A stretch of 48,434 bases of DNA from a virus. Its lineage: Duplodnaviria > Caudoviricetes. Under the pieces are notes generated by a model. That model was not told the origin of the DNA and made no database searches. It was given only the letters and a program-made list of their open reading frames with translations. Position numbers and translations under genes: made by a program. The stretch spans positions 1 through 48,434 of the IMG/VR virus record IMGVR_UViG_3300032259_000006. One strand, written 5' to 3'. Shown here piece after piece: positions 1-48,434 of this stretch. How positions within the stretch are numbered: the first letter of the stretch is position 1; each line of letters begins with the position of its first letter.

Positions 1-649
1 TGGCCGGGGAGATCACCAGCAGGTTGACCGACGCGCGGTTGACGCTGCTGGCAAACGTGACAGTAACCGTGCCGCTGGACAGGGCGGACGTGACCACGCT
101 ATGAGCGCCGCACATGCCGGCGGACTGGGGCCACTCGGCAGCGTCTTGCAGCAGCGTGTAGCTGTTGCTCGCGCCGTCAGCCACGCCGGTGACCGATACA
201 GCCGAGCCATTGCCGGCGCACAGCAGGATCAGGTCGCCCACCGCGGCCGTGACGCCTGTCACCGCGGCCGTGGTGGATGAAACCGCCGTGTTGTTGAAAT
301 GCGTCGTCGGCGCGGCGGAGTCCGCCCCATAGAGCGTGTACGCCATGCCGGCGAAGTAGAAGAGCCCGCCAGTGAAATCAATACCGGCGGTGCCGGCGTA
401 CAAGCTGGCCTCTGCCAGCCAGAACGAGTGCGTCGAGTTGCCGACGCCGTTGGTGTTGACTACCTCTTGGGCCAGCGTCAACGCTACGTCAGGATTTGAC
501 GGGATCGTGTGCGTGCAACTGTCACCGACATGCTCCTGTTCCTCGCTCCAGAACGTGACCAGCATTCTGTCGTTGCTGGCCACGCCGAGATCGAACGAAC
601 TGACCTCTTGACCCTTCTCGGCCTTGGAGCTATGGACGGAGATTGCCAC
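1..649 (-). CDS. Virion/tail-region protein, 3' end cut by window edge
   Basis: Not in the ORF track because it has no stop in the window. GTG at 649 follows GGAG (660-657). Reads MAISVHSSKAEKGQEV...TFASSVNRASVNLLVISPA off the edge. Ser/Thr/Ala/Val-rich and in the structural operon. Confidence 0.7.
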   Translation of the reverse strand, partial: MAISVHSSKAEKGQEVSSFDLGVASNDRMLVTFWSEEQEHVGDSCTHTIPSNPDVALTLAQEVVNTNGVGNSTHSFWLAEASLYAGTAGIDFTGGLFYFAGMAYTLYGADSAAPTTHFNNTAVSSTTAAVTGVTAAVGDLILLCAGNGSAVSVTGVADGASNSYTLLQDAAEWPQSAGMCGAHSVVTSALSSGTVTVTFASSVNRASVNLLVISPA

Positions 650-665
650 CGGCTGGCTCCGCTAC

Positions 666-950
666 TCAGTCCACTACCGCCCAATCGTCCGCGTCCATAT
701 CGGTTTGACTGGCAAGCCATCCGGGCAGCATGGCGCGCCGGCCGTGCGCGTTGACGGTGTACATATCAAAATGAGGCAGAATCTCGCACTCATCAACGCC
801 GTGATTCTTATAGACGGAGCCATCGAACATCGCGTGAGTTTCGCCGGCGCTGCCGGGATTGTAGATAACCCACATTCCGCGACCGTTCCAGCCCTCTCGG
901 GCCACCTTGCTTCCGGCCTTCGCCGCTTCAATTGCCTGTCCAAAGTTCAT
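666..950 (-). CDS. DUF2829-family protein (Tad2-like anti-defence nucleotide sponge)
   Basis: MNFGQAIEAAKAGSKVAREGWNGRGMWV...GWLASQTDMDADDW matches the DUF2829 pattern (FG.Al..lk.G.kvaR.GWNGkgm; W..SQtD.lAeDW). GAGGA RBS. Confidence 0.85.
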   Translation of the reverse strand: MNFGQAIEAAKAGSKVAREGWNGRGMWVIYNPGSAGETHAMFDGSVYKNHGVDECEILPHFDMYTVNAHGRRAMLPGWLASQTDMDADDWAVVD

Positions 951-1003
951 TTGCTCGTTCCTCTTGTGTCGTCAGAAAGCCGACGCGAACTGTCAGTATC
1001 GCG

Positions 1004-1666
1004 TCAGGCAATGGGGGCGGGCGTGATTCGCATACTTGGCGTGCATCTTGAATGCAACGCAGCCCACAGCGGGGCGGCGCCTCTGACAGCCATTGACAGC
1101 ACCTCCGGCGCATCCTCGTCGCCCGAGTAAGCGCGCATGGCCTCATAGACAATCAGCATGTGCAGATCGCCCGGCATTGCTGGCACGTCCGCATCGCCTG
1201 TTAGCGGCGTTGGTACCGCGTAATACTGGGCTGTTATCGTGTAGATCGTGTCGGGGGGGTCAAGCAGCCGAAGCCGCTTGTCCGGCATCTCCACAATGCC
1301 GCGCGGGCGCTTCGCCTCTCGCTCGCCATAGGCGCCATATGCAAACAGGTCGCCGCGATCAACGAAGGGCAAAGGGCGTTGGTCCGATAGGCCGGCAGCC
1401 TTGTCGCGGACCATGAAGCCGTTCAGCCACCGCGCGACGCCCGCATCGGCGCCGGTGTAGTCAATGTCACTGCCTTGGGTGTCGAACTCGCATTCGCGCC
1501 AGAGCCACGTCCATTCCCGGCGCGAGGCAATGTCATCCCATGCGGCAGAAACCCATGCGGCGATCTTTGCGTCAGATCGGTTAGCGGGCGGCTCCATCGT
1601 GGCCGGGGTTGATCCGACCATGTTGCACAGCAGCCAAACCTTCTGGCACAGCTCCAGATAAGTCAC
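1004..1666 (-). CDS. Head-tail adaptor / tail tubular protein A-like
   Basis: 220 aa, two genes after the capsid. MTYLELCQ start, W.WL motif and C-terminal P.MP.DLH.LIVY.A are typical of podovirus adaptors. Confidence 0.65.
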   Translation of the reverse strand: MTYLELCQKVWLLCNMVGSTPATMEPPANRSDAKIAAWVSAAWDDIASRREWTWLWRECEFDTQGSDIDYTGADAGVARWLNGFMVRDKAAGLSDQRPLPFVDRGDLFAYGAYGEREAKRPRGIVEMPDKRLRLLDPPDTIYTITAQYYAVPTPLTGDADVPAMPGDLHMLIVYEAMRAYSGDEDAPEVLSMAVRGAAPLWAALHSRCTPSMRITPAPIA

Positions 1667-1670
1667 GCCG

Positions 1671-2114
1671 TTATCCCGTCACGATCCGAGATTCGAGCAC
1701 GGTGAAGGGGTACGAATCGGTCAGATCCTCAGACTCCGAAAGAGTGTTCTCATCCAGCGAGTGAAACGTGGCATTGCGCAACACCTCCAGAACCTCTTCG
1801 CTGACGGTAACCTGCACGCCACGCTGGATCTGGACCACCGTGCCGTTGACGCGAAGAATCACGGGCGCTTTGTCCCGGCCGGCGCGATGCAGTCGGATGT
1901 CGTACTCGCGGCGGCGCTTCTTCTTCCGTGCGTTTGCGGCGCGGCCGCGCGGATTCCCCGTGTCGGCTGGCTCTTTTTCCGGCACCTCGCCGATGGCCTG
2001 TTCGATAAGGCTCCGGGCGGTGTCGGCGTCAGTATCCGGGGCGATCTCAATCCCGAGCGTGTCGAGTGCGTACTTGATCAGCTCTTCCGCGCTCGCGGTG
2101 TTCATGTTGTCCAT
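1671..2114 (-). CDS. Hypothetical virion-module protein
   Basis: 147 aa with a strong GGAGG RBS, directly after the major capsid gene. Confidence 0.7.
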   Translation of the reverse strand: MDNMNTASAEELIKYALDTLGIEIAPDTDADTARSLIEQAIGEVPEKEPADTGNPRGRAANARKKKRRREYDIRLHRAGRDKAPVILRVNGTVVQIQRGVQVTVSEEVLEVLRNATFHSLDENTLSESEDLTDSYPFTVLESRIVTG

Positions 2115-2128
2115 CTTCTTTCCTCCGA

Positions 2129-2154
2129 AGCCCGCCGGCGGATTCCGGCGGGCT
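2129..2154 (-). terminator. GC-rich stem-loop after the major capsid gene (weak terminator or processing site)
   Basis: AGCCCGCCGG-N6-CCGGCGGGCT is a perfect 10-bp stem. No U-tract; the next RBS follows immediately. Confidence 0.5.
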
Positions 2155-2165
2155 ACTGCTTGGGG

Positions 2166-3149
2166 TTACAGGCCGGTGCAGGCCACTTCAAGGCGGGTCA
2201 TCCACAGCTCATTCAGCCGGGCCGCCGCGAAGTAGGTTTTCCATCCGACATAGCCGACCTGCCCGAGCGCGTCGGACTTGCTGGGAGTGTCGGGCTGGAG
2301 CACATGGGGCTTGATCGCCTGATCGCCACGCAGCGGGGTCAGGCCGTAGGCTTCGCGACCGATGATTACCACGGGGTAAACGTCGGCGCTGGTGCCGCTG
2401 GTGCTGACCATGCTGCCCGCGGCGCCGCCGGCGTCCTCGAACTTGGTCACAACCGGGGTCAGGATGTACCGCACGCCTTCAACCTTGCCGATTTCATACG
2501 GCATCGGCTTGGTAACGGAATACTTTTCCGCCGGAAGGAAACCGGTCATGTCGCGGATGTCGGCCTCCAAGTCGGTATGACCGAAGCCGATGTAGGCGTC
2601 GCTGACAGGTTCGGTCGCGGTCATCGGGGATGCGGACAGCATCTTGGTGATCGGCTTGGCGCGGGCAGCTTTCAGGGCACGGGTGGCCGCGCGCTGCAAG
2701 CCCAGAGTGATCGGCGTGTTGACCGCGGTCCGAAGGGCGCCGTTGGCGTAATCGACGCTGGTACCGGCACGCAGAACGTTCCAAAGCAGGATCTCAATGG
2801 TCTCGGCCGCCTGCTCACCACACAGCATCGCGGCGTCTTTGAGGACCGGATCTTCCGCCATATCGGCCACATGGTCGGTAATCGAGACCACATGGCCATA
2901 CTGATCCAGAGTCACCGGAACGTCGGTGTAAGTGATGTTGCCCGGAGTCGGCTGGACGCCCTCGGTGAGAGGGGTGAGAGCCGGAGGCAAAATATTTGCC
3001 CGGCGGAACGAGGCCCCGTTGGCCTTGTTGCGCGGGATGGGCTTGGTCAGGCCATACTTGGCCAGAACTTCCACAGGGGCCGCGTGGGACAGCATTTCGG
3101 CTGCCGCCCATGCCGCGGTGCGCTGGTTGATATCGCCGTAAGTGCTCAC
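2166..3149 (-). CDS. Major capsid protein, N4-gp56 family
   Basis: MSTYGDINQRTAAWA, LTEGVQP, LDQYG, YEIGKVEGVRYI and DALGQVGYVGWK are hallmarks of the family. GTG start. Confidence 0.92.
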   Translation of the reverse strand: MSTYGDINQRTAAWAAAEMLSHAAPVEVLAKYGLTKPIPRNKANGASFRRANILPPALTPLTEGVQPTPGNITYTDVPVTLDQYGHVVSITDHVADMAEDPVLKDAAMLCGEQAAETIEILLWNVLRAGTSVDYANGALRTAVNTPITLGLQRAATRALKAARAKPITKMLSASPMTATEPVSDAYIGFGHTDLEADIRDMTGFLPAEKYSVTKPMPYEIGKVEGVRYILTPVVTKFEDAGGAAGSMVSTSGTSADVYPVVIIGREAYGLTPLRGDQAIKPHVLQPDTPSKSDALGQVGYVGWKTYFAAARLNELWMTRLEVACTGL

Positions 3150-3164
3150 TTCTCTTTCTCCCGG

Positions 3165-4214
3165 TTACGCGCGCTTGTCGGCGTTCGCGTAAACCTTAAA
3201 GTAGTCTTCAAATGTCCCTTCGCCATCGTCGCCTTTGTTGACGCGGCCGGCTGGCTTGGACACGGATGCCGCGCGTCGCTGTCGCGCATCGCGGCGGTTG
3301 TTTTGTTCTCCACCCGGTTCGGCCGGTGCGTCGGGCAGGATGCCGGACTCGGCTTTGTACAGACTCAGCAGAGAGATCGCGTCGCGGGGGTCTTCGCTGG
3401 CCGCCAAGGCGCGAATAGACTCTGACTTGCTCGCCTGCCATGTGTTGAAATGGCTGTCGTTTACAAGGTCCGTCCATCCGGGGTGCGCCAGTTCAACATC
3501 GTTCATCGCGGCCTCGCGGGCGGCGACTTGGTGTTGAGTCAGTACCGGTTCAAGCCGGCTGTTCATGTCGCTGATCTGGCTGTGCAGCGATTGGGTAAGC
3601 TCGGCGATATCTGTGCTCGCTCCGCCACCTTTGGCGAGTAGCGTTTCAATCGCTTCCGCCGCTTCGGGCCAGTCCTCTCTGAGACTGGCCAGTGCATCGG
3701 CCTGATCGCCGCCGCCTTCCGGGGGCTGTTGCGATGCTGGGGCCGGCTGCTGCTGTGCACCGCGGTCGGCAGGCTGTGTGCCCGCGGACTGGCGGCCGCT
3801 TTGCATTTGCTGTTTGAGTTCATCGACCTGCCGCTGGTATGCAGCAACGCGGCCGTTGTCACTCTGGATTCTGTGGGCCAAGTCTTGCGCGAGGCGCGCT
3901 TGGCGCTGGTACTCGGTGCGAAGGTTTTCCGGAGCTTCGGCCCAAGGGTCGCCGCTGGGGGGGGTCGAACCATCGTCGGCCGGCAGCTTGTCGCCGCCCG
4001 GCGCCGGTTCATCGCCCGCATCCTTCGGGTCGTCACCGCCGTCCGCTGGCACGCCGCCGTCACCATCACCGGCACCACCGGCACCGACAAACTCGCTGAA
4101 CGCATCGACGAACGATTGTTCGCCATCGCCACCATCGCCACCATCGCCACCCGGCGCAGCCGCGTGAATTCCCATTGTGGCCATCATGTTCTTGCGAAGC
4201 AGGCGCTTGTTCAT
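3165..4214 (-). CDS. Capsid scaffolding protein
   Basis: Immediately upstream of the capsid gene. Acidic low-complexity and coiled-coil sequence with HPGW..LVN...F.TW and 'LLSLYK'. ATG 4214 has an AAGGAG RBS. Confidence 0.75.
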   Translation of the reverse strand: MNKRLLRKNMMATMGIHAAAPGGDGGDGGDGEQSFVDAFSEFVGAGGAGDGDGGVPADGGDDPKDAGDEPAPGGDKLPADDGSTPPSGDPWAEAPENLRTEYQRQARLAQDLAHRIQSDNGRVAAYQRQVDELKQQMQSGRQSAGTQPADRGAQQQPAPASQQPPEGGGDQADALASLREDWPEAAEAIETLLAKGGGASTDIAELTQSLHSQISDMNSRLEPVLTQHQVAAREAAMNDVELAHPGWTDLVNDSHFNTWQASKSESIRALAASEDPRDAISLLSLYKAESGILPDAPAEPGGEQNNRRDARQRRAASVSKPAGRVNKGDDGEGTFEDYFKVYANADKRA

Positions 4215-4290
4215 CGTTCGGTTCTCCTTGCGGCCCTCACGGGGCGGCATTCATTCGGTGAATGTTTGTAACTGCGACCATTCGCGCGAG

Positions 4291-4299
4291 AGTATATCA
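4291..4299 (-). promoter_or_regulatory. Candidate extended -10 promoter for scaffold/capsid genes
   Basis: Minus strand reads TG-A-TATACT, where the TGA is the methylase stop codon. No well-spaced -35. Confidence 0.45.
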
Positions 4300-4986
4300 G
4301 AACCCAGAACAAGGCGCGGCAACCCGCGAAGCATCCGCCCCGTGGATACGGCGCTCCGCGGTCGCGTAATACTCGGGGTCAAGCTCGCAGCCGATGAAGG
4401 GTTGTCCCAGCTCCGCGCATGCAACCCCGGTCGAGCCGGAACCCATAAACGGATCAAACACTGGGGCGCCGCTGCCGTCGTCGGTTGCGCGGATCAGGTC
4501 CGCCATAAGCGCGACCGGCTTGCACGTTGGGTGGCCGTGATCCTCTGACTGGTGCGCCCGCCTGTGTCGAAGCACGCTCGTCGGCCTACCGTTGACGAAC
4601 TTCCTGCGCCCCAAGGTGGCATACCAGATAACGTCGTGCTGTGGCGCGAACGCCCCGAATAAGTCACCCATGCCGTGTGCTTGGCGGTCCCATATCACTT
4701 GGCTCTTAATTTCCAACCCGGCGCACTCTATTTGCCGCCGCCATTCATCCGACGTTTTCCAGTTGCAAAACATAAGAAGCGCCGCGCCCTCGTCCATCTT
4801 CTCGCGGACCGCGTGAAGCCATCGCGGATCAACGCGGTCATCGCTGGCCAACCGCTTATGCCGCGGGCCAGCCTTTGGCCACGCCGACTGGAACGCCATG
4901 CCATAGGGCGGATCAGTGATGCAAGTGTGGATGACATCCATCCCGCGAATCTTGTCGAGGCAATCGCCACGGTAAAGGTCGGCCAT
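4297..4986 (-). CDS. DNA methyltransferase (N6-adenine/N4-cytosine, beta class)
   Basis: GDCL, catalytic TDPPY, HPTCKPVALM and SAM-binding VFDPFMGSGSTG in beta-class order. ATG overlaps the upstream stop (TAATG). Confidence 0.92.
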   Translation of the reverse strand: MADLYRGDCLDKIRGMDVIHTCITDPPYGMAFQSAWPKAGPRHKRLASDDRVDPRWLHAVREKMDEGAALLMFCNWKTSDEWRRQIECAGLEIKSQVIWDRQAHGMGDLFGAFAPQHDVIWYATLGRRKFVNGRPTSVLRHRRAHQSEDHGHPTCKPVALMADLIRATDDGSGAPVFDPFMGSGSTGVACAELGQPFIGCELDPEYYATAERRIHGADASRVAAPCSGF

Positions 4987-5186
4987 TAGTACCCCAGCGA
5001 CCCGACTCGCTGGCTCTCTGGGATGGGATCGGGCGCGCGGCACGCGGCAATAACGCGCCGTACCTCCAATATCCGGCCGCGCGTCTGCTCGCAATTGGCC
5101 GCCACAAGGTCGGCAGTCAATGCCGCCTCGCGCGCCTGCAACGCTTCAATAAGCGCTTCAATGGTTTCTATTTGAGCCTTTGGCAT
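4986..5186 (-). CDS. Small protein downstream of portal
   Basis: 66 aa, helical, packed between the portal and methylase genes. Confidence 0.65.
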   Translation of the reverse strand: MPKAQIETIEALIEALQAREAALTADLVAANCEQTRGRILEVRRVIAACRAPDPIPESQRVGSLGY

Positions 5187-5187
5187 G

Positions 5188-7392
5188 CTAAATCCCCGTC
5201 CCCATATTTCGTTTCAAGGCCATTTCTGCCTGCTTGTTCGCTTCACGCGCTGCGACGCGACGATCCTCCGACGCGCTCCTATCGCGCGCACCTTCGAGCC
5301 GCGCCTGCTCTATGCCAAGCCGCGTCTGCATGTCGGCCACCGTGGTTTCGCGATCCAGTGCCAGCCGGGCAATCGCATAGTATTCATCGCTGCCGATGCG
5401 GGATTGGGCGACTTGCAGGTCAACCTGCGCTTTGATTTTCGCGATTTCAAGCGCTGACTGCGCTTGTATTTGCGCCGCCTGTACGCGAGCCATATCGGCC
5501 GGGCTGCCGCCCTCTCCTTCGTCCGGCTGGGCTTCCGCCGCCGCTGCCAGTTCTTGCTTGGTCTTGATCAGGCCGCGGTGCTCAACATCCATAGACTCCA
5601 GCGCGCGGCGATACAGCTCATCGAAATGCGTCAGCTCGGCGAGGCCGGTTGACTGCGCCAGATTGAGTAGCCCCATCAACGTATCGGCCTGAACCTCGCG
5701 AGTCAGCAGCACCGACGATCCGCGCGCGTCTACTTCCCAATCCCCCTTGATGTCGCCATTTGGCGAGTTCTGCATATTCCAGTTGTAAAACCCGGTAATC
5801 AGCGGGGTTGTGATGTTGTCGTCCCAGAACTTGACCGCTTGGCGCAGAACAATGTTGCCGGCATTCATGAGCATTGCCATACCGCGCACAGTGCCGGTCG
5901 CTTGGCCTTGCTCGCCTTGGCCCAGCATCGGGAGGCCGACTTCCTGATCCACCATCTCCCGCGCCGTGGCCATGATCGCGCCCAGCTCCGGCTGGTGCGA
6001 ATCCACATTGAACGTCGCGAACGCATTGGCAATACCGCCCTGCTGCGAATTCAGGTCGCGCTCGGTGAACCAAAGCTTTCTCGGCGCCAGCTCCCAGTCG
6101 CCATCGGCCGGCCTGATCCGCTCGCGATCAATAACCACCTGCGGTCCGACCGATAAACCGCCGTTGTCCATCTGCATGCGCCACGATGAATCGATAACCC
6201 GCTGGGGATCACGGATCAGCGCCGGAACGCCGTAGCCGAAAACGCTGGACTCAGACGGCGACCAACACGAAACGTGATAGGGGCGCTCTTCCGTCTCCAT
6301 CGGGTTGACCGCAATACGGATGACTTGGCCGTTTGCGATCTCGACAATGGCTTCGATCTCATCGCGGTCATCTTCCTCATCGATTCGGTCATGGTCGGCC
6401 TCGTCGTCCAGCTCCATATTGCCCAGCTCCAGACCGGCACCCATATCGCCGCGACTGATCGTGCCGTGATACTCCCAGATTTCGATGGCCGAATCATCAC
6501 GGTCAGAAACGGAAATGCCCGCCTGCTCGCGTAGCGCGTCAAGCGCATCGCTCGCGATGCGGTGCTCTGACGGATCTGCCTTAAGCGCCAGATCGATGGC
6601 GGGGGAGAGATAGCCGGGCAGCTTCCGCAATCTGGACAGCTCCTTGCGCGCCAACCTCCGGCGCTCGAATATGTAGGCGCAATCCTCTACGCGACTGGTG
6701 CCGGCTTTCAGGCACGGGAAGAAATTCCAAACCGATACATGCTCCGCCCTTGGCCGCAAGTCTTCCTCCACCGAGAGAGCGTATTCCCCGCCCTCCACCT
6801 GCTCCCACCGTTTGCGCACCCTCGTCGAGTTGACCGGCCCTTTAACGATGCCGGTGCCGAAGCTGCACATCTCGGTGATCACGTCGCGGGCGACCCCACG
6901 ATAGCGGCACTCAGTAAGCTGATCGGCGATCTCGTCTTCCATCGCCTCCGCGCGCTCCGCCGCCTCATCGAGCGCAGCCCGCGCCACGTCGGCGGGGTCG
7001 TACTCTGCACCATCCGCAGGGTCGATATCGGTATCGCCTGCCGCGCTGGCCGCCGCGGACAGCTCGGGAACTGGCGTCGGGATCACCCCGAAATTGCGAG
7101 TATCCAGCGGGAACAGCAGATCCGAAAGCCGCGCGGCGGCGGCGTTGCGCTTAGACCTTGAAATATTGAACCGCACCTTTGACCCCGGCGCGTCGTCGTT
7201 GGACGATTCCCGGTGGTCGACCGACAGTTGCGCAAGGTCTCGAAGCATTCGCCGCTCAATATCTCCGCGGTCGCTCACCGCGCGGCGTGCCTTACGAATT
7301 AGCGCCTCGGCCAACGTGGAAAGCTGCGCCTCCATTGCGCTGCGACGTTCGACCGTACTCTGCTCGCCGTCCGGCAATCCCGTTAATGACAT
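5188..7392 (-). CDS. Portal protein
   Basis: About 734 aa directly after TerL. FGTGIVKGP, IEIWEYHG, FGYGVPALIRDPQ and T..G.AMLM motifs plus a C-terminal coiled coil fit P22/N4-like portals. Confidence 0.9.
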   Translation of the reverse strand: MSLTGLPDGEQSTVERRSAMEAQLSTLAEALIRKARRAVSDRGDIERRMLRDLAQLSVDHRESSNDDAPGSKVRFNISRSKRNAAAARLSDLLFPLDTRNFGVIPTPVPELSAAASAAGDTDIDPADGAEYDPADVARAALDEAAERAEAMEDEIADQLTECRYRGVARDVITEMCSFGTGIVKGPVNSTRVRKRWEQVEGGEYALSVEEDLRPRAEHVSVWNFFPCLKAGTSRVEDCAYIFERRRLARKELSRLRKLPGYLSPAIDLALKADPSEHRIASDALDALREQAGISVSDRDDSAIEIWEYHGTISRGDMGAGLELGNMELDDEADHDRIDEEDDRDEIEAIVEIANGQVIRIAVNPMETEERPYHVSCWSPSESSVFGYGVPALIRDPQRVIDSSWRMQMDNGGLSVGPQVVIDRERIRPADGDWELAPRKLWFTERDLNSQQGGIANAFATFNVDSHQPELGAIMATAREMVDQEVGLPMLGQGEQGQATGTVRGMAMLMNAGNIVLRQAVKFWDDNITTPLITGFYNWNMQNSPNGDIKGDWEVDARGSSVLLTREVQADTLMGLLNLAQSTGLAELTHFDELYRRALESMDVEHRGLIKTKQELAAAAEAQPDEGEGGSPADMARVQAAQIQAQSALEIAKIKAQVDLQVAQSRIGSDEYYAIARLALDRETTVADMQTRLGIEQARLEGARDRSASEDRRVAAREANKQAEMALKRNMGTGI

Positions 7393-7393
7393 T

Positions 7394-8896
7394 TCAGTAC
7401 CCTGCGATTTTGTCCCGCACAGCATGCGAAACGATGTAATCGGATGCCGGGCGCGGTGCCGGCGCTTGTTGTGCCACATCTTGCCACGACATGACTAGAT
7501 ATCGAGTCGCATCCATAAGGTGGTCGCTTTCCTTGACAATGTTCCCCGCCTCGTTGCGGCGATAGATGCGCTGTTCCTCAATCCAATTCGTGCAGGTCCG
7601 AAAAACCTTGAGCCGCCCGGACGATAGCCGCTCCATTACCGCATAAAGGCCGGCGCTCACTGCGTTGTCGGCCTTGGACAGCTTGAGGCCAAGGCCAATA
7701 AATACTTGCATGATCTTGGTGCCGTCCATCTGCCCAGAGGCATTGGCTGCCGGATCGATGGCGCCGCGAATCCACTTGCCGCGCGCGTTGATCCCGGCAA
7801 CGTGAACGGATGGCTCCACCTGCCCGCGGTAGTGCTCTGAATACAGATAGAGCACATCGGTGTCTGGATCGAGCGCCCCCCAGATCGCCGCGGTGCGCCG
7901 CCACCCCACGTCGAGGCCATAGGCGCGCGGCCAGTGCTTTGGCAAATCGAGCGGATCGATAACAAACTCTTCCTCATCGACGGGGTAGATTGCGCCCGCG
8001 CCCAACGATGGAACGCCTTTTGATCTCGCATCGCGCTGAAATGCCGGATAGGCCGCAAGCATTTCGGCCTTGGCCTTGGTGCTTAGGTGCGGCACGTCGT
8101 CCCATGTCGCAGTGACTACCAGCGAGCTAGATTGCCTGTCACGGTGATCCGTGTCAGATCTCGCGCGCACCGATTGGATCAGCGGCGTAAGTCCGCGCAG
8201 CGGCGTGAACGTGGAGTAAACGATGCCGCCGGTGGTCGCGGTGCGGGTGATGCCCTCCGCGTAGACCGACGCAGGGCACTCTTCATCTGGCCAGAACAAG
8301 TGCAGCTCGAACCCCTGAAAGATGCGCGCGCCTTGGTCGTAGGACCGGAACATTAGGCGACTCACGCCGCCGGACACATGCCGCACCGTTACAGAATCCA
8401 ACATCTCGCGCACCTGCGGGTGCCGGATGAGGCTGATTATGCTGTCGGCCGGGATCAGGCCGGTGCCGGGATTGGTGAGCGGGCCGACCATTTTGGCTTG
8501 CACCGTGTCCCGGCAAAGCGGAAAGGTTTCGCCCGCGACCATCGCCTCGATAGGGCCATCGAAACGCCTGCCCTCCCACCAATCCGGGTAATTGCCGGTG
8601 AGGTGGCAGACCGCCTCATATCCGCCAGCCATTGTCTTGCCGACGCGGTTGCCGGCCATAAATGTGCGCTCGCGGTAATGCGAGCCACCGGCGAAAAACC
8701 CAAGGTGCTTGGGGTACAGCTCGCGGCGCATCGGGCCGGTGTCGGGGAACATCGACGCGATCACATTGCGCGACCGCCGACGCTCCAACTCGCGAAGCAA
8801 CGCCAGCAATTGCCGCCTGTCCTCCGGCGACATTGCCCGCACCCGATCCATATCAATGGCCGCCCCTTGCGTGTCAATCGTCGGCATCGCCCTCAT
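7394..8896 (-). CDS. terL: Terminase large subunit
   Basis: Walker A AGNRVGKT, Walker B FWPDEE, TFTP motif, nuclease GLDVGW and DHLMDATRY. Confidence 0.95.
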   Translation of the reverse strand: MRAMPTIDTQGAAIDMDRVRAMSPEDRRQLLALLRELERRRSRNVIASMFPDTGPMRRELYPKHLGFFAGGSHYRERTFMAGNRVGKTMAGGYEAVCHLTGNYPDWWEGRRFDGPIEAMVAGETFPLCRDTVQAKMVGPLTNPGTGLIPADSIISLIRHPQVREMLDSVTVRHVSGGVSRLMFRSYDQGARIFQGFELHLFWPDEECPASVYAEGITRTATTGGIVYSTFTPLRGLTPLIQSVRARSDTDHRDRQSSSLVVTATWDDVPHLSTKAKAEMLAAYPAFQRDARSKGVPSLGAGAIYPVDEEEFVIDPLDLPKHWPRAYGLDVGWRRTAAIWGALDPDTDVLYLYSEHYRGQVEPSVHVAGINARGKWIRGAIDPAANASGQMDGTKIMQVFIGLGLKLSKADNAVSAGLYAVMERLSSGRLKVFRTCTNWIEEQRIYRRNEAGNIVKESDHLMDATRYLVMSWQDVAQQAPAPRPASDYIVSHAVRDKIAGY

Positions 8897-9497
8897 CTCC
8901 CGGCAACCGTCCCGCGGCCTGAGCGTCTGCGATCCGTGCGAGCCTCGCGATCTGTTCTAGTATTTCTTCATCGCTCTGGGCCGCGGTGGTGCCGGTAGTC
9001 GTCGCGGCACGGGTAGCGCTCGGCGGAGTCTCGCCGGCGGCCTGTCCCCAGCCGAATCGCTCAGTCATGATCACCGACCATAGGCGCGCCGCTCCGGGCT
9101 GTGCACCGACGTGGCTCTCCACGCCTCGTTCCGCCCATTGCAGCCAGTAGGCTTCGGCCGCGACCTTGCCGCGCTCGCGGGCGCGTGCAAATGGCGGGTG
9201 TATCTCCAGCCAGCCCTGAAACTCCGCCCATGTCAGACCCGCGTCACGACAAAACGTGGCTTCGCTCGCGCCTTGTACTGCCATGTAATCGTAAAGCAGC
9301 GCCGCATATCCGTCGCTGTATGCCGGCGGCGCGTCGGCGTAGTTGCGCGCAGCGGCCGTCATGCGCGCTTGCAGCGTGGCTTGCTGTGCGGTTTGATCGG
9401 GAGCGGTGGCGGCGGGTGCGGGCTTCGGCTTCGGCGCTGGCTTGGGCTTGGGCTTGTTGACGCTGCCCGGCGGCCGACCGCGGCGCGGCGCTGTCAT
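8874..9497 (-). CDS. terS: Terminase small subunit
   Basis: Upstream of and overlapping TerL. HTH-like G.S...F....GLT...F..W...HP.F..A...G...AEAYW. ATG 9497 is in an ATGA overlap. Confidence 0.7.
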   Translation of the reverse strand: MTAPRRGRPPGSVNKPKPKPAPKPKPAPAATAPDQTAQQATLQARMTAAARNYADAPPAYSDGYAALLYDYMAVQGASEATFCRDAGLTWAEFQGWLEIHPPFARARERGKVAAEAYWLQWAERGVESHVGAQPGAARLWSVIMTERFGWGQAAGETPPSATRAATTTGTTAAQSDEEILEQIARLARIADAQAAGRLPGDEGDADD

Positions 9498-9922
9498 GAT
9501 CCACCGCCCTGCCCGCCGAGCTGACTGAATATGTAGGCCAGCAGCGACGCGATCAGCGTCACGGCGCCCGCTGCGATGCCCCATGCTGCGCGGATAACGC
9601 CGCGACTTACCGCCGCGTTGCTTTTAACGCCATGCGCCGCCCGCATGGTGTCGTCATGGTACGCGAGTAGCCGGGCCTCGATTGCCGCCAGCCTGTCCGC
9701 GTGTTGCCCCAGCGCAGCCGCCTGCGTGCTCTGGCGCTCTTCGGCCACCGCGATACGCTGGAGCGCATCGACCACCCGTGGCAGCAGCTCTTCGAGAAGG
9801 TTCGCGATCTGCTCCACGCGCGCATCGAGCTGCGCAAGGTGTACATCTTGGTGAAGATCTGCCGTCTGATCCTGTCTGAGACGGGGCGCGACGGTGCGGG
9901 GAAGTGGCTTGCGTGGTGACAT
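9494..9922 (-). CDS. Coiled-coil protein with C-terminal transmembrane helix (XhlA/holin-like)
   Basis: Heptad-rich core followed by AAWGIAAGAVTLIASLLAYIF. First gene of the late operon. Confidence 0.6.
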   Translation of the reverse strand: MSPRKPLPRTVAPRLRQDQTADLHQDVHLAQLDARVEQIANLLEELLPRVVDALQRIAVAEERQSTQAAALGQHADRLAAIEARLLAYHDDTMRAAHGVKSNAAVSRGVIRAAWGIAAGAVTLIASLLAYIFSQLGGQGGGS

Positions 9923-9955
9923 AGATCAACAAACTCGCGCTAATTTAGGCGACCA

Positions 9956-9964
9956 ATAATAGCA
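9956..9964 (-). promoter_or_regulatory. Candidate extended -10 late promoter
   Basis: Minus strand reads TG-C-TATTAT, 33 nt upstream of the first late gene and next to the palindrome CGCGAT-T-ATCGCG (9965-9977). Confidence 0.4.
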
Positions 9965-10012
9965 CGCGATTATCGCGGCCAGCCCTTGATGCAACATATC
10001 TGGGCGGCGAAA

Positions 10013-10048
10013 GTGTTACAAAAAGTAACAGTGTTACAAAAAGTAACA
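10013..10048. repeat. Two exact tandem 18-bp repeats, each palindromic (operator-like)
   Basis: GTGTTACAAAAAGTAACA occurs twice; each copy contains TGTTAC-N5-GTAACA. Lies between the divergent late and early units. Confidence 0.9.
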
Positions 10049-10101
10049 CTCAAGATCAGCCCTCAAAATTGACCATCCACACAAAACCAGACATAAATGG
10101 C

Positions 10102-10130
10102 TTGATTTATATCGGGGAGGCGAATACAAT
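10102..10130 (+). promoter_or_regulatory. Sigma70-type early promoter
   Basis: TTGATT (10102-10107), 17-bp spacer, TACAAT (10125-10130). Confidence 0.75.
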
Positions 10131-10171
10131 TAGAACCGTACCAACAAGCACCACCAGCAGAGATCGCCGCC

Positions 10172-10414
10172 ATGCAAACGATAACCACTACCATCCACGG
10201 ACCCACCGACAAGCACGGAACCCGCATTTCCGCCCGAATTGAAGCCAGCACGACCGTCGGACCCTATGACTCCGCGCTGAGCAGCGAGGAAAACCACGCC
10301 GCAGCCGCTCGGGCATTGGCCGACAAGATGGAGTGGTCCGGCGAACTGGTAGGCGGCAGCACGACGCAGCGCCGCATGGTCTGGGTCTTTGTTGACGGCA
10401 GCCCACGCGCCTAA
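10172..10414 (+). CDS. Small early phage protein
   Basis: First gene after the promoter. GPT...GTRI.A and YD..LS.EENH..AA.AL..K..W.G.L patterns are recognisable from other phage early proteins. Confidence 0.75.
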   Translation: MQTITTTIHGPTDKHGTRISARIEASTTVGPYDSALSSEENHAAAARALADKMEWSGELVGGSTTQRRMVWVFVDGSPRA

Positions 10415-10467
10415 AAACACCACCACCAGCAGGCCGTCGGGATCGCCCGGCGGCACAGGAGACCGAA

Positions 10468-10587
10468 GTGAAAAGCCGTAAACCAATTCCCGCAGCGAAT
10501 CCCGAGAGCCACGCGCCGACGCTCAGCGGGCTGATCATATTTGTTTTGTTTTTCATCTGCGTCATGCTGTACGCCGCGCAATTCTGA
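10468..10587 (+). CDS. 39-aa single-pass membrane peptide (not in ORF track)
   Basis: AGGAG RBS then GTG. Reads MKSRKPIPAANPESHAPTLSGLIIFVLFFICVMLYAAQF and fills the gap between its neighbours. Confidence 0.65.
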   Translation: MKSRKPIPAANPESHAPTLSGLIIFVLFFICVMLYAAQF

Positions 10588-10597
10588 GGCCGTGAAA

Positions 10598-11032
10598 ATG
10601 CACATATCCGATAAAACCCGCCAAGCAGCGGACGTGCTAGAAACAAGCGCCGAGATAATCGCCGCGCTTGAGGGCATCCACGGCAGTTGGGAGGCCGCGG
10701 TCGCCGCATGGGCCGACACCCCGACGCTAGACGAAGAAGCGGCAATCATCCTCGCGCTTGCCGCCCACGACTCCGATACGCCGCTCTCGGACTATGTTTG
10801 GGGAACAGAGGGGAGCAACTGGTATTCACGGACCTACGGCACCGCGCCCCTGATCGCGGCGGCCATGTCGGAGATAGCCAGCAAGCCGCGGCCAAACGGC
10901 GACAGCCGGCTGGTGGTTGTCACGCATGACGGCCTTGGCAATCCGTCTGGATACGCGGTCTACAAACGCAGCGGCGACGCACTGCTGCATGAACAGGCAA
11001 TTAAGTTCTACATCGCAAACAAGGGGGATTGA
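10598..11032 (+). CDS. Hypothetical protein
   Basis: ATG 10598 after GAGG; operon packing. Confidence 0.65.
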   Translation: MHISDKTRQAADVLETSAEIIAALEGIHGSWEAAVAAWADTPTLDEEAAIILALAAHDSDTPLSDYVWGTEGSNWYSRTYGTAPLIAAAMSEIASKPRPNGDSRLVVVTHDGLGNPSGYAVYKRSGDALLHEQAIKFYIANKGD

Positions 11033-11036
11033 TTCA

Positions 11037-11255
11037 ATGAAGTACACCCACGCAATCGTGGATATTGGCGCGCCGCTCGGCGACGATGAGCAAGGCGAAC
11101 TGTACAGCCAGCACAAAAGCTTGGCAGGAGCGCAACGTAGATTTGGCATGGACTTTGAAGGCCGCACCGGCTGGTTCTCTCACATCATTGTCGAGCTGGA
11201 CGCTGACGGGGAATGGGACCGCTCCAAGCCGCTGGAGAGAAGCGCCGATTGGTAA
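11037..11255 (+). CDS. Hypothetical acidic protein
   Basis: ATG 11037 after GGGGGA (MKYTHAIVD...). Confidence 0.65.
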   Translation: MKYTHAIVDIGAPLGDDEQGELYSQHKSLAGAQRRFGMDFEGRTGWFSHIIVELDADGEWDRSKPLERSADW

Positions 11256-11331
11256 CGACGTGGCTACGGCCATACAGAAATCGACCGAACAAATTCACGG
11301 GCGGGATTGCCGCCCGCAGAGGACCGCCAAA

Positions 11332-11982
11332 ATGAGCACAGAAACCGAACTCCGGACACTCCGCGCCCTCGCAGCCGATATCAAAAAGCCGTCACGCGCC
11401 GCTGCGTTTGCATCCGTGCAGCAGCTTGCCGACGATCTGGCCGGCACTGAGCACCGCGACGCATTGGCGCTGCTGTACCGCTTCTTTCTGCCAGCGGTGC
11501 CCAAGCGCGCAACGACCACGCTGGAATGGCTGGCGCAGGCCATCAACCCGAAAGATGATCGCGAAATTCTGCTATCCATCCACGCCATCGAGCGCAACGG
11601 CAAGCTGATAGCCGTGGCCAGCGACGGCCACCGCATCCACATTGCTCGCAATCACGGCTTTGAAACGACTGGCGCTTACAACACAGCAGGCGAGAAAACC
11701 GACGACGCAAGCCACCGTATCGAGCGCTTTTTGGCGTCTTACCTTGACCACGGCAGCGAGCCGCGGCAGAGCATCAAAACCGGCGACGTGGAGCGCGCGG
11801 CCACGTTTGACAGCAAAGTTACCGCGCGCCTCCCGGACGGCCCGCTACTCAACGCAAAGCATCTCGATCAGGCGCTTGCCGGAGCCACCGAATTCGGCGC
11901 CTACTACGGCGGATGTAACGGATCAGTCCGCCTCGACGGCCTGCCATTCGGCGAAGCGATCCTCGCGCCGCTGGACAAGTAA
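11332..11982 (+). CDS. Protein with a sliding-clamp (DnaN central domain)-like segment
   Basis: AINPKDDREILLSIH...LIAVASDGHRIH resembles the DnaN a..d.R..L.gv....l.atDGhRL segment. GAGGA RBS. Confidence 0.55.
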   Translation: MSTETELRTLRALAADIKKPSRAAAFASVQQLADDLAGTEHRDALALLYRFFLPAVPKRATTTLEWLAQAINPKDDREILLSIHAIERNGKLIAVASDGHRIHIARNHGFETTGAYNTAGEKTDDASHRIERFLASYLDHGSEPRQSIKTGDVERAATFDSKVTARLPDGPLLNAKHLDQALAGATEFGAYYGGCNGSVRLDGLPFGEAILAPLDK

Positions 11983-12036
11983 GCACGCCACCAATCAAAC
12001 AAAGCGCGGCAATAGGGCCGCGCGGGAGATGATCCA

Positions 12037-12528
12037 ATGAGTAGCAGAGTCGATATTCTTCGCGCCTCTCTGGCCAAGAAAGAGAAGAAGCTTGATGCGT
12101 TATTCGCCACCTACTTCGCGGCGGTAAAGGCTGCCCACGGGCAACCGCTGAACGATAAGCGCGGCGGCGTGGCAGTCATGGCGAGCTGGGACAAGCTGAA
12201 CGACAGAATTCGCGCCCAGAAAAAAAGCGTCGAGCGCACAAGGGCGGCTATAAACAGGGCCGAGGATAAGGAATCCGGCATCGCCATCGCTTACCGGAGC
12301 TTCCCGAAATGCCTTCAAAAGTTGGTGGATGACGGGAAGGTGCGGCAGTGGGGACGCCACCCCGATACCCTGTTTGTTGCCGGGGTAGAGAAGGCGCGTA
12401 TTGTCTGGAATGGCGCAGACGTTGCGCACAGGTACGTCGCCGAGACTCCCGACGAGCAATACCCTTTGTTCCGTGACACTTACAACGGGCTGAGAGCAGC
12501 CATCGCAAAAGAGGACAACTCGAAATGA
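12037..12528 (+). CDS. Conserved-type phage hypothetical protein
   Basis: GQPLNDKR motif, coiled coil, W..HP...FV.GVEKARI. GGGAG RBS. Confidence 0.75.
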   Translation: MSSRVDILRASLAKKEKKLDALFATYFAAVKAAHGQPLNDKRGGVAVMASWDKLNDRIRAQKKSVERTRAAINRAEDKESGIAIAYRSFPKCLQKLVDDGKVRQWGRHPDTLFVAGVEKARIVWNGADVAHRYVAETPDEQYPLFRDTYNGLRAAIAKEDNSK

Positions 12529-12764
12529 AAACACTACCCCAAGCCATTCGCGAAACCAGACTATCGTCCCGCGAAGAAATGGCGAAATGGATCGAAGGAA
12601 AGCACCCCGAACTGAACGCCCCGTCAGAAAGCCCCGCCAGCATGCTGATCAGCGGGTTTAGCTGGATGGAAACCCCGTTCCGAGTCAGTCAATGGGTGAA
12701 GCTGCACGACGTGCTGGCCGCCGCCGAAGAAGAAGCCGAGGGCGCGACAAATGAACGCAGCTAA
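12525..12764 (+). CDS. IRET/W..TPF paralogue family, copy 1
   Basis: MKTLPQAIRETRL...HPEL...FSWMETPF...W aligns with the ORFs at 17110, 17337 and 19553. Confidence 0.8.
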   Translation: MKTLPQAIRETRLSSREEMAKWIEGKHPELNAPSESPASMLISGFSWMETPFRVSQWVKLHDVLAAAEEEAEGATNERS

Positions 12765-12987
12765 AGCACTCGAAAATCTGAATAGGCTCCCGAAGAAGAT
12801 CGAGGCCGCGGGGGAGAAGGTGAGGAAGGCGCAAGCCGCGAAGGACACCGCGGAACGCCGGCTACAGGCCGCGCACGCCGCGGAAATCGCACTTCGCGCC
12901 GAATTGGCGGAGGCGCACCGCGTGCTGCGCGGGTTGCAATCTCAATTACCGTCGCTGCTTAAACGATCCGGCGGCACCGAAATCTGA
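12751..12987 (+). CDS. Coiled-coil hypothetical protein
   Basis: 78 aa, Ala/Glu/Lys-rich; overlaps the upstream stop. Confidence 0.6.
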   Translation: MNAAKALENLNRLPKKIEAAGEKVRKAQAAKDTAERRLQAAHAAEIALRAELAEAHRVLRGLQSQLPSLLKRSGGTEI

Positions 12988-13027
12988 CCATCACACGGAG
13001 GCGCCGCAAAGCTGCGGCCATACAACT

Positions 13028-13279
13028 ATGGATCGAAGAAAAACCACCTACACCATCCAGCCGCACGGCTGCGAGATTGCCGCCAGCGGAGTTGAAGACG
13101 CATGGCGCTGGTATAAGCACATCAACCGCTTGAGGGAAGCTTCCGAGCCTGCGGCCGGCGACGATTCGGACGCAGGCCCAGCGGTGACCGCGAGTATCTG
13201 GCTTGGCAGCGTCCTAATTGACGAGAAGCGCCTGCACCGGGCCCGGTCGACCGGCGGGAAAACGCGAGGAAAATCATGA
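13028..13279 (+). CDS. Hypothetical protein
   Basis: 83 aa; ATGA-coupled to the next gene. Confidence 0.6.
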   Translation: MDRRKTTYTIQPHGCEIAASGVEDAWRWYKHINRLREASEPAAGDDSDAGPAVTASIWLGSVLIDEKRLHRARSTGGKTRGKS

Positions 13280-13662
13280 TTACATTGCGCAGGATCTACG
13301 GCGCCAAGGGCATGATCGGCGCCACTATTACCATCGTGACGCAGCCCGTGACCGTCTCCACCGGCGGGTTCCCTAAAGCGCTGGCCGCGGCCACCATAGC
13401 AATGATTAAGATGAACGCCGGAAACCTCGACGGCTGGAACGTGGGACGCACGCTGCTACAGACTGTTACCCGTGACGGCCAACGCAGACCGCGCGGCGAG
13501 TCCATCGTGATCAGTCTTGGGCGTGACGAGGCGCAAGGCGATGATGCGCTGGCTTACACGGCGGCCGGGCACCTGTGGGCCAAGCGCATGGCGGACATGC
13601 TTCACCACCGCCTTGTCGTGAAACACATCCGCAGGCCCAAGCGCAAGCCGGCAAAAACATGA
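13276..13662 (+). CDS. Hypothetical protein
   Basis: GAGGA RBS; ATGA overlaps at both ends. Confidence 0.65.
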   Translation: MITLRRIYGAKGMIGATITIVTQPVTVSTGGFPKALAAATIAMIKMNAGNLDGWNVGRTLLQTVTRDGQRRPRGESIVISLGRDEAQGDDALAYTAAGHLWAKRMADMLHHRLVVKHIRRPKRKPAKT

Positions 13663-14222
13663 CCGGGAACACCGGGAACAGCGGGAAGCGCCGGAAACGC
13701 ACCAAGGCCGAGCAGGAAACGCCAGAACTGGAGGCCATCCGGCGAAAGCTGCACTCGATCAGCGGCATGCAGGACGTGGCCAAATCGATGGGCCTGCGGT
13801 CTCAGGATGCCGCCCTGCACACGGCAACGGTGCTCGCCTTGGTAAGCCGCAGCAAATTGTCTGTCATATCTGCGGCCGCCCTGTGCTACGTCGCGGGCGC
13901 GCCTCTGACCGGCGCCCCAGCCATTGCGCGGGCCATCGGATGCGCTAACCAGTGGATTCCCGCCCGGCTGCGAGGGCTGGCCGAAGCTGGGCTGGTGGTG
14001 TGTTTGAAGGGGATTCCGGCCGACGGAAACTGGCCGACGAGGCGCTACATCCTGACGAAAAAGGGGCATGACCTTGTTGAGCAGCTTAGCGTGCCGAAGC
14101 CGCACACGCGGAGGCGCGCCTTGCAGCCAACGCCATCGCGCGTCGGCCAGCAGATGCCGGTAAGGGGTCAACGTGGACCGCTGAGCGGTGACGAAAAACG
14201 CGGGCAAAAAAAACCGCGATAG
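13659..14222 (+). CDS. Winged-helix DNA-binding protein (MarR-like)
   Basis: AIARAIG...ARLRGLAEAGLV...RRYILTKKG is a wHTH pattern. ATG 13659 is in an ATGA overlap. Confidence 0.65.
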   Translation: MTGNTGNSGKRRKRTKAEQETPELEAIRRKLHSISGMQDVAKSMGLRSQDAALHTATVLALVSRSKLSVISAAALCYVAGAPLTGAPAIARAIGCANQWIPARLRGLAEAGLVVCLKGIPADGNWPTRRYILTKKGHDLVEQLSVPKPHTRRRALQPTPSRVGQQMPVRGQRGPLSGDEKRGQKKPR

Positions 14223-14244
14223 CGAGGGGAGCGCTATCGCGGTT
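14206..14244 (-). terminator. Intrinsic terminator
   Basis: Perfect 13-bp inverted repeat AACCGCGATAGCG-N7-CGCTATCGCGGTT ending in T8 on the minus strand. Confidence 0.9.
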
Positions 14245-14297
14245 AAGCGCCAAGGGCAAGGAGGGAACCCTTGGCTGTCCACCACCACAGTAGATGC
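14206..14297 (-). ncRNA. Putative ~90-nt small regulatory RNA with three hairpins
   Basis: Bounded by a consensus-like promoter and an intrinsic terminator. Sequence AUCUACUGUGGUGGUGGACAGCCAAGGGUUCCCUCCUUGCCCUUGGCGCUUAACCGCGAUAGCGCUCCCCUCGCUAUCGCGGUUUUUUUU. No complete ORF inside. Confidence 0.7.
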
Positions 14298-14302
14298 GGC
14301 GA

Positions 14303-14331
14303 ACTATACCGATGCGGCCTAGTGGCGTCAA
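14303..14331 (-). promoter_or_regulatory. Sigma70-type promoter of the small RNA
   Basis: Minus strand TTGACG (14331-14326), 17-bp spacer, TATAGT (14308-14303). GATGCGGC direct repeats (14293-14300, 14311-14318) flank the -10. Confidence 0.8.
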
Positions 14332-14335
14332 CCCG

Positions 14336-14983
14336 TCACGACAAAAGATTTTCGCCGCCGCAATCCAGCCAGCCCGGAGCGGCGCTGTCGTCCCACGCGA
14401 TGCCTGAGTCGCCCCCGGCGCCGCCGTGGGCCTCCGCCCGGTGCCGCCTTGTCAAGTCCGCCATGCCCAGCCCCGTAGCGTCCGATAGCCCCACGGCCGC
14501 CAATAGAGCCGCTTCCGCCCGGTCATGGTCCCTCACCCGCGTGAATAGCTCCTGCCCCCAATAGCTGGAGGCGAGCAGCCGCGATGCGTTTTTGGGGTCC
14601 GCGTGCCCGGTCAATCCCGCCTTTGCCTTCCATGACGCAGGCTGCAACCACCGCCCTTCCAGCCCCATGACCGCAATGGTTGCGCGGATCGCGCCGCGGG
14701 AGTCGCCGAGGCTGGCCGCAGAAACGGTGCCCTGCCGGCCGGGGCCGCGCTGCGCGGACGCGCCGACCGCCTCCACCGTGACAATGGCCTCATCGGCGCC
14801 CTGCGTGGCGCGGGCAAGGATCTTCGCCAATCCCTTAGCGTCGATGCAGCGCTGCTTCCGGGTGCCACCGGGCAGGGCCATCGTGGGCATGTCCTCGCAA
14901 AGCGTCAGCCGGCCGCTGGCGTCGACCGCCGCGACCGCGCCGGTTAAGCCCGGATCGATGCCGATGGAGATGTAACTTTTCAT
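14336..14983 (-). CDS. RuvC-like Holliday junction resolvase
   Basis: IGIDPGLTGAVA, VTVE, P..WK and DHDRAEAALLA give the acidic residues of phage RuvC-like nucleases. Confidence 0.85.
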   Translation of the reverse strand: MKSYISIGIDPGLTGAVAAVDASGRLTLCEDMPTMALPGGTRKQRCIDAKGLAKILARATQGADEAIVTVEAVGASAQRGPGRQGTVSAASLGDSRGAIRATIAVMGLEGRWLQPASWKAKAGLTGHADPKNASRLLASSYWGQELFTRVRDHDRAEAALLAAVGLSDATGLGMADLTRRHRAEAHGGAGGDSGIAWDDSAAPGWLDCGGENLLS

Positions 14984-14989
14984 GGTTGA

Positions 14990-15480
14990 TTCGCCTGTGT
15001 GGTGGGGCCGCGCGCTGAACAGCGGCCGCGGAAAATGTCAGCGGAAAAATCTCAAGAAAAATCTCGATTCCTGAATCCCTTCCCTCATTACATATACCCT
15101 CGTTCCCTGTTCCCGGTCCGGCCAAGCTCCGGCTTGGTCGCCGGTGGCCGGGGAAACCGGGCACGAGGGTAACATATAGAATGTGTAATGTACAGAAATT
15201 TGCGTTTCCCGGTAACGCCTTTGCTTTCAATGGCTTACAGCACATTCATGACGTAGTGCGAGAGGTTTCGCACCTAAGCTGAGTTCCCGCTATTCCCAAA
15301 CTGTACAGAAAGTGATCAATTTTGCCTCGAATCCACACGACGACATTGGCGTAACCCATTGAAATGCAACGTTCCCACCGTTTTGGGAATTTCGGGAACG
15401 GACACCGGGTATTTTAAGCTTAAAGGAAATGTTTTACCGTTCGTCGGAACGGCGGATTCCGCAGTAGCGCGCGATGGCGG
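14990..15480. other. Non-coding region, candidate replication origin
   Basis: About 500 bp with no credible ORF and lower GC. Contains an imperfect inverted repeat (15225-15238/15351-15364), a direct repeat TGTACAGAAA (15189, 15302) and mostly converging TTCCC/GGGAA motifs. Confidence 0.5.
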
Positions 15481-15535
15481 CCCTGTGCCATGATCCCCCT
15501 GCACCCGAAATCCACCACGCAAACAGGGGAAAATC

Positions 15536-16270
15536 ATGGATCGCACATCCAAAATCGCTATCGCCACCATTGAACTGATCGCCTCCACCGGCATTCTCGC
15601 CGGGCTGCTCCTGCTCAATGACGAGCTTCTACTAATCGGCATCGTCGCGGCCATCGTCCGCGTGATGATCGCGCTGGCGAATCCACGCGACGCATCATTT
15701 GTCGACCGCTACGTGAGCGCGGGCGCGTCGGCCGTCAAGTGGGTGCTGGGCACGATCTTCATTGCCGCCGTCACGGCATGCGCCGGGCTGCTGTTGGCCG
15801 GCCGGTGGATCGTCAACACGTTGAAGACGCGCACCCTCGCCCTTGTCGATGCAGTGGCCACGGCCATGCCGCTGCGGCCCAATGAACCGCGGTGCGGCAC
15901 GCCCGGCAGCGCCCGGCGAGCGGCCCTTGAGCGCGCGGCGGTGAAAGAGTGCGCGGAGATCGAGCGGGCGGCACGGGCCGCAATCAAGAGGCGCCCGAAG
16001 CCCGTGCTTGAATCGGTATCCTTCGAGTTCGACGCGGGAAGCGCTTGGGTTTACAGGGCGACGCTGACAATGGCGCCTTGCACCAAGCTGCGCGCGCTCG
16101 GCTGCACAGTCGTGCAGGCTCAAACGCGCATCCCGGCGACCGAGCTGGCCGATACGAAGATGGGCTTGGATGAGCTGTTGTTTGCCGTCTACTCGAAGGC
16201 GGCGGATCAAGTGGTCAAGCACTGGGGAGAGACTGCCGAAAAGCACAAAGCCAGCAAAAAGCAGGCTTGA
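15536..16270 (+). CDS. Membrane protein (2-3 N-terminal TM helices)
   Basis: Hydrophobic N-terminal ~90 aa; AGGGGA RBS. Confidence 0.7.
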   Translation: MDRTSKIAIATIELIASTGILAGLLLLNDELLLIGIVAAIVRVMIALANPRDASFVDRYVSAGASAVKWVLGTIFIAAVTACAGLLLAGRWIVNTLKTRTLALVDAVATAMPLRPNEPRCGTPGSARRAALERAAVKECAEIERAARAAIKRRPKPVLESVSFEFDAGSAWVYRATLTMAPCTKLRALGCTVVQAQTRIPATELADTKMGLDELLFAVYSKAADQVVKHWGETAEKHKASKKQA

Positions 16271-16295
16271 CTCACCCGTCAAAAACGTCTAGTAT
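16267..16295 (+). promoter_or_regulatory. Sigma70-type promoter
   Basis: TTGACT, 17-bp spacer, TAGTAT, followed by ACACCACCACC (16304-16314). Confidence 0.75.
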
Positions 16296-16327
16296 TCTGT
16301 GCAACACCACCACCGAAGACCAAGAAC

Positions 16328-16690
16328 ATGACCAATCCATTCCGCTTGATCACCTGCTGGTGCTGCGGCTATACCGCGCCGCGGCTTGAGTTCTCCAGCG
16401 GCTACTGCCCTGCCTGCTGCCGCGACATGAACACGGGTGCGGTGCGGCCCGGATCAATCCCGACACGGTACGTGGACGAGCGGGAAATTCGTGGCAAATT
16501 TTTCGTTCTCCGCATGGCCCCAGAGTACGCCGCAAGCCGCATCCGCAGCGTCCACGGATCGTTGGCAAGCGCTGCGCGCGTGGCGGTGACGCAACCCGAG
16601 GGTGATCTTATCGTCACCGGCGCATCGCCTGACGGCCGGTGGTCGCTGGATCTTCTGATTACGCGCAATGAATACCCGGTGGCGAAATGA
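16328..16690 (+). CDS. Zn-ribbon-containing hypothetical protein
   Basis: CWCC...CPAC near the N-terminus. Confidence 0.6.
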   Translation: MTNPFRLITCWCCGYTAPRLEFSSGYCPACCRDMNTGAVRPGSIPTRYVDEREIRGKFFVLRMAPEYAASRIRSVHGSLASAARVAVTQPEGDLIVTGASPDGRWSLDLLITRNEYPVAK

Positions 16691-16965
16691 GCGCATTCAA
16701 GAAAGCTGCGCGGAAAAAGGGCTACCGGCTCATCGACTTGGCCGAGCGCTGGGGCATCACACCGCGGCAAATGTCGCGCATCGCGGCCAAGCCCACCAAG
16801 CGGCACATCGACGCGCTGCGCGGCCTGCCGGAGCAACCGCTGGTGCAGAAGGCTGGGTGGAAGTCTGGAACCCGGCCGCCGTGGCTGCGCAATCAGCACG
16901 AAAGAACGAAAGCGCTCAGCCCAATCCGCAGAATGCAAATAGCACGGGACGGGGAAGATGATTAA
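16687..16965 (+). CDS. Cro/XRE-like HTH protein
   Basis: KGYRLIDLAERWGITPRQMSRIA is a helix-turn-helix pattern. Confidence 0.7.
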   Translation: MSAFKKAARKKGYRLIDLAERWGITPRQMSRIAAKPTKRHIDALRGLPEQPLVQKAGWKSGTRPPWLRNQHERTKALSPIRRMQIARDGEDD

Positions 16966-17113
16966 CCCGCCCGAATGCGACCGTTCATGGCTGCGCGCGA
17001 CGCTGGATAGCATCGTGGTCCGCGACGAGCTGCCGCCCGACGAGTTCCCCGGCGGCCTGACTGCCAGCGAATGGATGCCGCCAGAGAATGACGACGAGGA
17101 TAAAGATCAATGA
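16958..17113 (+). CDS. 51-aa acidic peptide (not in ORF track)
   Basis: MINPPECDRSWLRATLDS...NDDEDKDQ. GGGGA RBS; its stop overlaps the next ATG. Confidence 0.55.
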   Translation: MINPPECDRSWLRATLDSIVVRDELPPDEFPGGLTASEWMPPENDDEDKDQ

Positions 17114-17340
17114 AGACCATTTCACGAATGATCCGAGAAACCGGCCTGCCTGACGCGGATGCAATGGCGGATTGGCTTGAACGCGAGCACCCCGGACTAG
17201 GAGAAAAGTACAAGACTCCATCGTCCGCGGTAGTCGGTGGGATCACGTGGCGCCAGACGCCATTCGGCTTCGCAAAGTGGGGAAAGGTCTATGGTGCGTT
17301 GTGCCGTGCCGAAGCCGCTGCCAAGGAGCAAGGCCAATGA
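17110..17340 (+). CDS. IRET/W..TPF paralogue family, copy 2
   Basis: MKTISRMIRETGLPDADAMADWLEREHPGL...ITWRQTPFG..KW. Confidence 0.85.
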   Translation: MKTISRMIRETGLPDADAMADWLEREHPGLGEKYKTPSSAVVGGITWRQTPFGFAKWGKVYGALCRAEAAAKEQGQ

Positions 17341-17606
17341 AAAGCATCCCAGAACTGATCCGAGAGACCGGCTTGCCCGACGCGGATGAGATGGCCGATT
17401 GGCTGGAGCGCGAACACCCTATGCTGGAGCGCGAATACCACGGGCTGGGCGGGGTGGGCGAGACTTCCGCGTTCGCAATATCCGGCGCGTTTGTGTGGCA
17501 CGAGACGCCATTCGGATCGGAGAAGTGGGCAAAGGTCTATTTTGAGCTGTGCCCTGCCGGAGCCGCTACCAAGGAGCAAGCCCATGACGCACATCAATCT
17601 GGTTGA
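17337..17606 (+). CDS. IRET/W..TPF paralogue family, copy 3
   Basis: MKSIPELIRETGLPDADEMADWLEREHPML...FVWHETPFG..KW; a tandem duplicate of copy 2. Confidence 0.85.
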   Translation: MKSIPELIRETGLPDADEMADWLEREHPMLEREYHGLGGVGETSAFAISGAFVWHETPFGSEKWAKVYFELCPAGAATKEQAHDAHQSG

Positions 17607-18087
17607 GCCGTTCCAGATGCTCAGCAAGCCCCTAATGGCCGAGTATCGACGGCTGCCGCGCATATTCACGGCCGTTCGTGAGCTGGAGGCGCAGGGCAAA
17701 ACCGCAGGCGACGTAGAGATCCCAGAGCACTACGTTCTGGGGGCGGGGCACGAGCGGTTTTTCTACCCTAAGATCGACTGGCTGCGCCGTCGTTACGCCG
17801 AAATCCGAGATGAGCTGATCAGTCGCGACTACATCCTCGATCCGACGCTATCGGCCAAGATCCTGAGCGACACGGAGAGCATAGGCGAAGGCTGGCGCAA
17901 GCCGTACAAGCCGACGCCCGACGAGATTTGCTTGAGCATGGCCCATCTGTGCGTCCGGTCTGGGCTGGACAGCGTAGCCGATGAGCTGGCGCGCGGGCTT
18001 GCGCCCGCCAAGGGCTTAGGGGCGGCGCGCAGCGTCCGCGTGGAATGGGAGCGTGGCCTTGTCGCGCTCGCGGGAGAAGACCAATGA
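17584..18087 (+). CDS. denV: T4 endonuclease V (pyrimidine-dimer glycosylase) homologue with altered active site
   Basis: MTHINL...LMAEYRRLPRIF...LGAGHERFFY compares with T4 MTRINL...LMAEYRELPRVF...LGAGHVTFFY. AAGGAG RBS. Confidence 0.85.
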   Translation: MTHINLVEPFQMLSKPLMAEYRRLPRIFTAVRELEAQGKTAGDVEIPEHYVLGAGHERFFYPKIDWLRRRYAEIRDELISRDYILDPTLSAKILSDTESIGEGWRKPYKPTPDEICLSMAHLCVRSGLDSVADELARGLAPAKGLGAARSVRVEWERGLVALAGEDQ

Positions 18088-18347
18088 GCGAAGCCATGGA
18101 AATGCCCAGATACATACGCCGCGGCCCCAAGATCAGGGCGCTAAGGATCGACAAAGTTGAGCCACGTGATGGGGGCGGCGCGATCATCACCCCCACAGGA
18201 AATGACCATGAACCATTCTATGTTTCCAGCGTTTTTATGGCGCTGAACACGCCGTCCTCTGGGGGCTACTACGTGGTCGAGGGGGATGCCCTTGAATATT
18301 ATTTGCCAGCCAAGTATTTCAACCGAAACTACACGCGGGTCGAATGA
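18084..18347 (+). CDS. Conserved-type small phage protein
   Basis: MPRY....K..AL.I...GGYYVV......Y.PA..F...Y pattern. Confidence 0.7.
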   Translation: MSEAMEMPRYIRRGPKIRALRIDKVEPRDGGGAIITPTGNDHEPFYVSSVFMALNTPSSGGYYVVEGDALEYYLPAKYFNRNYTRVE

Positions 18348-18982
18348 TGAAAGCCATGAACCATGTCGAGAGTGCAGAGTTTATTGATGACGTGCTGCAC
18401 GGCGGCGATGAGGCGGCGATGAGGCTGCTGGCAGAAGCCGAGTACGCAGACAAGTTCCTTCACGCTGTGGATTTTGTCGATGAGCTGGTGCTGTCGCCGC
18501 CGGGTGTGTTCGGGAGCGTTGACGATAGTGAGCGTTACGTGGACGCCGCGCGACGTGTCGCTGCGTACCTGCGGAGGTATAAGCGGGAGTTGGACAAGCA
18601 GAAGTTGGCCAGACACACGCCTCTGCCGAGTGTGGAGCCATTGCGCTATGCGGTGGCCGATGCGAGCCGGTATTGGTTCGCCATCCGAGACGACATGCTG
18701 CCGCCACGCCCGGAGGAAAAGACGGCAAAGCCGGAACAACTGGAAGCGGCGCTGCCTGACGTGGATCAGATGGCGGGACAGCCTGAGCGCGCCGAGACTG
18801 AACGACAGGCCGAGATCATCCGAGAACTTCAAGCGGCCCTTATGGACGCGCTTGACTGGAACTGGCTTGATGACGATAAGCCGGCAGACCTTTACCGTAA
18901 GTATTACATTCTTGCTTGCCGCCAAGATGGCGTTGAGCACAGCGACCAAGGCGAAGCTACACCTAGCAAGGGGTTGAGATAA
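18344..18982 (+). CDS. Hypothetical protein
   Basis: 212 aa, acidic and helical; coupled at both ends. Confidence 0.65.
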   Translation: MMKAMNHVESAEFIDDVLHGGDEAAMRLLAEAEYADKFLHAVDFVDELVLSPPGVFGSVDDSERYVDAARRVAAYLRRYKRELDKQKLARHTPLPSVEPLRYAVADASRYWFAIRDDMLPPRPEEKTAKPEQLEAALPDVDQMAGQPERAETERQAEIIRELQAALMDALDWNWLDDDKPADLYRKYYILACRQDGVEHSDQGEATPSKGLR

Positions 18983-19263
18983 TGATTAAGTATCAAGTGT
19001 GGTGCGGAGAGATTAAAGCCATTGTGATTGCGCGAGAAACAGACGACTCTGTTTTTATTCCTCGGCCTAACGGAAAGGAAAAGAGGAAAGCCAAGCGCAC
19101 GGACGGTGGCGGATGGTTCGACACCTTCGAGGAAGCTAAAGCTTTCTTAGTTCACCGAGCACTGCGAGAACTCACAGCAGCCAGGGTTCGCCTTGATCGC
19201 GCCAAAAGACAGCTAAAGAAAATGCGCGAACTGAGCGAAACCCAGCCAGTCACGAGGTATTAA
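18982..19263 (+). CDS. Hypothetical protein
   Basis: RETD.SV...FDTFEEAK..L pattern; TAATG overlap. Confidence 0.7.
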   Translation: MIKYQVWCGEIKAIVIARETDDSVFIPRPNGKEKRKAKRTDGGGWFDTFEEAKAFLVHRALRELTAARVRLDRAKRQLKKMRELSETQPVTRY

Positions 19264-19265
19264 CA

Positions 19266-19556
19266 ATGAATGAGATTCAAGCGGCCGATAACAGGGGGAG
19301 TAAAGGCGCGGGGGAGATGCCCGTGTCTGGATTTGAACATGAAATCCCTTATTTGGTAATAAAGCTAAAAGACGCTGACGGACATCTCACAACCGCCGAA
19401 AAGGAGTTGTTACAGGCGCTTGCCACCAAGATGGCGCGGGGACGCACCGACGCCATCTTGGTGGCACTCAGGTGTGCGGTGGCCTAGTCTGATTGGCCCG
19501 GATACATTCCGACATGGCGCGCGATTGTAAAGCGAGTCAAGGAGAATAAGCAATGA
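19266..19556 (+). pseudogene. Phage protein interrupted by an in-frame TAG
   Basis: Reads ...YLVIKLKD...LRCAVA*SDWPGYIPTWRAIVKRVKENKQ*. The frame continues 22 codons past the TAG (19485-19487) to a TGA that overlaps the next ATG. Confidence 0.6.
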
Positions 19557-20482
19557 AAACCATTTCACAGCTCATCCGAGAAACCGGATTGCCCGGCGCG
19601 GATAATCTGGCCGACTGGCTAAAGAGTGAGCACCCCGACTTGGACGAAGAGCCCGGAGTCCCGTCGTATGTGATAAGCCGCACGTTCGCGTGGTGCTTAA
19701 CACCCTTCGACGCCAAGGCATGGATAGGGGTTCATCGTGCGTTGCTTGACGCCGAGACCGCTACCACGTGCAAGCCGATGAGCAACATCCAAGACGACTG
19801 GCCCGAGATGCCAGAATGGGCCGACGTAATGACGCAGGACCGCGACGGGGAAGTCAGTGGCTGGGGCGGCCTGCAAGACGGCATGCTGCCAACCATCGGC
19901 GAGGCCGGGTTCTGGACCTATCTGGGCTCCAGTACCAAGCTCAGGGCCGAAGTGCTTCGCAAGGCATCTGGCATCTGCTCCGTTAATAGCGCTTGGCGCC
20001 CCCGTATCATCACCCGCGCGGAATGGGAGGGCGGAGCTTCGCATACTGACAGTCAACCAGCCGCGAGTCCAAAGCCTCGCCGGAATCCCAAGCGCAAGAC
20101 GCGGAAACAGTTGAAAGCCGCCCTCAAGCGAGCGCGGAGAACCATTCGCACCGAATGCGCTCGCGCGAATGACGCCGAGAGTTACAGGATTACGCTTGAT
20201 GGGTACAGGGATGCCCTGCTCGCCGCGCAGCGCGAACTAGGGGTGGCCAGCCGCAAGGTTAAGGCCAGCGCCCGCCGTGGCTTCTTTCACTCGGAGCGCG
20301 TCGCTAGGCTGCGCGCCGAGGCTATGGGGCTGAGCATGCGCGCTTGCAAACGCGAGGGGATCTTTGAACTCACGTTGCCTAACGGCGAAACCTACGTCTG
20401 CCCTGCGTGCGAGGTGGATGTGTACCTTGACGGATTTTACGAGGCGTTGGAGGCGGCCGCCGTCTCGGGAGGGCAATCATGA
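19553..20482 (+). CDS. Mosaic protein: paralogue family copy 4 fused to further domains
   Basis: N-terminus MKTISQLIRETGLPGADNLADWL...FAWCLTPF, then a DW..PEWA..TQDRDG domain and a basic coiled coil. Confidence 0.8.
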   Translation: MKTISQLIRETGLPGADNLADWLKSEHPDLDEEPGVPSYVISRTFAWCLTPFDAKAWIGVHRALLDAETATTCKPMSNIQDDWPEMPEWADVMTQDRDGEVSGWGGLQDGMLPTIGEAGFWTYLGSSTKLRAEVLRKASGICSVNSAWRPRIITRAEWEGGASHTDSQPAASPKPRRNPKRKTRKQLKAALKRARRTIRTECARANDAESYRITLDGYRDALLAAQRELGVASRKVKASARRGFFHSERVARLRAEAMGLSMRACKREGIFELTLPNGETYVCPACEVDVYLDGFYEALEAAAVSGGQS

Positions 20483-20772
20483 GCGGCACTTACGAACATT
20501 GGATAAAAACAAACTATCCGACAAAGGAAAGCTGCATTAATAAATGCAATGAGGCGGTTAGAGCGATGATAGATTGCTTTAATGAGTTGACAGTGCAAGT
20601 CGGGTATGCAAATGGTGTTTATCATTGCTGGTGTAAAGATGCTGACGGAAAGATTGTTGACCCTACTGGAAAGCAATTTGATGGAGGAATAAATTACACA
20701 CTGATAGCGGACAGGTTTTTAAAGAAACATGAAATCGAACTATCGACAGGCGCGCTTTTCTTAGACACATAA
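20479..20772 (+). CDS. Low-GC hypothetical protein (transglutaminase/papain-like C...H.W...D pattern)
   Basis: KCNEAV...YHCWC...IVDPTGKQF. Markedly more AT-rich than its flanks. Confidence 0.65.
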   Translation: MSGTYEHWIKTNYPTKESCINKCNEAVRAMIDCFNELTVQVGYANGVYHCWCKDADGKIVDPTGKQFDGGINYTLIADRFLKKHEIELSTGALFLDT

Positions 20773-20826
20773 GAAAGCACAGGTCGCGAATGGCTTTCGG
20801 GCGTCCGATTGATTAACTTGTTAGCT
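20767..20826 (-). mobile_element. Partial attC-like site A
   Basis: Right arm CCGATTGATTAACTT-GTTAGCT resembles the right arm of site C; the left arm is degenerate. Confidence 0.5.
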
Positions 20827-20845
20827 GCTTAATGTGAGGACAAAA

Positions 20846-21124
20846 ATGAGCAAAAAATTTGAGGAATGCTTTTGTGAACCCTGCCAGTTCTACCCCGACG
20901 CTTTTCATGTTAGCAGGCGCAAATATGACTCAGAACAGGCGGCAAAACTGATAGGCCGCGAGTGCGCCGAAGACGTGAAGGCTGGGGACTTGAAGCCTAA
21001 ATGGGTTCGATTCCAGTTTGCCGACGGATCATTGCGTGAAGAGTTTGGCTTGGATCACTGCTGGGCGGTTGTGCGGGAGGGAACGAAGAACGCTCAGCCG
21101 ACATGGGAATATGAGTGCAGCTAA
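20846..21124 (+). CDS. Hypothetical cassette-borne protein
   Basis: GAGGA RBS. Bracketed by GTTAGCT (20820) and AGCTAAT (21119). Confidence 0.7.
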   Translation: MSKKFEECFCEPCQFYPDAFHVSRRKYDSEQAAKLIGRECAEDVKAGDLKPKWVRFQFADGSLREEFGLDHCWAVVREGTKNAQPTWEYECS

Positions 21125-21339
21125 TGAAGATTAAAGAGATCACATCACAGAACCGCCGCGACTTCCAAGCGGTATATGAGTGCGAACACTGCGGACATGA
21201 AAAGAGCGGCTGTGGGTACGACGACGTTAATTTTCACAGCAACGTCATCCCGGCGATGGAGTGCGAAGAATGCGGGAGAACTGCGGCGGATACTTACCGC
21301 CCCCTTGCGACGAAATACCCTGAATGGATGGCTGTATAA
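21124..21339 (+). CDS. Small Zn-binding protein
   Basis: RRDF.A.YECEHCG...GYDD.NFH..VIP.M.C..CG. Confidence 0.8.
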   Translation: MKIKEITSQNRRDFQAVYECEHCGHEKSGCGYDDVNFHSNVIPAMECEECGRTAADTYRPLATKYPEWMAV

Positions 21340-21436
21340 TGACTATGCTCAGGAGCGCAGTAGGGCGCACCGTGAAGCCTGAATTCACCGCCAAACCGCG
21401 CCGCCCTACTGCGTCGCATGGAGATAATTGTTATGC
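21334..21436 (-). mobile_element. attC-like site B (103 bp)
   Basis: Ends are GTATAAT and GTTATGC. Contains a perfect 12-bp inverted repeat CGCAGTAGGGCG/CGCCCTACTGCG and an inner GTGAA/TTCAC. Confidence 0.65.
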
Positions 21437-21636
21437 GCCCTGACTGCCCTTGTTGCGGTGAGTTGCTGGTACACGCAAATCTTGGAAACGGCACCGTAGA
21501 CACGTACTGCGAGGACTGCGGATGGCCCGACGAGTGCCGCGAACCTAACCCCAACTGCGTAATCTGCGGCCGGCCGGGAGTCGGCGTTTGTGGAGAAACA
21601 TGGCGCTGTGAAGACCATTGGCGTGATGGCGCATAA
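21433..21636 (+). CDS. Cys-rich Zn-binding cassette protein
   Basis: CPCC, CEDC, CVIC, CEDH. The ATG lies within GTTATGC and the stop within GCATAAC; alternative start at 21418. Confidence 0.7.
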   Translation: MRPDCPCCGELLVHANLGNGTVDTYCEDCGWPDECREPNPNCVICGRPGVGVCGETWRCEDHWRDGA

Positions 21637-21717
21637 CGGCTTTGATAAGCCGCGCTCCCACTGAGCAAGAAGAGAACTCCGACGCTTACCGGCGCCGGCT
21701 TGATTAAATTGTTATAA
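21631..21717 (-). mobile_element. attC-like site C (87 bp, canonical spacing)
   Basis: Minus strand: TTATAAC, 5 nt, AATCAAGC ... GCTTATC, 6 nt, GTTATGC, which is the R''-L''-L'-R' layout with the extra base in L''. Confidence 0.75.
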
Positions 21718-21730
21718 ACCGGAGTTTAAT

Positions 21731-21940
21731 ATGAAACAACCACCGTTAATTGATGAGTTACTTGATAAGAGCAATATGCTAGGAACCGACCAAGCCGAGA
21801 TAAACGGGCGCTGGTATATTGCAAAACCGCTTCCGTACTACGGCTGGCACAACATAGTGACGCGCGTATACCACGCAGGGCTTGTGCTGATTGGGCGCGC
21901 TTCTGCGTGGCAGTATGCCGAGGACAGGAAAGGTTTATAA
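21731..21940 (+). CDS. Hypothetical cassette-borne protein
   Basis: GGAG RBS; INGRWYIAKP motif. Bracketed by GTTATAA (21711) and TTATAAC (21935). Confidence 0.75.
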   Translation: MKQPPLIDELLDKSNMLGTDQAEINGRWYIAKPLPYYGWHNIVTRVYHAGLVLIGRASAWQYAEDRKGL

Positions 21941-21989
21941 CTACTGGATAGACACCGCTTTCGGTGCCATCAAATTAGGAAGTTGCGAA

Positions 21990-22475
21990 ATGAAGACGCT
22001 TTACGACTGGAGCGAGATTCCGGAGAAGTATTCGGCAGGGACTACTGATGGCTGCGGAGGCACGTTCTTCTGGGAGCACGTGCATGGAAAGCCTATTGAG
22101 CGTTCAGACTTGGTGATTCACGACGGCAAGTGGCAAGTGGCTTCGCATTGCGGTCGCGATATCGAATGCTGTGATATAGAAATGATCACTTCTCGCGTTC
22201 CATGGCGTGAGTCATTCGAGCAACGACCCGTGGAGGTTGGCAACGAGGCCGAGCGCAGCGGATTGACCTTGGTCGGAGGCACCGCCGTGACGGAGCCTGA
22301 CGGCACGCGGCACGGCTTTTGTGATCCACGGGAGGTGCTTGGGTTCATTCGCGGCTACCAAGCCCGCAAGGCGTTCACCGCCCGCGCGGCAAACCTGAGC
22401 GCCGCGCCTGACCATTTCACCCACGGGGCGGGCGACTACGGCCCCTCTTACGATCTGACGGAGGGCGGGCAATGA
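21990..22475 (+). CDS. Hypothetical protein with YDWS.IP domain
   Basis: MKTLYDWSEIPEKY..TTDG.G..FFW...WRESFEQRP. AGGA RBS. Confidence 0.7.
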   Translation: MKTLYDWSEIPEKYSAGTTDGCGGTFFWEHVHGKPIERSDLVIHDGKWQVASHCGRDIECCDIEMITSRVPWRESFEQRPVEVGNEAERSGLTLVGGTAVTEPDGTRHGFCDPREVLGFIRGYQARKAFTARAANLSAAPDHFTHGAGDYGPSYDLTEGGQ

Positions 22476-22708
22476 TAAACCTTGGATCAGCGCAGCAGCT
22501 TGTTGACGAGCTGGTAGTAGAGATTGACAGAGCGATCAGCGATGACACGGCACCCGCGTGGTGCGCTTGGTGGCGCGGGCGCGCATCTGGCGCTGCTGAC
22601 ACCCTCAAAGCCTTTACTGAGGATGGCGAAATTGATTTCAGCCAGCTTGATTTGGCAGTGTCGAGACTGCATGAGGCGGACGACTACGGCGCGGGTGGTG
22701 GCCAATGA
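22472..22708 (+). CDS. Hypothetical acidic protein
   Basis: GGAGG RBS; ATGA overlaps. Confidence 0.65.
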   Translation: MINLGSAQQLVDELVVEIDRAISDDTAPAWCAWWRGRASGAADTLKAFTEDGEIDFSQLDLAVSRLHEADDYGAGGGQ

Positions 22709-22992
22709 ACGCCCTCCGCGCCGCGCTTATGACCGCCCTTATCTGGGTTGGCGTTGCCGCCCTCGGGCTTCTTCTCGGCGCAGGGTTCGACAAGTGGGCG
22801 ACGGTGGACAACGTGCCCGGTATCGTTGTGCAGAAATCGCTGTCATTCACCTACAGCGAGATCACCTACCTGCTGGTGCTGGATGTGGGCGGCGGCCGGC
22901 GCATCGAGTGCCACGCGACGCCGAGGCTGTTTGTGGCGGCGGAAGAGGGTGCGATCATGTCGTGCCCGGCAAGAATGGTGAAGAAGCAATGA
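22705..22992 (+). CDS. Membrane-anchored protein
   Basis: N-terminal TM helix ALMTALIWVGVAALGLLLGAGF. Confidence 0.65.
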   Translation: MNALRAALMTALIWVGVAALGLLLGAGFDKWATVDNVPGIVVQKSLSFTYSEITYLLVLDVGGGRRIECHATPRLFVAAEEGAIMSCPARMVKKQ

Positions 22993-23219
22993 GCAAGATC
23001 ATTATCAAAAACGTGTCCGATGCGTCGGACGAATTGGCGCTAAAGCTTGTCGGCCGCTCGCTGACAATGGACAAAGACGCGATTAAACGCTTTACCGTAA
23101 ACGACGCGGCAGTCTACTTTGTGTACGCAATACGGAACAAAGCATCAACGCGATATGTTGTCGCTGGCTGCGACGAAACCGAGAGAAAAGAGGGCCAACC
23201 ATGCAAATCAAATCAGTAA
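22989..23219 (+). CDS. Hypothetical protein
   Basis: MSKIIIKNVSD...; ATGA overlap. Confidence 0.6.
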   Translation: MSKIIIKNVSDASDELALKLVGRSLTMDKDAIKRFTVNDAAVYFVYAIRNKASTRYVVAGCDETERKEGQPCKSNQ

Positions 23220-23395
23220 AAATTCGCACCGCAGACGGACGAAAGTTCAAGACCGCCCCGGAAACCGGTGCGTCAAATGAGTGTCACGGGTGCTGCTTTT
23301 TAAAGCCGAAGTCCGGCCGGTGCGGTCGACCGTCCCACCTATTTACTCAAGCCTGTTCGGATGTCGGAGCAATCTGGATTGAGGTGACGAAGTGA
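23201..23395 (+). CDS. Small Cys-containing protein
   Basis: C.GC.F...C...C...IW pattern. Confidence 0.6.
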   Translation: MQIKSVKIRTADGRKFKTAPETGASNECHGCCFLKPKSGRCGRPSHLFTQACSDVGAIWIEVTK

Positions 23396-23655
23396 GCAGG
23401 CAGCACCACCGCCTCAAGACTGAAACGGAATTCTTTCAGGCCGTTGAGGCTGGAATAAAAAAGTTTGAGATCAGGCGAGATGATCGCGGCTTCAAGGTAC
23501 ACGACATGGTGTGCCTTGAAGAAGTCGTAAACGGAGTGCCAACAGGCCGCGAAGCCGGCCCCTTTGAGATCAGCTATGTGCTGACAGGCGACGAGGCCGG
23601 CCGGTATGGCCTCGGCAAAGGTCACTGCATCTTTAGCTGGTTCGGTTTGAGGTGA
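23392..23655 (+). CDS. DUF3850 / ASCH-like domain protein
   Basis: HRLKTETEFFQAVEAGIKKFEIRRDDRGFKVHD.VCLEE. Confidence 0.85.
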   Translation: MSRQHHRLKTETEFFQAVEAGIKKFEIRRDDRGFKVHDMVCLEEVVNGVPTGREAGPFEISYVLTGDEAGRYGLGKGHCIFSWFGLR

Positions 23656-23714
23656 CGGGATGACCAAGGCGAGCCCCGCAACGCGCACTCATAAACCAAT
23701 ACTGGAGATACGAA

Positions 23715-23999
23715 ATGCCATGCAACTGCGACCATCTTGAGCCAAGCAAGCGTGAACGAGAAAGCCGGCTGCTAATGTCGCTTCTAGCCGAAGTCGGGAT
23801 TGGGCGAGGCGATATCCCCTACTACGGACAGCTAGCCGCGGTCGACAAGCACACAGCCATGCTTTGCAAATTCTGCAAGGAGAACGACGTGACGAAGTAC
23901 AGCCCCGTTCTTCAAGCGTGGTGGGTATGCCACCAAGCGGCAGATAAGGAGAGGGGCCGGCGGGAGAGTCCGGGCGGTGGCGAGGGGGGCAAGCCATGA
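23715..23999 (+). CDS. Conserved-type phage protein (MPC...LC..C...WW..HQ.AD)
   Basis: GGAG RBS; motif as in the call. Confidence 0.75.
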   Translation: MPCNCDHLEPSKRERESRLLMSLLAEVGIGRGDIPYYGQLAAVDKHTAMLCKFCKENDVTKYSPVLQAWWVCHQAADKERGRRESPGGGEGGKP

Positions 24000-24265
24000 G
24001 AGTCATACGCAGCGCCACAGTGCCGAGAGGGAGCGTGGTCGCGCATGCTGTTTCAAGGTGCAAGTGTGGGGCGGACGCGGAGCTGGTGAAGCTGCGCCGT
24101 GAGAAGCGCGGGTCCATGCTGATCCGCAGGACGCTCAGGCCGGACAGCCATTTCAAAATAACGTACCGCGTAGAGTGCCCGTCATGCGGCGCGCACAGCG
24201 GCGCGGAGATGAAAACGAAAGCGGGCGCGGCCCGCGCGTGGGAAAGGAAAGGGGGCAACCAATGA
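23996..24265 (+). CDS. Lar-like Zn-finger protein
   Basis: CKCG...Y.VECPSCGA.....A...AW resembles the Lar restriction-alleviation family. Confidence 0.55.
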   Translation: MRVIRSATVPRGSVVAHAVSRCKCGADAELVKLRREKRGSMLIRRTLRPDSHFKITYRVECPSCGAHSGAEMKTKAGAARAWERKGGNQ

Positions 24266-24474
24266 CCGCCAGAAAACAGAAGCCACGTGTTGGCACGATG
24301 GAGCGCGACCTGATCGATTCCGGCTGCATGGATGACTGGGACGAGGCCAGCAGGCTGTCGATACTGGTGTCCTCCGGCGCCGGCAACCGGGCAACAAGGC
24401 TCAAGCATCGCCGGCTGGTGAAGCGGGTTTCAGCCAAGTTAGCAAGGGCGCGAGCAAGGCGCGGAGAGCGTTGA
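24262..24474 (+). CDS. Small basic protein
   Basis: MTARKQKP...; ATGA overlap. Confidence 0.55.
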   Translation: MTARKQKPRVGTMERDLIDSGCMDDWDEASRLSILVSSGAGNRATRLKHRRLVKRVSAKLARARARRGER

Positions 24475-24499
24475 CAGCGACGCTCCGCGAGCGTAGTAT
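24471..24499 (+). promoter_or_regulatory. Sigma70-type promoter
   Basis: TTGACA, 17-bp spacer, TAGTAT, followed by ACACCACCACCA (24509-24520). Confidence 0.8.
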
Positions 24500-24534
24500 C
24501 CAGCGCAGACACCACCACCACACGGAGCCCCGCA

Positions 24535-24885
24535 ATGACAACAAAGGCGAGAATTAAGCCGGCCGCAGCGGCCCGGCTGCGTGGCGCCTGCGCCCCGTAT
24601 GCAAACCAGTTCTACCGCTGGCCGCCGTTGAACGCGCTCGGCCGCGCTACCGGGCTGAGCTATCACGTTATCGCCAAGGTGCTGAACGGAGATAGCCCGC
24701 ACAGCGCGGCGGTTTGCGGCGGAATTTCCCCCGTCGGCCGGCGGGTTCATCCCGCTGTTGCCGGCCCTGCATGGGGGTATCTTGTCTATGGCGAGGTGCC
24801 TCATTGGATTCGACGCGGAGCATCCGCACCCACCATACCGCGCAGCACGCCAGAGGATGACCTGTGGCCCGACGTTGCGTGTTAA
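24535..24885 (+). CDS. HTH transcriptional regulator-like protein
   Basis: LNALGRATGLSYHVIAKVLNG. GGAG RBS; first gene after the promoter. Confidence 0.6.
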   Translation: MTTKARIKPAAAARLRGACAPYANQFYRWPPLNALGRATGLSYHVIAKVLNGDSPHSAAVCGGISPVGRRVHPAVAGPAWGYLVYGEVPHWIRRGASAPTIPRSTPEDDLWPDVAC

Positions 24886-24919
24886 GCGCTCGGCAATGAC
24901 GAGCAACAGGAGCAAGTAA

Positions 24920-25897
24920 GTGAAAAAGGCAACCCTCTACATGGCCGACCCGAGCGTGCTGGCCTCCATCGCCAGACTTATGATTACCATGTCCGGTTCG
25001 CGCACCGTCGACGAGCTGCGATACCGGCCCATTACCGGCCTCGAAAAGCTGGGGACGAAAGGCTGGAAAAGCCCATCGCTTGATGGCCGCCTCGCCATTG
25101 ATGCCGGTCAATCCGTGCTGCTGCACTACTGCATCGCCATGCGAGTACCGGCGAAGGAGCGAATCGAAGAGATCGACGCTTGCACGCCTGCCCTGCCTGC
25201 TGACGCCATCCGCGAGGACCGGGAGCGGCGCAAGGAAATGGTCTACATCGAAGCGGCCAAGACGGCGCCGATCAAGGTGACCGACGTGCCTGTCGCTATC
25301 GACTGCGTGAGGGGGCGCGTAGTTATTGGCGACGTATCGGCGGTGACCTGTGACACCGTGGCCTCTGCCTTGAGGGCGCTGTCTGCAATCAGCGACCCCC
25401 CGCACAGCAGCGGCCTTGGCCTTCGCCCCTACACTCCCTGCGACGAGGACATGCACAAACTTCTGCGGGATTTGTCGCTGGGGTTTTTCAACAGCGTGCG
25501 GACCATGCACTCAGATGTGGCTGACGACACCGCCCCCGAACCCGAAGATCGCTTCCGGCTGCGCACGCAGGTGGCAAGGCAGAGAAGCACCGTAACTGGC
25601 CGCCTTATCCCGGCAGGCGACAGCATCGTGCGCGGATGTGTCGAGGATGACGGCATGGTATTCCAATCGCTCGGCGTGAACTTCGGCGACTTTTCCTGTG
25701 ATCTGTTCGAGGACTGCACCGTCCGCGCGATCAAGTGGCACAAGGATCTTAATGATGAAGTTCTGGACGAGCACGCCGGCGACAACCATTCTCTCGCCAT
25801 CGCCGAAGCGACGCTGCACGCTGGCTGCCTGCTCTCCGTGTTTGGTGATCTGGAAGGCGCGCTGGAAGAAATCAGTGCGCAGGATGGCGACGGGTGA
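24920..25897 (+). CDS. rdgC: RdgC-like recombination-associated protein (divergent)
   Basis: 325 aa. Y.P..G......GW..P, ID...G.V.I..VS....D....ALR and the C-terminal helix follow the RdgC layout. AGGAG RBS. Confidence 0.6.
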   Translation: MKKATLYMADPSVLASIARLMITMSGSRTVDELRYRPITGLEKLGTKGWKSPSLDGRLAIDAGQSVLLHYCIAMRVPAKERIEEIDACTPALPADAIREDRERRKEMVYIEAAKTAPIKVTDVPVAIDCVRGRVVIGDVSAVTCDTVASALRALSAISDPPHSSGLGLRPYTPCDEDMHKLLRDLSLGFFNSVRTMHSDVADDTAPEPEDRFRLRTQVARQRSTVTGRLIPAGDSIVRGCVEDDGMVFQSLGVNFGDFSCDLFEDCTVRAIKWHKDLNDEVLDEHAGDNHSLAIAEATLHAGCLLSVFGDLEGALEEISAQDGDG

Positions 25898-26262
25898 GCG
25901 TCGACCACGAGGGCGGCAGGTTCGCCGGAGCTGCGTCACTGTACGCATACCAGCTAAAGGTTATGTGTGAAATTGGCAACATGCTGACCACCGTCGAGGC
26001 GCTGTACGCATACCAGCGGAGGGTTCTGCGCGACACCGGCATAAAGCCCACCACTGTGGCGCTGACCCGCCGAGAGCGCAGGGAGCTTGTCGGCGACCTG
26101 CGGCGTCACTTCCTTTTGCCGATGTGGGGCGGAAAAAAGGGTGTCCCGGTCGGCGCCAAGGTCTTAGAAATGATTGTCGTAGCAGCCCCGGAGCCTACCG
26201 AAACCGCGGAGCCGCAGGATCAAAGCGGCACCATCTCAGGGCCGGGTTACGACGCGCTGTAG
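25894..26262 (+). CDS. Hypothetical protein
   Basis: GTGA overlap; internal LYAYQ repeat. Confidence 0.55.
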   Translation: MSVDHEGGRFAGAASLYAYQLKVMCEIGNMLTTVEALYAYQRRVLRDTGIKPTTVALTRRERRELVGDLRRHFLLPMWGGKKGVPVGAKVLEMIVVAAPEPTETAEPQDQSGTISGPGYDAL

Positions 26263-26304
26263 GGCGCGAAAACTTGGCAACAATAACGCTTAAGAGGTCC
26301 ACTC

Positions 26305-26673
26305 ATGATCACGCAAAAAGAAGGCGCTCGGCACGCGCTGGAGGCCGTGGCCGGCGCCGCGGCGAGAGCAACCGCCGATGCCGATGCCAGCGCCGGCGCC
26401 GGACGGGATACTTCCGAGTTCGCGGGTATTCACCAGCACATCGGAGCGGCCTGCGCAATCTTTGCGTCAGGCCAGAACGACGCATCTTTGGAGCTGCACG
26501 GGCACTCAACGCTGGCCGTCGCGCTGGCAAGGGCGCTGGCCGCAATCTTGGCCTATGACTCGGCCCATGATACGGGCGCCGTGCGCGCGCTGACAGACCT
26601 GCTTTCTGACGAAATAACCGCCGGCACTCCGGCAGGTTCCACTACGGACTTTTTTGGGAGAATGTCACGATGA
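26305..26673 (+). CDS. Hypothetical protein
   Basis: GAGG RBS; Ala-rich. Confidence 0.6.
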   Translation: MITQKEGARHALEAVAGAAARATADADASAGAGRDTSEFAGIHQHIGAACAIFASGQNDASLELHGHSTLAVALARALAAILAYDSAHDTGAVRALTDLLSDEITAGTPAGSTTDFFGRMSR

Positions 26674-27224
26674 ACGTCAAGTCGATTTTGCTCATGGTCG
26701 CGGTTCTGCTTTGCGCGGCCTCTTTCCCGGCCGCTGCCGCGGAAGACTACAAGCGCTCAGACGAGCGTGAGGCCGAGGCCGCGCTGGTAGCGGTGGGCGT
26801 ACTTCTGGCCGGGCGTGCGTTGAATGTGGACGCAGGCACGCTCCACATCGGTTCGTGGCATAGCTGGCGCGGCAAGATGCGCAAGCAAGAGTTCAACCCC
26901 GGCGCCGGCCTTATCCTTGATATCAACGGGACTGCCCAGTATCGGATGGGCACGTATCTGAATTCTCACGGCCGGCAAACCGTTTATGCCGGTGGCGCCC
27001 TGTTACTCGGTGAGTTCTGGGGGCTGCGCATGCGCGGTATTGCCGGGCTAGCCAGCGGCTATCGCCACGCGCGAGGTATGCGGTCGGTTATCCCGATTGG
27101 CATGCTGGAGTTCTCCCATCCGCGCACAGGCGCCCGCGTCGGTATGTCGGCCGAGATCGATGAGGGCCGCGTCATGGGCGCGCTGCTTACCGTGTCCCTC
27201 GACTTTTGGAACGCCGGCAATTGA
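26670..27224 (+). CDS. Signal-peptide-bearing outer-membrane beta-barrel, PagP-like
   Basis: Sec signal ending AAA-E. SWH...EFNPGAGL...G.YLNSHGRQTVYAG...GLASGY, alternating beta strands and an aromatic C-terminus. Confidence 0.6.
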   Translation: MNVKSILLMVAVLLCAASFPAAAAEDYKRSDEREAEAALVAVGVLLAGRALNVDAGTLHIGSWHSWRGKMRKQEFNPGAGLILDINGTAQYRMGTYLNSHGRQTVYAGGALLLGEFWGLRMRGIAGLASGYRHARGMRSVIPIGMLEFSHPRTGARVGMSAEIDEGRVMGALLTVSLDFWNAGN

Positions 27225-27253
27225 AGTTCGTAAACAACTAGGAGTATCAACCA

Positions 27254-27817
27254 ATGAGCGCACAGCTTGAAGAATTACTCGCCATCACCGGACCGCTGGA
27301 CGGCGATGACGCGGCCTACCGGCTGGCCGCAGCAGAGGCCGCCCTTGCGGCCGCGAGCGCGCGGATCGCACAGCTTCGCAAGTCCGTTACCGCCGAAATG
27401 TCCGCCCTCTATGGCGAGCGCGCCGTGAAACACTTTGCCGATGCCGGGAAGCCGCACGGATCGCTGCAAATGTCCCTGCCCGGCAACCCCTTGCTGGCGA
27501 CCAAGGCGGAAAAATCCGTGACGTGGGACCAAGGCAAGCTGTTCGATGCGGCCAGCAAGTTCCCGGCGGCACGTTTTCGGGCAATTGCCACCATCAAGAT
27601 AACCATTCCGGAAACCAATTACGCCAAGTTGACTTCGGACGAGCGGGCGCTTATCGACGGTGCGCGCGAGGTTACCGTCAAGCCGGTCACGGTGTCGGCC
27701 ATTACACCGAAAGCGCCAAAGATCACCGCCGGCACGCCGGAGGTGCAGGCCGCCGTGGCGAGTATGATGGCGCCTGTCGTCGATGCCGTTGCCGGTATCT
27801 GGCAGCGGGAGGAATAA
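27254..27817 (+). CDS. Hypothetical protein heading the recombination module
   Basis: AGGAG RBS; K.V.WDQ.KL motif. Confidence 0.75.
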   Translation: MSAQLEELLAITGPLDGDDAAYRLAAAEAALAAASARIAQLRKSVTAEMSALYGERAVKHFADAGKPHGSLQMSLPGNPLLATKAEKSVTWDQGKLFDAASKFPAARFRAIATIKITIPETNYAKLTSDERALIDGAREVTVKPVTVSAITPKAPKITAGTPEVQAAVASMMAPVVDAVAGIWQREE

Positions 27818-27820
27818 GCA

Positions 27821-28678
27821 ATGCTCCAGATCACCACCGCCGCAGATCGGCAGCAGCAGCGGCGCCACGTCAAGACGCTGCTGCTTGGCGCCTCCGGGGT
27901 GGGCAAGACCACCTTGGCCACCACCCTGCCAGCAGATAGAACTGTTGTTCTGGATGCCGAGGCCGGCGACCTTGCTCTTGGGGAGTGGGGCGGTCAAGTA
28001 ATCAATCTGCGCCAGTCGGCCATTCTTAGCGGCGTAGACGGCTGGACAATGGCGCGCGACATGGCCTGCCTGATCGGCATGCCGGACCCTGCCGCTGAGC
28101 CGGGGCAGTTCTACTCGCAGGAGCACTTTGCGCATGCTCAGGCCGTCCACATGCCTCGCGAAAAGTTGATGACCGGAATTGAGCATGTGTTCTTCGACAG
28201 CCTTACGGTGCTATCAAGAACGTGCCTTGAATGGGCTGCGCGCCAGCCGGAGGCGTTCAACAAGCAGGGCAAGGCAGACCTGCGCGGCGCCTACGGATTG
28301 CTGGCGCGAGAGATGATCCGCTGGGTCACGCACATGCAGCACGCCCCCGGCATCGATGTTGTTATCGCTGCTATCCTCGACCCCGGCGGCGAGGACAATC
28401 CGAGCGCATGGGTGCCGCAGGTTGCTGGGCAGGCCACATCTCGCGCCATAAAGGGTATCTTTGATGAGGTCATTACGATGGCCGAGATCGATGACGGCGT
28501 AAACCCTAAGTATCGGGCACTGGTGACGGGCGAGCCGAACCCGTGGAACTACCCCGCAAAAGACCGATCCGGCTGCCTCGACATGCTGGAGCCTCCAGAC
28601 CTTTTCGCCATGATTCGGAAAATATCCGCATCACAGAGAAAAGACGTTATCCAAACGAAAATCCCCGGTGAACAATGA
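27821..28678 (+). CDS. AAA_24 / Sak4-like ATPase
   Basis: GASGVGKT, LDAEAG, FFDSLT, AYG.L, FDEV, AKDRSG.L. Confidence 0.9.
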   Translation: MLQITTAADRQQQRRHVKTLLLGASGVGKTTLATTLPADRTVVLDAEAGDLALGEWGGQVINLRQSAILSGVDGWTMARDMACLIGMPDPAAEPGQFYSQEHFAHAQAVHMPREKLMTGIEHVFFDSLTVLSRTCLEWAARQPEAFNKQGKADLRGAYGLLAREMIRWVTHMQHAPGIDVVIAAILDPGGEDNPSAWVPQVAGQATSRAIKGIFDEVITMAEIDDGVNPKYRALVTGEPNPWNYPAKDRSGCLDMLEPPDLFAMIRKISASQRKDVIQTKIPGEQ

Positions 28679-29643
28679 ACAATCAAGACTTTCTCGACTT
28701 CTCCACTGCGCCGACGCACCAGAACGTGGGCGGCGTTATCCCGAACGGAACGCTGGCCTTCGCAACCGTCGGCTTCTCGGACAATGCGCCTCGCGATCAG
28801 AACGGCAGCCCGCAGCCGACCAATTCACAATCGAGCGACAGCGCTTATCTTGACCTTACGTTCAAGATCTCCGCCGGCCCGCACAAAGACCGCGTGGTCT
28901 ATGACAAGTTCGGGGTGCGCGGTTCCGAGAAGTGGATCAACCAATCCCGCGCCGCTATCCGAGCCATGCTGGAGGTCGGCCGGTCGTCTCAGATTGGCGC
29001 CCCCGCGCCGCTTGAGGCGCTGCGCATCTCCGGCTATCACGAGATAGCTGGGCTGACCGTGGCCATCAAGATCAGCGTAGAAAGCGACACTGACCAACAT
29101 GGCCAGCCGGTTGAGCGAAACCGCGTCCGGGCGGTGCTGACGCCGAACCCCGACAGCCCTACAAGCCGTGACTGGGCACGCCTTATCGCCGGTGATACGG
29201 AAGCGCCCGTGCCGCCGCCGGCCGCAGCAGGACAGGGGCGGGCTGCCGCGCCGTTCGGGCAGCAGGCAGCAGCCCCGGCTGCACAGCAGCAATTCCAGTC
29301 CCCGGCACAACCGGCCAATGCCTCCCAGCCGTTTGGCGGCGCGCCGGCGCAGCAGCAGCAGCAGCAGCAGCAACCGGCACATGGCGGCTTCCAAGCGCCT
29401 CCGGCACAACAGCCGCAGACCGGCGGGTTCATTCCGGCGCAGCAGGGTGTCGCCGCACAGCAGGGTGCCGTCGCGCAGCAGGGCGCCGACACCTTGCCCA
29501 GCTTTCTGGCGCAACAGCCGGGCGCAAGCGCACGGCCCGGCTTCATGACGCCGGCGCAGCAGCCGCAGCAGCCGCAGCAGCCGCAGCAGCAGGCGCAGCA
29601 GCCGCAGCAGCAGCCGGGCATCGACGACGACATCCCCTTCTAA
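28675..29643 (+). CDS. Single-stranded DNA-binding protein
   Basis: Follows the Sak4-like gene. OB-like N-terminal domain, long Q/P/A linker and acidic tail DDDIPF. Confidence 0.8.
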   Translation: MNNQDFLDFSTAPTHQNVGGVIPNGTLAFATVGFSDNAPRDQNGSPQPTNSQSSDSAYLDLTFKISAGPHKDRVVYDKFGVRGSEKWINQSRAAIRAMLEVGRSSQIGAPAPLEALRISGYHEIAGLTVAIKISVESDTDQHGQPVERNRVRAVLTPNPDSPTSRDWARLIAGDTEAPVPPPAAAGQGRAAAPFGQQAAAPAAQQQFQSPAQPANASQPFGGAPAQQQQQQQQPAHGGFQAPPAQQPQTGGFIPAQQGVAAQQGAVAQQGADTLPSFLAQQPGASARPGFMTPAQQPQQPQQPQQQAQQPQQQPGIDDDIPF

Positions 29644-29697
29644 GGGCAACAACCGCCAATGCGCGGCGGCACCTAGTCGCCGCGCAGGGAGAAACCA

Positions 29698-29910
29698 ATG
29701 GATGACACTACGTTTTTCGGGCTGCCGGTTACGGTCAATGCCGCCGATCTGCTCGGCGGCGTTTTCGCCGTTCTCGCTCTCGTCGCCTTCCTCGGCTATG
29801 AGGCGCTGGACTATTTCAAAAACCGCAATGCCGACGGCAGCCCGCCAGAAGGCAACTATTTTTCACTGATCGTGGCCATGTTCAAGGGCCGCGAAAACAA
29901 AGAGGACTGA
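29698..29910 (+). CDS. Small membrane protein
   Basis: LLGGVFAVLALVAFLGY TM helix; GGGAG RBS. Confidence 0.65.
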   Translation: MDDTTFFGLPVTVNAADLLGGVFAVLALVAFLGYEALDYFKNRNADGSPPEGNYFSLIVAMFKGRENKED

Positions 29911-29914
29911 ACCA

Positions 29915-30133
29915 ATGAAAGATCGAATCCAAGTAGGCTTCCGCTGCACACCCGGCCTTCGCCAGCGCATGCGCGATGCCGCGGGAAAGCATGGCGTTCC
30001 GCTGAATGAGTGGATGCAGGGCGCGGTTATCGCGGCGCTGCATGAGCAGGCCAAGGCCGAGAAAAAGAAGGAGAGCTTGATCCGCCGAATCATCGGCTGG
30101 CTCGCCGCTGGAAGCCGTGGCGATGCGGCTTAG
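29915..30133 (+). CDS. Ribbon-helix-helix (Arc-like) regulator
   Basis: IQVGFRCTPGLRQRMRDAA...G.PLNEW. Confidence 0.65.
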   Translation: MKDRIQVGFRCTPGLRQRMRDAAGKHGVPLNEWMQGAVIAALHEQAKAEKKKESLIRRIIGWLAAGSRGDAA

Positions 30134-31778
30134 ACCGCGACAAGAGCAGTTCGTTGACGCCTGCGTGGGCGCCGTGCGGGAGCACGGCGACACGCTGGGG
30201 GTCGCGTCGACAGGCTTCGGCAAGTCCGTGGCCTTGGCCGCAATGGTGAAGGAGCTAACGCCACCGAAGGGCCGCGCCCTTGTCATTCAGCACCGCGAAG
30301 AATTGGTGGGACAGAACCGGGAGCGGCTTTACCAGTTCGACCCAAAGTGCTTATCGTCGGTGTTCGATGCTCGCGAAAAGTCATGGCGCGGCCGGGCAGT
30401 GTTCGGAATGGTGCAGTCTTTGGCGGGGAAGTTCGACAAAATTCCGCGAATCGATGTGCTGCTGATCGACGAAGCGCACCACGTCGCCGCGCCGACCTAC
30501 CTTGATCTTGTCAATGAGCTGCGCAGCCGCGAGACCCCGCCGCTGATTGTCGGCGTCACTGCAACGCCGGCGCGCGGCGACCGGAAGGGCTTGGGCGATG
30601 TATTCAGCAACGTCGCCGACCATGTGGAGATCGCCGAGCTGGTGCGGTCTGGAAACCTTGTTCGGCCGCGCAGCTACACTATCGATGTGGGGATACAAGA
30701 CGAACTGAACCATGCCGCCGCAGACATGCAAGCCGTGGCGCGCATCATGGATAAGCAGTTGCTCAACAGCGCTGTTGTCGAGCATTGGGAGAAGATGGCG
30801 AGGGGGCGCGTGACTATCGCGTTCACGTCCACGGTGGCGCACGCCGAACACCTGTGCGAAGAATTCAGATCGGCCGGCCACCGCGCCGAAGTGATTCATG
30901 GGAAGCTGCCAACAAAAGACCGCCGCCGACTACTGGCCGCCCTGAACAATCAGGAAATCGATGTGATGCTCAACGTCGGCGTGCTGACGGAAGGGTTCGA
31001 CTCACAGATTGTTTCCTGCGTTCTGCTGCTACGGCAATTCTCATGCGCAACCATGATGACCCAAATGATCGGCCGCGGGCTACGGACGGTCGACCCCGCT
31101 GCTTATCCGGGCATCGAAAAGACCGATTGCGTGGTGATCGACTTTGGCACATCGCTGCTGATCCACGGCACGCTTGAAATGGAAGTCGAGCTGTCCAAGC
31201 CGCGGCGCAACACCGACCCGAGCAAGATCCCGTCAAAGGTCTGCCCGAAGTGCAAAAGCAAGGTGCCGCTCGGATCTAGAATCTGCGCAATCTGCAACTA
31301 CGAATTCAAGATCGAACCGCCCGCTGCTGGCGATGTTCTGAAAGATTTCGGGCTGTCCGAGATGGAGCTGATCGAGCGGTCGCCGTTCCGCTGGGAACAC
31401 TTCTGGCAGGGCGTCATGTCGGCGTGCGCTACCATCGGCGCTTGGGCCGTCGTGGTCGCCTACCGCGGGAAATGGTTCGCCATCACCAGTAAGACGCGCG
31501 AAAGCGGCCGCGGGCAGGATATCGCCCTCGCCGCCGTCGGCGATCAGCTTGTCGCGATAGCTGCGGCCGACGATCACATGCGCGCCCACGGAGACCGTGG
31601 CCAAGCGCGCAAGTCGAAGACGTGGTTGACCGCTCCCGCCACCGTCAAGCAGTTGACGATGCTGAGCATGAACCCCGTCACCACTTACGGAATGACGAAA
31701 TACCGCGCAAGCTGCCTGCTGGCGTGGCAGTTCAACCGCGTCAAGATACGGTCGATTCTTGAGGGTGCAAAACAGTGA
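30123..31778 (+). CDS. Superfamily 2 DEAH helicase with Zn ribbon
   Basis: STGFGKS, DEAHH, TATP, VLTEGFD, QMIGRGLR, CPKC..CAIC. Confidence 0.95.
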   Translation: MRLRPRQEQFVDACVGAVREHGDTLGVASTGFGKSVALAAMVKELTPPKGRALVIQHREELVGQNRERLYQFDPKCLSSVFDAREKSWRGRAVFGMVQSLAGKFDKIPRIDVLLIDEAHHVAAPTYLDLVNELRSRETPPLIVGVTATPARGDRKGLGDVFSNVADHVEIAELVRSGNLVRPRSYTIDVGIQDELNHAAADMQAVARIMDKQLLNSAVVEHWEKMARGRVTIAFTSTVAHAEHLCEEFRSAGHRAEVIHGKLPTKDRRRLLAALNNQEIDVMLNVGVLTEGFDSQIVSCVLLLRQFSCATMMTQMIGRGLRTVDPAAYPGIEKTDCVVIDFGTSLLIHGTLEMEVELSKPRRNTDPSKIPSKVCPKCKSKVPLGSRICAICNYEFKIEPPAAGDVLKDFGLSEMELIERSPFRWEHFWQGVMSACATIGAWAVVVAYRGKWFAITSKTRESGRGQDIALAAVGDQLVAIAAADDHMRAHGDRGQARKSKTWLTAPATVKQLTMLSMNPVTTYGMTKYRASCLLAWQFNRVKIRSILEGAKQ

Positions 31779-31993
31779 GGGCGCCAGTAGCTAGGCTACG
31801 CAGGCAAAAGTCGCATTGCTCAGGGTGCGGCAAGCTGTATCCAGCCTTCTTCCTGCCCGACGAGGGCGGGCCGCTGTGCGGCGCATGCTGGCGAAAAACC
31901 AGCCACTACGCCGAGCTGTCGGCGCACCACTACCACGAAACTTTAATGGAGGCGATGGGCGATGGACTTCAAACGGCCGAGCAGGCAGGTTGA
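31775..31993 (+). CDS. Small Zn-finger protein
   Basis: CSGC...LCGAC; GTGA overlap. Confidence 0.55.
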   Translation: MRAPVARLRRQKSHCSGCGKLYPAFFLPDEGGPLCGACWRKTSHYAELSAHHYHETLMEAMGDGLQTAEQAG

Positions 31994-32819
31994 GGTGGTG
32001 ACGCCCGGCCCCGATGGCGCGCTCAACTTTGCGCCATCGGAGAAAGAGCGAATTGCGCGCCGGCTCAACTCTCGAATTGATGCCGCGCTACAGGCGGAGG
32101 TCGAGAAAGAGAAGGTCCGCGGCTACCTTGGAGGGTCGCGCTTGGGACTGGAGTGCGACCGTCGGCTGGCCTTCGAGTATCAGTTCCAAGCGGAAGCCCA
32201 TCGGCGCCAAAGGCTCGGCGAGTCATTGCCAACAAAGTTCCCCGGAAGACTAATCCGCCGCTTCCGTATGGGGAACTGGTGTGAAGAAGAGGTCGCGCAA
32301 TGGCTGTTGATGGCCGGGGTTGCGCTTGATACCGTCGACAAGGACGGCAAGCAATTCGGCTGGTCGACCTACTACAGCGAAGCCGCCGGGCGAGACATCA
32401 TCGCAGGGCACATCGACGGCATCATCTGCGATGACGCTGGCATCGGATTCCCTACGCCCTGCCTCTGGGAAAACAAGGTGATGAAGGCTTCGATCTGGCG
32501 CGCCTTCGTCAAGCATGGGCTGGCCGAAACGCAGCCCGTTTACTATGGGCAGGTGCAGGTTTACATGGCCTATCAGTCACTTGCCGATGGCGTTGACTAT
32601 GAGAACACGCTATTCACCGCGATGAACGCCGACACCAGCGAGCTGGCGGTAGAGGTGGTGCCGTACAATGCGCGGGCTGCGCAGGCAGCGAGTGATCGCG
32701 GCGTCAGGGTGGTCGAGGCTAGGTCTCCGGCAGACTTGGCACGGATCGCCACAAGCCGCGACTCGTTCGCCTGCAAATTCTGCGACTTCAAAGATGACTG
32801 CTGGAGCATGCCTCAGTGA
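31962..32819 (+). CDS. Cas4-like PD-(D/E)XK exonuclease
   Basis: LG.S.LG.EC.R, GHIDG, LWENK, Y..QVQ.YM, CKFCDF...C. Confidence 0.9.
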   Translation: MDFKRPSRQVEVVTPGPDGALNFAPSEKERIARRLNSRIDAALQAEVEKEKVRGYLGGSRLGLECDRRLAFEYQFQAEAHRRQRLGESLPTKFPGRLIRRFRMGNWCEEEVAQWLLMAGVALDTVDKDGKQFGWSTYYSEAAGRDIIAGHIDGIICDDAGIGFPTPCLWENKVMKASIWRAFVKHGLAETQPVYYGQVQVYMAYQSLADGVDYENTLFTAMNADTSELAVEVVPYNARAAQAASDRGVRVVEARSPADLARIATSRDSFACKFCDFKDDCWSMPQ

Positions 32820-33097
32820 AACGAAAGAAACGCCACCATCTCCGCAAGGGCCAGCGATTCGACTACGGCGGCCAACGACTGACGTTGCCGCAGGTAGCAC
32901 TGGAGATAACATGCTGCGAACGGTCGCTTGCCGCCTTCATCAAGATGAAACTCAAGCGCGGCAGCGATCCGCAGGGGGCAATGAATCAAGCGATTATGAT
33001 CCGCCGCGGCGGCAACTACATCGCCGACTTCATCGAGGCGGAAACCGCGTCGATCAAAGACGCGCCGAAAACAATCGCAGGGTGGGCCGTAATATGA
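32816..33097 (+). CDS. Hypothetical basic protein
   Basis: GTGA and ATGA overlaps at the two ends. Confidence 0.6.
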   Translation: MKRKKRHHLRKGQRFDYGGQRLTLPQVALEITCCERSLAAFIKMKLKRGSDPQGAMNQAIMIRRGGNYIADFIEAETASIKDAPKTIAGWAVI

Positions 33098-33858
33098 AAC
33101 TGATCGCAATCCACGGGAAGGCCGGTACCGGGAAAGATACCGTCGCAAAGATGGCCGCCGAGTACATCGGGGAGCCGGTGGCACGCATCGCGTTCGCCGA
33201 CCCTGTGCGGCAGCTTGCCGGTGCGCTGGTGCCTGCTGAAATCCTCACCAGCCGCGAAACGAAAGAGGAACCGCTGCCGAAAGGAGTCGCCTCCATGCTG
33301 CGAGACGCGAGATATGTAGGCACCCGCCTTGCGCCGATATTTATCTCCATCTTCCACCCACGCGCCAGCGAGCGGCCATTGGCCATCGACTGGAACGAAG
33401 TCATTCCGTGGCTGGGCCATGCCGGGGCGCGCAATGGGAGCTTGACGTGGGCAGACGCGCTTGAGTCACTGGCCTCCACCATTTCAGCCGCCGCATGGTT
33501 TGAGCACTTGTCGCCGCGGCGGCTGATGCAATTGATCGGTACGGAGTGGGGCCGCGAGAAAGTCGGCGTCAATATCTGGCCAATGGTTGCGCACGACACG
33601 CTGCGCGCGCTGGATGGGCACGTCAACGCGGCCATCATCACCGATGTTCGGCACCAGAATGAGGCCAAGTTCGCGGACTGGATCGGCGCCGATGTGTGGA
33701 GCGTCCGGGGGAAGGAAAGCACCGTCAAGGGCGCGGCCGAAGGGCATGCCTCCGAGGCCGGCGTCACGCTCGCCCGCGGGCATATCGTAATCAACAACAC
33801 TGGCACCCTAGACGATCTTCGGAGCGTCGTGGAAGACGCCATCGAGTCCAAGCCCTGA
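33094..33858 (+). CDS. Deoxynucleoside monophosphate kinase
   Basis: GKAGTGKDT, FADP, PRRLMQLIGTEWGR, ITDVR..NE, HASE, INNTGTL. Confidence 0.9.
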   Translation: MKLIAIHGKAGTGKDTVAKMAAEYIGEPVARIAFADPVRQLAGALVPAEILTSRETKEEPLPKGVASMLRDARYVGTRLAPIFISIFHPRASERPLAIDWNEVIPWLGHAGARNGSLTWADALESLASTISAAAWFEHLSPRRLMQLIGTEWGREKVGVNIWPMVAHDTLRALDGHVNAAIITDVRHQNEAKFADWIGADVWSVRGKESTVKGAAEGHASEAGVTLARGHIVINNTGTLDDLRSVVEDAIESKP

Positions 33859-33875
33859 CCGCCACAAGGACCACT

Positions 33876-33983
33876 ATGCAGACCATCAAGACCACGGCCT
33901 TCCCAAGTGCAGCCATGAAGATGGCCGGCCACGCCCGCACCAAGATCGGGCGTGGCGCCGGACAGAAGGAAACGACGACATGA
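33876..33983 (+). CDS. 35-aa peptide upstream of primase
   Basis: AAGGA RBS; MQTIKTTAFPS...; its stop overlaps the primase ATG. Confidence 0.45.
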   Translation: MQTIKTTAFPSAAMKMAGHARTKIGRGAGQKETTT

Positions 33984-36442
33984 GCGCTGACGCGCAAGGG
34001 GGAGCGCAGCTTCGCGTGAATCGGGAGCACATCCAGCGCCATATCGAACTGCTATTCGGCTACATATCAAGCGGCTGGCTGTCGATCCGTTCGTTCGGCG
34101 AAGAGGGTACGCCCTCCAAGCATGAGCCGGGCGCGTTTCGTTGGGTGGAGCTGGATGGCGATTGCAGCGCTGCGGTGGCCGCCGCTATCGAGATCGCAGA
34201 GCGGAATGCTGGCACCGACTTTGCCACCTACATCATCCCCTTCCCGTGTCGCGCGCGGGGCGCAGGCGGGCACAGCGACATCACAGAGGCCGCGGCAATC
34301 ATTGCCGACTTCGACTGCGCCCAGCCGGCAGCCGCGCTACAGAAGGCCGCGCAGTGGCTTGGCGCGCCGGCAATGGTGGTCGCCTCGGGTGGCGTCACGG
34401 CAGATGGCGAACGTAAGCTTCACGCTTACTGGTCGCTGGACAAGCCGGCCGAGGACATCGATGCCGTTGCCAACATGCAGCACGTGTTGGCCCTGAAAAC
34501 CGGAGGCGATGTTCACTTCGGCCGCGGCCGCGCGCACCAGCCGATCCGTATCGCCGGGTCCATCCACGGGAAGGGCGGCACGCAGCGCGCATGCGAGATA
34601 TTGAGCGTTGCCGACACGGAGTTGACGCTTGAGCAGGCCACGGCCGCCATCGAGCAAATGCCCGAGCGGGAAGGGGTTGCGGCGCCGATGACGGCGGAGG
34701 CCGCGCGAGGCGATGGCGGGGTTTACATGATCGCCCAAGGGGCTGACGGGCTGTTTGATTTCAGCGCGAAGCCGCCGCCGTGCATCGAGCAGCACTTGAC
34801 CATACCAGTGCATGCCGGCGGCGAACCGGACGGACGGACGCGGTTCACAGCGACAACCGCCGTGATCGGCTTCTACTTGCGCCAAGTTTCCGACGGAACG
34901 ATTTCAAGAACTGACGCATGGGAGCAGGTTGTTGGCTGGAACTTGGCCATGTCCAAGCCACCGATGGACGCCGAAAAACTCAAGCGCGAGTTCTCCGCCT
35001 TGGAGCGGCGCGAAGCCGACGCCGCCGCCAGACGCGCCGAGCAGCGCGCCAAGGCCACGTCAACCGCACCCGTAGCGTTCGCCGCTCCAGCGCCGTCGGA
35101 CGAGACTCCGGGTGCGCCCGGCGCCGTGGTGCCATTCCCGACAAAGCCCGGCGCGGACGACGGCCCGCCGGAAAACGTTCTACTCAGGTGGGCGGCTTAC
35201 CAATGGGTGCTCGGCGAGCCGCCGCCGCGCGAGTTTCTGGTCAAAGGACTGGTGCCGGCAAAGCAATTGCAGGTTCTCGCTGCCGATGGCGGTGTCGGCA
35301 AGAGCACGTTGGCCCTGAGCCTTGCCATGCAAGTGGCCGCGGCCGGCAACACAAACCCGGCCTATTCAGATAAGCGCCTAGCGTGGCTGGGCGAGCAGGT
35401 CGTCCAAGGCGGCACGGCCGTGGTGCTGACCGCCGAGGATGATGCTGACGAAGTGTGGCGCCGACTGCGCAGCTTGGACGATGACGGCGCCACGCTGATC
35501 CGCCGCGCCGGCCCGCGCCTGATCGTGCTGCCACTACTCGACTTCTGCGGCGGATCGTTCCCGTTGGTCCGGGTTGCGCCAGACGGGACAGAGATGCCGA
35601 CAGCACAATTCCATCGCCTGCTTGGGTTGCTGCAACAGATCGAAGACCTTGCGCTAGTGGTGATCGACACTCTGGCCAGCACCCTGCACGGCAGCGAAAA
35701 CGACGGTGCGGTTATTCAGCAATGGATGCGCGCGGCGAACAAGATCAACACCTTGGACGCCGCCGTGATGATCGTCCACCACACCCGGAAAGCCGGCATG
35801 GAGCCTGTGCGCAACGCGGTGCAAATGCGCGAGAGCGTTCGCGGCAGCACTGCCATCTTGAATTCCGTCCGCGCGGCGCTCGGCGTGTGGCCGGCAACCG
35901 ACTTCAAAACGCGAATGAAAAGTATGGGGCTGGAGCCGCGAGCTGGCGCCTGCTACCGGATGGCGGTGATCAAGGCCAACAATCCAGAAATGTCGAAGTT
36001 CACAAAAACGCTTCTGCGCGAAGATGACGGGTCATTCCGCGACGTGAGCATGAGCGACGAAACGCGCGGCCGATCCGATACGGAAACGGGGGCATGGCTT
36101 GTCGCTGCCATCGAGCACGCCGCCGCCAATGGCGCCCCGCTCACGAAGAGCGGCCAGCATGGCGTGTTCCAGCGCAAGAGCGAGATGCACTCATGCCTGC
36201 GCCACCTGCCGCGGCGTGCGGTCGATGAGCTGCTTGACGATGTGATGGCCGCGAAGAAGGTTGTTCGCACCGCGACCGGCGCGCTTGATGTGCCTGACGG
36301 GCGATACGCGGCCGGGCTAGACAAAGACCGCGCCTCTGGCGGGTACTCGCCGCCGACGTGGGGCAGTTACTACTATGACGTGGACATCGACGCCGTAATC
36401 GAGGACTTCACTGCCGGCGTCCCTTCCGGCAGCGAGGATTGA
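33980..36442 (+). CDS. Primase-helicase (RepB'-type primase plus AAA_25/RepA-like helicase)
   Basis: ADFD, VVASGG, KLHAYW, PIRIAGS; then ADGGVGKS, TAEDD, VVIDTL, IVHHTRK, RGSTA. Confidence 0.9.
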   Translation: MSADAQGGAQLRVNREHIQRHIELLFGYISSGWLSIRSFGEEGTPSKHEPGAFRWVELDGDCSAAVAAAIEIAERNAGTDFATYIIPFPCRARGAGGHSDITEAAAIIADFDCAQPAAALQKAAQWLGAPAMVVASGGVTADGERKLHAYWSLDKPAEDIDAVANMQHVLALKTGGDVHFGRGRAHQPIRIAGSIHGKGGTQRACEILSVADTELTLEQATAAIEQMPEREGVAAPMTAEAARGDGGVYMIAQGADGLFDFSAKPPPCIEQHLTIPVHAGGEPDGRTRFTATTAVIGFYLRQVSDGTISRTDAWEQVVGWNLAMSKPPMDAEKLKREFSALERREADAAARRAEQRAKATSTAPVAFAAPAPSDETPGAPGAVVPFPTKPGADDGPPENVLLRWAAYQWVLGEPPPREFLVKGLVPAKQLQVLAADGGVGKSTLALSLAMQVAAAGNTNPAYSDKRLAWLGEQVVQGGTAVVLTAEDDADEVWRRLRSLDDDGATLIRRAGPRLIVLPLLDFCGGSFPLVRVAPDGTEMPTAQFHRLLGLLQQIEDLALVVIDTLASTLHGSENDGAVIQQWMRAANKINTLDAAVMIVHHTRKAGMEPVRNAVQMRESVRGSTAILNSVRAALGVWPATDFKTRMKSMGLEPRAGACYRMAVIKANNPEMSKFTKTLLREDDGSFRDVSMSDETRGRSDTETGAWLVAAIEHAAANGAPLTKSGQHGVFQRKSEMHSCLRHLPRRAVDELLDDVMAAKKVVRTATGALDVPDGRYAAGLDKDRASGGYSPPTWGSYYYDVDIDAVIEDFTAGVPSGSED

Positions 36443-36452
36443 ATGGCGGCCG

Positions 36453-39400
36453 TCAGAATCGAACCGCGCCCTTGAGTTCATCCGCCAGCGACGCCGACAA
36501 GGCCATGCCCCCCTCGGCGCGCTCGCTGTACCGCTCACGGGCGCGGATCGACTGGCGGATCTTCTTATCAGGGCTTTCGCCCAGCGCCTCACGCAGCCGC
36601 ATGCGCGCCTCCCGATAGGCGGCCATGTCCCCGGCCATCTTGGCCAGCGCGGCAGCATTCAGAAGGCGCCGGCGCCGGTCGAGAATTCTGGACTCGTAAA
36701 GCCGCAGAGAGCTGTTGCGGTCGTACCTGTGCGAAACCCGATCCGGCGTTATGCCCATTGACTGCAAGGCGGTTTCCCAGCCTGAAATATCATCGACAAG
36801 CGGATCGCCACGGTAAGTATTCACGCCTTCGCTGGCGTACCGAATGGCGCGCAGCGCGTCACGGAACACCTTCGGCACCATCTTCTCGATCCCGCGCTCA
36901 ACCTCGCCATCATTGATCATTGACGCGCCAATGGCGCCGTTGGCAACAATGCCGAAGCCGGGGCCGGCGATAGTCTCCAGCCAGTATGCCGACAAGTCGC
37001 GACCCTCCAAATCCCTGTCAGGCGACCGGAACCAAAGCGAGTCCAGCGACACGCGGCTGTGAATATCGCCGCCGGTCGCCACGTTCAGCAGGCCGTGCGT
37101 AATCGCCCGCCCGCCCGTCTCGCCGGCAATGTCAGCGATGAAGTTCTGGTATTCGGTAGCAAAGTCGTATTCTTCGTCATCGTCGCCGAAGGCCGAGGCC
37201 GCGGCGTTGGCGACCATAGCCACCACGCCGAACAGCGGTAGCCCAGTCGTGCCGGCAGCGATGGCGTGCATGCCGAGCACACCAGTCAGCAGCCGCCGCG
37301 CTTGGGCGCGCTCCGCCTTCGTGTCGCCCTTGAATGACTTGTACAGGTTTCGCCACAGCAGGTAGCTCATGTTCAGGCTGTATTGCCGGAACATGAGCAG
37401 CACTTTCGCGGCGTTGCCTTGCATAAACCGCGCGCGGTTTGCGTTCTGGTAATCGAAGTGCGATTCATAGGTTGCGTCTCGCGCGTAGTCGATGGCCGCT
37501 TCGTGCTTCATGCCGGACTGCCTTGCCAGTCGGTAGGCGGCGACAGAAGTCACCTCGCGGTTCGCCACCTCGGCATGATGGAACAGGAACCCGACCGCCC
37601 GCATTGTTTTCTGCACACCGGGGCGGTAAGTGTCCATGTCGTTCTCGCTGGCGCCGGCAAGGTCCATTGTCATAGTTCTGTCGATGACGCCCTCGGCCTC
37701 AAGCTGCTCATAGGCCGCGCGCTCTTCGGCGTTCAGGCTGGCACGAATGTCGCCCTTGCCCTTGCTGTAGCCCTTGAGCGCCCTTGTCAGCTCGCGCGAC
37801 GTGCGCCGGAAGCCGAACTTTGATCCGATGACCGGCAGGGCGACAAGCGGCGTTTGGGTCAGGTTGACCAATGCTGCCGCCGGGGTGACGCCGAGATACC
37901 ACGCGAAGTTGGTGCTGGAAACCGTCGATACCCATCCGGCATTGCGCGGCTCCATGATCCATTGGTGCCGCTTGAGCATTTCGTTGAAGTAGTCCGCCGC
38001 GGCGTTGGCGTTCTCGTCGTTTTCGCCGGACATGCCCTTGACGTGATCTTTCATCTCCGACAGCGCACGCTCCAGCTTGTCGCTGTGCCGCAGGCGGCTG
38101 AATGCGAAGCTGCCGTGGAATGCTTGTTTCGCGAAGGCGCGCATGGCCTCGTTGCTGTAGCCGGCCCGCCCGGACCGGTGGATGAACTGCTTACGCACGC
38201 TCACATCCGGCATCGTGGTCAGCCACATCTGGTATACCTGATCTTTCACTTCCTCGGCAGCCTTGCCGCCACCGGATTCGTCGAGGATCTTTGTCACCTC
38301 GTTGACGAAGCCCGACGAAGCACTTACCAGCCCGGTCGATTGATCCAGCTTCTTACCGGAGCCTTCAATCTTCGCGCCCTGCTTTTTCAGCGCATCAATC
38401 GCGCGACGCTGGTCGGTCGGCGATTCGTACATCGTGAATAGCTTTTCACCGTCGGCATCGATTGCCGACACCCAATAGTCACCGAATCGAGCCAGCGGGA
38501 AATATGGGCCTTGAACTTTGGCGACCTCGAAGTGCAGGCGCAGCCGCTCCTTCATTGCTGTCTTGGCATTCTCGCTGCCTTCGATGCGATCAATGCGCGC
38601 CATTAGTTCTTCTTCCATGTCCGCTTGGCGTCGCACGTAAGCGTCGCGCACCTTGCGGTAAAGAACATGCGCCTCGCCATTGGTGTCGCGGCCAAGCTTC
38701 TCCCACCGCGCGCGAAGCCGGGCATACTCGCCCTTGCGCATCGGCGCCCGCGCGACGGCTTGTTCCAGTGATTTCAGCGTTGCGGCCTCATCGGCAGTTA
38801 GCTCTTTCTTGGCCTTGGCCCTGCCGTGAATCTTCTTGATCTTGGCCTTTAGCGCCACCACGTTGGCCGGCGCGAACGGCTTATCAGGGTCGATGCCGGC
38901 CAGCGTTGCATCGTGCATAAGGCCAGCCAGATCATCGCGAACAGCCTTGAACTTATTATTGAAGTCCCCCCATTCCGACGCGATCTTGTGCGCCTCATCC
39001 TGATAGCGCTTGCGGTCTGCAAACATCCGGTTCGCCACCGCGATGTACTCCTTGACCTGCGGCAGAATCTTCTGGCTTACGTCGCCGATGTGGCGCAGGC
39101 CAAGCAGCCCAAGCCACACAGACCGCAGCTTATCCGGTAGCGCGCGCAGCCTCTCCGCAGAGATCGCAGGCACGCTTTTGACCGCACTCTCTACCGCGTC
39201 AATCGTTCTTTGCCGATTCGATTCGCTGGAAGCGCCGCCACGGGAGAACAGCGCATCGGAAACGGGGCCGGCCACGCCGCCGCGCGAGAACGCAATGCGC
39301 GGATCGGCCGGGTCGAACGTGCCGCGGTTGCCGATGGCCGACTTGACCTGTGTCGGCTCGAAGGCGATGTAATGCACCGTGTTCTCGTCCATGCCCGGCA

Positions 39401-42400
39401 TTGCTTTACCGCGCACCCTCTCACTGCCGAATTTCCGGTTTACTGTGTAGTCAATGAACCCGTCAAAGCCTATTGCGGCAAAGGCGCGGCGGATCAGTTC
39501 CTTCGATACCAGCTTGCCGTCCTCGTCCGTTACATCGGCAAAATAGCCGTCAGACTCAAGGCTGCTGATAATCTCTTCGGCGGTTAATTCTTCACTGTCA
39601 CTTAATAGGTTCGCCAGCGTTTTATCGGCGTCAGCCTGAAAGACATCCTCAGATTCAAGTTCCTCGCGCAGCGCTGCCGCGAAATCAATAAGGCTTCCGC
39701 CTTCATCAATAATGTCGCCATCCTCGTCTTCTGTGTATTCGCGATCAAGGGTAGTCGGGTTATCGCCGCCAATCTCCACCGGGTTTTTAATCGAGAGATA
39801 AACCGGCATAGTTGCGCCTTCGTTGTCCATCATGGACTTCTTGGCCAGCGCCATCGCCGCGTCCTCGTCGTAATATTCCCCGGTTTCTTCGTCGATCTCA
39901 TTTTGCAGCCGCTCGGCTTCCAGCTCTATCTTCATCGACATATCCGGCCCCTCGCCTGCGTAGTTGTTGGCCACGTCGCCGCGCTCTGTCGTGAAATAGA
40001 AGCCCGCCCCCAAGTCGCTTTCCGGGTTTGAGTGCCTGCGGTCGAACGCCTCGAAGTTGCTGCCCGTGCCGTGGTACACCACTCGCGGCTCGCCATTTAT
40101 ATCGACAACCTTCGAGTCACCGAACCACCGCTTGAAGGCGGGGGTTTCAGTCACCGGCGGCGTGTCTTGGCGCATGATGCTCGGGTCGCCTGAGTCGAAC
40201 GTGCCGCGGGTGCCAACGGCCGACTTAATTTGGGTTGGCTCGAAGGCGATAACAGTGTCAGCAGCGATTTGACTGGAGTCAGCCACAGGCGCGTCTCTGA
40301 CGTTTCGGACCAAAACCCCGTCATATCCAAGTTTTCGCGCAAGCTTCGCTAAGGAGTCTGCGTCTGTCGCGTCGCCGATAGACTCAAGCGTGCTTCCGTC
40401 GATTGAAGCGCGCCTCTTCCGGACGGTCCTTGGCTTGGCGTCCTCAAAGAGTTCTGCGAGAAGCCCGTCGGTCGCCCGGTCCCCCGAAACCCGCTGCTGG
40501 TACAGCTTCTCAGTTTCGCGGCCATACACGGGCGCGTCGCCGTCGAGATTCGCCCAGTACCGGCCCTGCGCATCCACAATAAGCGGGTTTTTCAGCGCGA
40601 CATAAGAGGCGTACACATCCTCGCCGTACTGCTGCGCCACGTCGCGGGACGTTGAGAAATACGCGCCGCCACGTTCGCCGCGCGTGTCAAAGGTTTGGAA
40701 AGATTCTGCGGAGTACGCATTCGCATTGGTCCCGTGGTATACCACCAGCGGCTTGCCATTTTCATCGACAACCTCCGAGTCACCAAACCACCGCTTGAAC
40801 TCTTGGGTTTCAGTGACTTCGGTGGTGCCGTCCGACGAATACAGCGGGTGGCCTTCTGGGAAGGCTTCCGGGTTGCGCTTGGCTTGGGCGCGAATGTAGG
40901 TTTCAGAGTCGGCAAGAAGCTGATCGATCTCCGCTGACTTGAAGGTTTTGCGGAAACCGGCAGCCTTGAGCCACCTGCGGACAGCGGCGCGCACGCGGCT
41001 GATAAGCCTGCGCACCGTGCTTGAGTGCGCCCTGTGCTCCGCGATGTGCGCGATGATCTCCTGAACCCGCTCCTTTCCCTTGATGCCGGGATAGTTCTTG
41101 TCCACCGCGGCAGCCGCAGCGGTCACGCTGGCATCGCCGTTGGCTTCCAGTTCCCGGATCGTTTCCGTTATTCCCGCGAAGTCACCGGCAAGAACCGCCT
41201 CGACGCCGTAGTGCCCGATCAGCTCATGCGCAAGCACCACCTCGGCCTCTGCGCGCGATCCGATGTTCTGCGCGACAAGGTAAACCTTCCCGTCGTAGAG
41301 CATGCCGCGCGCGTCACTCGGCGCATTGTCAACCGGCAGATCGGCAGGGGTGGCGACCACCTCAACGGGCACATCACCGGCGATCTTTACCGCCATCTTG
41401 GCCAGCGCTGCCCGCGACATGCCGCCGGCAGCCTTGGAATCGTTGCGAGAAAATGAAATCCGCGGGTCCGCCGGGTCGAATGCGCCAGAGTTTTTATCGG
41501 CACCCGCTACCGGCTCCCCAGTGACGCGGGAGCGCACTTGCCCATTGATTGCAGACTTGGCCTGCGTTGGCTCGAAGAACGCATAGATCGTTGTTGGTGC
41601 GGTGCGGAGCCCGTCAAGACCTTCGTTGTAATGATCGCGCACGTTGTAGATGATGACGCCATCATGCCCTGCCGCGCGCGCCTCTTCGATCTTCTCTTCC
41701 GTTCCTCTCCAGCGTTGGCCCTTGCCGTTCACCCGCAGCGGATTCTTTATCGAAAGATACATCGGGACAACGCCGGGCTCGGCGTTCTGGTAATCGAACG
41801 CCCTTTCGTGGACGGCGTAACTGTTGGCCGTGGCCGAGTCTTTCGCGGCGAAAAACACGCTGCCGCGAGAGAATGCCTTAAACCCTTCGGAGAAGATCCC
41901 GCGCATGTCCGGCGCACCGTGGTGAACCACCAGCGGCTTGCCGAAGCTGTCGACAACCTTGGAATCGCCGAACCATCGCTTGAATTCAGGGGTTTCAGTG
42001 ACATCGGCGCCACTGCGAGAAAACAGCTTCGCGCCCTTGGCCGCGTCGCGCAAAGCCTTGCCGTCGTTCTTCTTGGCTGCGGGCTTCTTCTTTGGCGCCG
42101 CCTTCTTGGCAGGCTTGGGCTTGGCTTCTGCGTCAGGCGCGCTCTGCTTTGCAGCCGGCGCGGGATCGGGCTTTGCGGCCGGCTCCGCCTTTTCTTTCCC
42201 GCCTGCCGCGTCCCGCTGATTCAGCAGCGCCTCGCGCATGACCACGCCAAGTTCGCCGAAGGGCTTCTTGGCAGCATTCTTCGCCGCGCGGCCAACGGCA
42301 CCGCCAGCATTCGACCACCCGGCCTGCGCGACAGCTTCCGCGCGCTGATCTGCGGGCATGGCGTCCCACCACGCCGCGGCCGGGGCCGGCGCTTCGGCGG

Positions 42401-44738
42401 GGTCGATGCCGTCAATTGTCGTACCGTCGCCCAGCGCGTTCTGGAAACCGTTGCGGCGCAGGGTGATCGCCTTGCCGCTGGCTGCCGCCGCCGGCTTCCC
42501 GGTTGCGTCAAGATCGGCGACAGGGGACGCGGTGACAACCGGCTCCCCGTCCCGCTGGTCGATGCCGTCAATGCGGTATCGGCGCCCGCCGGTATCGAAC
42601 ACGTCGCCAGCCTTCGGCGCGCGCGACGGAGCCCCGGACCCTTTCCCAATGGTCGGTGCGGGAATGCCGCTTGATGCTTCCGCCTCGGCGGCAGGCGCCG
42701 GCTCGGGCGTCGGTTCTGGCGTCGGCGAAACATCTTTCGGCGCAGGAGATTCGGCCACGGCCTTTGCCGCCGCCGCGCGCCGGATCGGCTCGGCATAGGC
42801 GTCCTCGATTTCGGTGCCGCTTTGATCGGTGTAGACGCCCGGCTCATCCGTCGCGGCAACCTGCTCACCGCTCGCGAGGGTATGTGTCGGCGTGAAGTCT
42901 GGCGCAGCCGGAGCGGCTTCTTGCGCTGCGGCGGGGGCAGGCGCCTCGGCAGGCGGCTGAGTCGGAGTCTTGGCGACAGGCGGCGCTTGCGGTACGTCGG
43001 GGACCGCGGGCGCTGCATCCTGAGTTTCTTGCGTCTGCGGCGCGGTGACAACGCCAAAGCCGTTGCCGACCGGCACCACCTGCGGCGTGGCGCCAGTGCT
43101 CGCTGCGCGCTTGTAGGCCGCGGACGCTCTCGCGCCGCGCTCGCTTTTGAAGGGCTGGCCGTTGCCACGCACCTGCGGCGTCTGCGCCGCTGCGGCGCCT
43201 GCGGCCGCGACTGCCGGTGCCGGTGCCGGCGCGGCATCGGCAGCACCCGCGTCTTGTGCGGGCTGCCTCACTGGGAACGGCGGCGCCGGCCGGGCGGGCG
43301 CGTCTCCCGCTACGGCACCCGTGGCGAAGTCGACAAGGGGGGGCGACTGGGCCGGGCGGGCGGGCTGGCCCAGCGGCGGCGGTGCGCCCTCACCGGGGGC
43401 CAGTTCGACAGGCGCAGGCGTCGGCGTCGGCGCATCGAGCGAGTCTTTCATCCGTCGGGCGCCAGCGACAACCGCGTCAAGCGGGTCGCCGGAAGCCTCA
43501 AGCTGGTCTGCGATTGGATCGGGGCGCGGCGCCGCCGGCGGGGGGGGTGGGCGGCGGCTGGGGGGCTGCCTTGGCTCAAGCGGTGTGGCCGCTCCGAGCC
43601 GATCAACCAGCGGAGGCGCGTCCTGCCGGCGACGAGACACAGCACCAAGGGCGCCGCCGATCATGACGCCGCCCAAGCCTTCCGTCATGGCCGCGTTCAC
43701 AAGCCCCTCTGTGCCGCTCCGTGTCGGGTCGGCGAATTCCTGAATGGCTAGGTTCTGCGCAACCTGCTCGGAGCCGCCTTGGGCCGCCTCCTGAAGAAAC
43801 TCGGCGCCGCCACCGCGCGCCACGTTGGCCTTGACGGTCGCGCCGCCGATGCCGCGGGATAGCAGCGCTTCGGTCAGCCGGCCGCCCAAGGCGCCCAGCA
43901 TCGCTTGCGGTATGGCTGATTCCTTCATCGCAGACACGGCGGCTTGCTTGGCGAGAATGTCGCGCGCAAGGGTGGAGCGCTGCGCCTCGCTGAGTGAGGG
44001 CATGCCGTCGAGCAAGTCGCCGTAAAGCACCGAATAGGCCGGCGAGTCCATCAGGAACTTGTGGTCGTAGCTTTTGATTTCTTCTTCGATGCCGTGGCCA
44101 AGGTTGCCAAGCACCGTCGAAGTTTCTGCCGCGCCATAGGCCAGCGTGCCGGATACCTTATTCACGCTCATCATGGTCGCCGCGGCCGCCTTCTCCGCCG
44201 TCTCGCGCGTCATGCCCCGCAGCATCAGTCGCTTGACAGTGCCTTGCGCCAGCCCCTTGATCGGCCCGCCCGTGGCCACCGTGCCGGCAAGAAAGCCCAG
44301 CGCGTTGGCGCCAAGGTTTGCCCACGCGCGCGCGTCCGTCCACGCGCCGCCTGCGCTGTGCGTGCCGTCCTCGGCTTGGGTAATGAATTCTTGGCTCTGC
44401 GCCTGCTTCCACGCATCGGACTGCGTATCGCGCACCGACGCAGAGTAGTCGTAAAGGTCGGTAGCAACGCCGCGCGCCGCATCCGAATCGACCATTTCGC
44501 CGACAAGGTACGCCGTGCCGGCAAACGAATCGACGAAAGACGCGCCGACCTCATTCCCGAAATCCGCGCCGAAGCCCTGCTGCGCGGCCAGATCAAAGCC
44601 GCCCTCCAACTGGGCGGAATACTGCTGGCCATATCGCTGATTCCAGAAGGAGAGAGCTTCATCAGGCGTGAAGCCCTCCGGCCCGAGCCGTTCTCTGGCC
44701 GCGGACATAAAGGCGGACGGGCTGGGGATTTGTGCCAT
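36453..44738 (-). CDS. Giant polyvalent internal virion protein (3x ART-like, metallopeptidase, PLxRFG)
   Basis: 2761 aa. Three FKRWFGDS.VVD..G.P.VV.HG...FEPTQ.KSA modules, HELIGH (41211-41228) and YFPLARFGDY (~38490). Confidence 0.9.
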   Translation of the reverse strand: MAQIPSPSAFMSAARERLGPEGFTPDEALSFWNQRYGQQYSAQLEGGFDLAAQQGFGADFGNEVGASFVDSFAGTAYLVGEMVDSDAARGVATDLYDYSASVRDTQSDAWKQAQSQEFITQAEDGTHSAGGAWTDARAWANLGANALGFLAGTVATGGPIKGLAQGTVKRLMLRGMTRETAEKAAAATMMSVNKVSGTLAYGAAETSTVLGNLGHGIEEEIKSYDHKFLMDSPAYSVLYGDLLDGMPSLSEAQRSTLARDILAKQAAVSAMKESAIPQAMLGALGGRLTEALLSRGIGGATVKANVARGGGAEFLQEAAQGGSEQVAQNLAIQEFADPTRSGTEGLVNAAMTEGLGGVMIGGALGAVSRRRQDAPPLVDRLGAATPLEPRQPPSRRPPPPPAAPRPDPIADQLEASGDPLDAVVAGARRMKDSLDAPTPTPAPVELAPGEGAPPPLGQPARPAQSPPLVDFATGAVAGDAPARPAPPFPVRQPAQDAGAADAAPAPAPAVAAAGAAAAQTPQVRGNGQPFKSERGARASAAYKRAASTGATPQVVPVGNGFGVVTAPQTQETQDAAPAVPDVPQAPPVAKTPTQPPAEAPAPAAAQEAAPAAPDFTPTHTLASGEQVAATDEPGVYTDQSGTEIEDAYAEPIRRAAAAKAVAESPAPKDVSPTPEPTPEPAPAAEAEASSGIPAPTIGKGSGAPSRAPKAGDVFDTGGRRYRIDGIDQRDGEPVVTASPVADLDATGKPAAAASGKAITLRRNGFQNALGDGTTIDGIDPAEAPAPAAAWWDAMPADQRAEAVAQAGWSNAGGAVGRAAKNAAKKPFGELGVVMREALLNQRDAAGGKEKAEPAAKPDPAPAAKQSAPDAEAKPKPAKKAAPKKKPAAKKNDGKALRDAAKGAKLFSRSGADVTETPEFKRWFGDSKVVDSFGKPLVVHHGAPDMRGIFSEGFKAFSRGSVFFAAKDSATANSYAVHERAFDYQNAEPGVVPMYLSIKNPLRVNGKGQRWRGTEEKIEEARAAGHDGVIIYNVRDHYNEGLDGLRTAPTTIYAFFEPTQAKSAINGQVRSRVTGEPVAGADKNSGAFDPADPRISFSRNDSKAAGGMSRAALAKMAVKIAGDVPVEVVATPADLPVDNAPSDARGMLYDGKVYLVAQNIGSRAEAEVVLAHELIGHYGVEAVLAGDFAGITETIRELEANGDASVTAAAAAVDKNYPGIKGKERVQEIIAHIAEHRAHSSTVRRLISRVRAAVRRWLKAAGFRKTFKSAEIDQLLADSETYIRAQAKRNPEAFPEGHPLYSSDGTTEVTETQEFKRWFGDSEVVDENGKPLVVYHGTNANAYSAESFQTFDTRGERGGAYFSTSRDVAQQYGEDVYASYVALKNPLIVDAQGRYWANLDGDAPVYGRETEKLYQQRVSGDRATDGLLAELFEDAKPRTVRKRRASIDGSTLESIGDATDADSLAKLARKLGYDGVLVRNVRDAPVADSSQIAADTVIAFEPTQIKSAVGTRGTFDSGDPSIMRQDTPPVTETPAFKRWFGDSKVVDINGEPRVVYHGTGSNFEAFDRRHSNPESDLGAGFYFTTERGDVANNYAGEGPDMSMKIELEAERLQNEIDEETGEYYDEDAAMALAKKSMMDNEGATMPVYLSIKNPVEIGGDNPTTLDREYTEDEDGDIIDEGGSLIDFAAALREELESEDVFQADADKTLANLLSDSEELTAEEIISSLESDGYFADVTDEDGKLVSKELIRRAFAAIGFDGFIDYTVNRKFGSERVRGKAMPGMDENTVHYIAFEPTQVKSAIGNRGTFDPADPRIAFSRGGVAGPVSDALFSRGGASSESNRQRTIDAVESAVKSVPAISAERLRALPDKLRSVWLGLLGLRHIGDVSQKILPQVKEYIAVANRMFADRKRYQDEAHKIASEWGDFNNKFKAVRDDLAGLMHDATLAGIDPDKPFAPANVVALKAKIKKIHGRAKAKKELTADEAATLKSLEQAVARAPMRKGEYARLRARWEKLGRDTNGEAHVLYRKVRDAYVRRQADMEEELMARIDRIEGSENAKTAMKERLRLHFEVAKVQGPYFPLARFGDYWVSAIDADGEKLFTMYESPTDQRRAIDALKKQGAKIEGSGKKLDQSTGLVSASSGFVNEVTKILDESGGGKAAEEVKDQVYQMWLTTMPDVSVRKQFIHRSGRAGYSNEAMRAFAKQAFHGSFAFSRLRHSDKLERALSEMKDHVKGMSGENDENANAAADYFNEMLKRHQWIMEPRNAGWVSTVSSTNFAWYLGVTPAAALVNLTQTPLVALPVIGSKFGFRRTSRELTRALKGYSKGKGDIRASLNAEERAAYEQLEAEGVIDRTMTMDLAGASENDMDTYRPGVQKTMRAVGFLFHHAEVANREVTSVAAYRLARQSGMKHEAAIDYARDATYESHFDYQNANRARFMQGNAAKVLLMFRQYSLNMSYLLWRNLYKSFKGDTKAERAQARRLLTGVLGMHAIAAGTTGLPLFGVVAMVANAAASAFGDDDEEYDFATEYQNFIADIAGETGGRAITHGLLNVATGGDIHSRVSLDSLWFRSPDRDLEGRDLSAYWLETIAGPGFGIVANGAIGASMINDGEVERGIEKMVPKVFRDALRAIRYASEGVNTYRGDPLVDDISGWETALQSMGITPDRVSHRYDRNSSLRLYESRILDRRRRLLNAAALAKMAGDMAAYREARMRLREALGESPDKKIRQSIRARERYSERAEGGMALSASLADELKGAVRF

Positions 44739-44784
44739 GCTGGTTCCTGCGGGATGTTTTCGTCAGTCTATCAAAGGCGGCAGT

Positions 44785-45966
44785 CTACTGTAGCCGCTGC
44801 TGAGCTTGGGCCGCGATGAAGTCAATTTTCGCCAGCTTTGCGGCATTAAGCTCGCGGCGGAAGTTGGGGTCTTTGGCGCGACTGACCATGTACTCCAGCT
44901 CATCGCGCTTCATCTCGTTGATGTAGCTTTCGGCGCGGATGAATTCGGCAACAGCGCGATCATGCGCCGGATCTACCTTCTTGTTCGCCTCGCGCTCTGC
45001 CGCCTCGCGCTCTAACGCCTTCCGCCTGTCTTCCATCGCCGTTACGCGCTGGTACTCGTCTTGGCGGCTGGCAATCCCTTCCACCCGCGGGCGCGGAAGG
45101 GGCTGCGAGTGGTCGGCAGACGCAGCAATATCTTCCGCCTGCGTCCGCTGCGCCTCAGTGACAAGCCCGCCGCTGGGGTTCGGCGACTGGCTGCCAGCCT
45201 CAAGCTCTGCGGCGAGTCCGTCGAATTTCGACCCATTCCCGGCGAGATCGCCTTCGCTCGGCACGTAGTCGAACTTTGCGCCGGGAACCAACCGGTACCC
45301 GGTCTGATCAAGCCACTGCGAAAACCGCCGACTGACCTTCGAGCGCGCCTGGTCGATGTTGGATTGCAGCTCGCTCATATACGCGGCGTCTTGTTCCTCC
45401 CCTGACTTCTCCTGCTCCATTGCAAGCTTCATCTGCCAATCGTCAATCATGGCATTGAGTTCTTGCGTGTCGCCGGATCGGTTCAAGTCAGTTCGCTGGT
45501 ACGAATCCCATAGACCTTTCTCGGTGTACTGCCCGCCGTGGTCCTTGTGCGTGAACGTCGGCCCATCGCTCGGCTTGCCGCCGCGGCCGGACGCTTTTGC
45601 ATCATCGATAAGGCCGGGGGCGGGGCCGGTGACTTTCTCCAAAGACTCGCCATCTGGCGTGCGACGCATCTGCTGCAACCGCCCATCCGGCCCGACAACG
45701 CGCCCGACAGTTTTGCCGGCCGCTCCGAAGTGCATATCGGACACGGCATCGCCGCGGTTCCGCGTGTACCGCACGCCTTCCGCCTCGGCAGCGCGGCCCT
45801 CGGCGCGAACGGTCATGTCCTCGAAGCGCCCCTCGGAACGGATTTTCGCCTCTTCAATTCGCGCATCGCGCTCCTTTTGAAGAACATCCTGATACCACGT
45901 CTGACCTACCGCCGTCGCGCCGGTGCCGAGGCCGCCAATTGCGCCGATCAACCCAAGCTTCGCCAT
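44785..45966 (-). CDS. Probable internal virion (ejection) protein
   Basis: Gly-rich hydrophobic N-terminus then charged helices; directly upstream of the giant protein. Confidence 0.65.
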   Translation of the reverse strand: MAKLGLIGAIGGLGTGATAVGQTWYQDVLQKERDARIEEAKIRSEGRFEDMTVRAEGRAAEAEGVRYTRNRGDAVSDMHFGAAGKTVGRVVGPDGRLQQMRRTPDGESLEKVTGPAPGLIDDAKASGRGGKPSDGPTFTHKDHGGQYTEKGLWDSYQRTDLNRSGDTQELNAMIDDWQMKLAMEQEKSGEEQDAAYMSELQSNIDQARSKVSRRFSQWLDQTGYRLVPGAKFDYVPSEGDLAGNGSKFDGLAAELEAGSQSPNPSGGLVTEAQRTQAEDIAASADHSQPLPRPRVEGIASRQDEYQRVTAMEDRRKALEREAAEREANKKVDPAHDRAVAEFIRAESYINEMKRDELEYMVSRAKDPNFRRELNAAKLAKIDFIAAQAQQRLQ

Positions 45967-46517
45967 TACGCCACTCCCTGCGGCACGCCTTGGGTGGCCG
46001 CGTTCGGATCAATGCCAAGCTCGGCAGCGCTGCCCAAGGCTTCTTCCGGGGTCGCGCCGCCGCCCTTCGTTGCGGCGACAAGCGCCTGCGCACCGACCGA
46101 CCACGCCTCCTGCACCGCGTCGTCGGAAACTTCGGCCATGCCGCTGGACTCAACGGCATCGGCCAATTCTTCGACAACTTCTTCGAGTGCGGCGAGCACA
46201 ATGTCACCGTCGTCAATGCCGAGCTGCTTGACGCACGCATCGACGATTGACGCCGCGACGTTGCCGATGGCCTGCTGCGGTGGCTCGTTACTGTTGATCA
46301 GGCCGACTATGGCATCGAATATATCCTTGCCGAACGCTTTTTCGAGACACGCTTGGGTAAGCGCCTCATACGACTCCTGCTCTTCCGGAGTCGGGGCCGC
46401 GTCGTCTTGAAGCTGGATCACGTCGCCGGTTGCGCCCGGCAATTCCGGCGCGGGCGACTGCTTTCGACGAACGCTCCGAGCGCCGGAAACGAGCCCTGCC
46501 GTTCTGCCCTTTTTCAT
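45966..46517 (-). CDS. Acidic virion-module protein
   Basis: ATG 46517 in an ATGA overlap; ATPEEQESYE motif. Confidence 0.65.
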   Translation of the reverse strand: MKKGRTAGLVSGARSVRRKQSPAPELPGATGDVIQLQDDAAPTPEEQESYEALTQACLEKAFGKDIFDAIVGLINSNEPPQQAIGNVAASIVDACVKQLGIDDGDIVLAALEEVVEELADAVESSGMAEVSDDAVQEAWSVGAQALVAATKGGGATPEEALGSAAELGIDPNAATQGVPQGVA

Positions 46518-47416
46518 GCGTATTCCCACCGTTTCGTTTCGGAGTTGTAGCGCTTGCGCGCAACGGGCGCGGGAGCTGGGGCGCCGGGGCGCGGCGCTGC
46601 GGTTGTGCCGGGCGCGGCCAAGCCGGGGTTGCCCGCCGAGTTGACCAATCCGCCCTGCGGCGGCACGCTCGGAACTTGCAGGCCGGGCACGCCTTGCGGT
46701 GCAGGCTGATTCTGCCAGTAATCTCCAGTGATGGGCGTGCCGGTGCTGCCGTCTGCGGTTTGCCCCCAATAGGATTGCCGGTCCCGCTCTTCCTGCGCCA
46801 GCCGTTCATCGCGTTCCTGCGCTTCAAGCGCAGCTTGGCCTTGAGCGTAACCAGAAAGAACATTGCCGCCCATAGTCAACCCGGCAGACGCCAGCTTTTC
46901 ATGCTGGCCGATCCACTGCCCGGCCTGCGAGAGCCACGAAGGGCTTGCCGCTGCCGCTTGCGGAACGCCGGCACTGATCGCCGACGAGATAAGGCCACTG
47001 CCGCCAGCCCCGCCGGCGGCCGTTCCCGCGGCACCGCTGATAGCCGTAGGCCCGGCGATCAGGCCGGATGTGCCGGCAGCCCCGGCCGCGCCGCCCGCAC
47101 CGGCGACGGCACCTGCCGCGGGGGCCGCCGAGGCCGCTCCTGCTGCCGCTGCGCCACCGGCGGCCGAGCTACCCGTGGCTGCTGCGGTGCCGGACGCGGC
47201 CGCGCTGCCCGCGCCACCGGCCGCGCCTGTCGCGCCTGTCGCGCTTCCCGCGGCCCCGGCCCCGGCGCCCGCAGTAAAGTAGACCGCGGCGGCAATCGCG
47301 GCGCCCACAATGATTGTGCGGAGTACCTTGTTCTTGAAAACCTTTTTGACCGCGCGGCCGATCTTCTTGAAGCGCTTTACAACGCCCTTCGCGAGTTTCT
47401 TTAGTGCCTTGAACAT
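46514..47416 (-). CDS. Probable DNA pilot/ejection protein
   Basis: Basic amphipathic N-terminus (FKALKKLAKGV..), a TM-like segment and a long Gly/Ala tract. Confidence 0.7.
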   Translation of the reverse strand: MFKALKKLAKGVVKRFKKIGRAVKKVFKNKVLRTIIVGAAIAAAVYFTAGAGAGAAGSATGATGAAGGAGSAAASGTAAATGSSAAGGAAAAGAASAAPAAGAVAGAGGAAGAAGTSGLIAGPTAISGAAGTAAGGAGGSGLISSAISAGVPQAAAASPSWLSQAGQWIGQHEKLASAGLTMGGNVLSGYAQGQAALEAQERDERLAQEERDRQSYWGQTADGSTGTPITGDYWQNQPAPQGVPGLQVPSVPPQGGLVNSAGNPGLAAPGTTAAPRPGAPAPAPVARKRYNSETKRWEYA

Positions 47417-47428
47417 CTCTGAGACCTC

Positions 47429-48434
47429 TTATCTTGCGCCGCCGATTCCGCCCATTCGCCAGCGCTCGCGCTGGGCTTGCTGGGCGCGCAATGTGGCGGC
47501 CCTTCGCTCTTCTTCTCGTCTCAGCCGCTCGCGCTCCAGTCGCGCCGCCTCTGCCGCAACTGCGCCGGATGAGCCGCCCTGCAATGTCGGCGGCGGGGCG
47601 GGCGGCGGAGTCGCCGGCGCCTGTCCGTTCACCAACCCTTGCGCCGTTGTTGCGCCCCACTGGGCAAGCGACTCAGCCTGCTCTTGGGGGATGGCGGCGG
47701 ACTGGCCGGCGCTCGCCGGGGTCTGGCCTTGGCCGGTGCTTGCCGTGCCATTCAGCGCGCCGATTACGCTGGCGTAGTAGTTGCCCCGAGATCGGATTTC
47801 CGACAACGCCGCGGCCTGCTGCTGCGGCGTCAGGTCCGGGTTGTTCAGCACGTTGCCGATGCTCTGCATGGTCAGGCTGTGCATTTGCCCGGCCATCTCT
47901 GTGCGCTCGCGTAGCAGGGTGAATTGCTGCGACATGCGCTCCAGCTCCATTGCGGCATTGTCGTCCAGCCCTTTCAGGAACGCCGCGGCATCCGTTTCAA
48001 TGCGCTGCGCCTCGAAGGCATTCAACTGGCCCGCGTTGTAAGTCGATGCGGCTTGCGCCTGCTGGGCGTTGAACTGCTGGTTCTGCTGCTGCATCTCCGC
48101 AGATTGCGTCGCCGCAGTGAGCTGTTGCTGGGCGTTGAACTGGCTCGCTTGGTTCTGCGCGGTCTGATTCGTCAGATTTTGAGTGTTCAGCGCGCTGGCG
48201 TCTTGCGAGGCTACCGGCAGCGCCGCATCAATGGCCGCGGCTTCCATCGCCGTTCCCGCCATTGTTGAATTCACCAGCCCGCGCGACGCGGCGTGCTGCA
48301 TCCCGCGAGCACGGGCGCGCTGCATGGTCACGCTGTCCTTGTCCAGCATGTTGGCAAGGCGTTCCTCAACCAGCGCATCGTCGCCGACACTGCCGGTCGT
48401 CGCATCGTAGCCGGTCATGGCGATCAGGTTTTGC
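47429..48434 (-). CDS. Probable internal virion protein, likely 5'-truncated
   Basis: SRGLVNSTMA...A.P.ASQDA and QFNAQQ repeats. The frame stays open upstream of ATG 48418 to the window edge. Confidence 0.7.
   Translation of the reverse strand, partial: QNLIAMTGYDATTGSVGDDALVEERLANMLDKDSVTMQRARARGMQHAASRGLVNSTMAGTAMEAAAIDAALPVASQDASALNTQNLTNQTAQNQASQFNAQQQLTAATQSAEMQQQNQQFNAQQAQAASTYNAGQLNAFEAQRIETDAAAFLKGLDDNAAMELERMSQQFTLLRERTEMAGQMHSLTMQSIGNVLNNPDLTPQQQAAALSEIRSRGNYYASVIGALNGTASTGQGQTPASAGQSAAIPQEQAESLAQWGATTAQGLVNGQAPATPPPAPPPTLQGGSSGAVAAEAARLERERLRREEERRAATLRAQQAQRERWRMGGIGGAR

Follow-up and report, generated by a model that had tools for sequence, protein, structure and literature searches.

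A Predicted Small RNA of a Podovirus-like Phage with a Seed Complementary to the Phage's Own Early Leaders

Results

The Phage and the Setting of the Locus

The stretch of DNA analysed here (the window) comprises 48,434 bases with 62% G+C from one virus record whose completeness is rated at 58%; a 54 kb assembly, longer than the window, is on record for its proteins, and both sequencing runs that hold the window, X1 and X2, are sediment metagenomes; none of the runs listed for it is an RNA run, which has no bearing on expression. The phage is podovirus-like. Its minus strand encodes capsid, portal, terminase and a giant virion protein, its plus strand RdgC, Sak4, a helicase, a Cas4-like nuclease and a primase. 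Its capsid-named relatives (38-47%) are phages of Pseudoalteromonas, Xanthomonas, Stenotrophomonas and Pseudomonas, and our guess from these capsids is a proteobacterial host. Capsid relatives at 55-66% have virion genes in common with the phage and almost no early gene. Protein searches gave a best relative of 48% for the resolvase and relatives of at most 47% for Sak4, and the helicase and resolvase protein routes led to no viral loci. The early region appears to be present, because the missing part of the genome falls in the structural region. In agreement with a preliminary description of this DNA, which had remarked on the absence of an integrase from the window, neither an integrase nor an antirepressor was found among the ORFs scanned (67 with PHROG; 29 + 40 with Pfam) in this incomplete record.

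The unit under study lies on the minus strand between a resolvase gene and a convergent winged-helix gene (Table 1). The last 17 nt of the latter overlap the 3' end of the predicted RNA, and its stop codon falls inside the terminator. The winged-helix protein has no Pfam or PHROG match and no homologue. The 550 bp at 14984-15535 are non-coding, lack a sigma-70-like site and contain several inverted repeats as well as A/T-rich tracts; this region is a candidate for an origin or a late resolvase promoter.

Several features elsewhere in the window deserve mention. The 2,761-aa virion protein (36453-44738) contains three ART-PolyVal ADP-ribosyltransferase stretches, LPD39 and a DarB-like part. Cassette-end-like elements, which we take to be attC-like, lie between small genes at 20809-20830, 21634-21715 and near 21937-21968; at 21937-21968, contigs from X1 and from X2 merge with or diverge from the genome, a pattern suggestive of exchangeable gene cassettes. 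Four early genes (12525, 17110, 17337 and 19553; family D1) have a paralogous N-terminal 30-codon segment together with their Shine-Dalgarno (SD) regions, and one joint in run X1 skips 17316-18077.

Table 1. Features of the locus and leaders complementary to the seed
Feature	Position	Strand	Remarks
MarR-like winged-helix gene, 187 aa	13659..14222	+	Convergent; Atlas feature and structure leads
Predicted small RNA, ~90 nt	14206..14295	-	5' end at ~14295 inferred from the -10 box
Intrinsic terminator	14206..14244	-	13-bp stem (14244-14212), C-rich 7-nt loop (14231-14225), U8 tail
Hairpin 2	14249..14275	-	9 bp; 9-nt C/U-rich anti-SD-like loop (14266-14258)
G/U-rich seed, RNA nt 7-17	14279..14289	-	Perfect 8-11 nt complement of six leader sites
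Sigma-70-type promoter TTGACG-17-TATAGT	14303..14331	-	10/12 consensus; starts 4 nt past resolvase stop
RuvC-like Holliday junction resolvase gene, 215 aa	14336..14983	-	phrog_1770, E 1e-20; small RNA unit in its 3' region
Leader behind promoter 10102-10130	10137..10174	+	8-nt match; tag 23 nt before ATG 10172; rank 11/59, -7.3 kcal/mol
Internal leader	10418..10470	+	9-nt match; tag 50 nt before GTG 10468 (39-aa membrane peptide); -10.1 kcal/mol
Resolvase leader	14981..15005	-	8-nt match; tag 22 nt before ATG; -7.8 kcal/mol
Leader of ORF 15536-16270	15511..15538	+	8-nt match; tag 24 nt before ATG; -7.5 kcal/mol
Leader behind promoter 16267-16295	16302..16330	+	9-nt match; tag 23 nt before ATG 16328; no clear SD; rank 3/59, -10.7 kcal/mol
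Leader behind promoter 24471-24499	24506..24537	+	11-nt match at 24512-24522; tag 25 nt before ATG; rank 1/59, -14.7 kcal/mol

Promoter, Fold and Terminator of the Unit

The promoter, the terminator and the complementary sites are all present where the preliminary description had placed them. On the minus strand, the -35 box TTGACG occupies 14331-14326 and the -10 box TATAGT 14308-14303. Our promoter scan covered positions 1-45,900; it found 10 promoter-like sites, with about 10 expected from shuffles, so that their count is not above chance. The score of 10/12 was reached only by the small RNA promoter and by the plus-strand site at 24471, which are tied best in the 45.9 kb scanned. Four of the sites lie between genes and are oriented so as to read into a transcript (10102, 16267 and 24471 rightward, 14331 leftward); the six others fall in ORFs or face against them.

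Some sequence details at these promoters may be recorded here. The trinucleotide GCA follows the -10 box by five bases at 14331, 16267 and 24471. A direct repeat of GCCGCATC, starting at 14318 and 14300 on the minus strand (14295-14319), flanks the -10 box of the small RNA promoter and is a possible regulator site. Inverted repeats lie in the spacer of the 24471 promoter and over the -35 box of the 16267 promoter. A 17-bp palindrome (TGTTAC-AAAAA-GTAACA) that occurs nowhere else in the window is present in two tandem copies at 10014-10050, in the interval separating the leftward packaging genes from promoter 10102; it is likely an operator, perhaps for the winged-helix protein.

The predicted RNA (14295-14206) folds at -43.1 kcal/mol, with z = -6.19 and 0/200 shuffles equal to it; the opposite strand folds more weakly, at -37.4. 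Three hairpins had been proposed for it. The first hairpin as originally drawn, with a 4-bp stem and an 8-nt open loop, would yield -35.9 kcal/mol rather than the minimum, and the second is present with a 9-bp stem and a 9-nt loop instead of an 8-bp stem. In the minimum fold, the seed lies partly inside a weak 5' hairpin (14294-14278) with a 5-nt loop and a 6-bp stem, three of whose pairs are G-U. The seed is thus half paired, and opening it is predicted to cost 4.3-4.8 kcal/mol. The other two loops had been likened to anti-SD sequences, and indeed both are C/U-rich and, judged by pairing probabilities, unpaired. The terminator stem is the longest among the 49 terminator-like sites listed, and the unit's terminator is the sole one found for resolvase transcripts. 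Two plus-strand leader hairpins that follow A-rich tracts (11296-11318 and 12004-12023) score as minus-strand terminators.

Strain Variation Points to the Minus Strand

A related strain in run X2 differs from the window at 17 positions over 14129-14607. A single change falls in the 126-nt unit, compared with 16 in 353 flanking nt (Fisher p 0.037, from one strain), and the promoter, the seed and both loops are unchanged. The one change in the unit, at 14243, affects a pair of the terminator stem: read on the minus strand, A-U becomes G-U, and on the plus strand a mismatch would result. In the neighbouring genes, 14 of 17 strain changes fall on third codon positions (4/4 in the winged-helix gene). 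Because the changes are mostly third-position, the coding region of the resolvase gene is taken to extend as far as its stop, which precedes the -35 box by 4 nt, and that of the winged-helix gene at least to 14177.

Two plus-strand readings were considered and rejected. In one, an SD-like loop and the tag described below would serve as the leader of a 38-codon ORF at 14294; the strain changes hit first positions of that ORF and third positions of the resolvase. In the other, GGA loops would act as a CsrA sponge, and here promoter, U tract and strain change all indicate the minus strand.

Comparison with RNA Families and Search for Homologues

The unit had been described as unlike any known RNA family, and a search of Rfam at gathering level accordingly returned none. 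At E-value level, five of seven matches in 801 nt are to bacterial small RNA families on the minus strand over the unit. ErsA (Pseudomon-1, RF01719) scores 31.6 bits against a cut-off of 50 bits (E 3.6e-4 for the 801 nt, 0.022 for the whole window), which is the best Rfam E-value in the genome and sub-threshold; ar7 (RF02342) scores 29.9 bits against a cut-off of 60 bits. The ErsA-model score of the unit was reached by 0/53 control phage records, the best of which scored 24.4 and is a bare terminator; a control match in G012 (L556) was discarded as a bare terminator with a C-rich loop. We read the likeness to ErsA and ar7 as a shared build (a G/U-rich 5' part, C-rich hairpin and terminator loops and a U tail) rather than as membership of either family. 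The 5' hairpin may resemble a type V-A CRISPR repeat, as a solitary-repeat RNA anti-CRISPR would; Rfam gave no CRISPR-repeat match for the unit.

Beyond the one near-identical strain, no homologue of the unit was found by any route. Searching 351 nt against 50,697 phage records with blastn gave four chance matches only. Pattern scans of viral contigs (4, 120 and 41 loci, the 120-locus scan covering 13/64 parts) and of genome contigs (91 loci) uncovered none combining promoter, fold and terminator, and scans of metagenome contigs (0 and 23 loci) yielded no independent homologue, their locus L538 being identical to the window's unit and lying on a contig as long as the window. Two models of the unit, R1 and R2, were each built on one sequence. 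R2 detected the unit in 0/67 other phage records, and its scores did not exceed 16 bits in any of 91 genome loci, of 63 pattern loci or of 100 among the 120 viral-scan loci. Stand-alone promoter-to-terminator units of 50-60 nt with unrelated sequence were seen in related phages (L190:2412, G019; L023:6270).

The Seed Matches Leaders behind the Three Rightward Promoters

The small RNA unit and its putative targets were chosen independently, the former by its tied-best promoter and longest terminator stem, the latter by the three intergenic rightward promoters. Within the first 30 nt behind these promoters, the seed finds perfect matches of 8, 9 and 11 nt. A match of 8 nt on all three leaders is also reached by 16/9,484 other 90-nt segments, located in two places, and by 6/5,000 dinucleotide shuffles of the RNA. 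When only the first 21 nt are shuffled with dinucleotides kept, 116/5,000 sequences reach it; the match is thus less rare than it seems, because these nucleotides are G/U-biased. A G/U run at 13990-14000 on the coding strand of the winged-helix gene, probably Val codons, complements the three leaders as well as the small RNA does.

Accessibility-aware predictions of binding were made for 59 hand-picked starts, one of which, 21107, is no start codon. The promoter-headed leaders take places 1, 3 and 11 among the 59 (rank-sum p 0.0016). Binding to -7 kcal/mol is predicted for 11/49 early or replication leaders and for 0/10 structural-gene leaders, and 0/300 shuffled leader sets bind as well. Measured against shuffled controls, the proposed match of seed and leaders is supported beyond chance. 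Four of the six listed sites bind at only -7 to -10 kcal/mol by prediction. Neither anti-SD loop prefers the promoter-headed leaders (rank-sum p 0.52 and 0.18). The strongest valid sites of these loops fall on the SD regions of 23996, 20479 and 24262; the top-ranked site of loop 2, at 21107, is void since that position is no start codon.

The best predicted target heads the replication operon. It is a previously unannotated gene of 116 aa (24535-24885) for a Cro/CI-like helix-turn-helix (HTH) protein, whose nearest Atlas clusters are of the Cro/CI type (score 0.93, a lead only).

A C/A-Rich Leader Tag at a Fixed Distance from Start Codons

A CACCAC tag complementary to the seed is present in each of the three early leaders headed by a promoter. 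Counted as an 8-mer, the tag occurs 8 times genome-wide where 2.7 occurrences are expected (p = 0.0065), and it is not among the 25 most enriched rows; its placement, not its abundance, is the non-random feature. In a test on 60 starts, to which two real starts had been added, the tag was found in the 60 nt upstream of seven, and in five of these it lies 22-25 nt before the start codon (p 0.0016 versus uniform placement, a value that is too optimistic because the three promoter leaders are short and narrow the possible spacing). The distance from tag to -10 box varies, and two of the five tags at 22-25 nt are without a promoter-like site upstream. The six other sense-strand copies of CACCACCA on the plus strand all lie in leaders (6/6). 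A position at a fixed distance 5' of the SD zone favours, as far as sequence can tell, a translation enhancer over a DNA operator. Each leader holds only 1-2 ACA triplets, a motif that matters for the targets of GcvB.

The tag is not peculiar to this phage. Unrelated phages commonly carry CACCACCAC just behind sigma-70 promoters: when 13/64 parts of a viral collection were scanned for a promoter followed by the tag, 122 loci emerged, many of them plainly early promoters of such phages and 20 with a strong promoter in G+C-rich DNA, and some unrelated phage records carry the tag behind 10-11 promoters within 20 kb. Across the collection, promoter plus tag and promoter plus seed are about equal in number (~640 versus ~600), and the strong-promoter, G+C-rich subsets stand at 20/122 versus 10/106 (p 0.17). 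Similar leaders occur in two capsid relatives, and the strict promoter-plus-tag pattern was found in 0/46 records. The seed would bind the best foreign leaders at a predicted -12 to -14 kcal/mol. None of the tag-bearing records searched has a matching RNA; among the 122 loci, 80 were searched with the less sensitive R1, and R2 was applied to 21 of their records. Being so common behind promoters of unrelated phages, the tag needs no small RNA and need not have evolved as the target of one. The match of seed and leaders may have arisen as a side effect of a seed directed against other C/A-rich mRNAs.

Four unrelated phages (L280, L324, L326 and L335) have dense arrays of strong sigma-70 promoters, many of them leaderless with ATG at +1, followed by Thr/His-codon CAC/ACC runs; in L324, the tag sits inside a small hairpin at 10 promoters.

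Discussion

A Putative Brake on Early Genes

What the DNA itself displays is a set of promoter and terminator motifs, a fold, complementarity and spacing. How might these elements work together? The explanation that we favour, with evenly balanced confidence, is that the unit encodes a trans-acting small RNA similar to GcvB and DapZ, furnished with two anti-SD loops, that damps the phage's own early genes. The sRNA reading fits with the fixed distance of the tag from start codons and with the finding that the best predicted target encodes an HTH regulator. We envision a scenario whereby the RNA is transcribed by host sigma-70 polymerase as soon as infection begins, alongside transcription from the three rightward early promoters, and, being compact and capped by a strong terminator, accumulates. 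The unstructured C/A tag would act as a ribosome-loading element, either an enhancer or a standby site, as in GcvB targets. Pairing would begin at the 5-nt loop and unzip the weak first stem, probably with the assistance of Hfq on the U8 tail; Hfq prefers U tails. Pairing of seed and tag would then block ribosome loading and lower the translation of early genes, and the two C/U loops may cover G-rich SD sites as well, as in AbcR1/2. Build-up of the RNA would in this way restrain, with a delay, the genes that come first in the early operons, most strongly the Cro/CI-like gene preceding the replication genes, and also the resolvase gene, with which the unit shares its 3' end.

Does the unit go beyond damping? 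The preliminary description had suggested one trans-acting RNA that silences several operons together as a repressor or immunity switch. For its first part, a self-contained RNA gene with a seed that matches several leaders of the same phage, shuffles, binding ranks and spacing lend support beyond chance. The repressor or immunity switch, by contrast, finds no support, given that the tag is common behind promoters of unrelated phages; the anti-SD loops show no preference for promoter leaders. We give little credence to a master repressor whose anti-enhancer seed and anti-SD loops would shut the first genes of three early operons, hold an integrase-free carrier state and exclude foreign phages bearing the tag.

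Alternative Explanations

Alternatively, the unit may encode a genuine small RNA aimed mainly at mRNAs of the host or of other phages by means of its anti-enhancer seed and two anti-SD loops. It would then block translation initiation in general, as GcvB, ErsA or AbcR1/2 do, and the match with the phage's own leaders would merely follow from the abundance of C/A-rich leaders. We consider this unlikely, yet it accounts for a good deal: ErsA and ar7 are the best Rfam leads, the region of the terminator loop matches the AbcR aSD2 motif at 7/8 nt (as given in PMC8844928), the anti-SD loops do not prefer the phage's promoter leaders and the tag is generic. Moreover, the characterised trans-acting phage RNAs PreS and DicF are described as targeting host mRNAs (PMC12197685). 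On the other hand, full pairing of 11 nt with the leader of the phage's own replication operon would be self-harming unless selected, the GGU repeats of the seed fit the phage's CAC tag exactly and the ErsA score lies under the gathering cut-off.

A cis-antisense RNA of the lambda OOP type, which would overlap the 3' end of the winged-helix gene and destabilise its mRNA, is in our view distinctly improbable. The stop codon of that gene lies within the terminator, and the hairpin has no plus-strand U tract, so that a plus-strand transcript probably reads through the whole unit; OOP itself is, according to PMC12197685, a 77-nt RNA with its own promoter that acts on cII via RNase III. The overlap here comprises only 17 nt of coding sequence, however, and the seed match and the two C-rich loops would be left unexplained. 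Cis action of this kind can coexist with the damping of early genes in trans.

There is also a small chance that the locus is nothing but the terminator and 3' untranslated region of the resolvase gene, with promoter and seed match arising by coincidence. The equality of the promoter-like site count with the shuffle mean speaks for this, as do the orphan status of the sequence and the selection of the finding from many features. Against it, a 10/12 promoter, a second stable hairpin, a leader match reached by 0.1-0.2% of shuffles and an Hfq-type profile would have to coincide within 126 nt, and the unit has accumulated fewer strain changes than its flanks.

Finally, it is very improbable that the tag is a DNA operator for a phage HTH protein, downstream of all four good promoters and with the RNA merely co-regulated: at the rightward promoters it does start 10, 11 and 19 nt past the -10 box, and at the small RNA promoter 14 nt past it, inverted, and the phage encodes winged-helix, Cro/CI-like and possibly ribbon-helix-helix proteins, but the tag is non-palindromic, always on the sense strand of leaders and common in unrelated phages, it tracks the start codon rather than the promoter and is present without a promoter-like site, and the tandem palindrome at 10014-10050 is the better operator candidate.

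Relation to Known Small RNAs

A U8 tail after a strong hairpin would be compatible with the class of Hfq-dependent small RNAs. In Salmonella, GcvB is described as silencing C/A-rich translation enhancers (PMC3879156), and DapZ as an 80-nt RNA that is transcribed from a promoter of its own within a 3' region and bears a seed like that of GcvB (PMC8383071). The unit resembles them in its size class (80-90 nt) and in having a G/U-rich seed for C/A-rich elements upstream of SD sequences in several leaders, which in our case is a prediction. Like DapZ, a type I 3'-UTR small RNA, it has its own promoter at the 3' end of a gene and a terminator common to both, here at the level of motifs; the promoter starts 4 nt past the resolvase stop with no other terminator between. 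It differs in being phage-encoded, in its predicted targeting of the phage's own genes and in its two added anti-SD loops. The seeds differ as well: the unit sets a GGU repeat against CAC repeats, whereas DapZ and GcvB sites are ACA-rich, and the Rfam model of GcvB gave no match at gathering level or at E up to 10.

ErsA of Pseudomonas, reported as a sigma-22-driven, Hfq-aided RNA in PMC8395346 and PMC5819304, can be aligned at full length below threshold: both have a G/U-rich 5' region, a hairpin with a C-rich loop, a short linker and a terminator with a C-rich loop. The stems of the unit match those of ErsA in pairing and little in sequence, and the promoter is of the sigma-70 type instead of sigma-22. 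The likeness may be architectural, because ar7 scores almost as high. With AbcR1/AbcR2 and NfeR1 of Sinorhizobium and with ar7, the unit has in common two exposed C/U-rich anti-SD motifs, one of them in a hairpin loop; in AbcR1/2, two such motifs are said to be used independently (PMC8844928). Unlike AbcR1/AbcR2, the unit places one motif in the terminator loop and adds a separate G/U seed.

Among phage RNAs, c4, sar, OOP, VpdS, PreS and DicF are described in PMC12197685, a supplementary table of which lists 38 uncharacterised phage small RNAs; the characterised ones described in this review have either a single phage message as their target, in cis or in trans, or messages of the host. There, c4 (P1/P7) and sar (P22) of temperate phages each act on one antirepressor message (PMC12197685). 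By prediction, the unit would be, as they are, a small phage-encoded RNA that acts on translation by means of loop-borne complementarity to a leader of the phage itself. It differs in matching several unlinked leaders and in that no antirepressor or integrase was found among the ORFs scanned, and the Rfam C4 family gave no match. It resembles lambda OOP in its own promoter and terminator and in its convergent arrangement overlapping the 3' end of a regulator gene (here an Atlas lead), and differs in overlapping only 17 coding nt and carrying seeds of the trans type.

The open-access literature, with subscription work mostly outside it, yielded no phage small RNA aimed at several unlinked leaders of its own genome. 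The unit is one orphan example so far, as judged from sequence searches. If the favoured explanation holds, a single RNA braking several unlinked early operons would represent a post-transcriptional counterpart of the Cro/CI circuit, and it would supply a function for the C/A-rich tags behind many phage early promoters. Compared with the systems above, the logic of the seed is known, the combination of elements and the target set are unusual, and the sequence is new.

Follow-up and report, generated by a model that had tools for sequence, protein, structure and literature searches.

Integrons have been treated as bacterial devices, with cassettes that face the Pc promoter. Phage integrons, together with 17 CALINs, were described in a survey of 10,705 phage genomes (Qi et al. 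2023, PMC9892861), and IntI1 recombined five of the six phage sites tested in that work, including two of Tetrasphaera phage TJE1. The main text of the paper mentions divergent attC sites in one phage; systematic gene reversal is unmentioned in it. Clusters of attC sites in integrase-less phages are already published there, and the novelty of the locus described here lies only in its reversed layout. The available part of Cury et al. (2016, PMC4889954) defines CALINs, describes ‘inverted integrase’ integrons and calls the mechanism of cassette making unknown. In those integrons intI is flipped with respect to attC, which is a different thing from the flipping of ORFs with respect to attC considered here. 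IntI also inserts cassettes at short attG sites (GWT) outside attI, according to the accessible text of bioRxiv 10.1101/2022.09.11.507474. The accessible portions of PMC13323075 and PMC8618304 contributed no information on gene reversal, and no report of reversed-gene cassette arrays in phages was found in a literature search that was thin on subscription papers.

The present locus is like that of TJE1 (PMC9892861) in having attC sites between small accessory genes of a phage without intI, with matched cores and with similar scores in our attC model R1. Unlike TJE1, where the genes are on the attC top strand (bottom strands minus, genes plus), it has its genes on the bottom strand, and only one site of the array is strong. 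With bacterial integrons and CALINs, as characterized in the available part of PMC4889954, it shares the attC structure, the logic of the cores and an attI-side end; bacterial cassette genes differ from it in being mostly canonical (18 of the 20 family-confirmed ones in this analysis). On sequence evidence, and with a probability that we put at roughly two thirds, the locus is a short, partly decayed integron-type cassette array in a run of small phage genes, with genes on the attC bottom strand and exchange likely carried out by an IntI from outside the record.

The phage record and the genes of the array

The window (the whole stretch of DNA analysed, 48,434 bases) is an entire IMG/VR virus record (G000), linear and 58% complete by CheckV. 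Its products include a terminase, a portal protein, a large polyvalent protein, a helicase, a primase, a Sak4-like annealing protein and a methyltransferase (Pfam and PHROG matches), as well as a Cas4-domain exonuclease. The polyvalent protein (36453-44738) has 2761 aa with ART-PolyVal and LPD39 domains and is DarB-like according to PHROGs. A protein identical to that of g4 is encoded on a 54,167-base contig, so part of the genome is missing from the window. The first-pass annotation had stated that the array comes without an integrase. This is correct for the 48.4 kb read, since PF00589 and TIGR02249 gave no matches at E 10 in six frames (48,434 bases of a linear record with 58% completeness). 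The gene next after site D, g5, is not an integrase gene, and the intI-beside-attI arrangement of a complete integron was not found here; within the 58%-complete record the array has no adjacent integron integrase, as in a CALIN.

The array sits within a long stretch of small plus-strand genes. Elsewhere in the window the peptide MK.I..LIRETGLP.AD..ADWL..EHP is repeated at three ORF starts (17110-17606 and 19553-19750), which suggests duplicated gene modules. A 16-bp perfect inverted repeat with a 14-nt loop lies within a small gene (19421-19466), and accessory genes code for a pyrimidine-dimer glycosylase of endonuclease V type (17386-18087) and for a protein with a weak PagP-like match (26670-27224).

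Table 1. Genes, sites and the terminal core of cassette 1 in the array, in window coordinates
Feature	Position	Strand	Description
g0	20479..20772	+	97 aa; GC 40%; stop is the TAA of the site A left core; no matching upstream core
Site A	20767..20826	+ (bottom strand)	decayed attC; right arm and GTTAGCT kept, left arm degenerate
g1	20846..21124	+	92 aa; body of cassette 1 (GTTAGCT / AGCTAAT)
End core of cassette 1	21119..21125	+	no hairpin after it; contig of run X1 branches after 21124
g2	21124..21339	+	71 aa; Cys-rich; phrog_14808; no attC of its own
Site B	21334..21436	+	partly decayed attC; 12-bp stem; left core ends AAT
g3	21433..21636	+	67 aa; Cys-rich; body of cassette 3 (GTTATGC / GCATAAC)
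Site C	21631..21717	+ (bottom strand)	intact attC; extrahelical G on right arm
g4	21731..21940	+	69 aa; weak phrog_21988; body of cassette 4 (GTTATAA / TTATAAC)
Site D	21935..21980	+	core and short hairpin; no attC geometry

Three cassette genes had been proposed, each bracketed by its own complementary pair of 7-bp cores. All three pairs are in place: GTTAGCT at 20820 with AGCTAAT at 21119 (six of seven positions complementary, the last base being T, not C), GTTATGC at 21430 with GCATAAC at 21631 and GTTATAA at 21711 with TTATAAC at 21935 (seven of seven in both). They surround g1, g3 and g4, each of which takes its stop codon from the TAA of a core. A fourth gene of the array, g2, had been overlooked. 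As a control, a GTT 7-mer within 45 nt upstream of each of 31 plus-strand window genes was matched against the end core. The three claimed genes reach six or seven of seven, whereas none of the 28 others reaches at least six (best five of seven). Among the five left cores of the array, two end in AAT and one in AAG in place of AAC.

Whether g0 belongs to a cassette is not clear. The start of g2 lies in the g1 stop and its end in the left core of site B; no attC lies ahead of g2, and AGCTAAT is thus left without a hairpin behind it. Position 21124 is the predicted crossover point at the end of cassette 1. As a cassette, g2 was ruled out: it has no upstream core, and its relatives are encoded at 58 viral loci, none of which gave an R1 match at E 0.1. 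The genes of the array do look like phage genes, as had been suggested (g2, for example, belongs to phrog_14808). No Pfam or PHROG family was found for g1, only its own cluster. The ATG of g3 is inside the right core of site B, and a ribosome-binding motif is also located in that site. One g3 relative (locus L061, 80% identical) is a reversed cassette with different cores (GTATAAC after the gene, GTTATAC before it), and another (L062, 67% identical) is without attC; relatives of g4 occur in AT-rich cassettes and also without cores.

An Rfam search of positions 19000-25000 gave a single weak match, located outside the array, and no family at E 5 over the array. No terminator-like site was present on the plus strand between 20300 and 22300, and terminators were rejected as an explanation of the array hairpins on this ground. 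BLAST of the array against cultured phages returned just four weak pieces, and BLAST of site C against plasmids one piece at chance level; the full aadA7-like site pattern had no matches among viral sequences. Viral relatives of g1, g4 (single-sequence query) and g5 were not found, so we obtained no close relative with a different array.

Sites A to D as candidate attC sites

In place of the attC models of IntegronFinder/HattCI we used R1, a model made of 58 aligned bacterial sites with no window sequence among them. A degenerate 21-nt pattern, taken from the right half of site A, yielded 138 distinct bacterial loci (2 of 64 collection parts) and 123 viral loci (16 of 64 parts). A flexible structural detector, which recovers three of three TJE1 sites, was used to choose 61 diverse bacterial sites, and three doubtful or badly bounded ones were omitted. 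The resulting alignment shows strong covariation, in part by construction. R1 found all three TJE1 sites, with 33.2-43.8 bits.

Judged by its sequence and structure, site C qualifies as an attC. R1 scored it at 38.4 bits (E 1e-6, plus strand); this is in the range of TJE1, where IntI1 recombined two sites, which favours C as attC. The canonical geometry ascribed to it is there (6-nt spacer, 7-nt L', 8-nt L'' with an extra G, 5-nt spacer), all 10 core and L-box pairs are possible, and RYYYAAC and GTTRRRY cores with the conserved AAC/GTT are present; the layout is that of the aadA7 bottom strand printed in the available part of the PMC9892861 supplement. The pfold of site C is 0.012, and its attC fold, at 3.1 kcal/mol above the minimum, is not the lowest-energy one; the pfold values of two TJE1 sites are 0.65 and 0.84. 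A strict (rigid) detector, one that misses all TJE1 sites, had site C as its sole match in the window, with a mean of 0.27 matches in each of 30 Markov shuffles. A looser detector gave two matches in the window (site C and 46148-46266) versus two in 20 shuffles.

The other sites are weaker. The 12-bp stem reported for site B is present, but R1 gave the site only 14.7 bits (E 0.27), 8 of 10 pairs are possible and its pfold is 0.014; contigs of run X1 have a C at 21424 that would restore one L-box pair. In the ranking of R1 matches over the window B comes second after C, followed by four matches at E above 4. Sites A and D were not found by R1 over the window. Both had been taken for decayed attC sites, and for A this stands: 4 of 10 pairs are possible, the pfold is 1e-6 and the right half fits the motif with which attC sites were retrieved. 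Site D was rejected as attC, having neither an attC fold nor an R1 match, and is better read as an end in the attI/attG position. Folding of A and D on the plus strand is no better or barely better than that of shuffles (z 0.9 and -0.9). At 21967-21968 X1 and X2 contigs carry about 29 extra bases, which give D an inner hairpin and a further TAAC core-like motif; the shorter form seen in the window is also present in X1. The array thus has one good attC (C, strong R1 score), one worn (B, E 0.27) and one ruined (A, without an R1 score). With a single strong attC, the locus is more decayed than the earlier description of an integron-like array implied.

Gene orientation and viral integrases

The ORFs were said to point opposite to the usual cassette direction, and we reached the same result: R1 models the bottom strand and matches the plus strand, which carries g1, g3 and g4. 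The canonical layout, with an ORF on the top strand that ends before its own attC, was not found, as g1, g3 and g4 follow their attC. We compared gene direction at all retrieved sites with a 300-nt flank. By ORF ends, the 63 viral sites comprised 28 reversed-only, 8 canonical-only, 18 both and 9 neither; the 82 bacterial sites comprised 8, 38, 11 and 25, respectively (Fisher p 4e-8 for the unambiguous sites, viral versus bacterial). ORFs on both strands were also compared with protein families, all 108 viral ORFs with PHROGs and 120 of 157 bacterial ORFs with Pfam (the ORFs of short loci and one long ORF that extends beyond its locus were left out). Family-confirmed ORFs were 10 reversed and 1 canonical among the viral 108, and 2 reversed and 18 canonical among the bacterial 120; counted per locus, the reversed to canonical ratio was 9:1 in viruses versus 2:15 in bacteria (Fisher p 1e-4). 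These figures refer to one attC sequence family; the libraries differ between viruses and bacteria, most ORFs are unmatched and kinship between loci is uncorrected. The two reversed bacterial exceptions are a ParD antitoxin and a DUF4160 gene, and methyltransferases make up 5 of the 10 family-confirmed reversed viral cassettes. The lone canonical viral match, a tail fibre gene at L115, spans its site and was kept in the counts; the site is probably false. Gene reversal is a viral trend.

The locus L061 belongs to an unrelated phage with 40% GC, which has two mirror-image arrays, each with the attC bottom strand on the gene strand. These arrays (753-8169) flank a divergent regulatory region; the phage is complete (38.7 kb) and has no PF00589 match. 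No attC sites were found in the first 50 kb of phage H101.

Among the 116 viral records behind the retrieved loci (many of them fragments, and not all with a true attC), TIGR02249 matched over its cut-off in two, G017 and G114. In G017 an HTH gene, a DnaB helicase gene, six attC sites (23-46 bits) and intI follow one another on one strand, with the last core directly before intI. All six core pairs are fully complementary, the genes are reversed, and the cargo includes a C5 methyltransferase, DUF5131 and a PAPS-reductase-like gene. The locus from this record (L355, 2687-7443; also L122) holds a complete reversed integron in the phage early region, with a full IntI (382 bits) that runs in the same direction as the cassette genes; a second tyrosine recombinase lies just downstream of IntI. 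G114 is a provirus with two weaker attC sites (25.1 and 17.1 bits), in which the order is that of G017 and one strand carries the genes, the attC bottom strands, the last core and intI; its IntI (361 bits; L368, 4926-7000) has small genes on one side and apparent head genes on the other. In both records the geometry of intI, attI and attC is regular and the genes alone are flipped. The two IntI proteins are 37% identical, and at this level nothing suggests that they belong to a single close clade.

A third virus, Rctr41k (L369, KX853513, 4680-10101), has an IntI-like gene annotated as xerD, followed by six long attC sites with canonical gene orientation; a viral IntI therefore does not imply reversal. 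Two records with reversed arrays, G001 and G004, are complete (direct terminal repeats) and have no PF00589 match, so that reliance on an IntI from elsewhere would be the usual condition. As two viral records carry their own IntI beside reversed arrays, the donor of IntI need not be the host. For the recombinase of the present array, IntI acting in trans is the best reading.

Signs of exchange at the cores, proposed mechanism and alternatives

Contigs of run X1, which may be the source sample, show three joints on positions 18500-24500, each in one contig, with 30 letters on the short side and likeness 85. The first departs from the window after 21124, where crossover at the end of cassette 1 is predicted, and returns to it at 21936 (depth 7.6); the second leaves after 21638, 2 nt past the site C crossover, and rejoins at 21937 (depth 9.3). 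The depth of the window's own path is 12-18. Both array-internal joints start at, or 2 nt past, the point between AA and C and end inside the D core, and the third (22013 to 22290) is away from any core. A hairpin resembling that of B, but differently flanked, is seen at loose contig ends at 21345 and 21432. A clean deletion would double the core; other sequence therefore likely lies between the ends, itself ending in a core before D. The two array-internal joints would thus likely fit replacement of g2-B-g3-C-g4 and of C + g4, respectively, by other cassettes.

Distant relatives of g4 (37-40% identical) lie between GTT and AAC cores at 16 AT-rich metagenome loci; 14 loci have both cores, 11 of them with seven of seven matches. 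Mean identity over the 120 pairs of these loci is 0.84 inside versus 0.28 outside the core. Nine near-identical copies all diverge directly after TGCTAAC, and five of the nine share the entire upstream hairpin with the gene, which argues that the hairpin moves with the gene, in agreement with the reversed model. The expected gain or loss of genes with breakpoints at the cores is supported by these cassettes, in which identity ends right after AAC, together with the two X1 joints. Six other loci of the same scan, the closest relatives included, have no such cores when read by eye. R1 gave two weak matches in the 22 loci, whose AT-rich hairpins are of a different type. In the AT-rich contigs L330-L346 the hairpins of the g4-family cassettes are long and without the extra G, and variants differ by apparently compensatory changes.

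The position of site D corresponds to that of the last core, abutting intI, in G017 and G114. Since both array-internal joints also rejoin there, D is read as the acceptor end, likely a fixed insertion end in the attI/attG position; it could be an old attI without its intI or an attG-type site. D resembles attG in its minus-strand core, GTT, and in lacking an attC fold. A difference is that attG insertions in E. coli show no strand preference (accessible text of bioRxiv 10.1101/2022.09.11.507474); repeated use of D along with one-way gene orientation points to selection or to a dedicated platform.

In the mechanism we propose, the mobile unit would be an attC hairpin followed by its gene, cut on the plus strand between AA and C. 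The plus strand would fold while phage DNA is single-stranded, and units would be excised and inserted in trans by IntI from the host's integron or from a co-infecting phage that bears IntI, with site D as an acceptor of attI/attG type. The genes, being reversed, would depend for expression on phage transcription coming from upstream and not on an integron Pc, with g3 helped by the ribosome site and start codon in B. Older, partly immobilised units may be represented by sites A and B and by the lack of an attC ahead of g2. In the available part of Loot et al. (PMC5371416), recombination is reported to be higher for bottom strands that lie on the lagging-strand template. Speculatively, if the genes are co-oriented with the replication fork, the reversed layout would place the bottom strand on the lagging template and keep exchange fast.

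Several observations weigh against this mechanism: C scores strongly alone, B has E 0.27, A and D went unfound, the attC fold of C is not the minimum, three of five left cores deviate from AAC, and the breakpoint-exact cassettes of the g4 family are just 37-40% identical to g4, with hairpins of another type, unscored by R1. The poor folding of A and D would also agree with chance cores beside ordinary intergenic hairpins (terminators or RNA-processing sites). Such an explanation is largely refuted by the E value of site C (1e-6) and by the core control, where 0 of 28 genes reach six of seven, and neither a plus-strand terminator nor an Rfam family was detected over the array; we regard it as very improbable. 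Slightly better, yet still improbable, is that attC-like sites serve another hairpin recombinase, encoded by the host or by the unsequenced part of the phage. The record is linear and 58% complete, the longer contig encodes the same g4, and g4-family cassettes elsewhere use hairpins that R1 misses, all of which leave room for such an enzyme; nevertheless, complete records with reversed arrays (G001, G004) have no PF00589 match, the enzyme that does adjoin reversed arrays is an IntI over the TIGR02249 cut-off, and site C fits the IntI-type model well.

The array could also be a relic, produced by IntI insertion in an ancestor (as in G017 and G114) that later lost the integrase, with the present variation generated by homologous or microhomology recombination of the phage at conserved attC ends. 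Decay of A and B and loss of the attC before g2 are in line with this, and the phage has suitable candidates in its Sak4-like annealing protein and Cas4-domain exonuclease; one of the three X1 joints lies off the cores, and the g3 start inside the B core ties that site to translation. However, both array-internal joints fall at cores, beyond the crossover the two paths have just a few bases in common, and site C retains all 10 core and L-box pairs together with the extra G. We consider a relic unlikely, though the strongest of these alternatives, and prefer exchange by an IntI supplied in trans.

What makes this small, worn locus valuable in itself is that a natural population shows signs of alleles being exchanged at the cores. 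Given a phage form with reversed genes, the same recombinase may serve phages to shuffle accessory genes, methyltransferases included, under their own transcription. Relatives of g2, g3 and g4 are found both bare and with unrelated attC sites, and the same families in the two states provide pairs in which the birth of a cassette could be traced. On this basis we tentatively raise a wider possibility, doubtful at present, that phages run their own reverse-polarity integron system: in some (such as G017 and G114) an early operon of reversed cassettes would close with IntI, others without an integrase, the present one among them, would draw on the shared pool, and ordinary phage genes would repeatedly become cassettes. 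G017 and G114 offer concrete enzymes and attI sites for testing. If true, phages would be a place where cassettes are made, and the old question of cassette origin would be opened to direct test.
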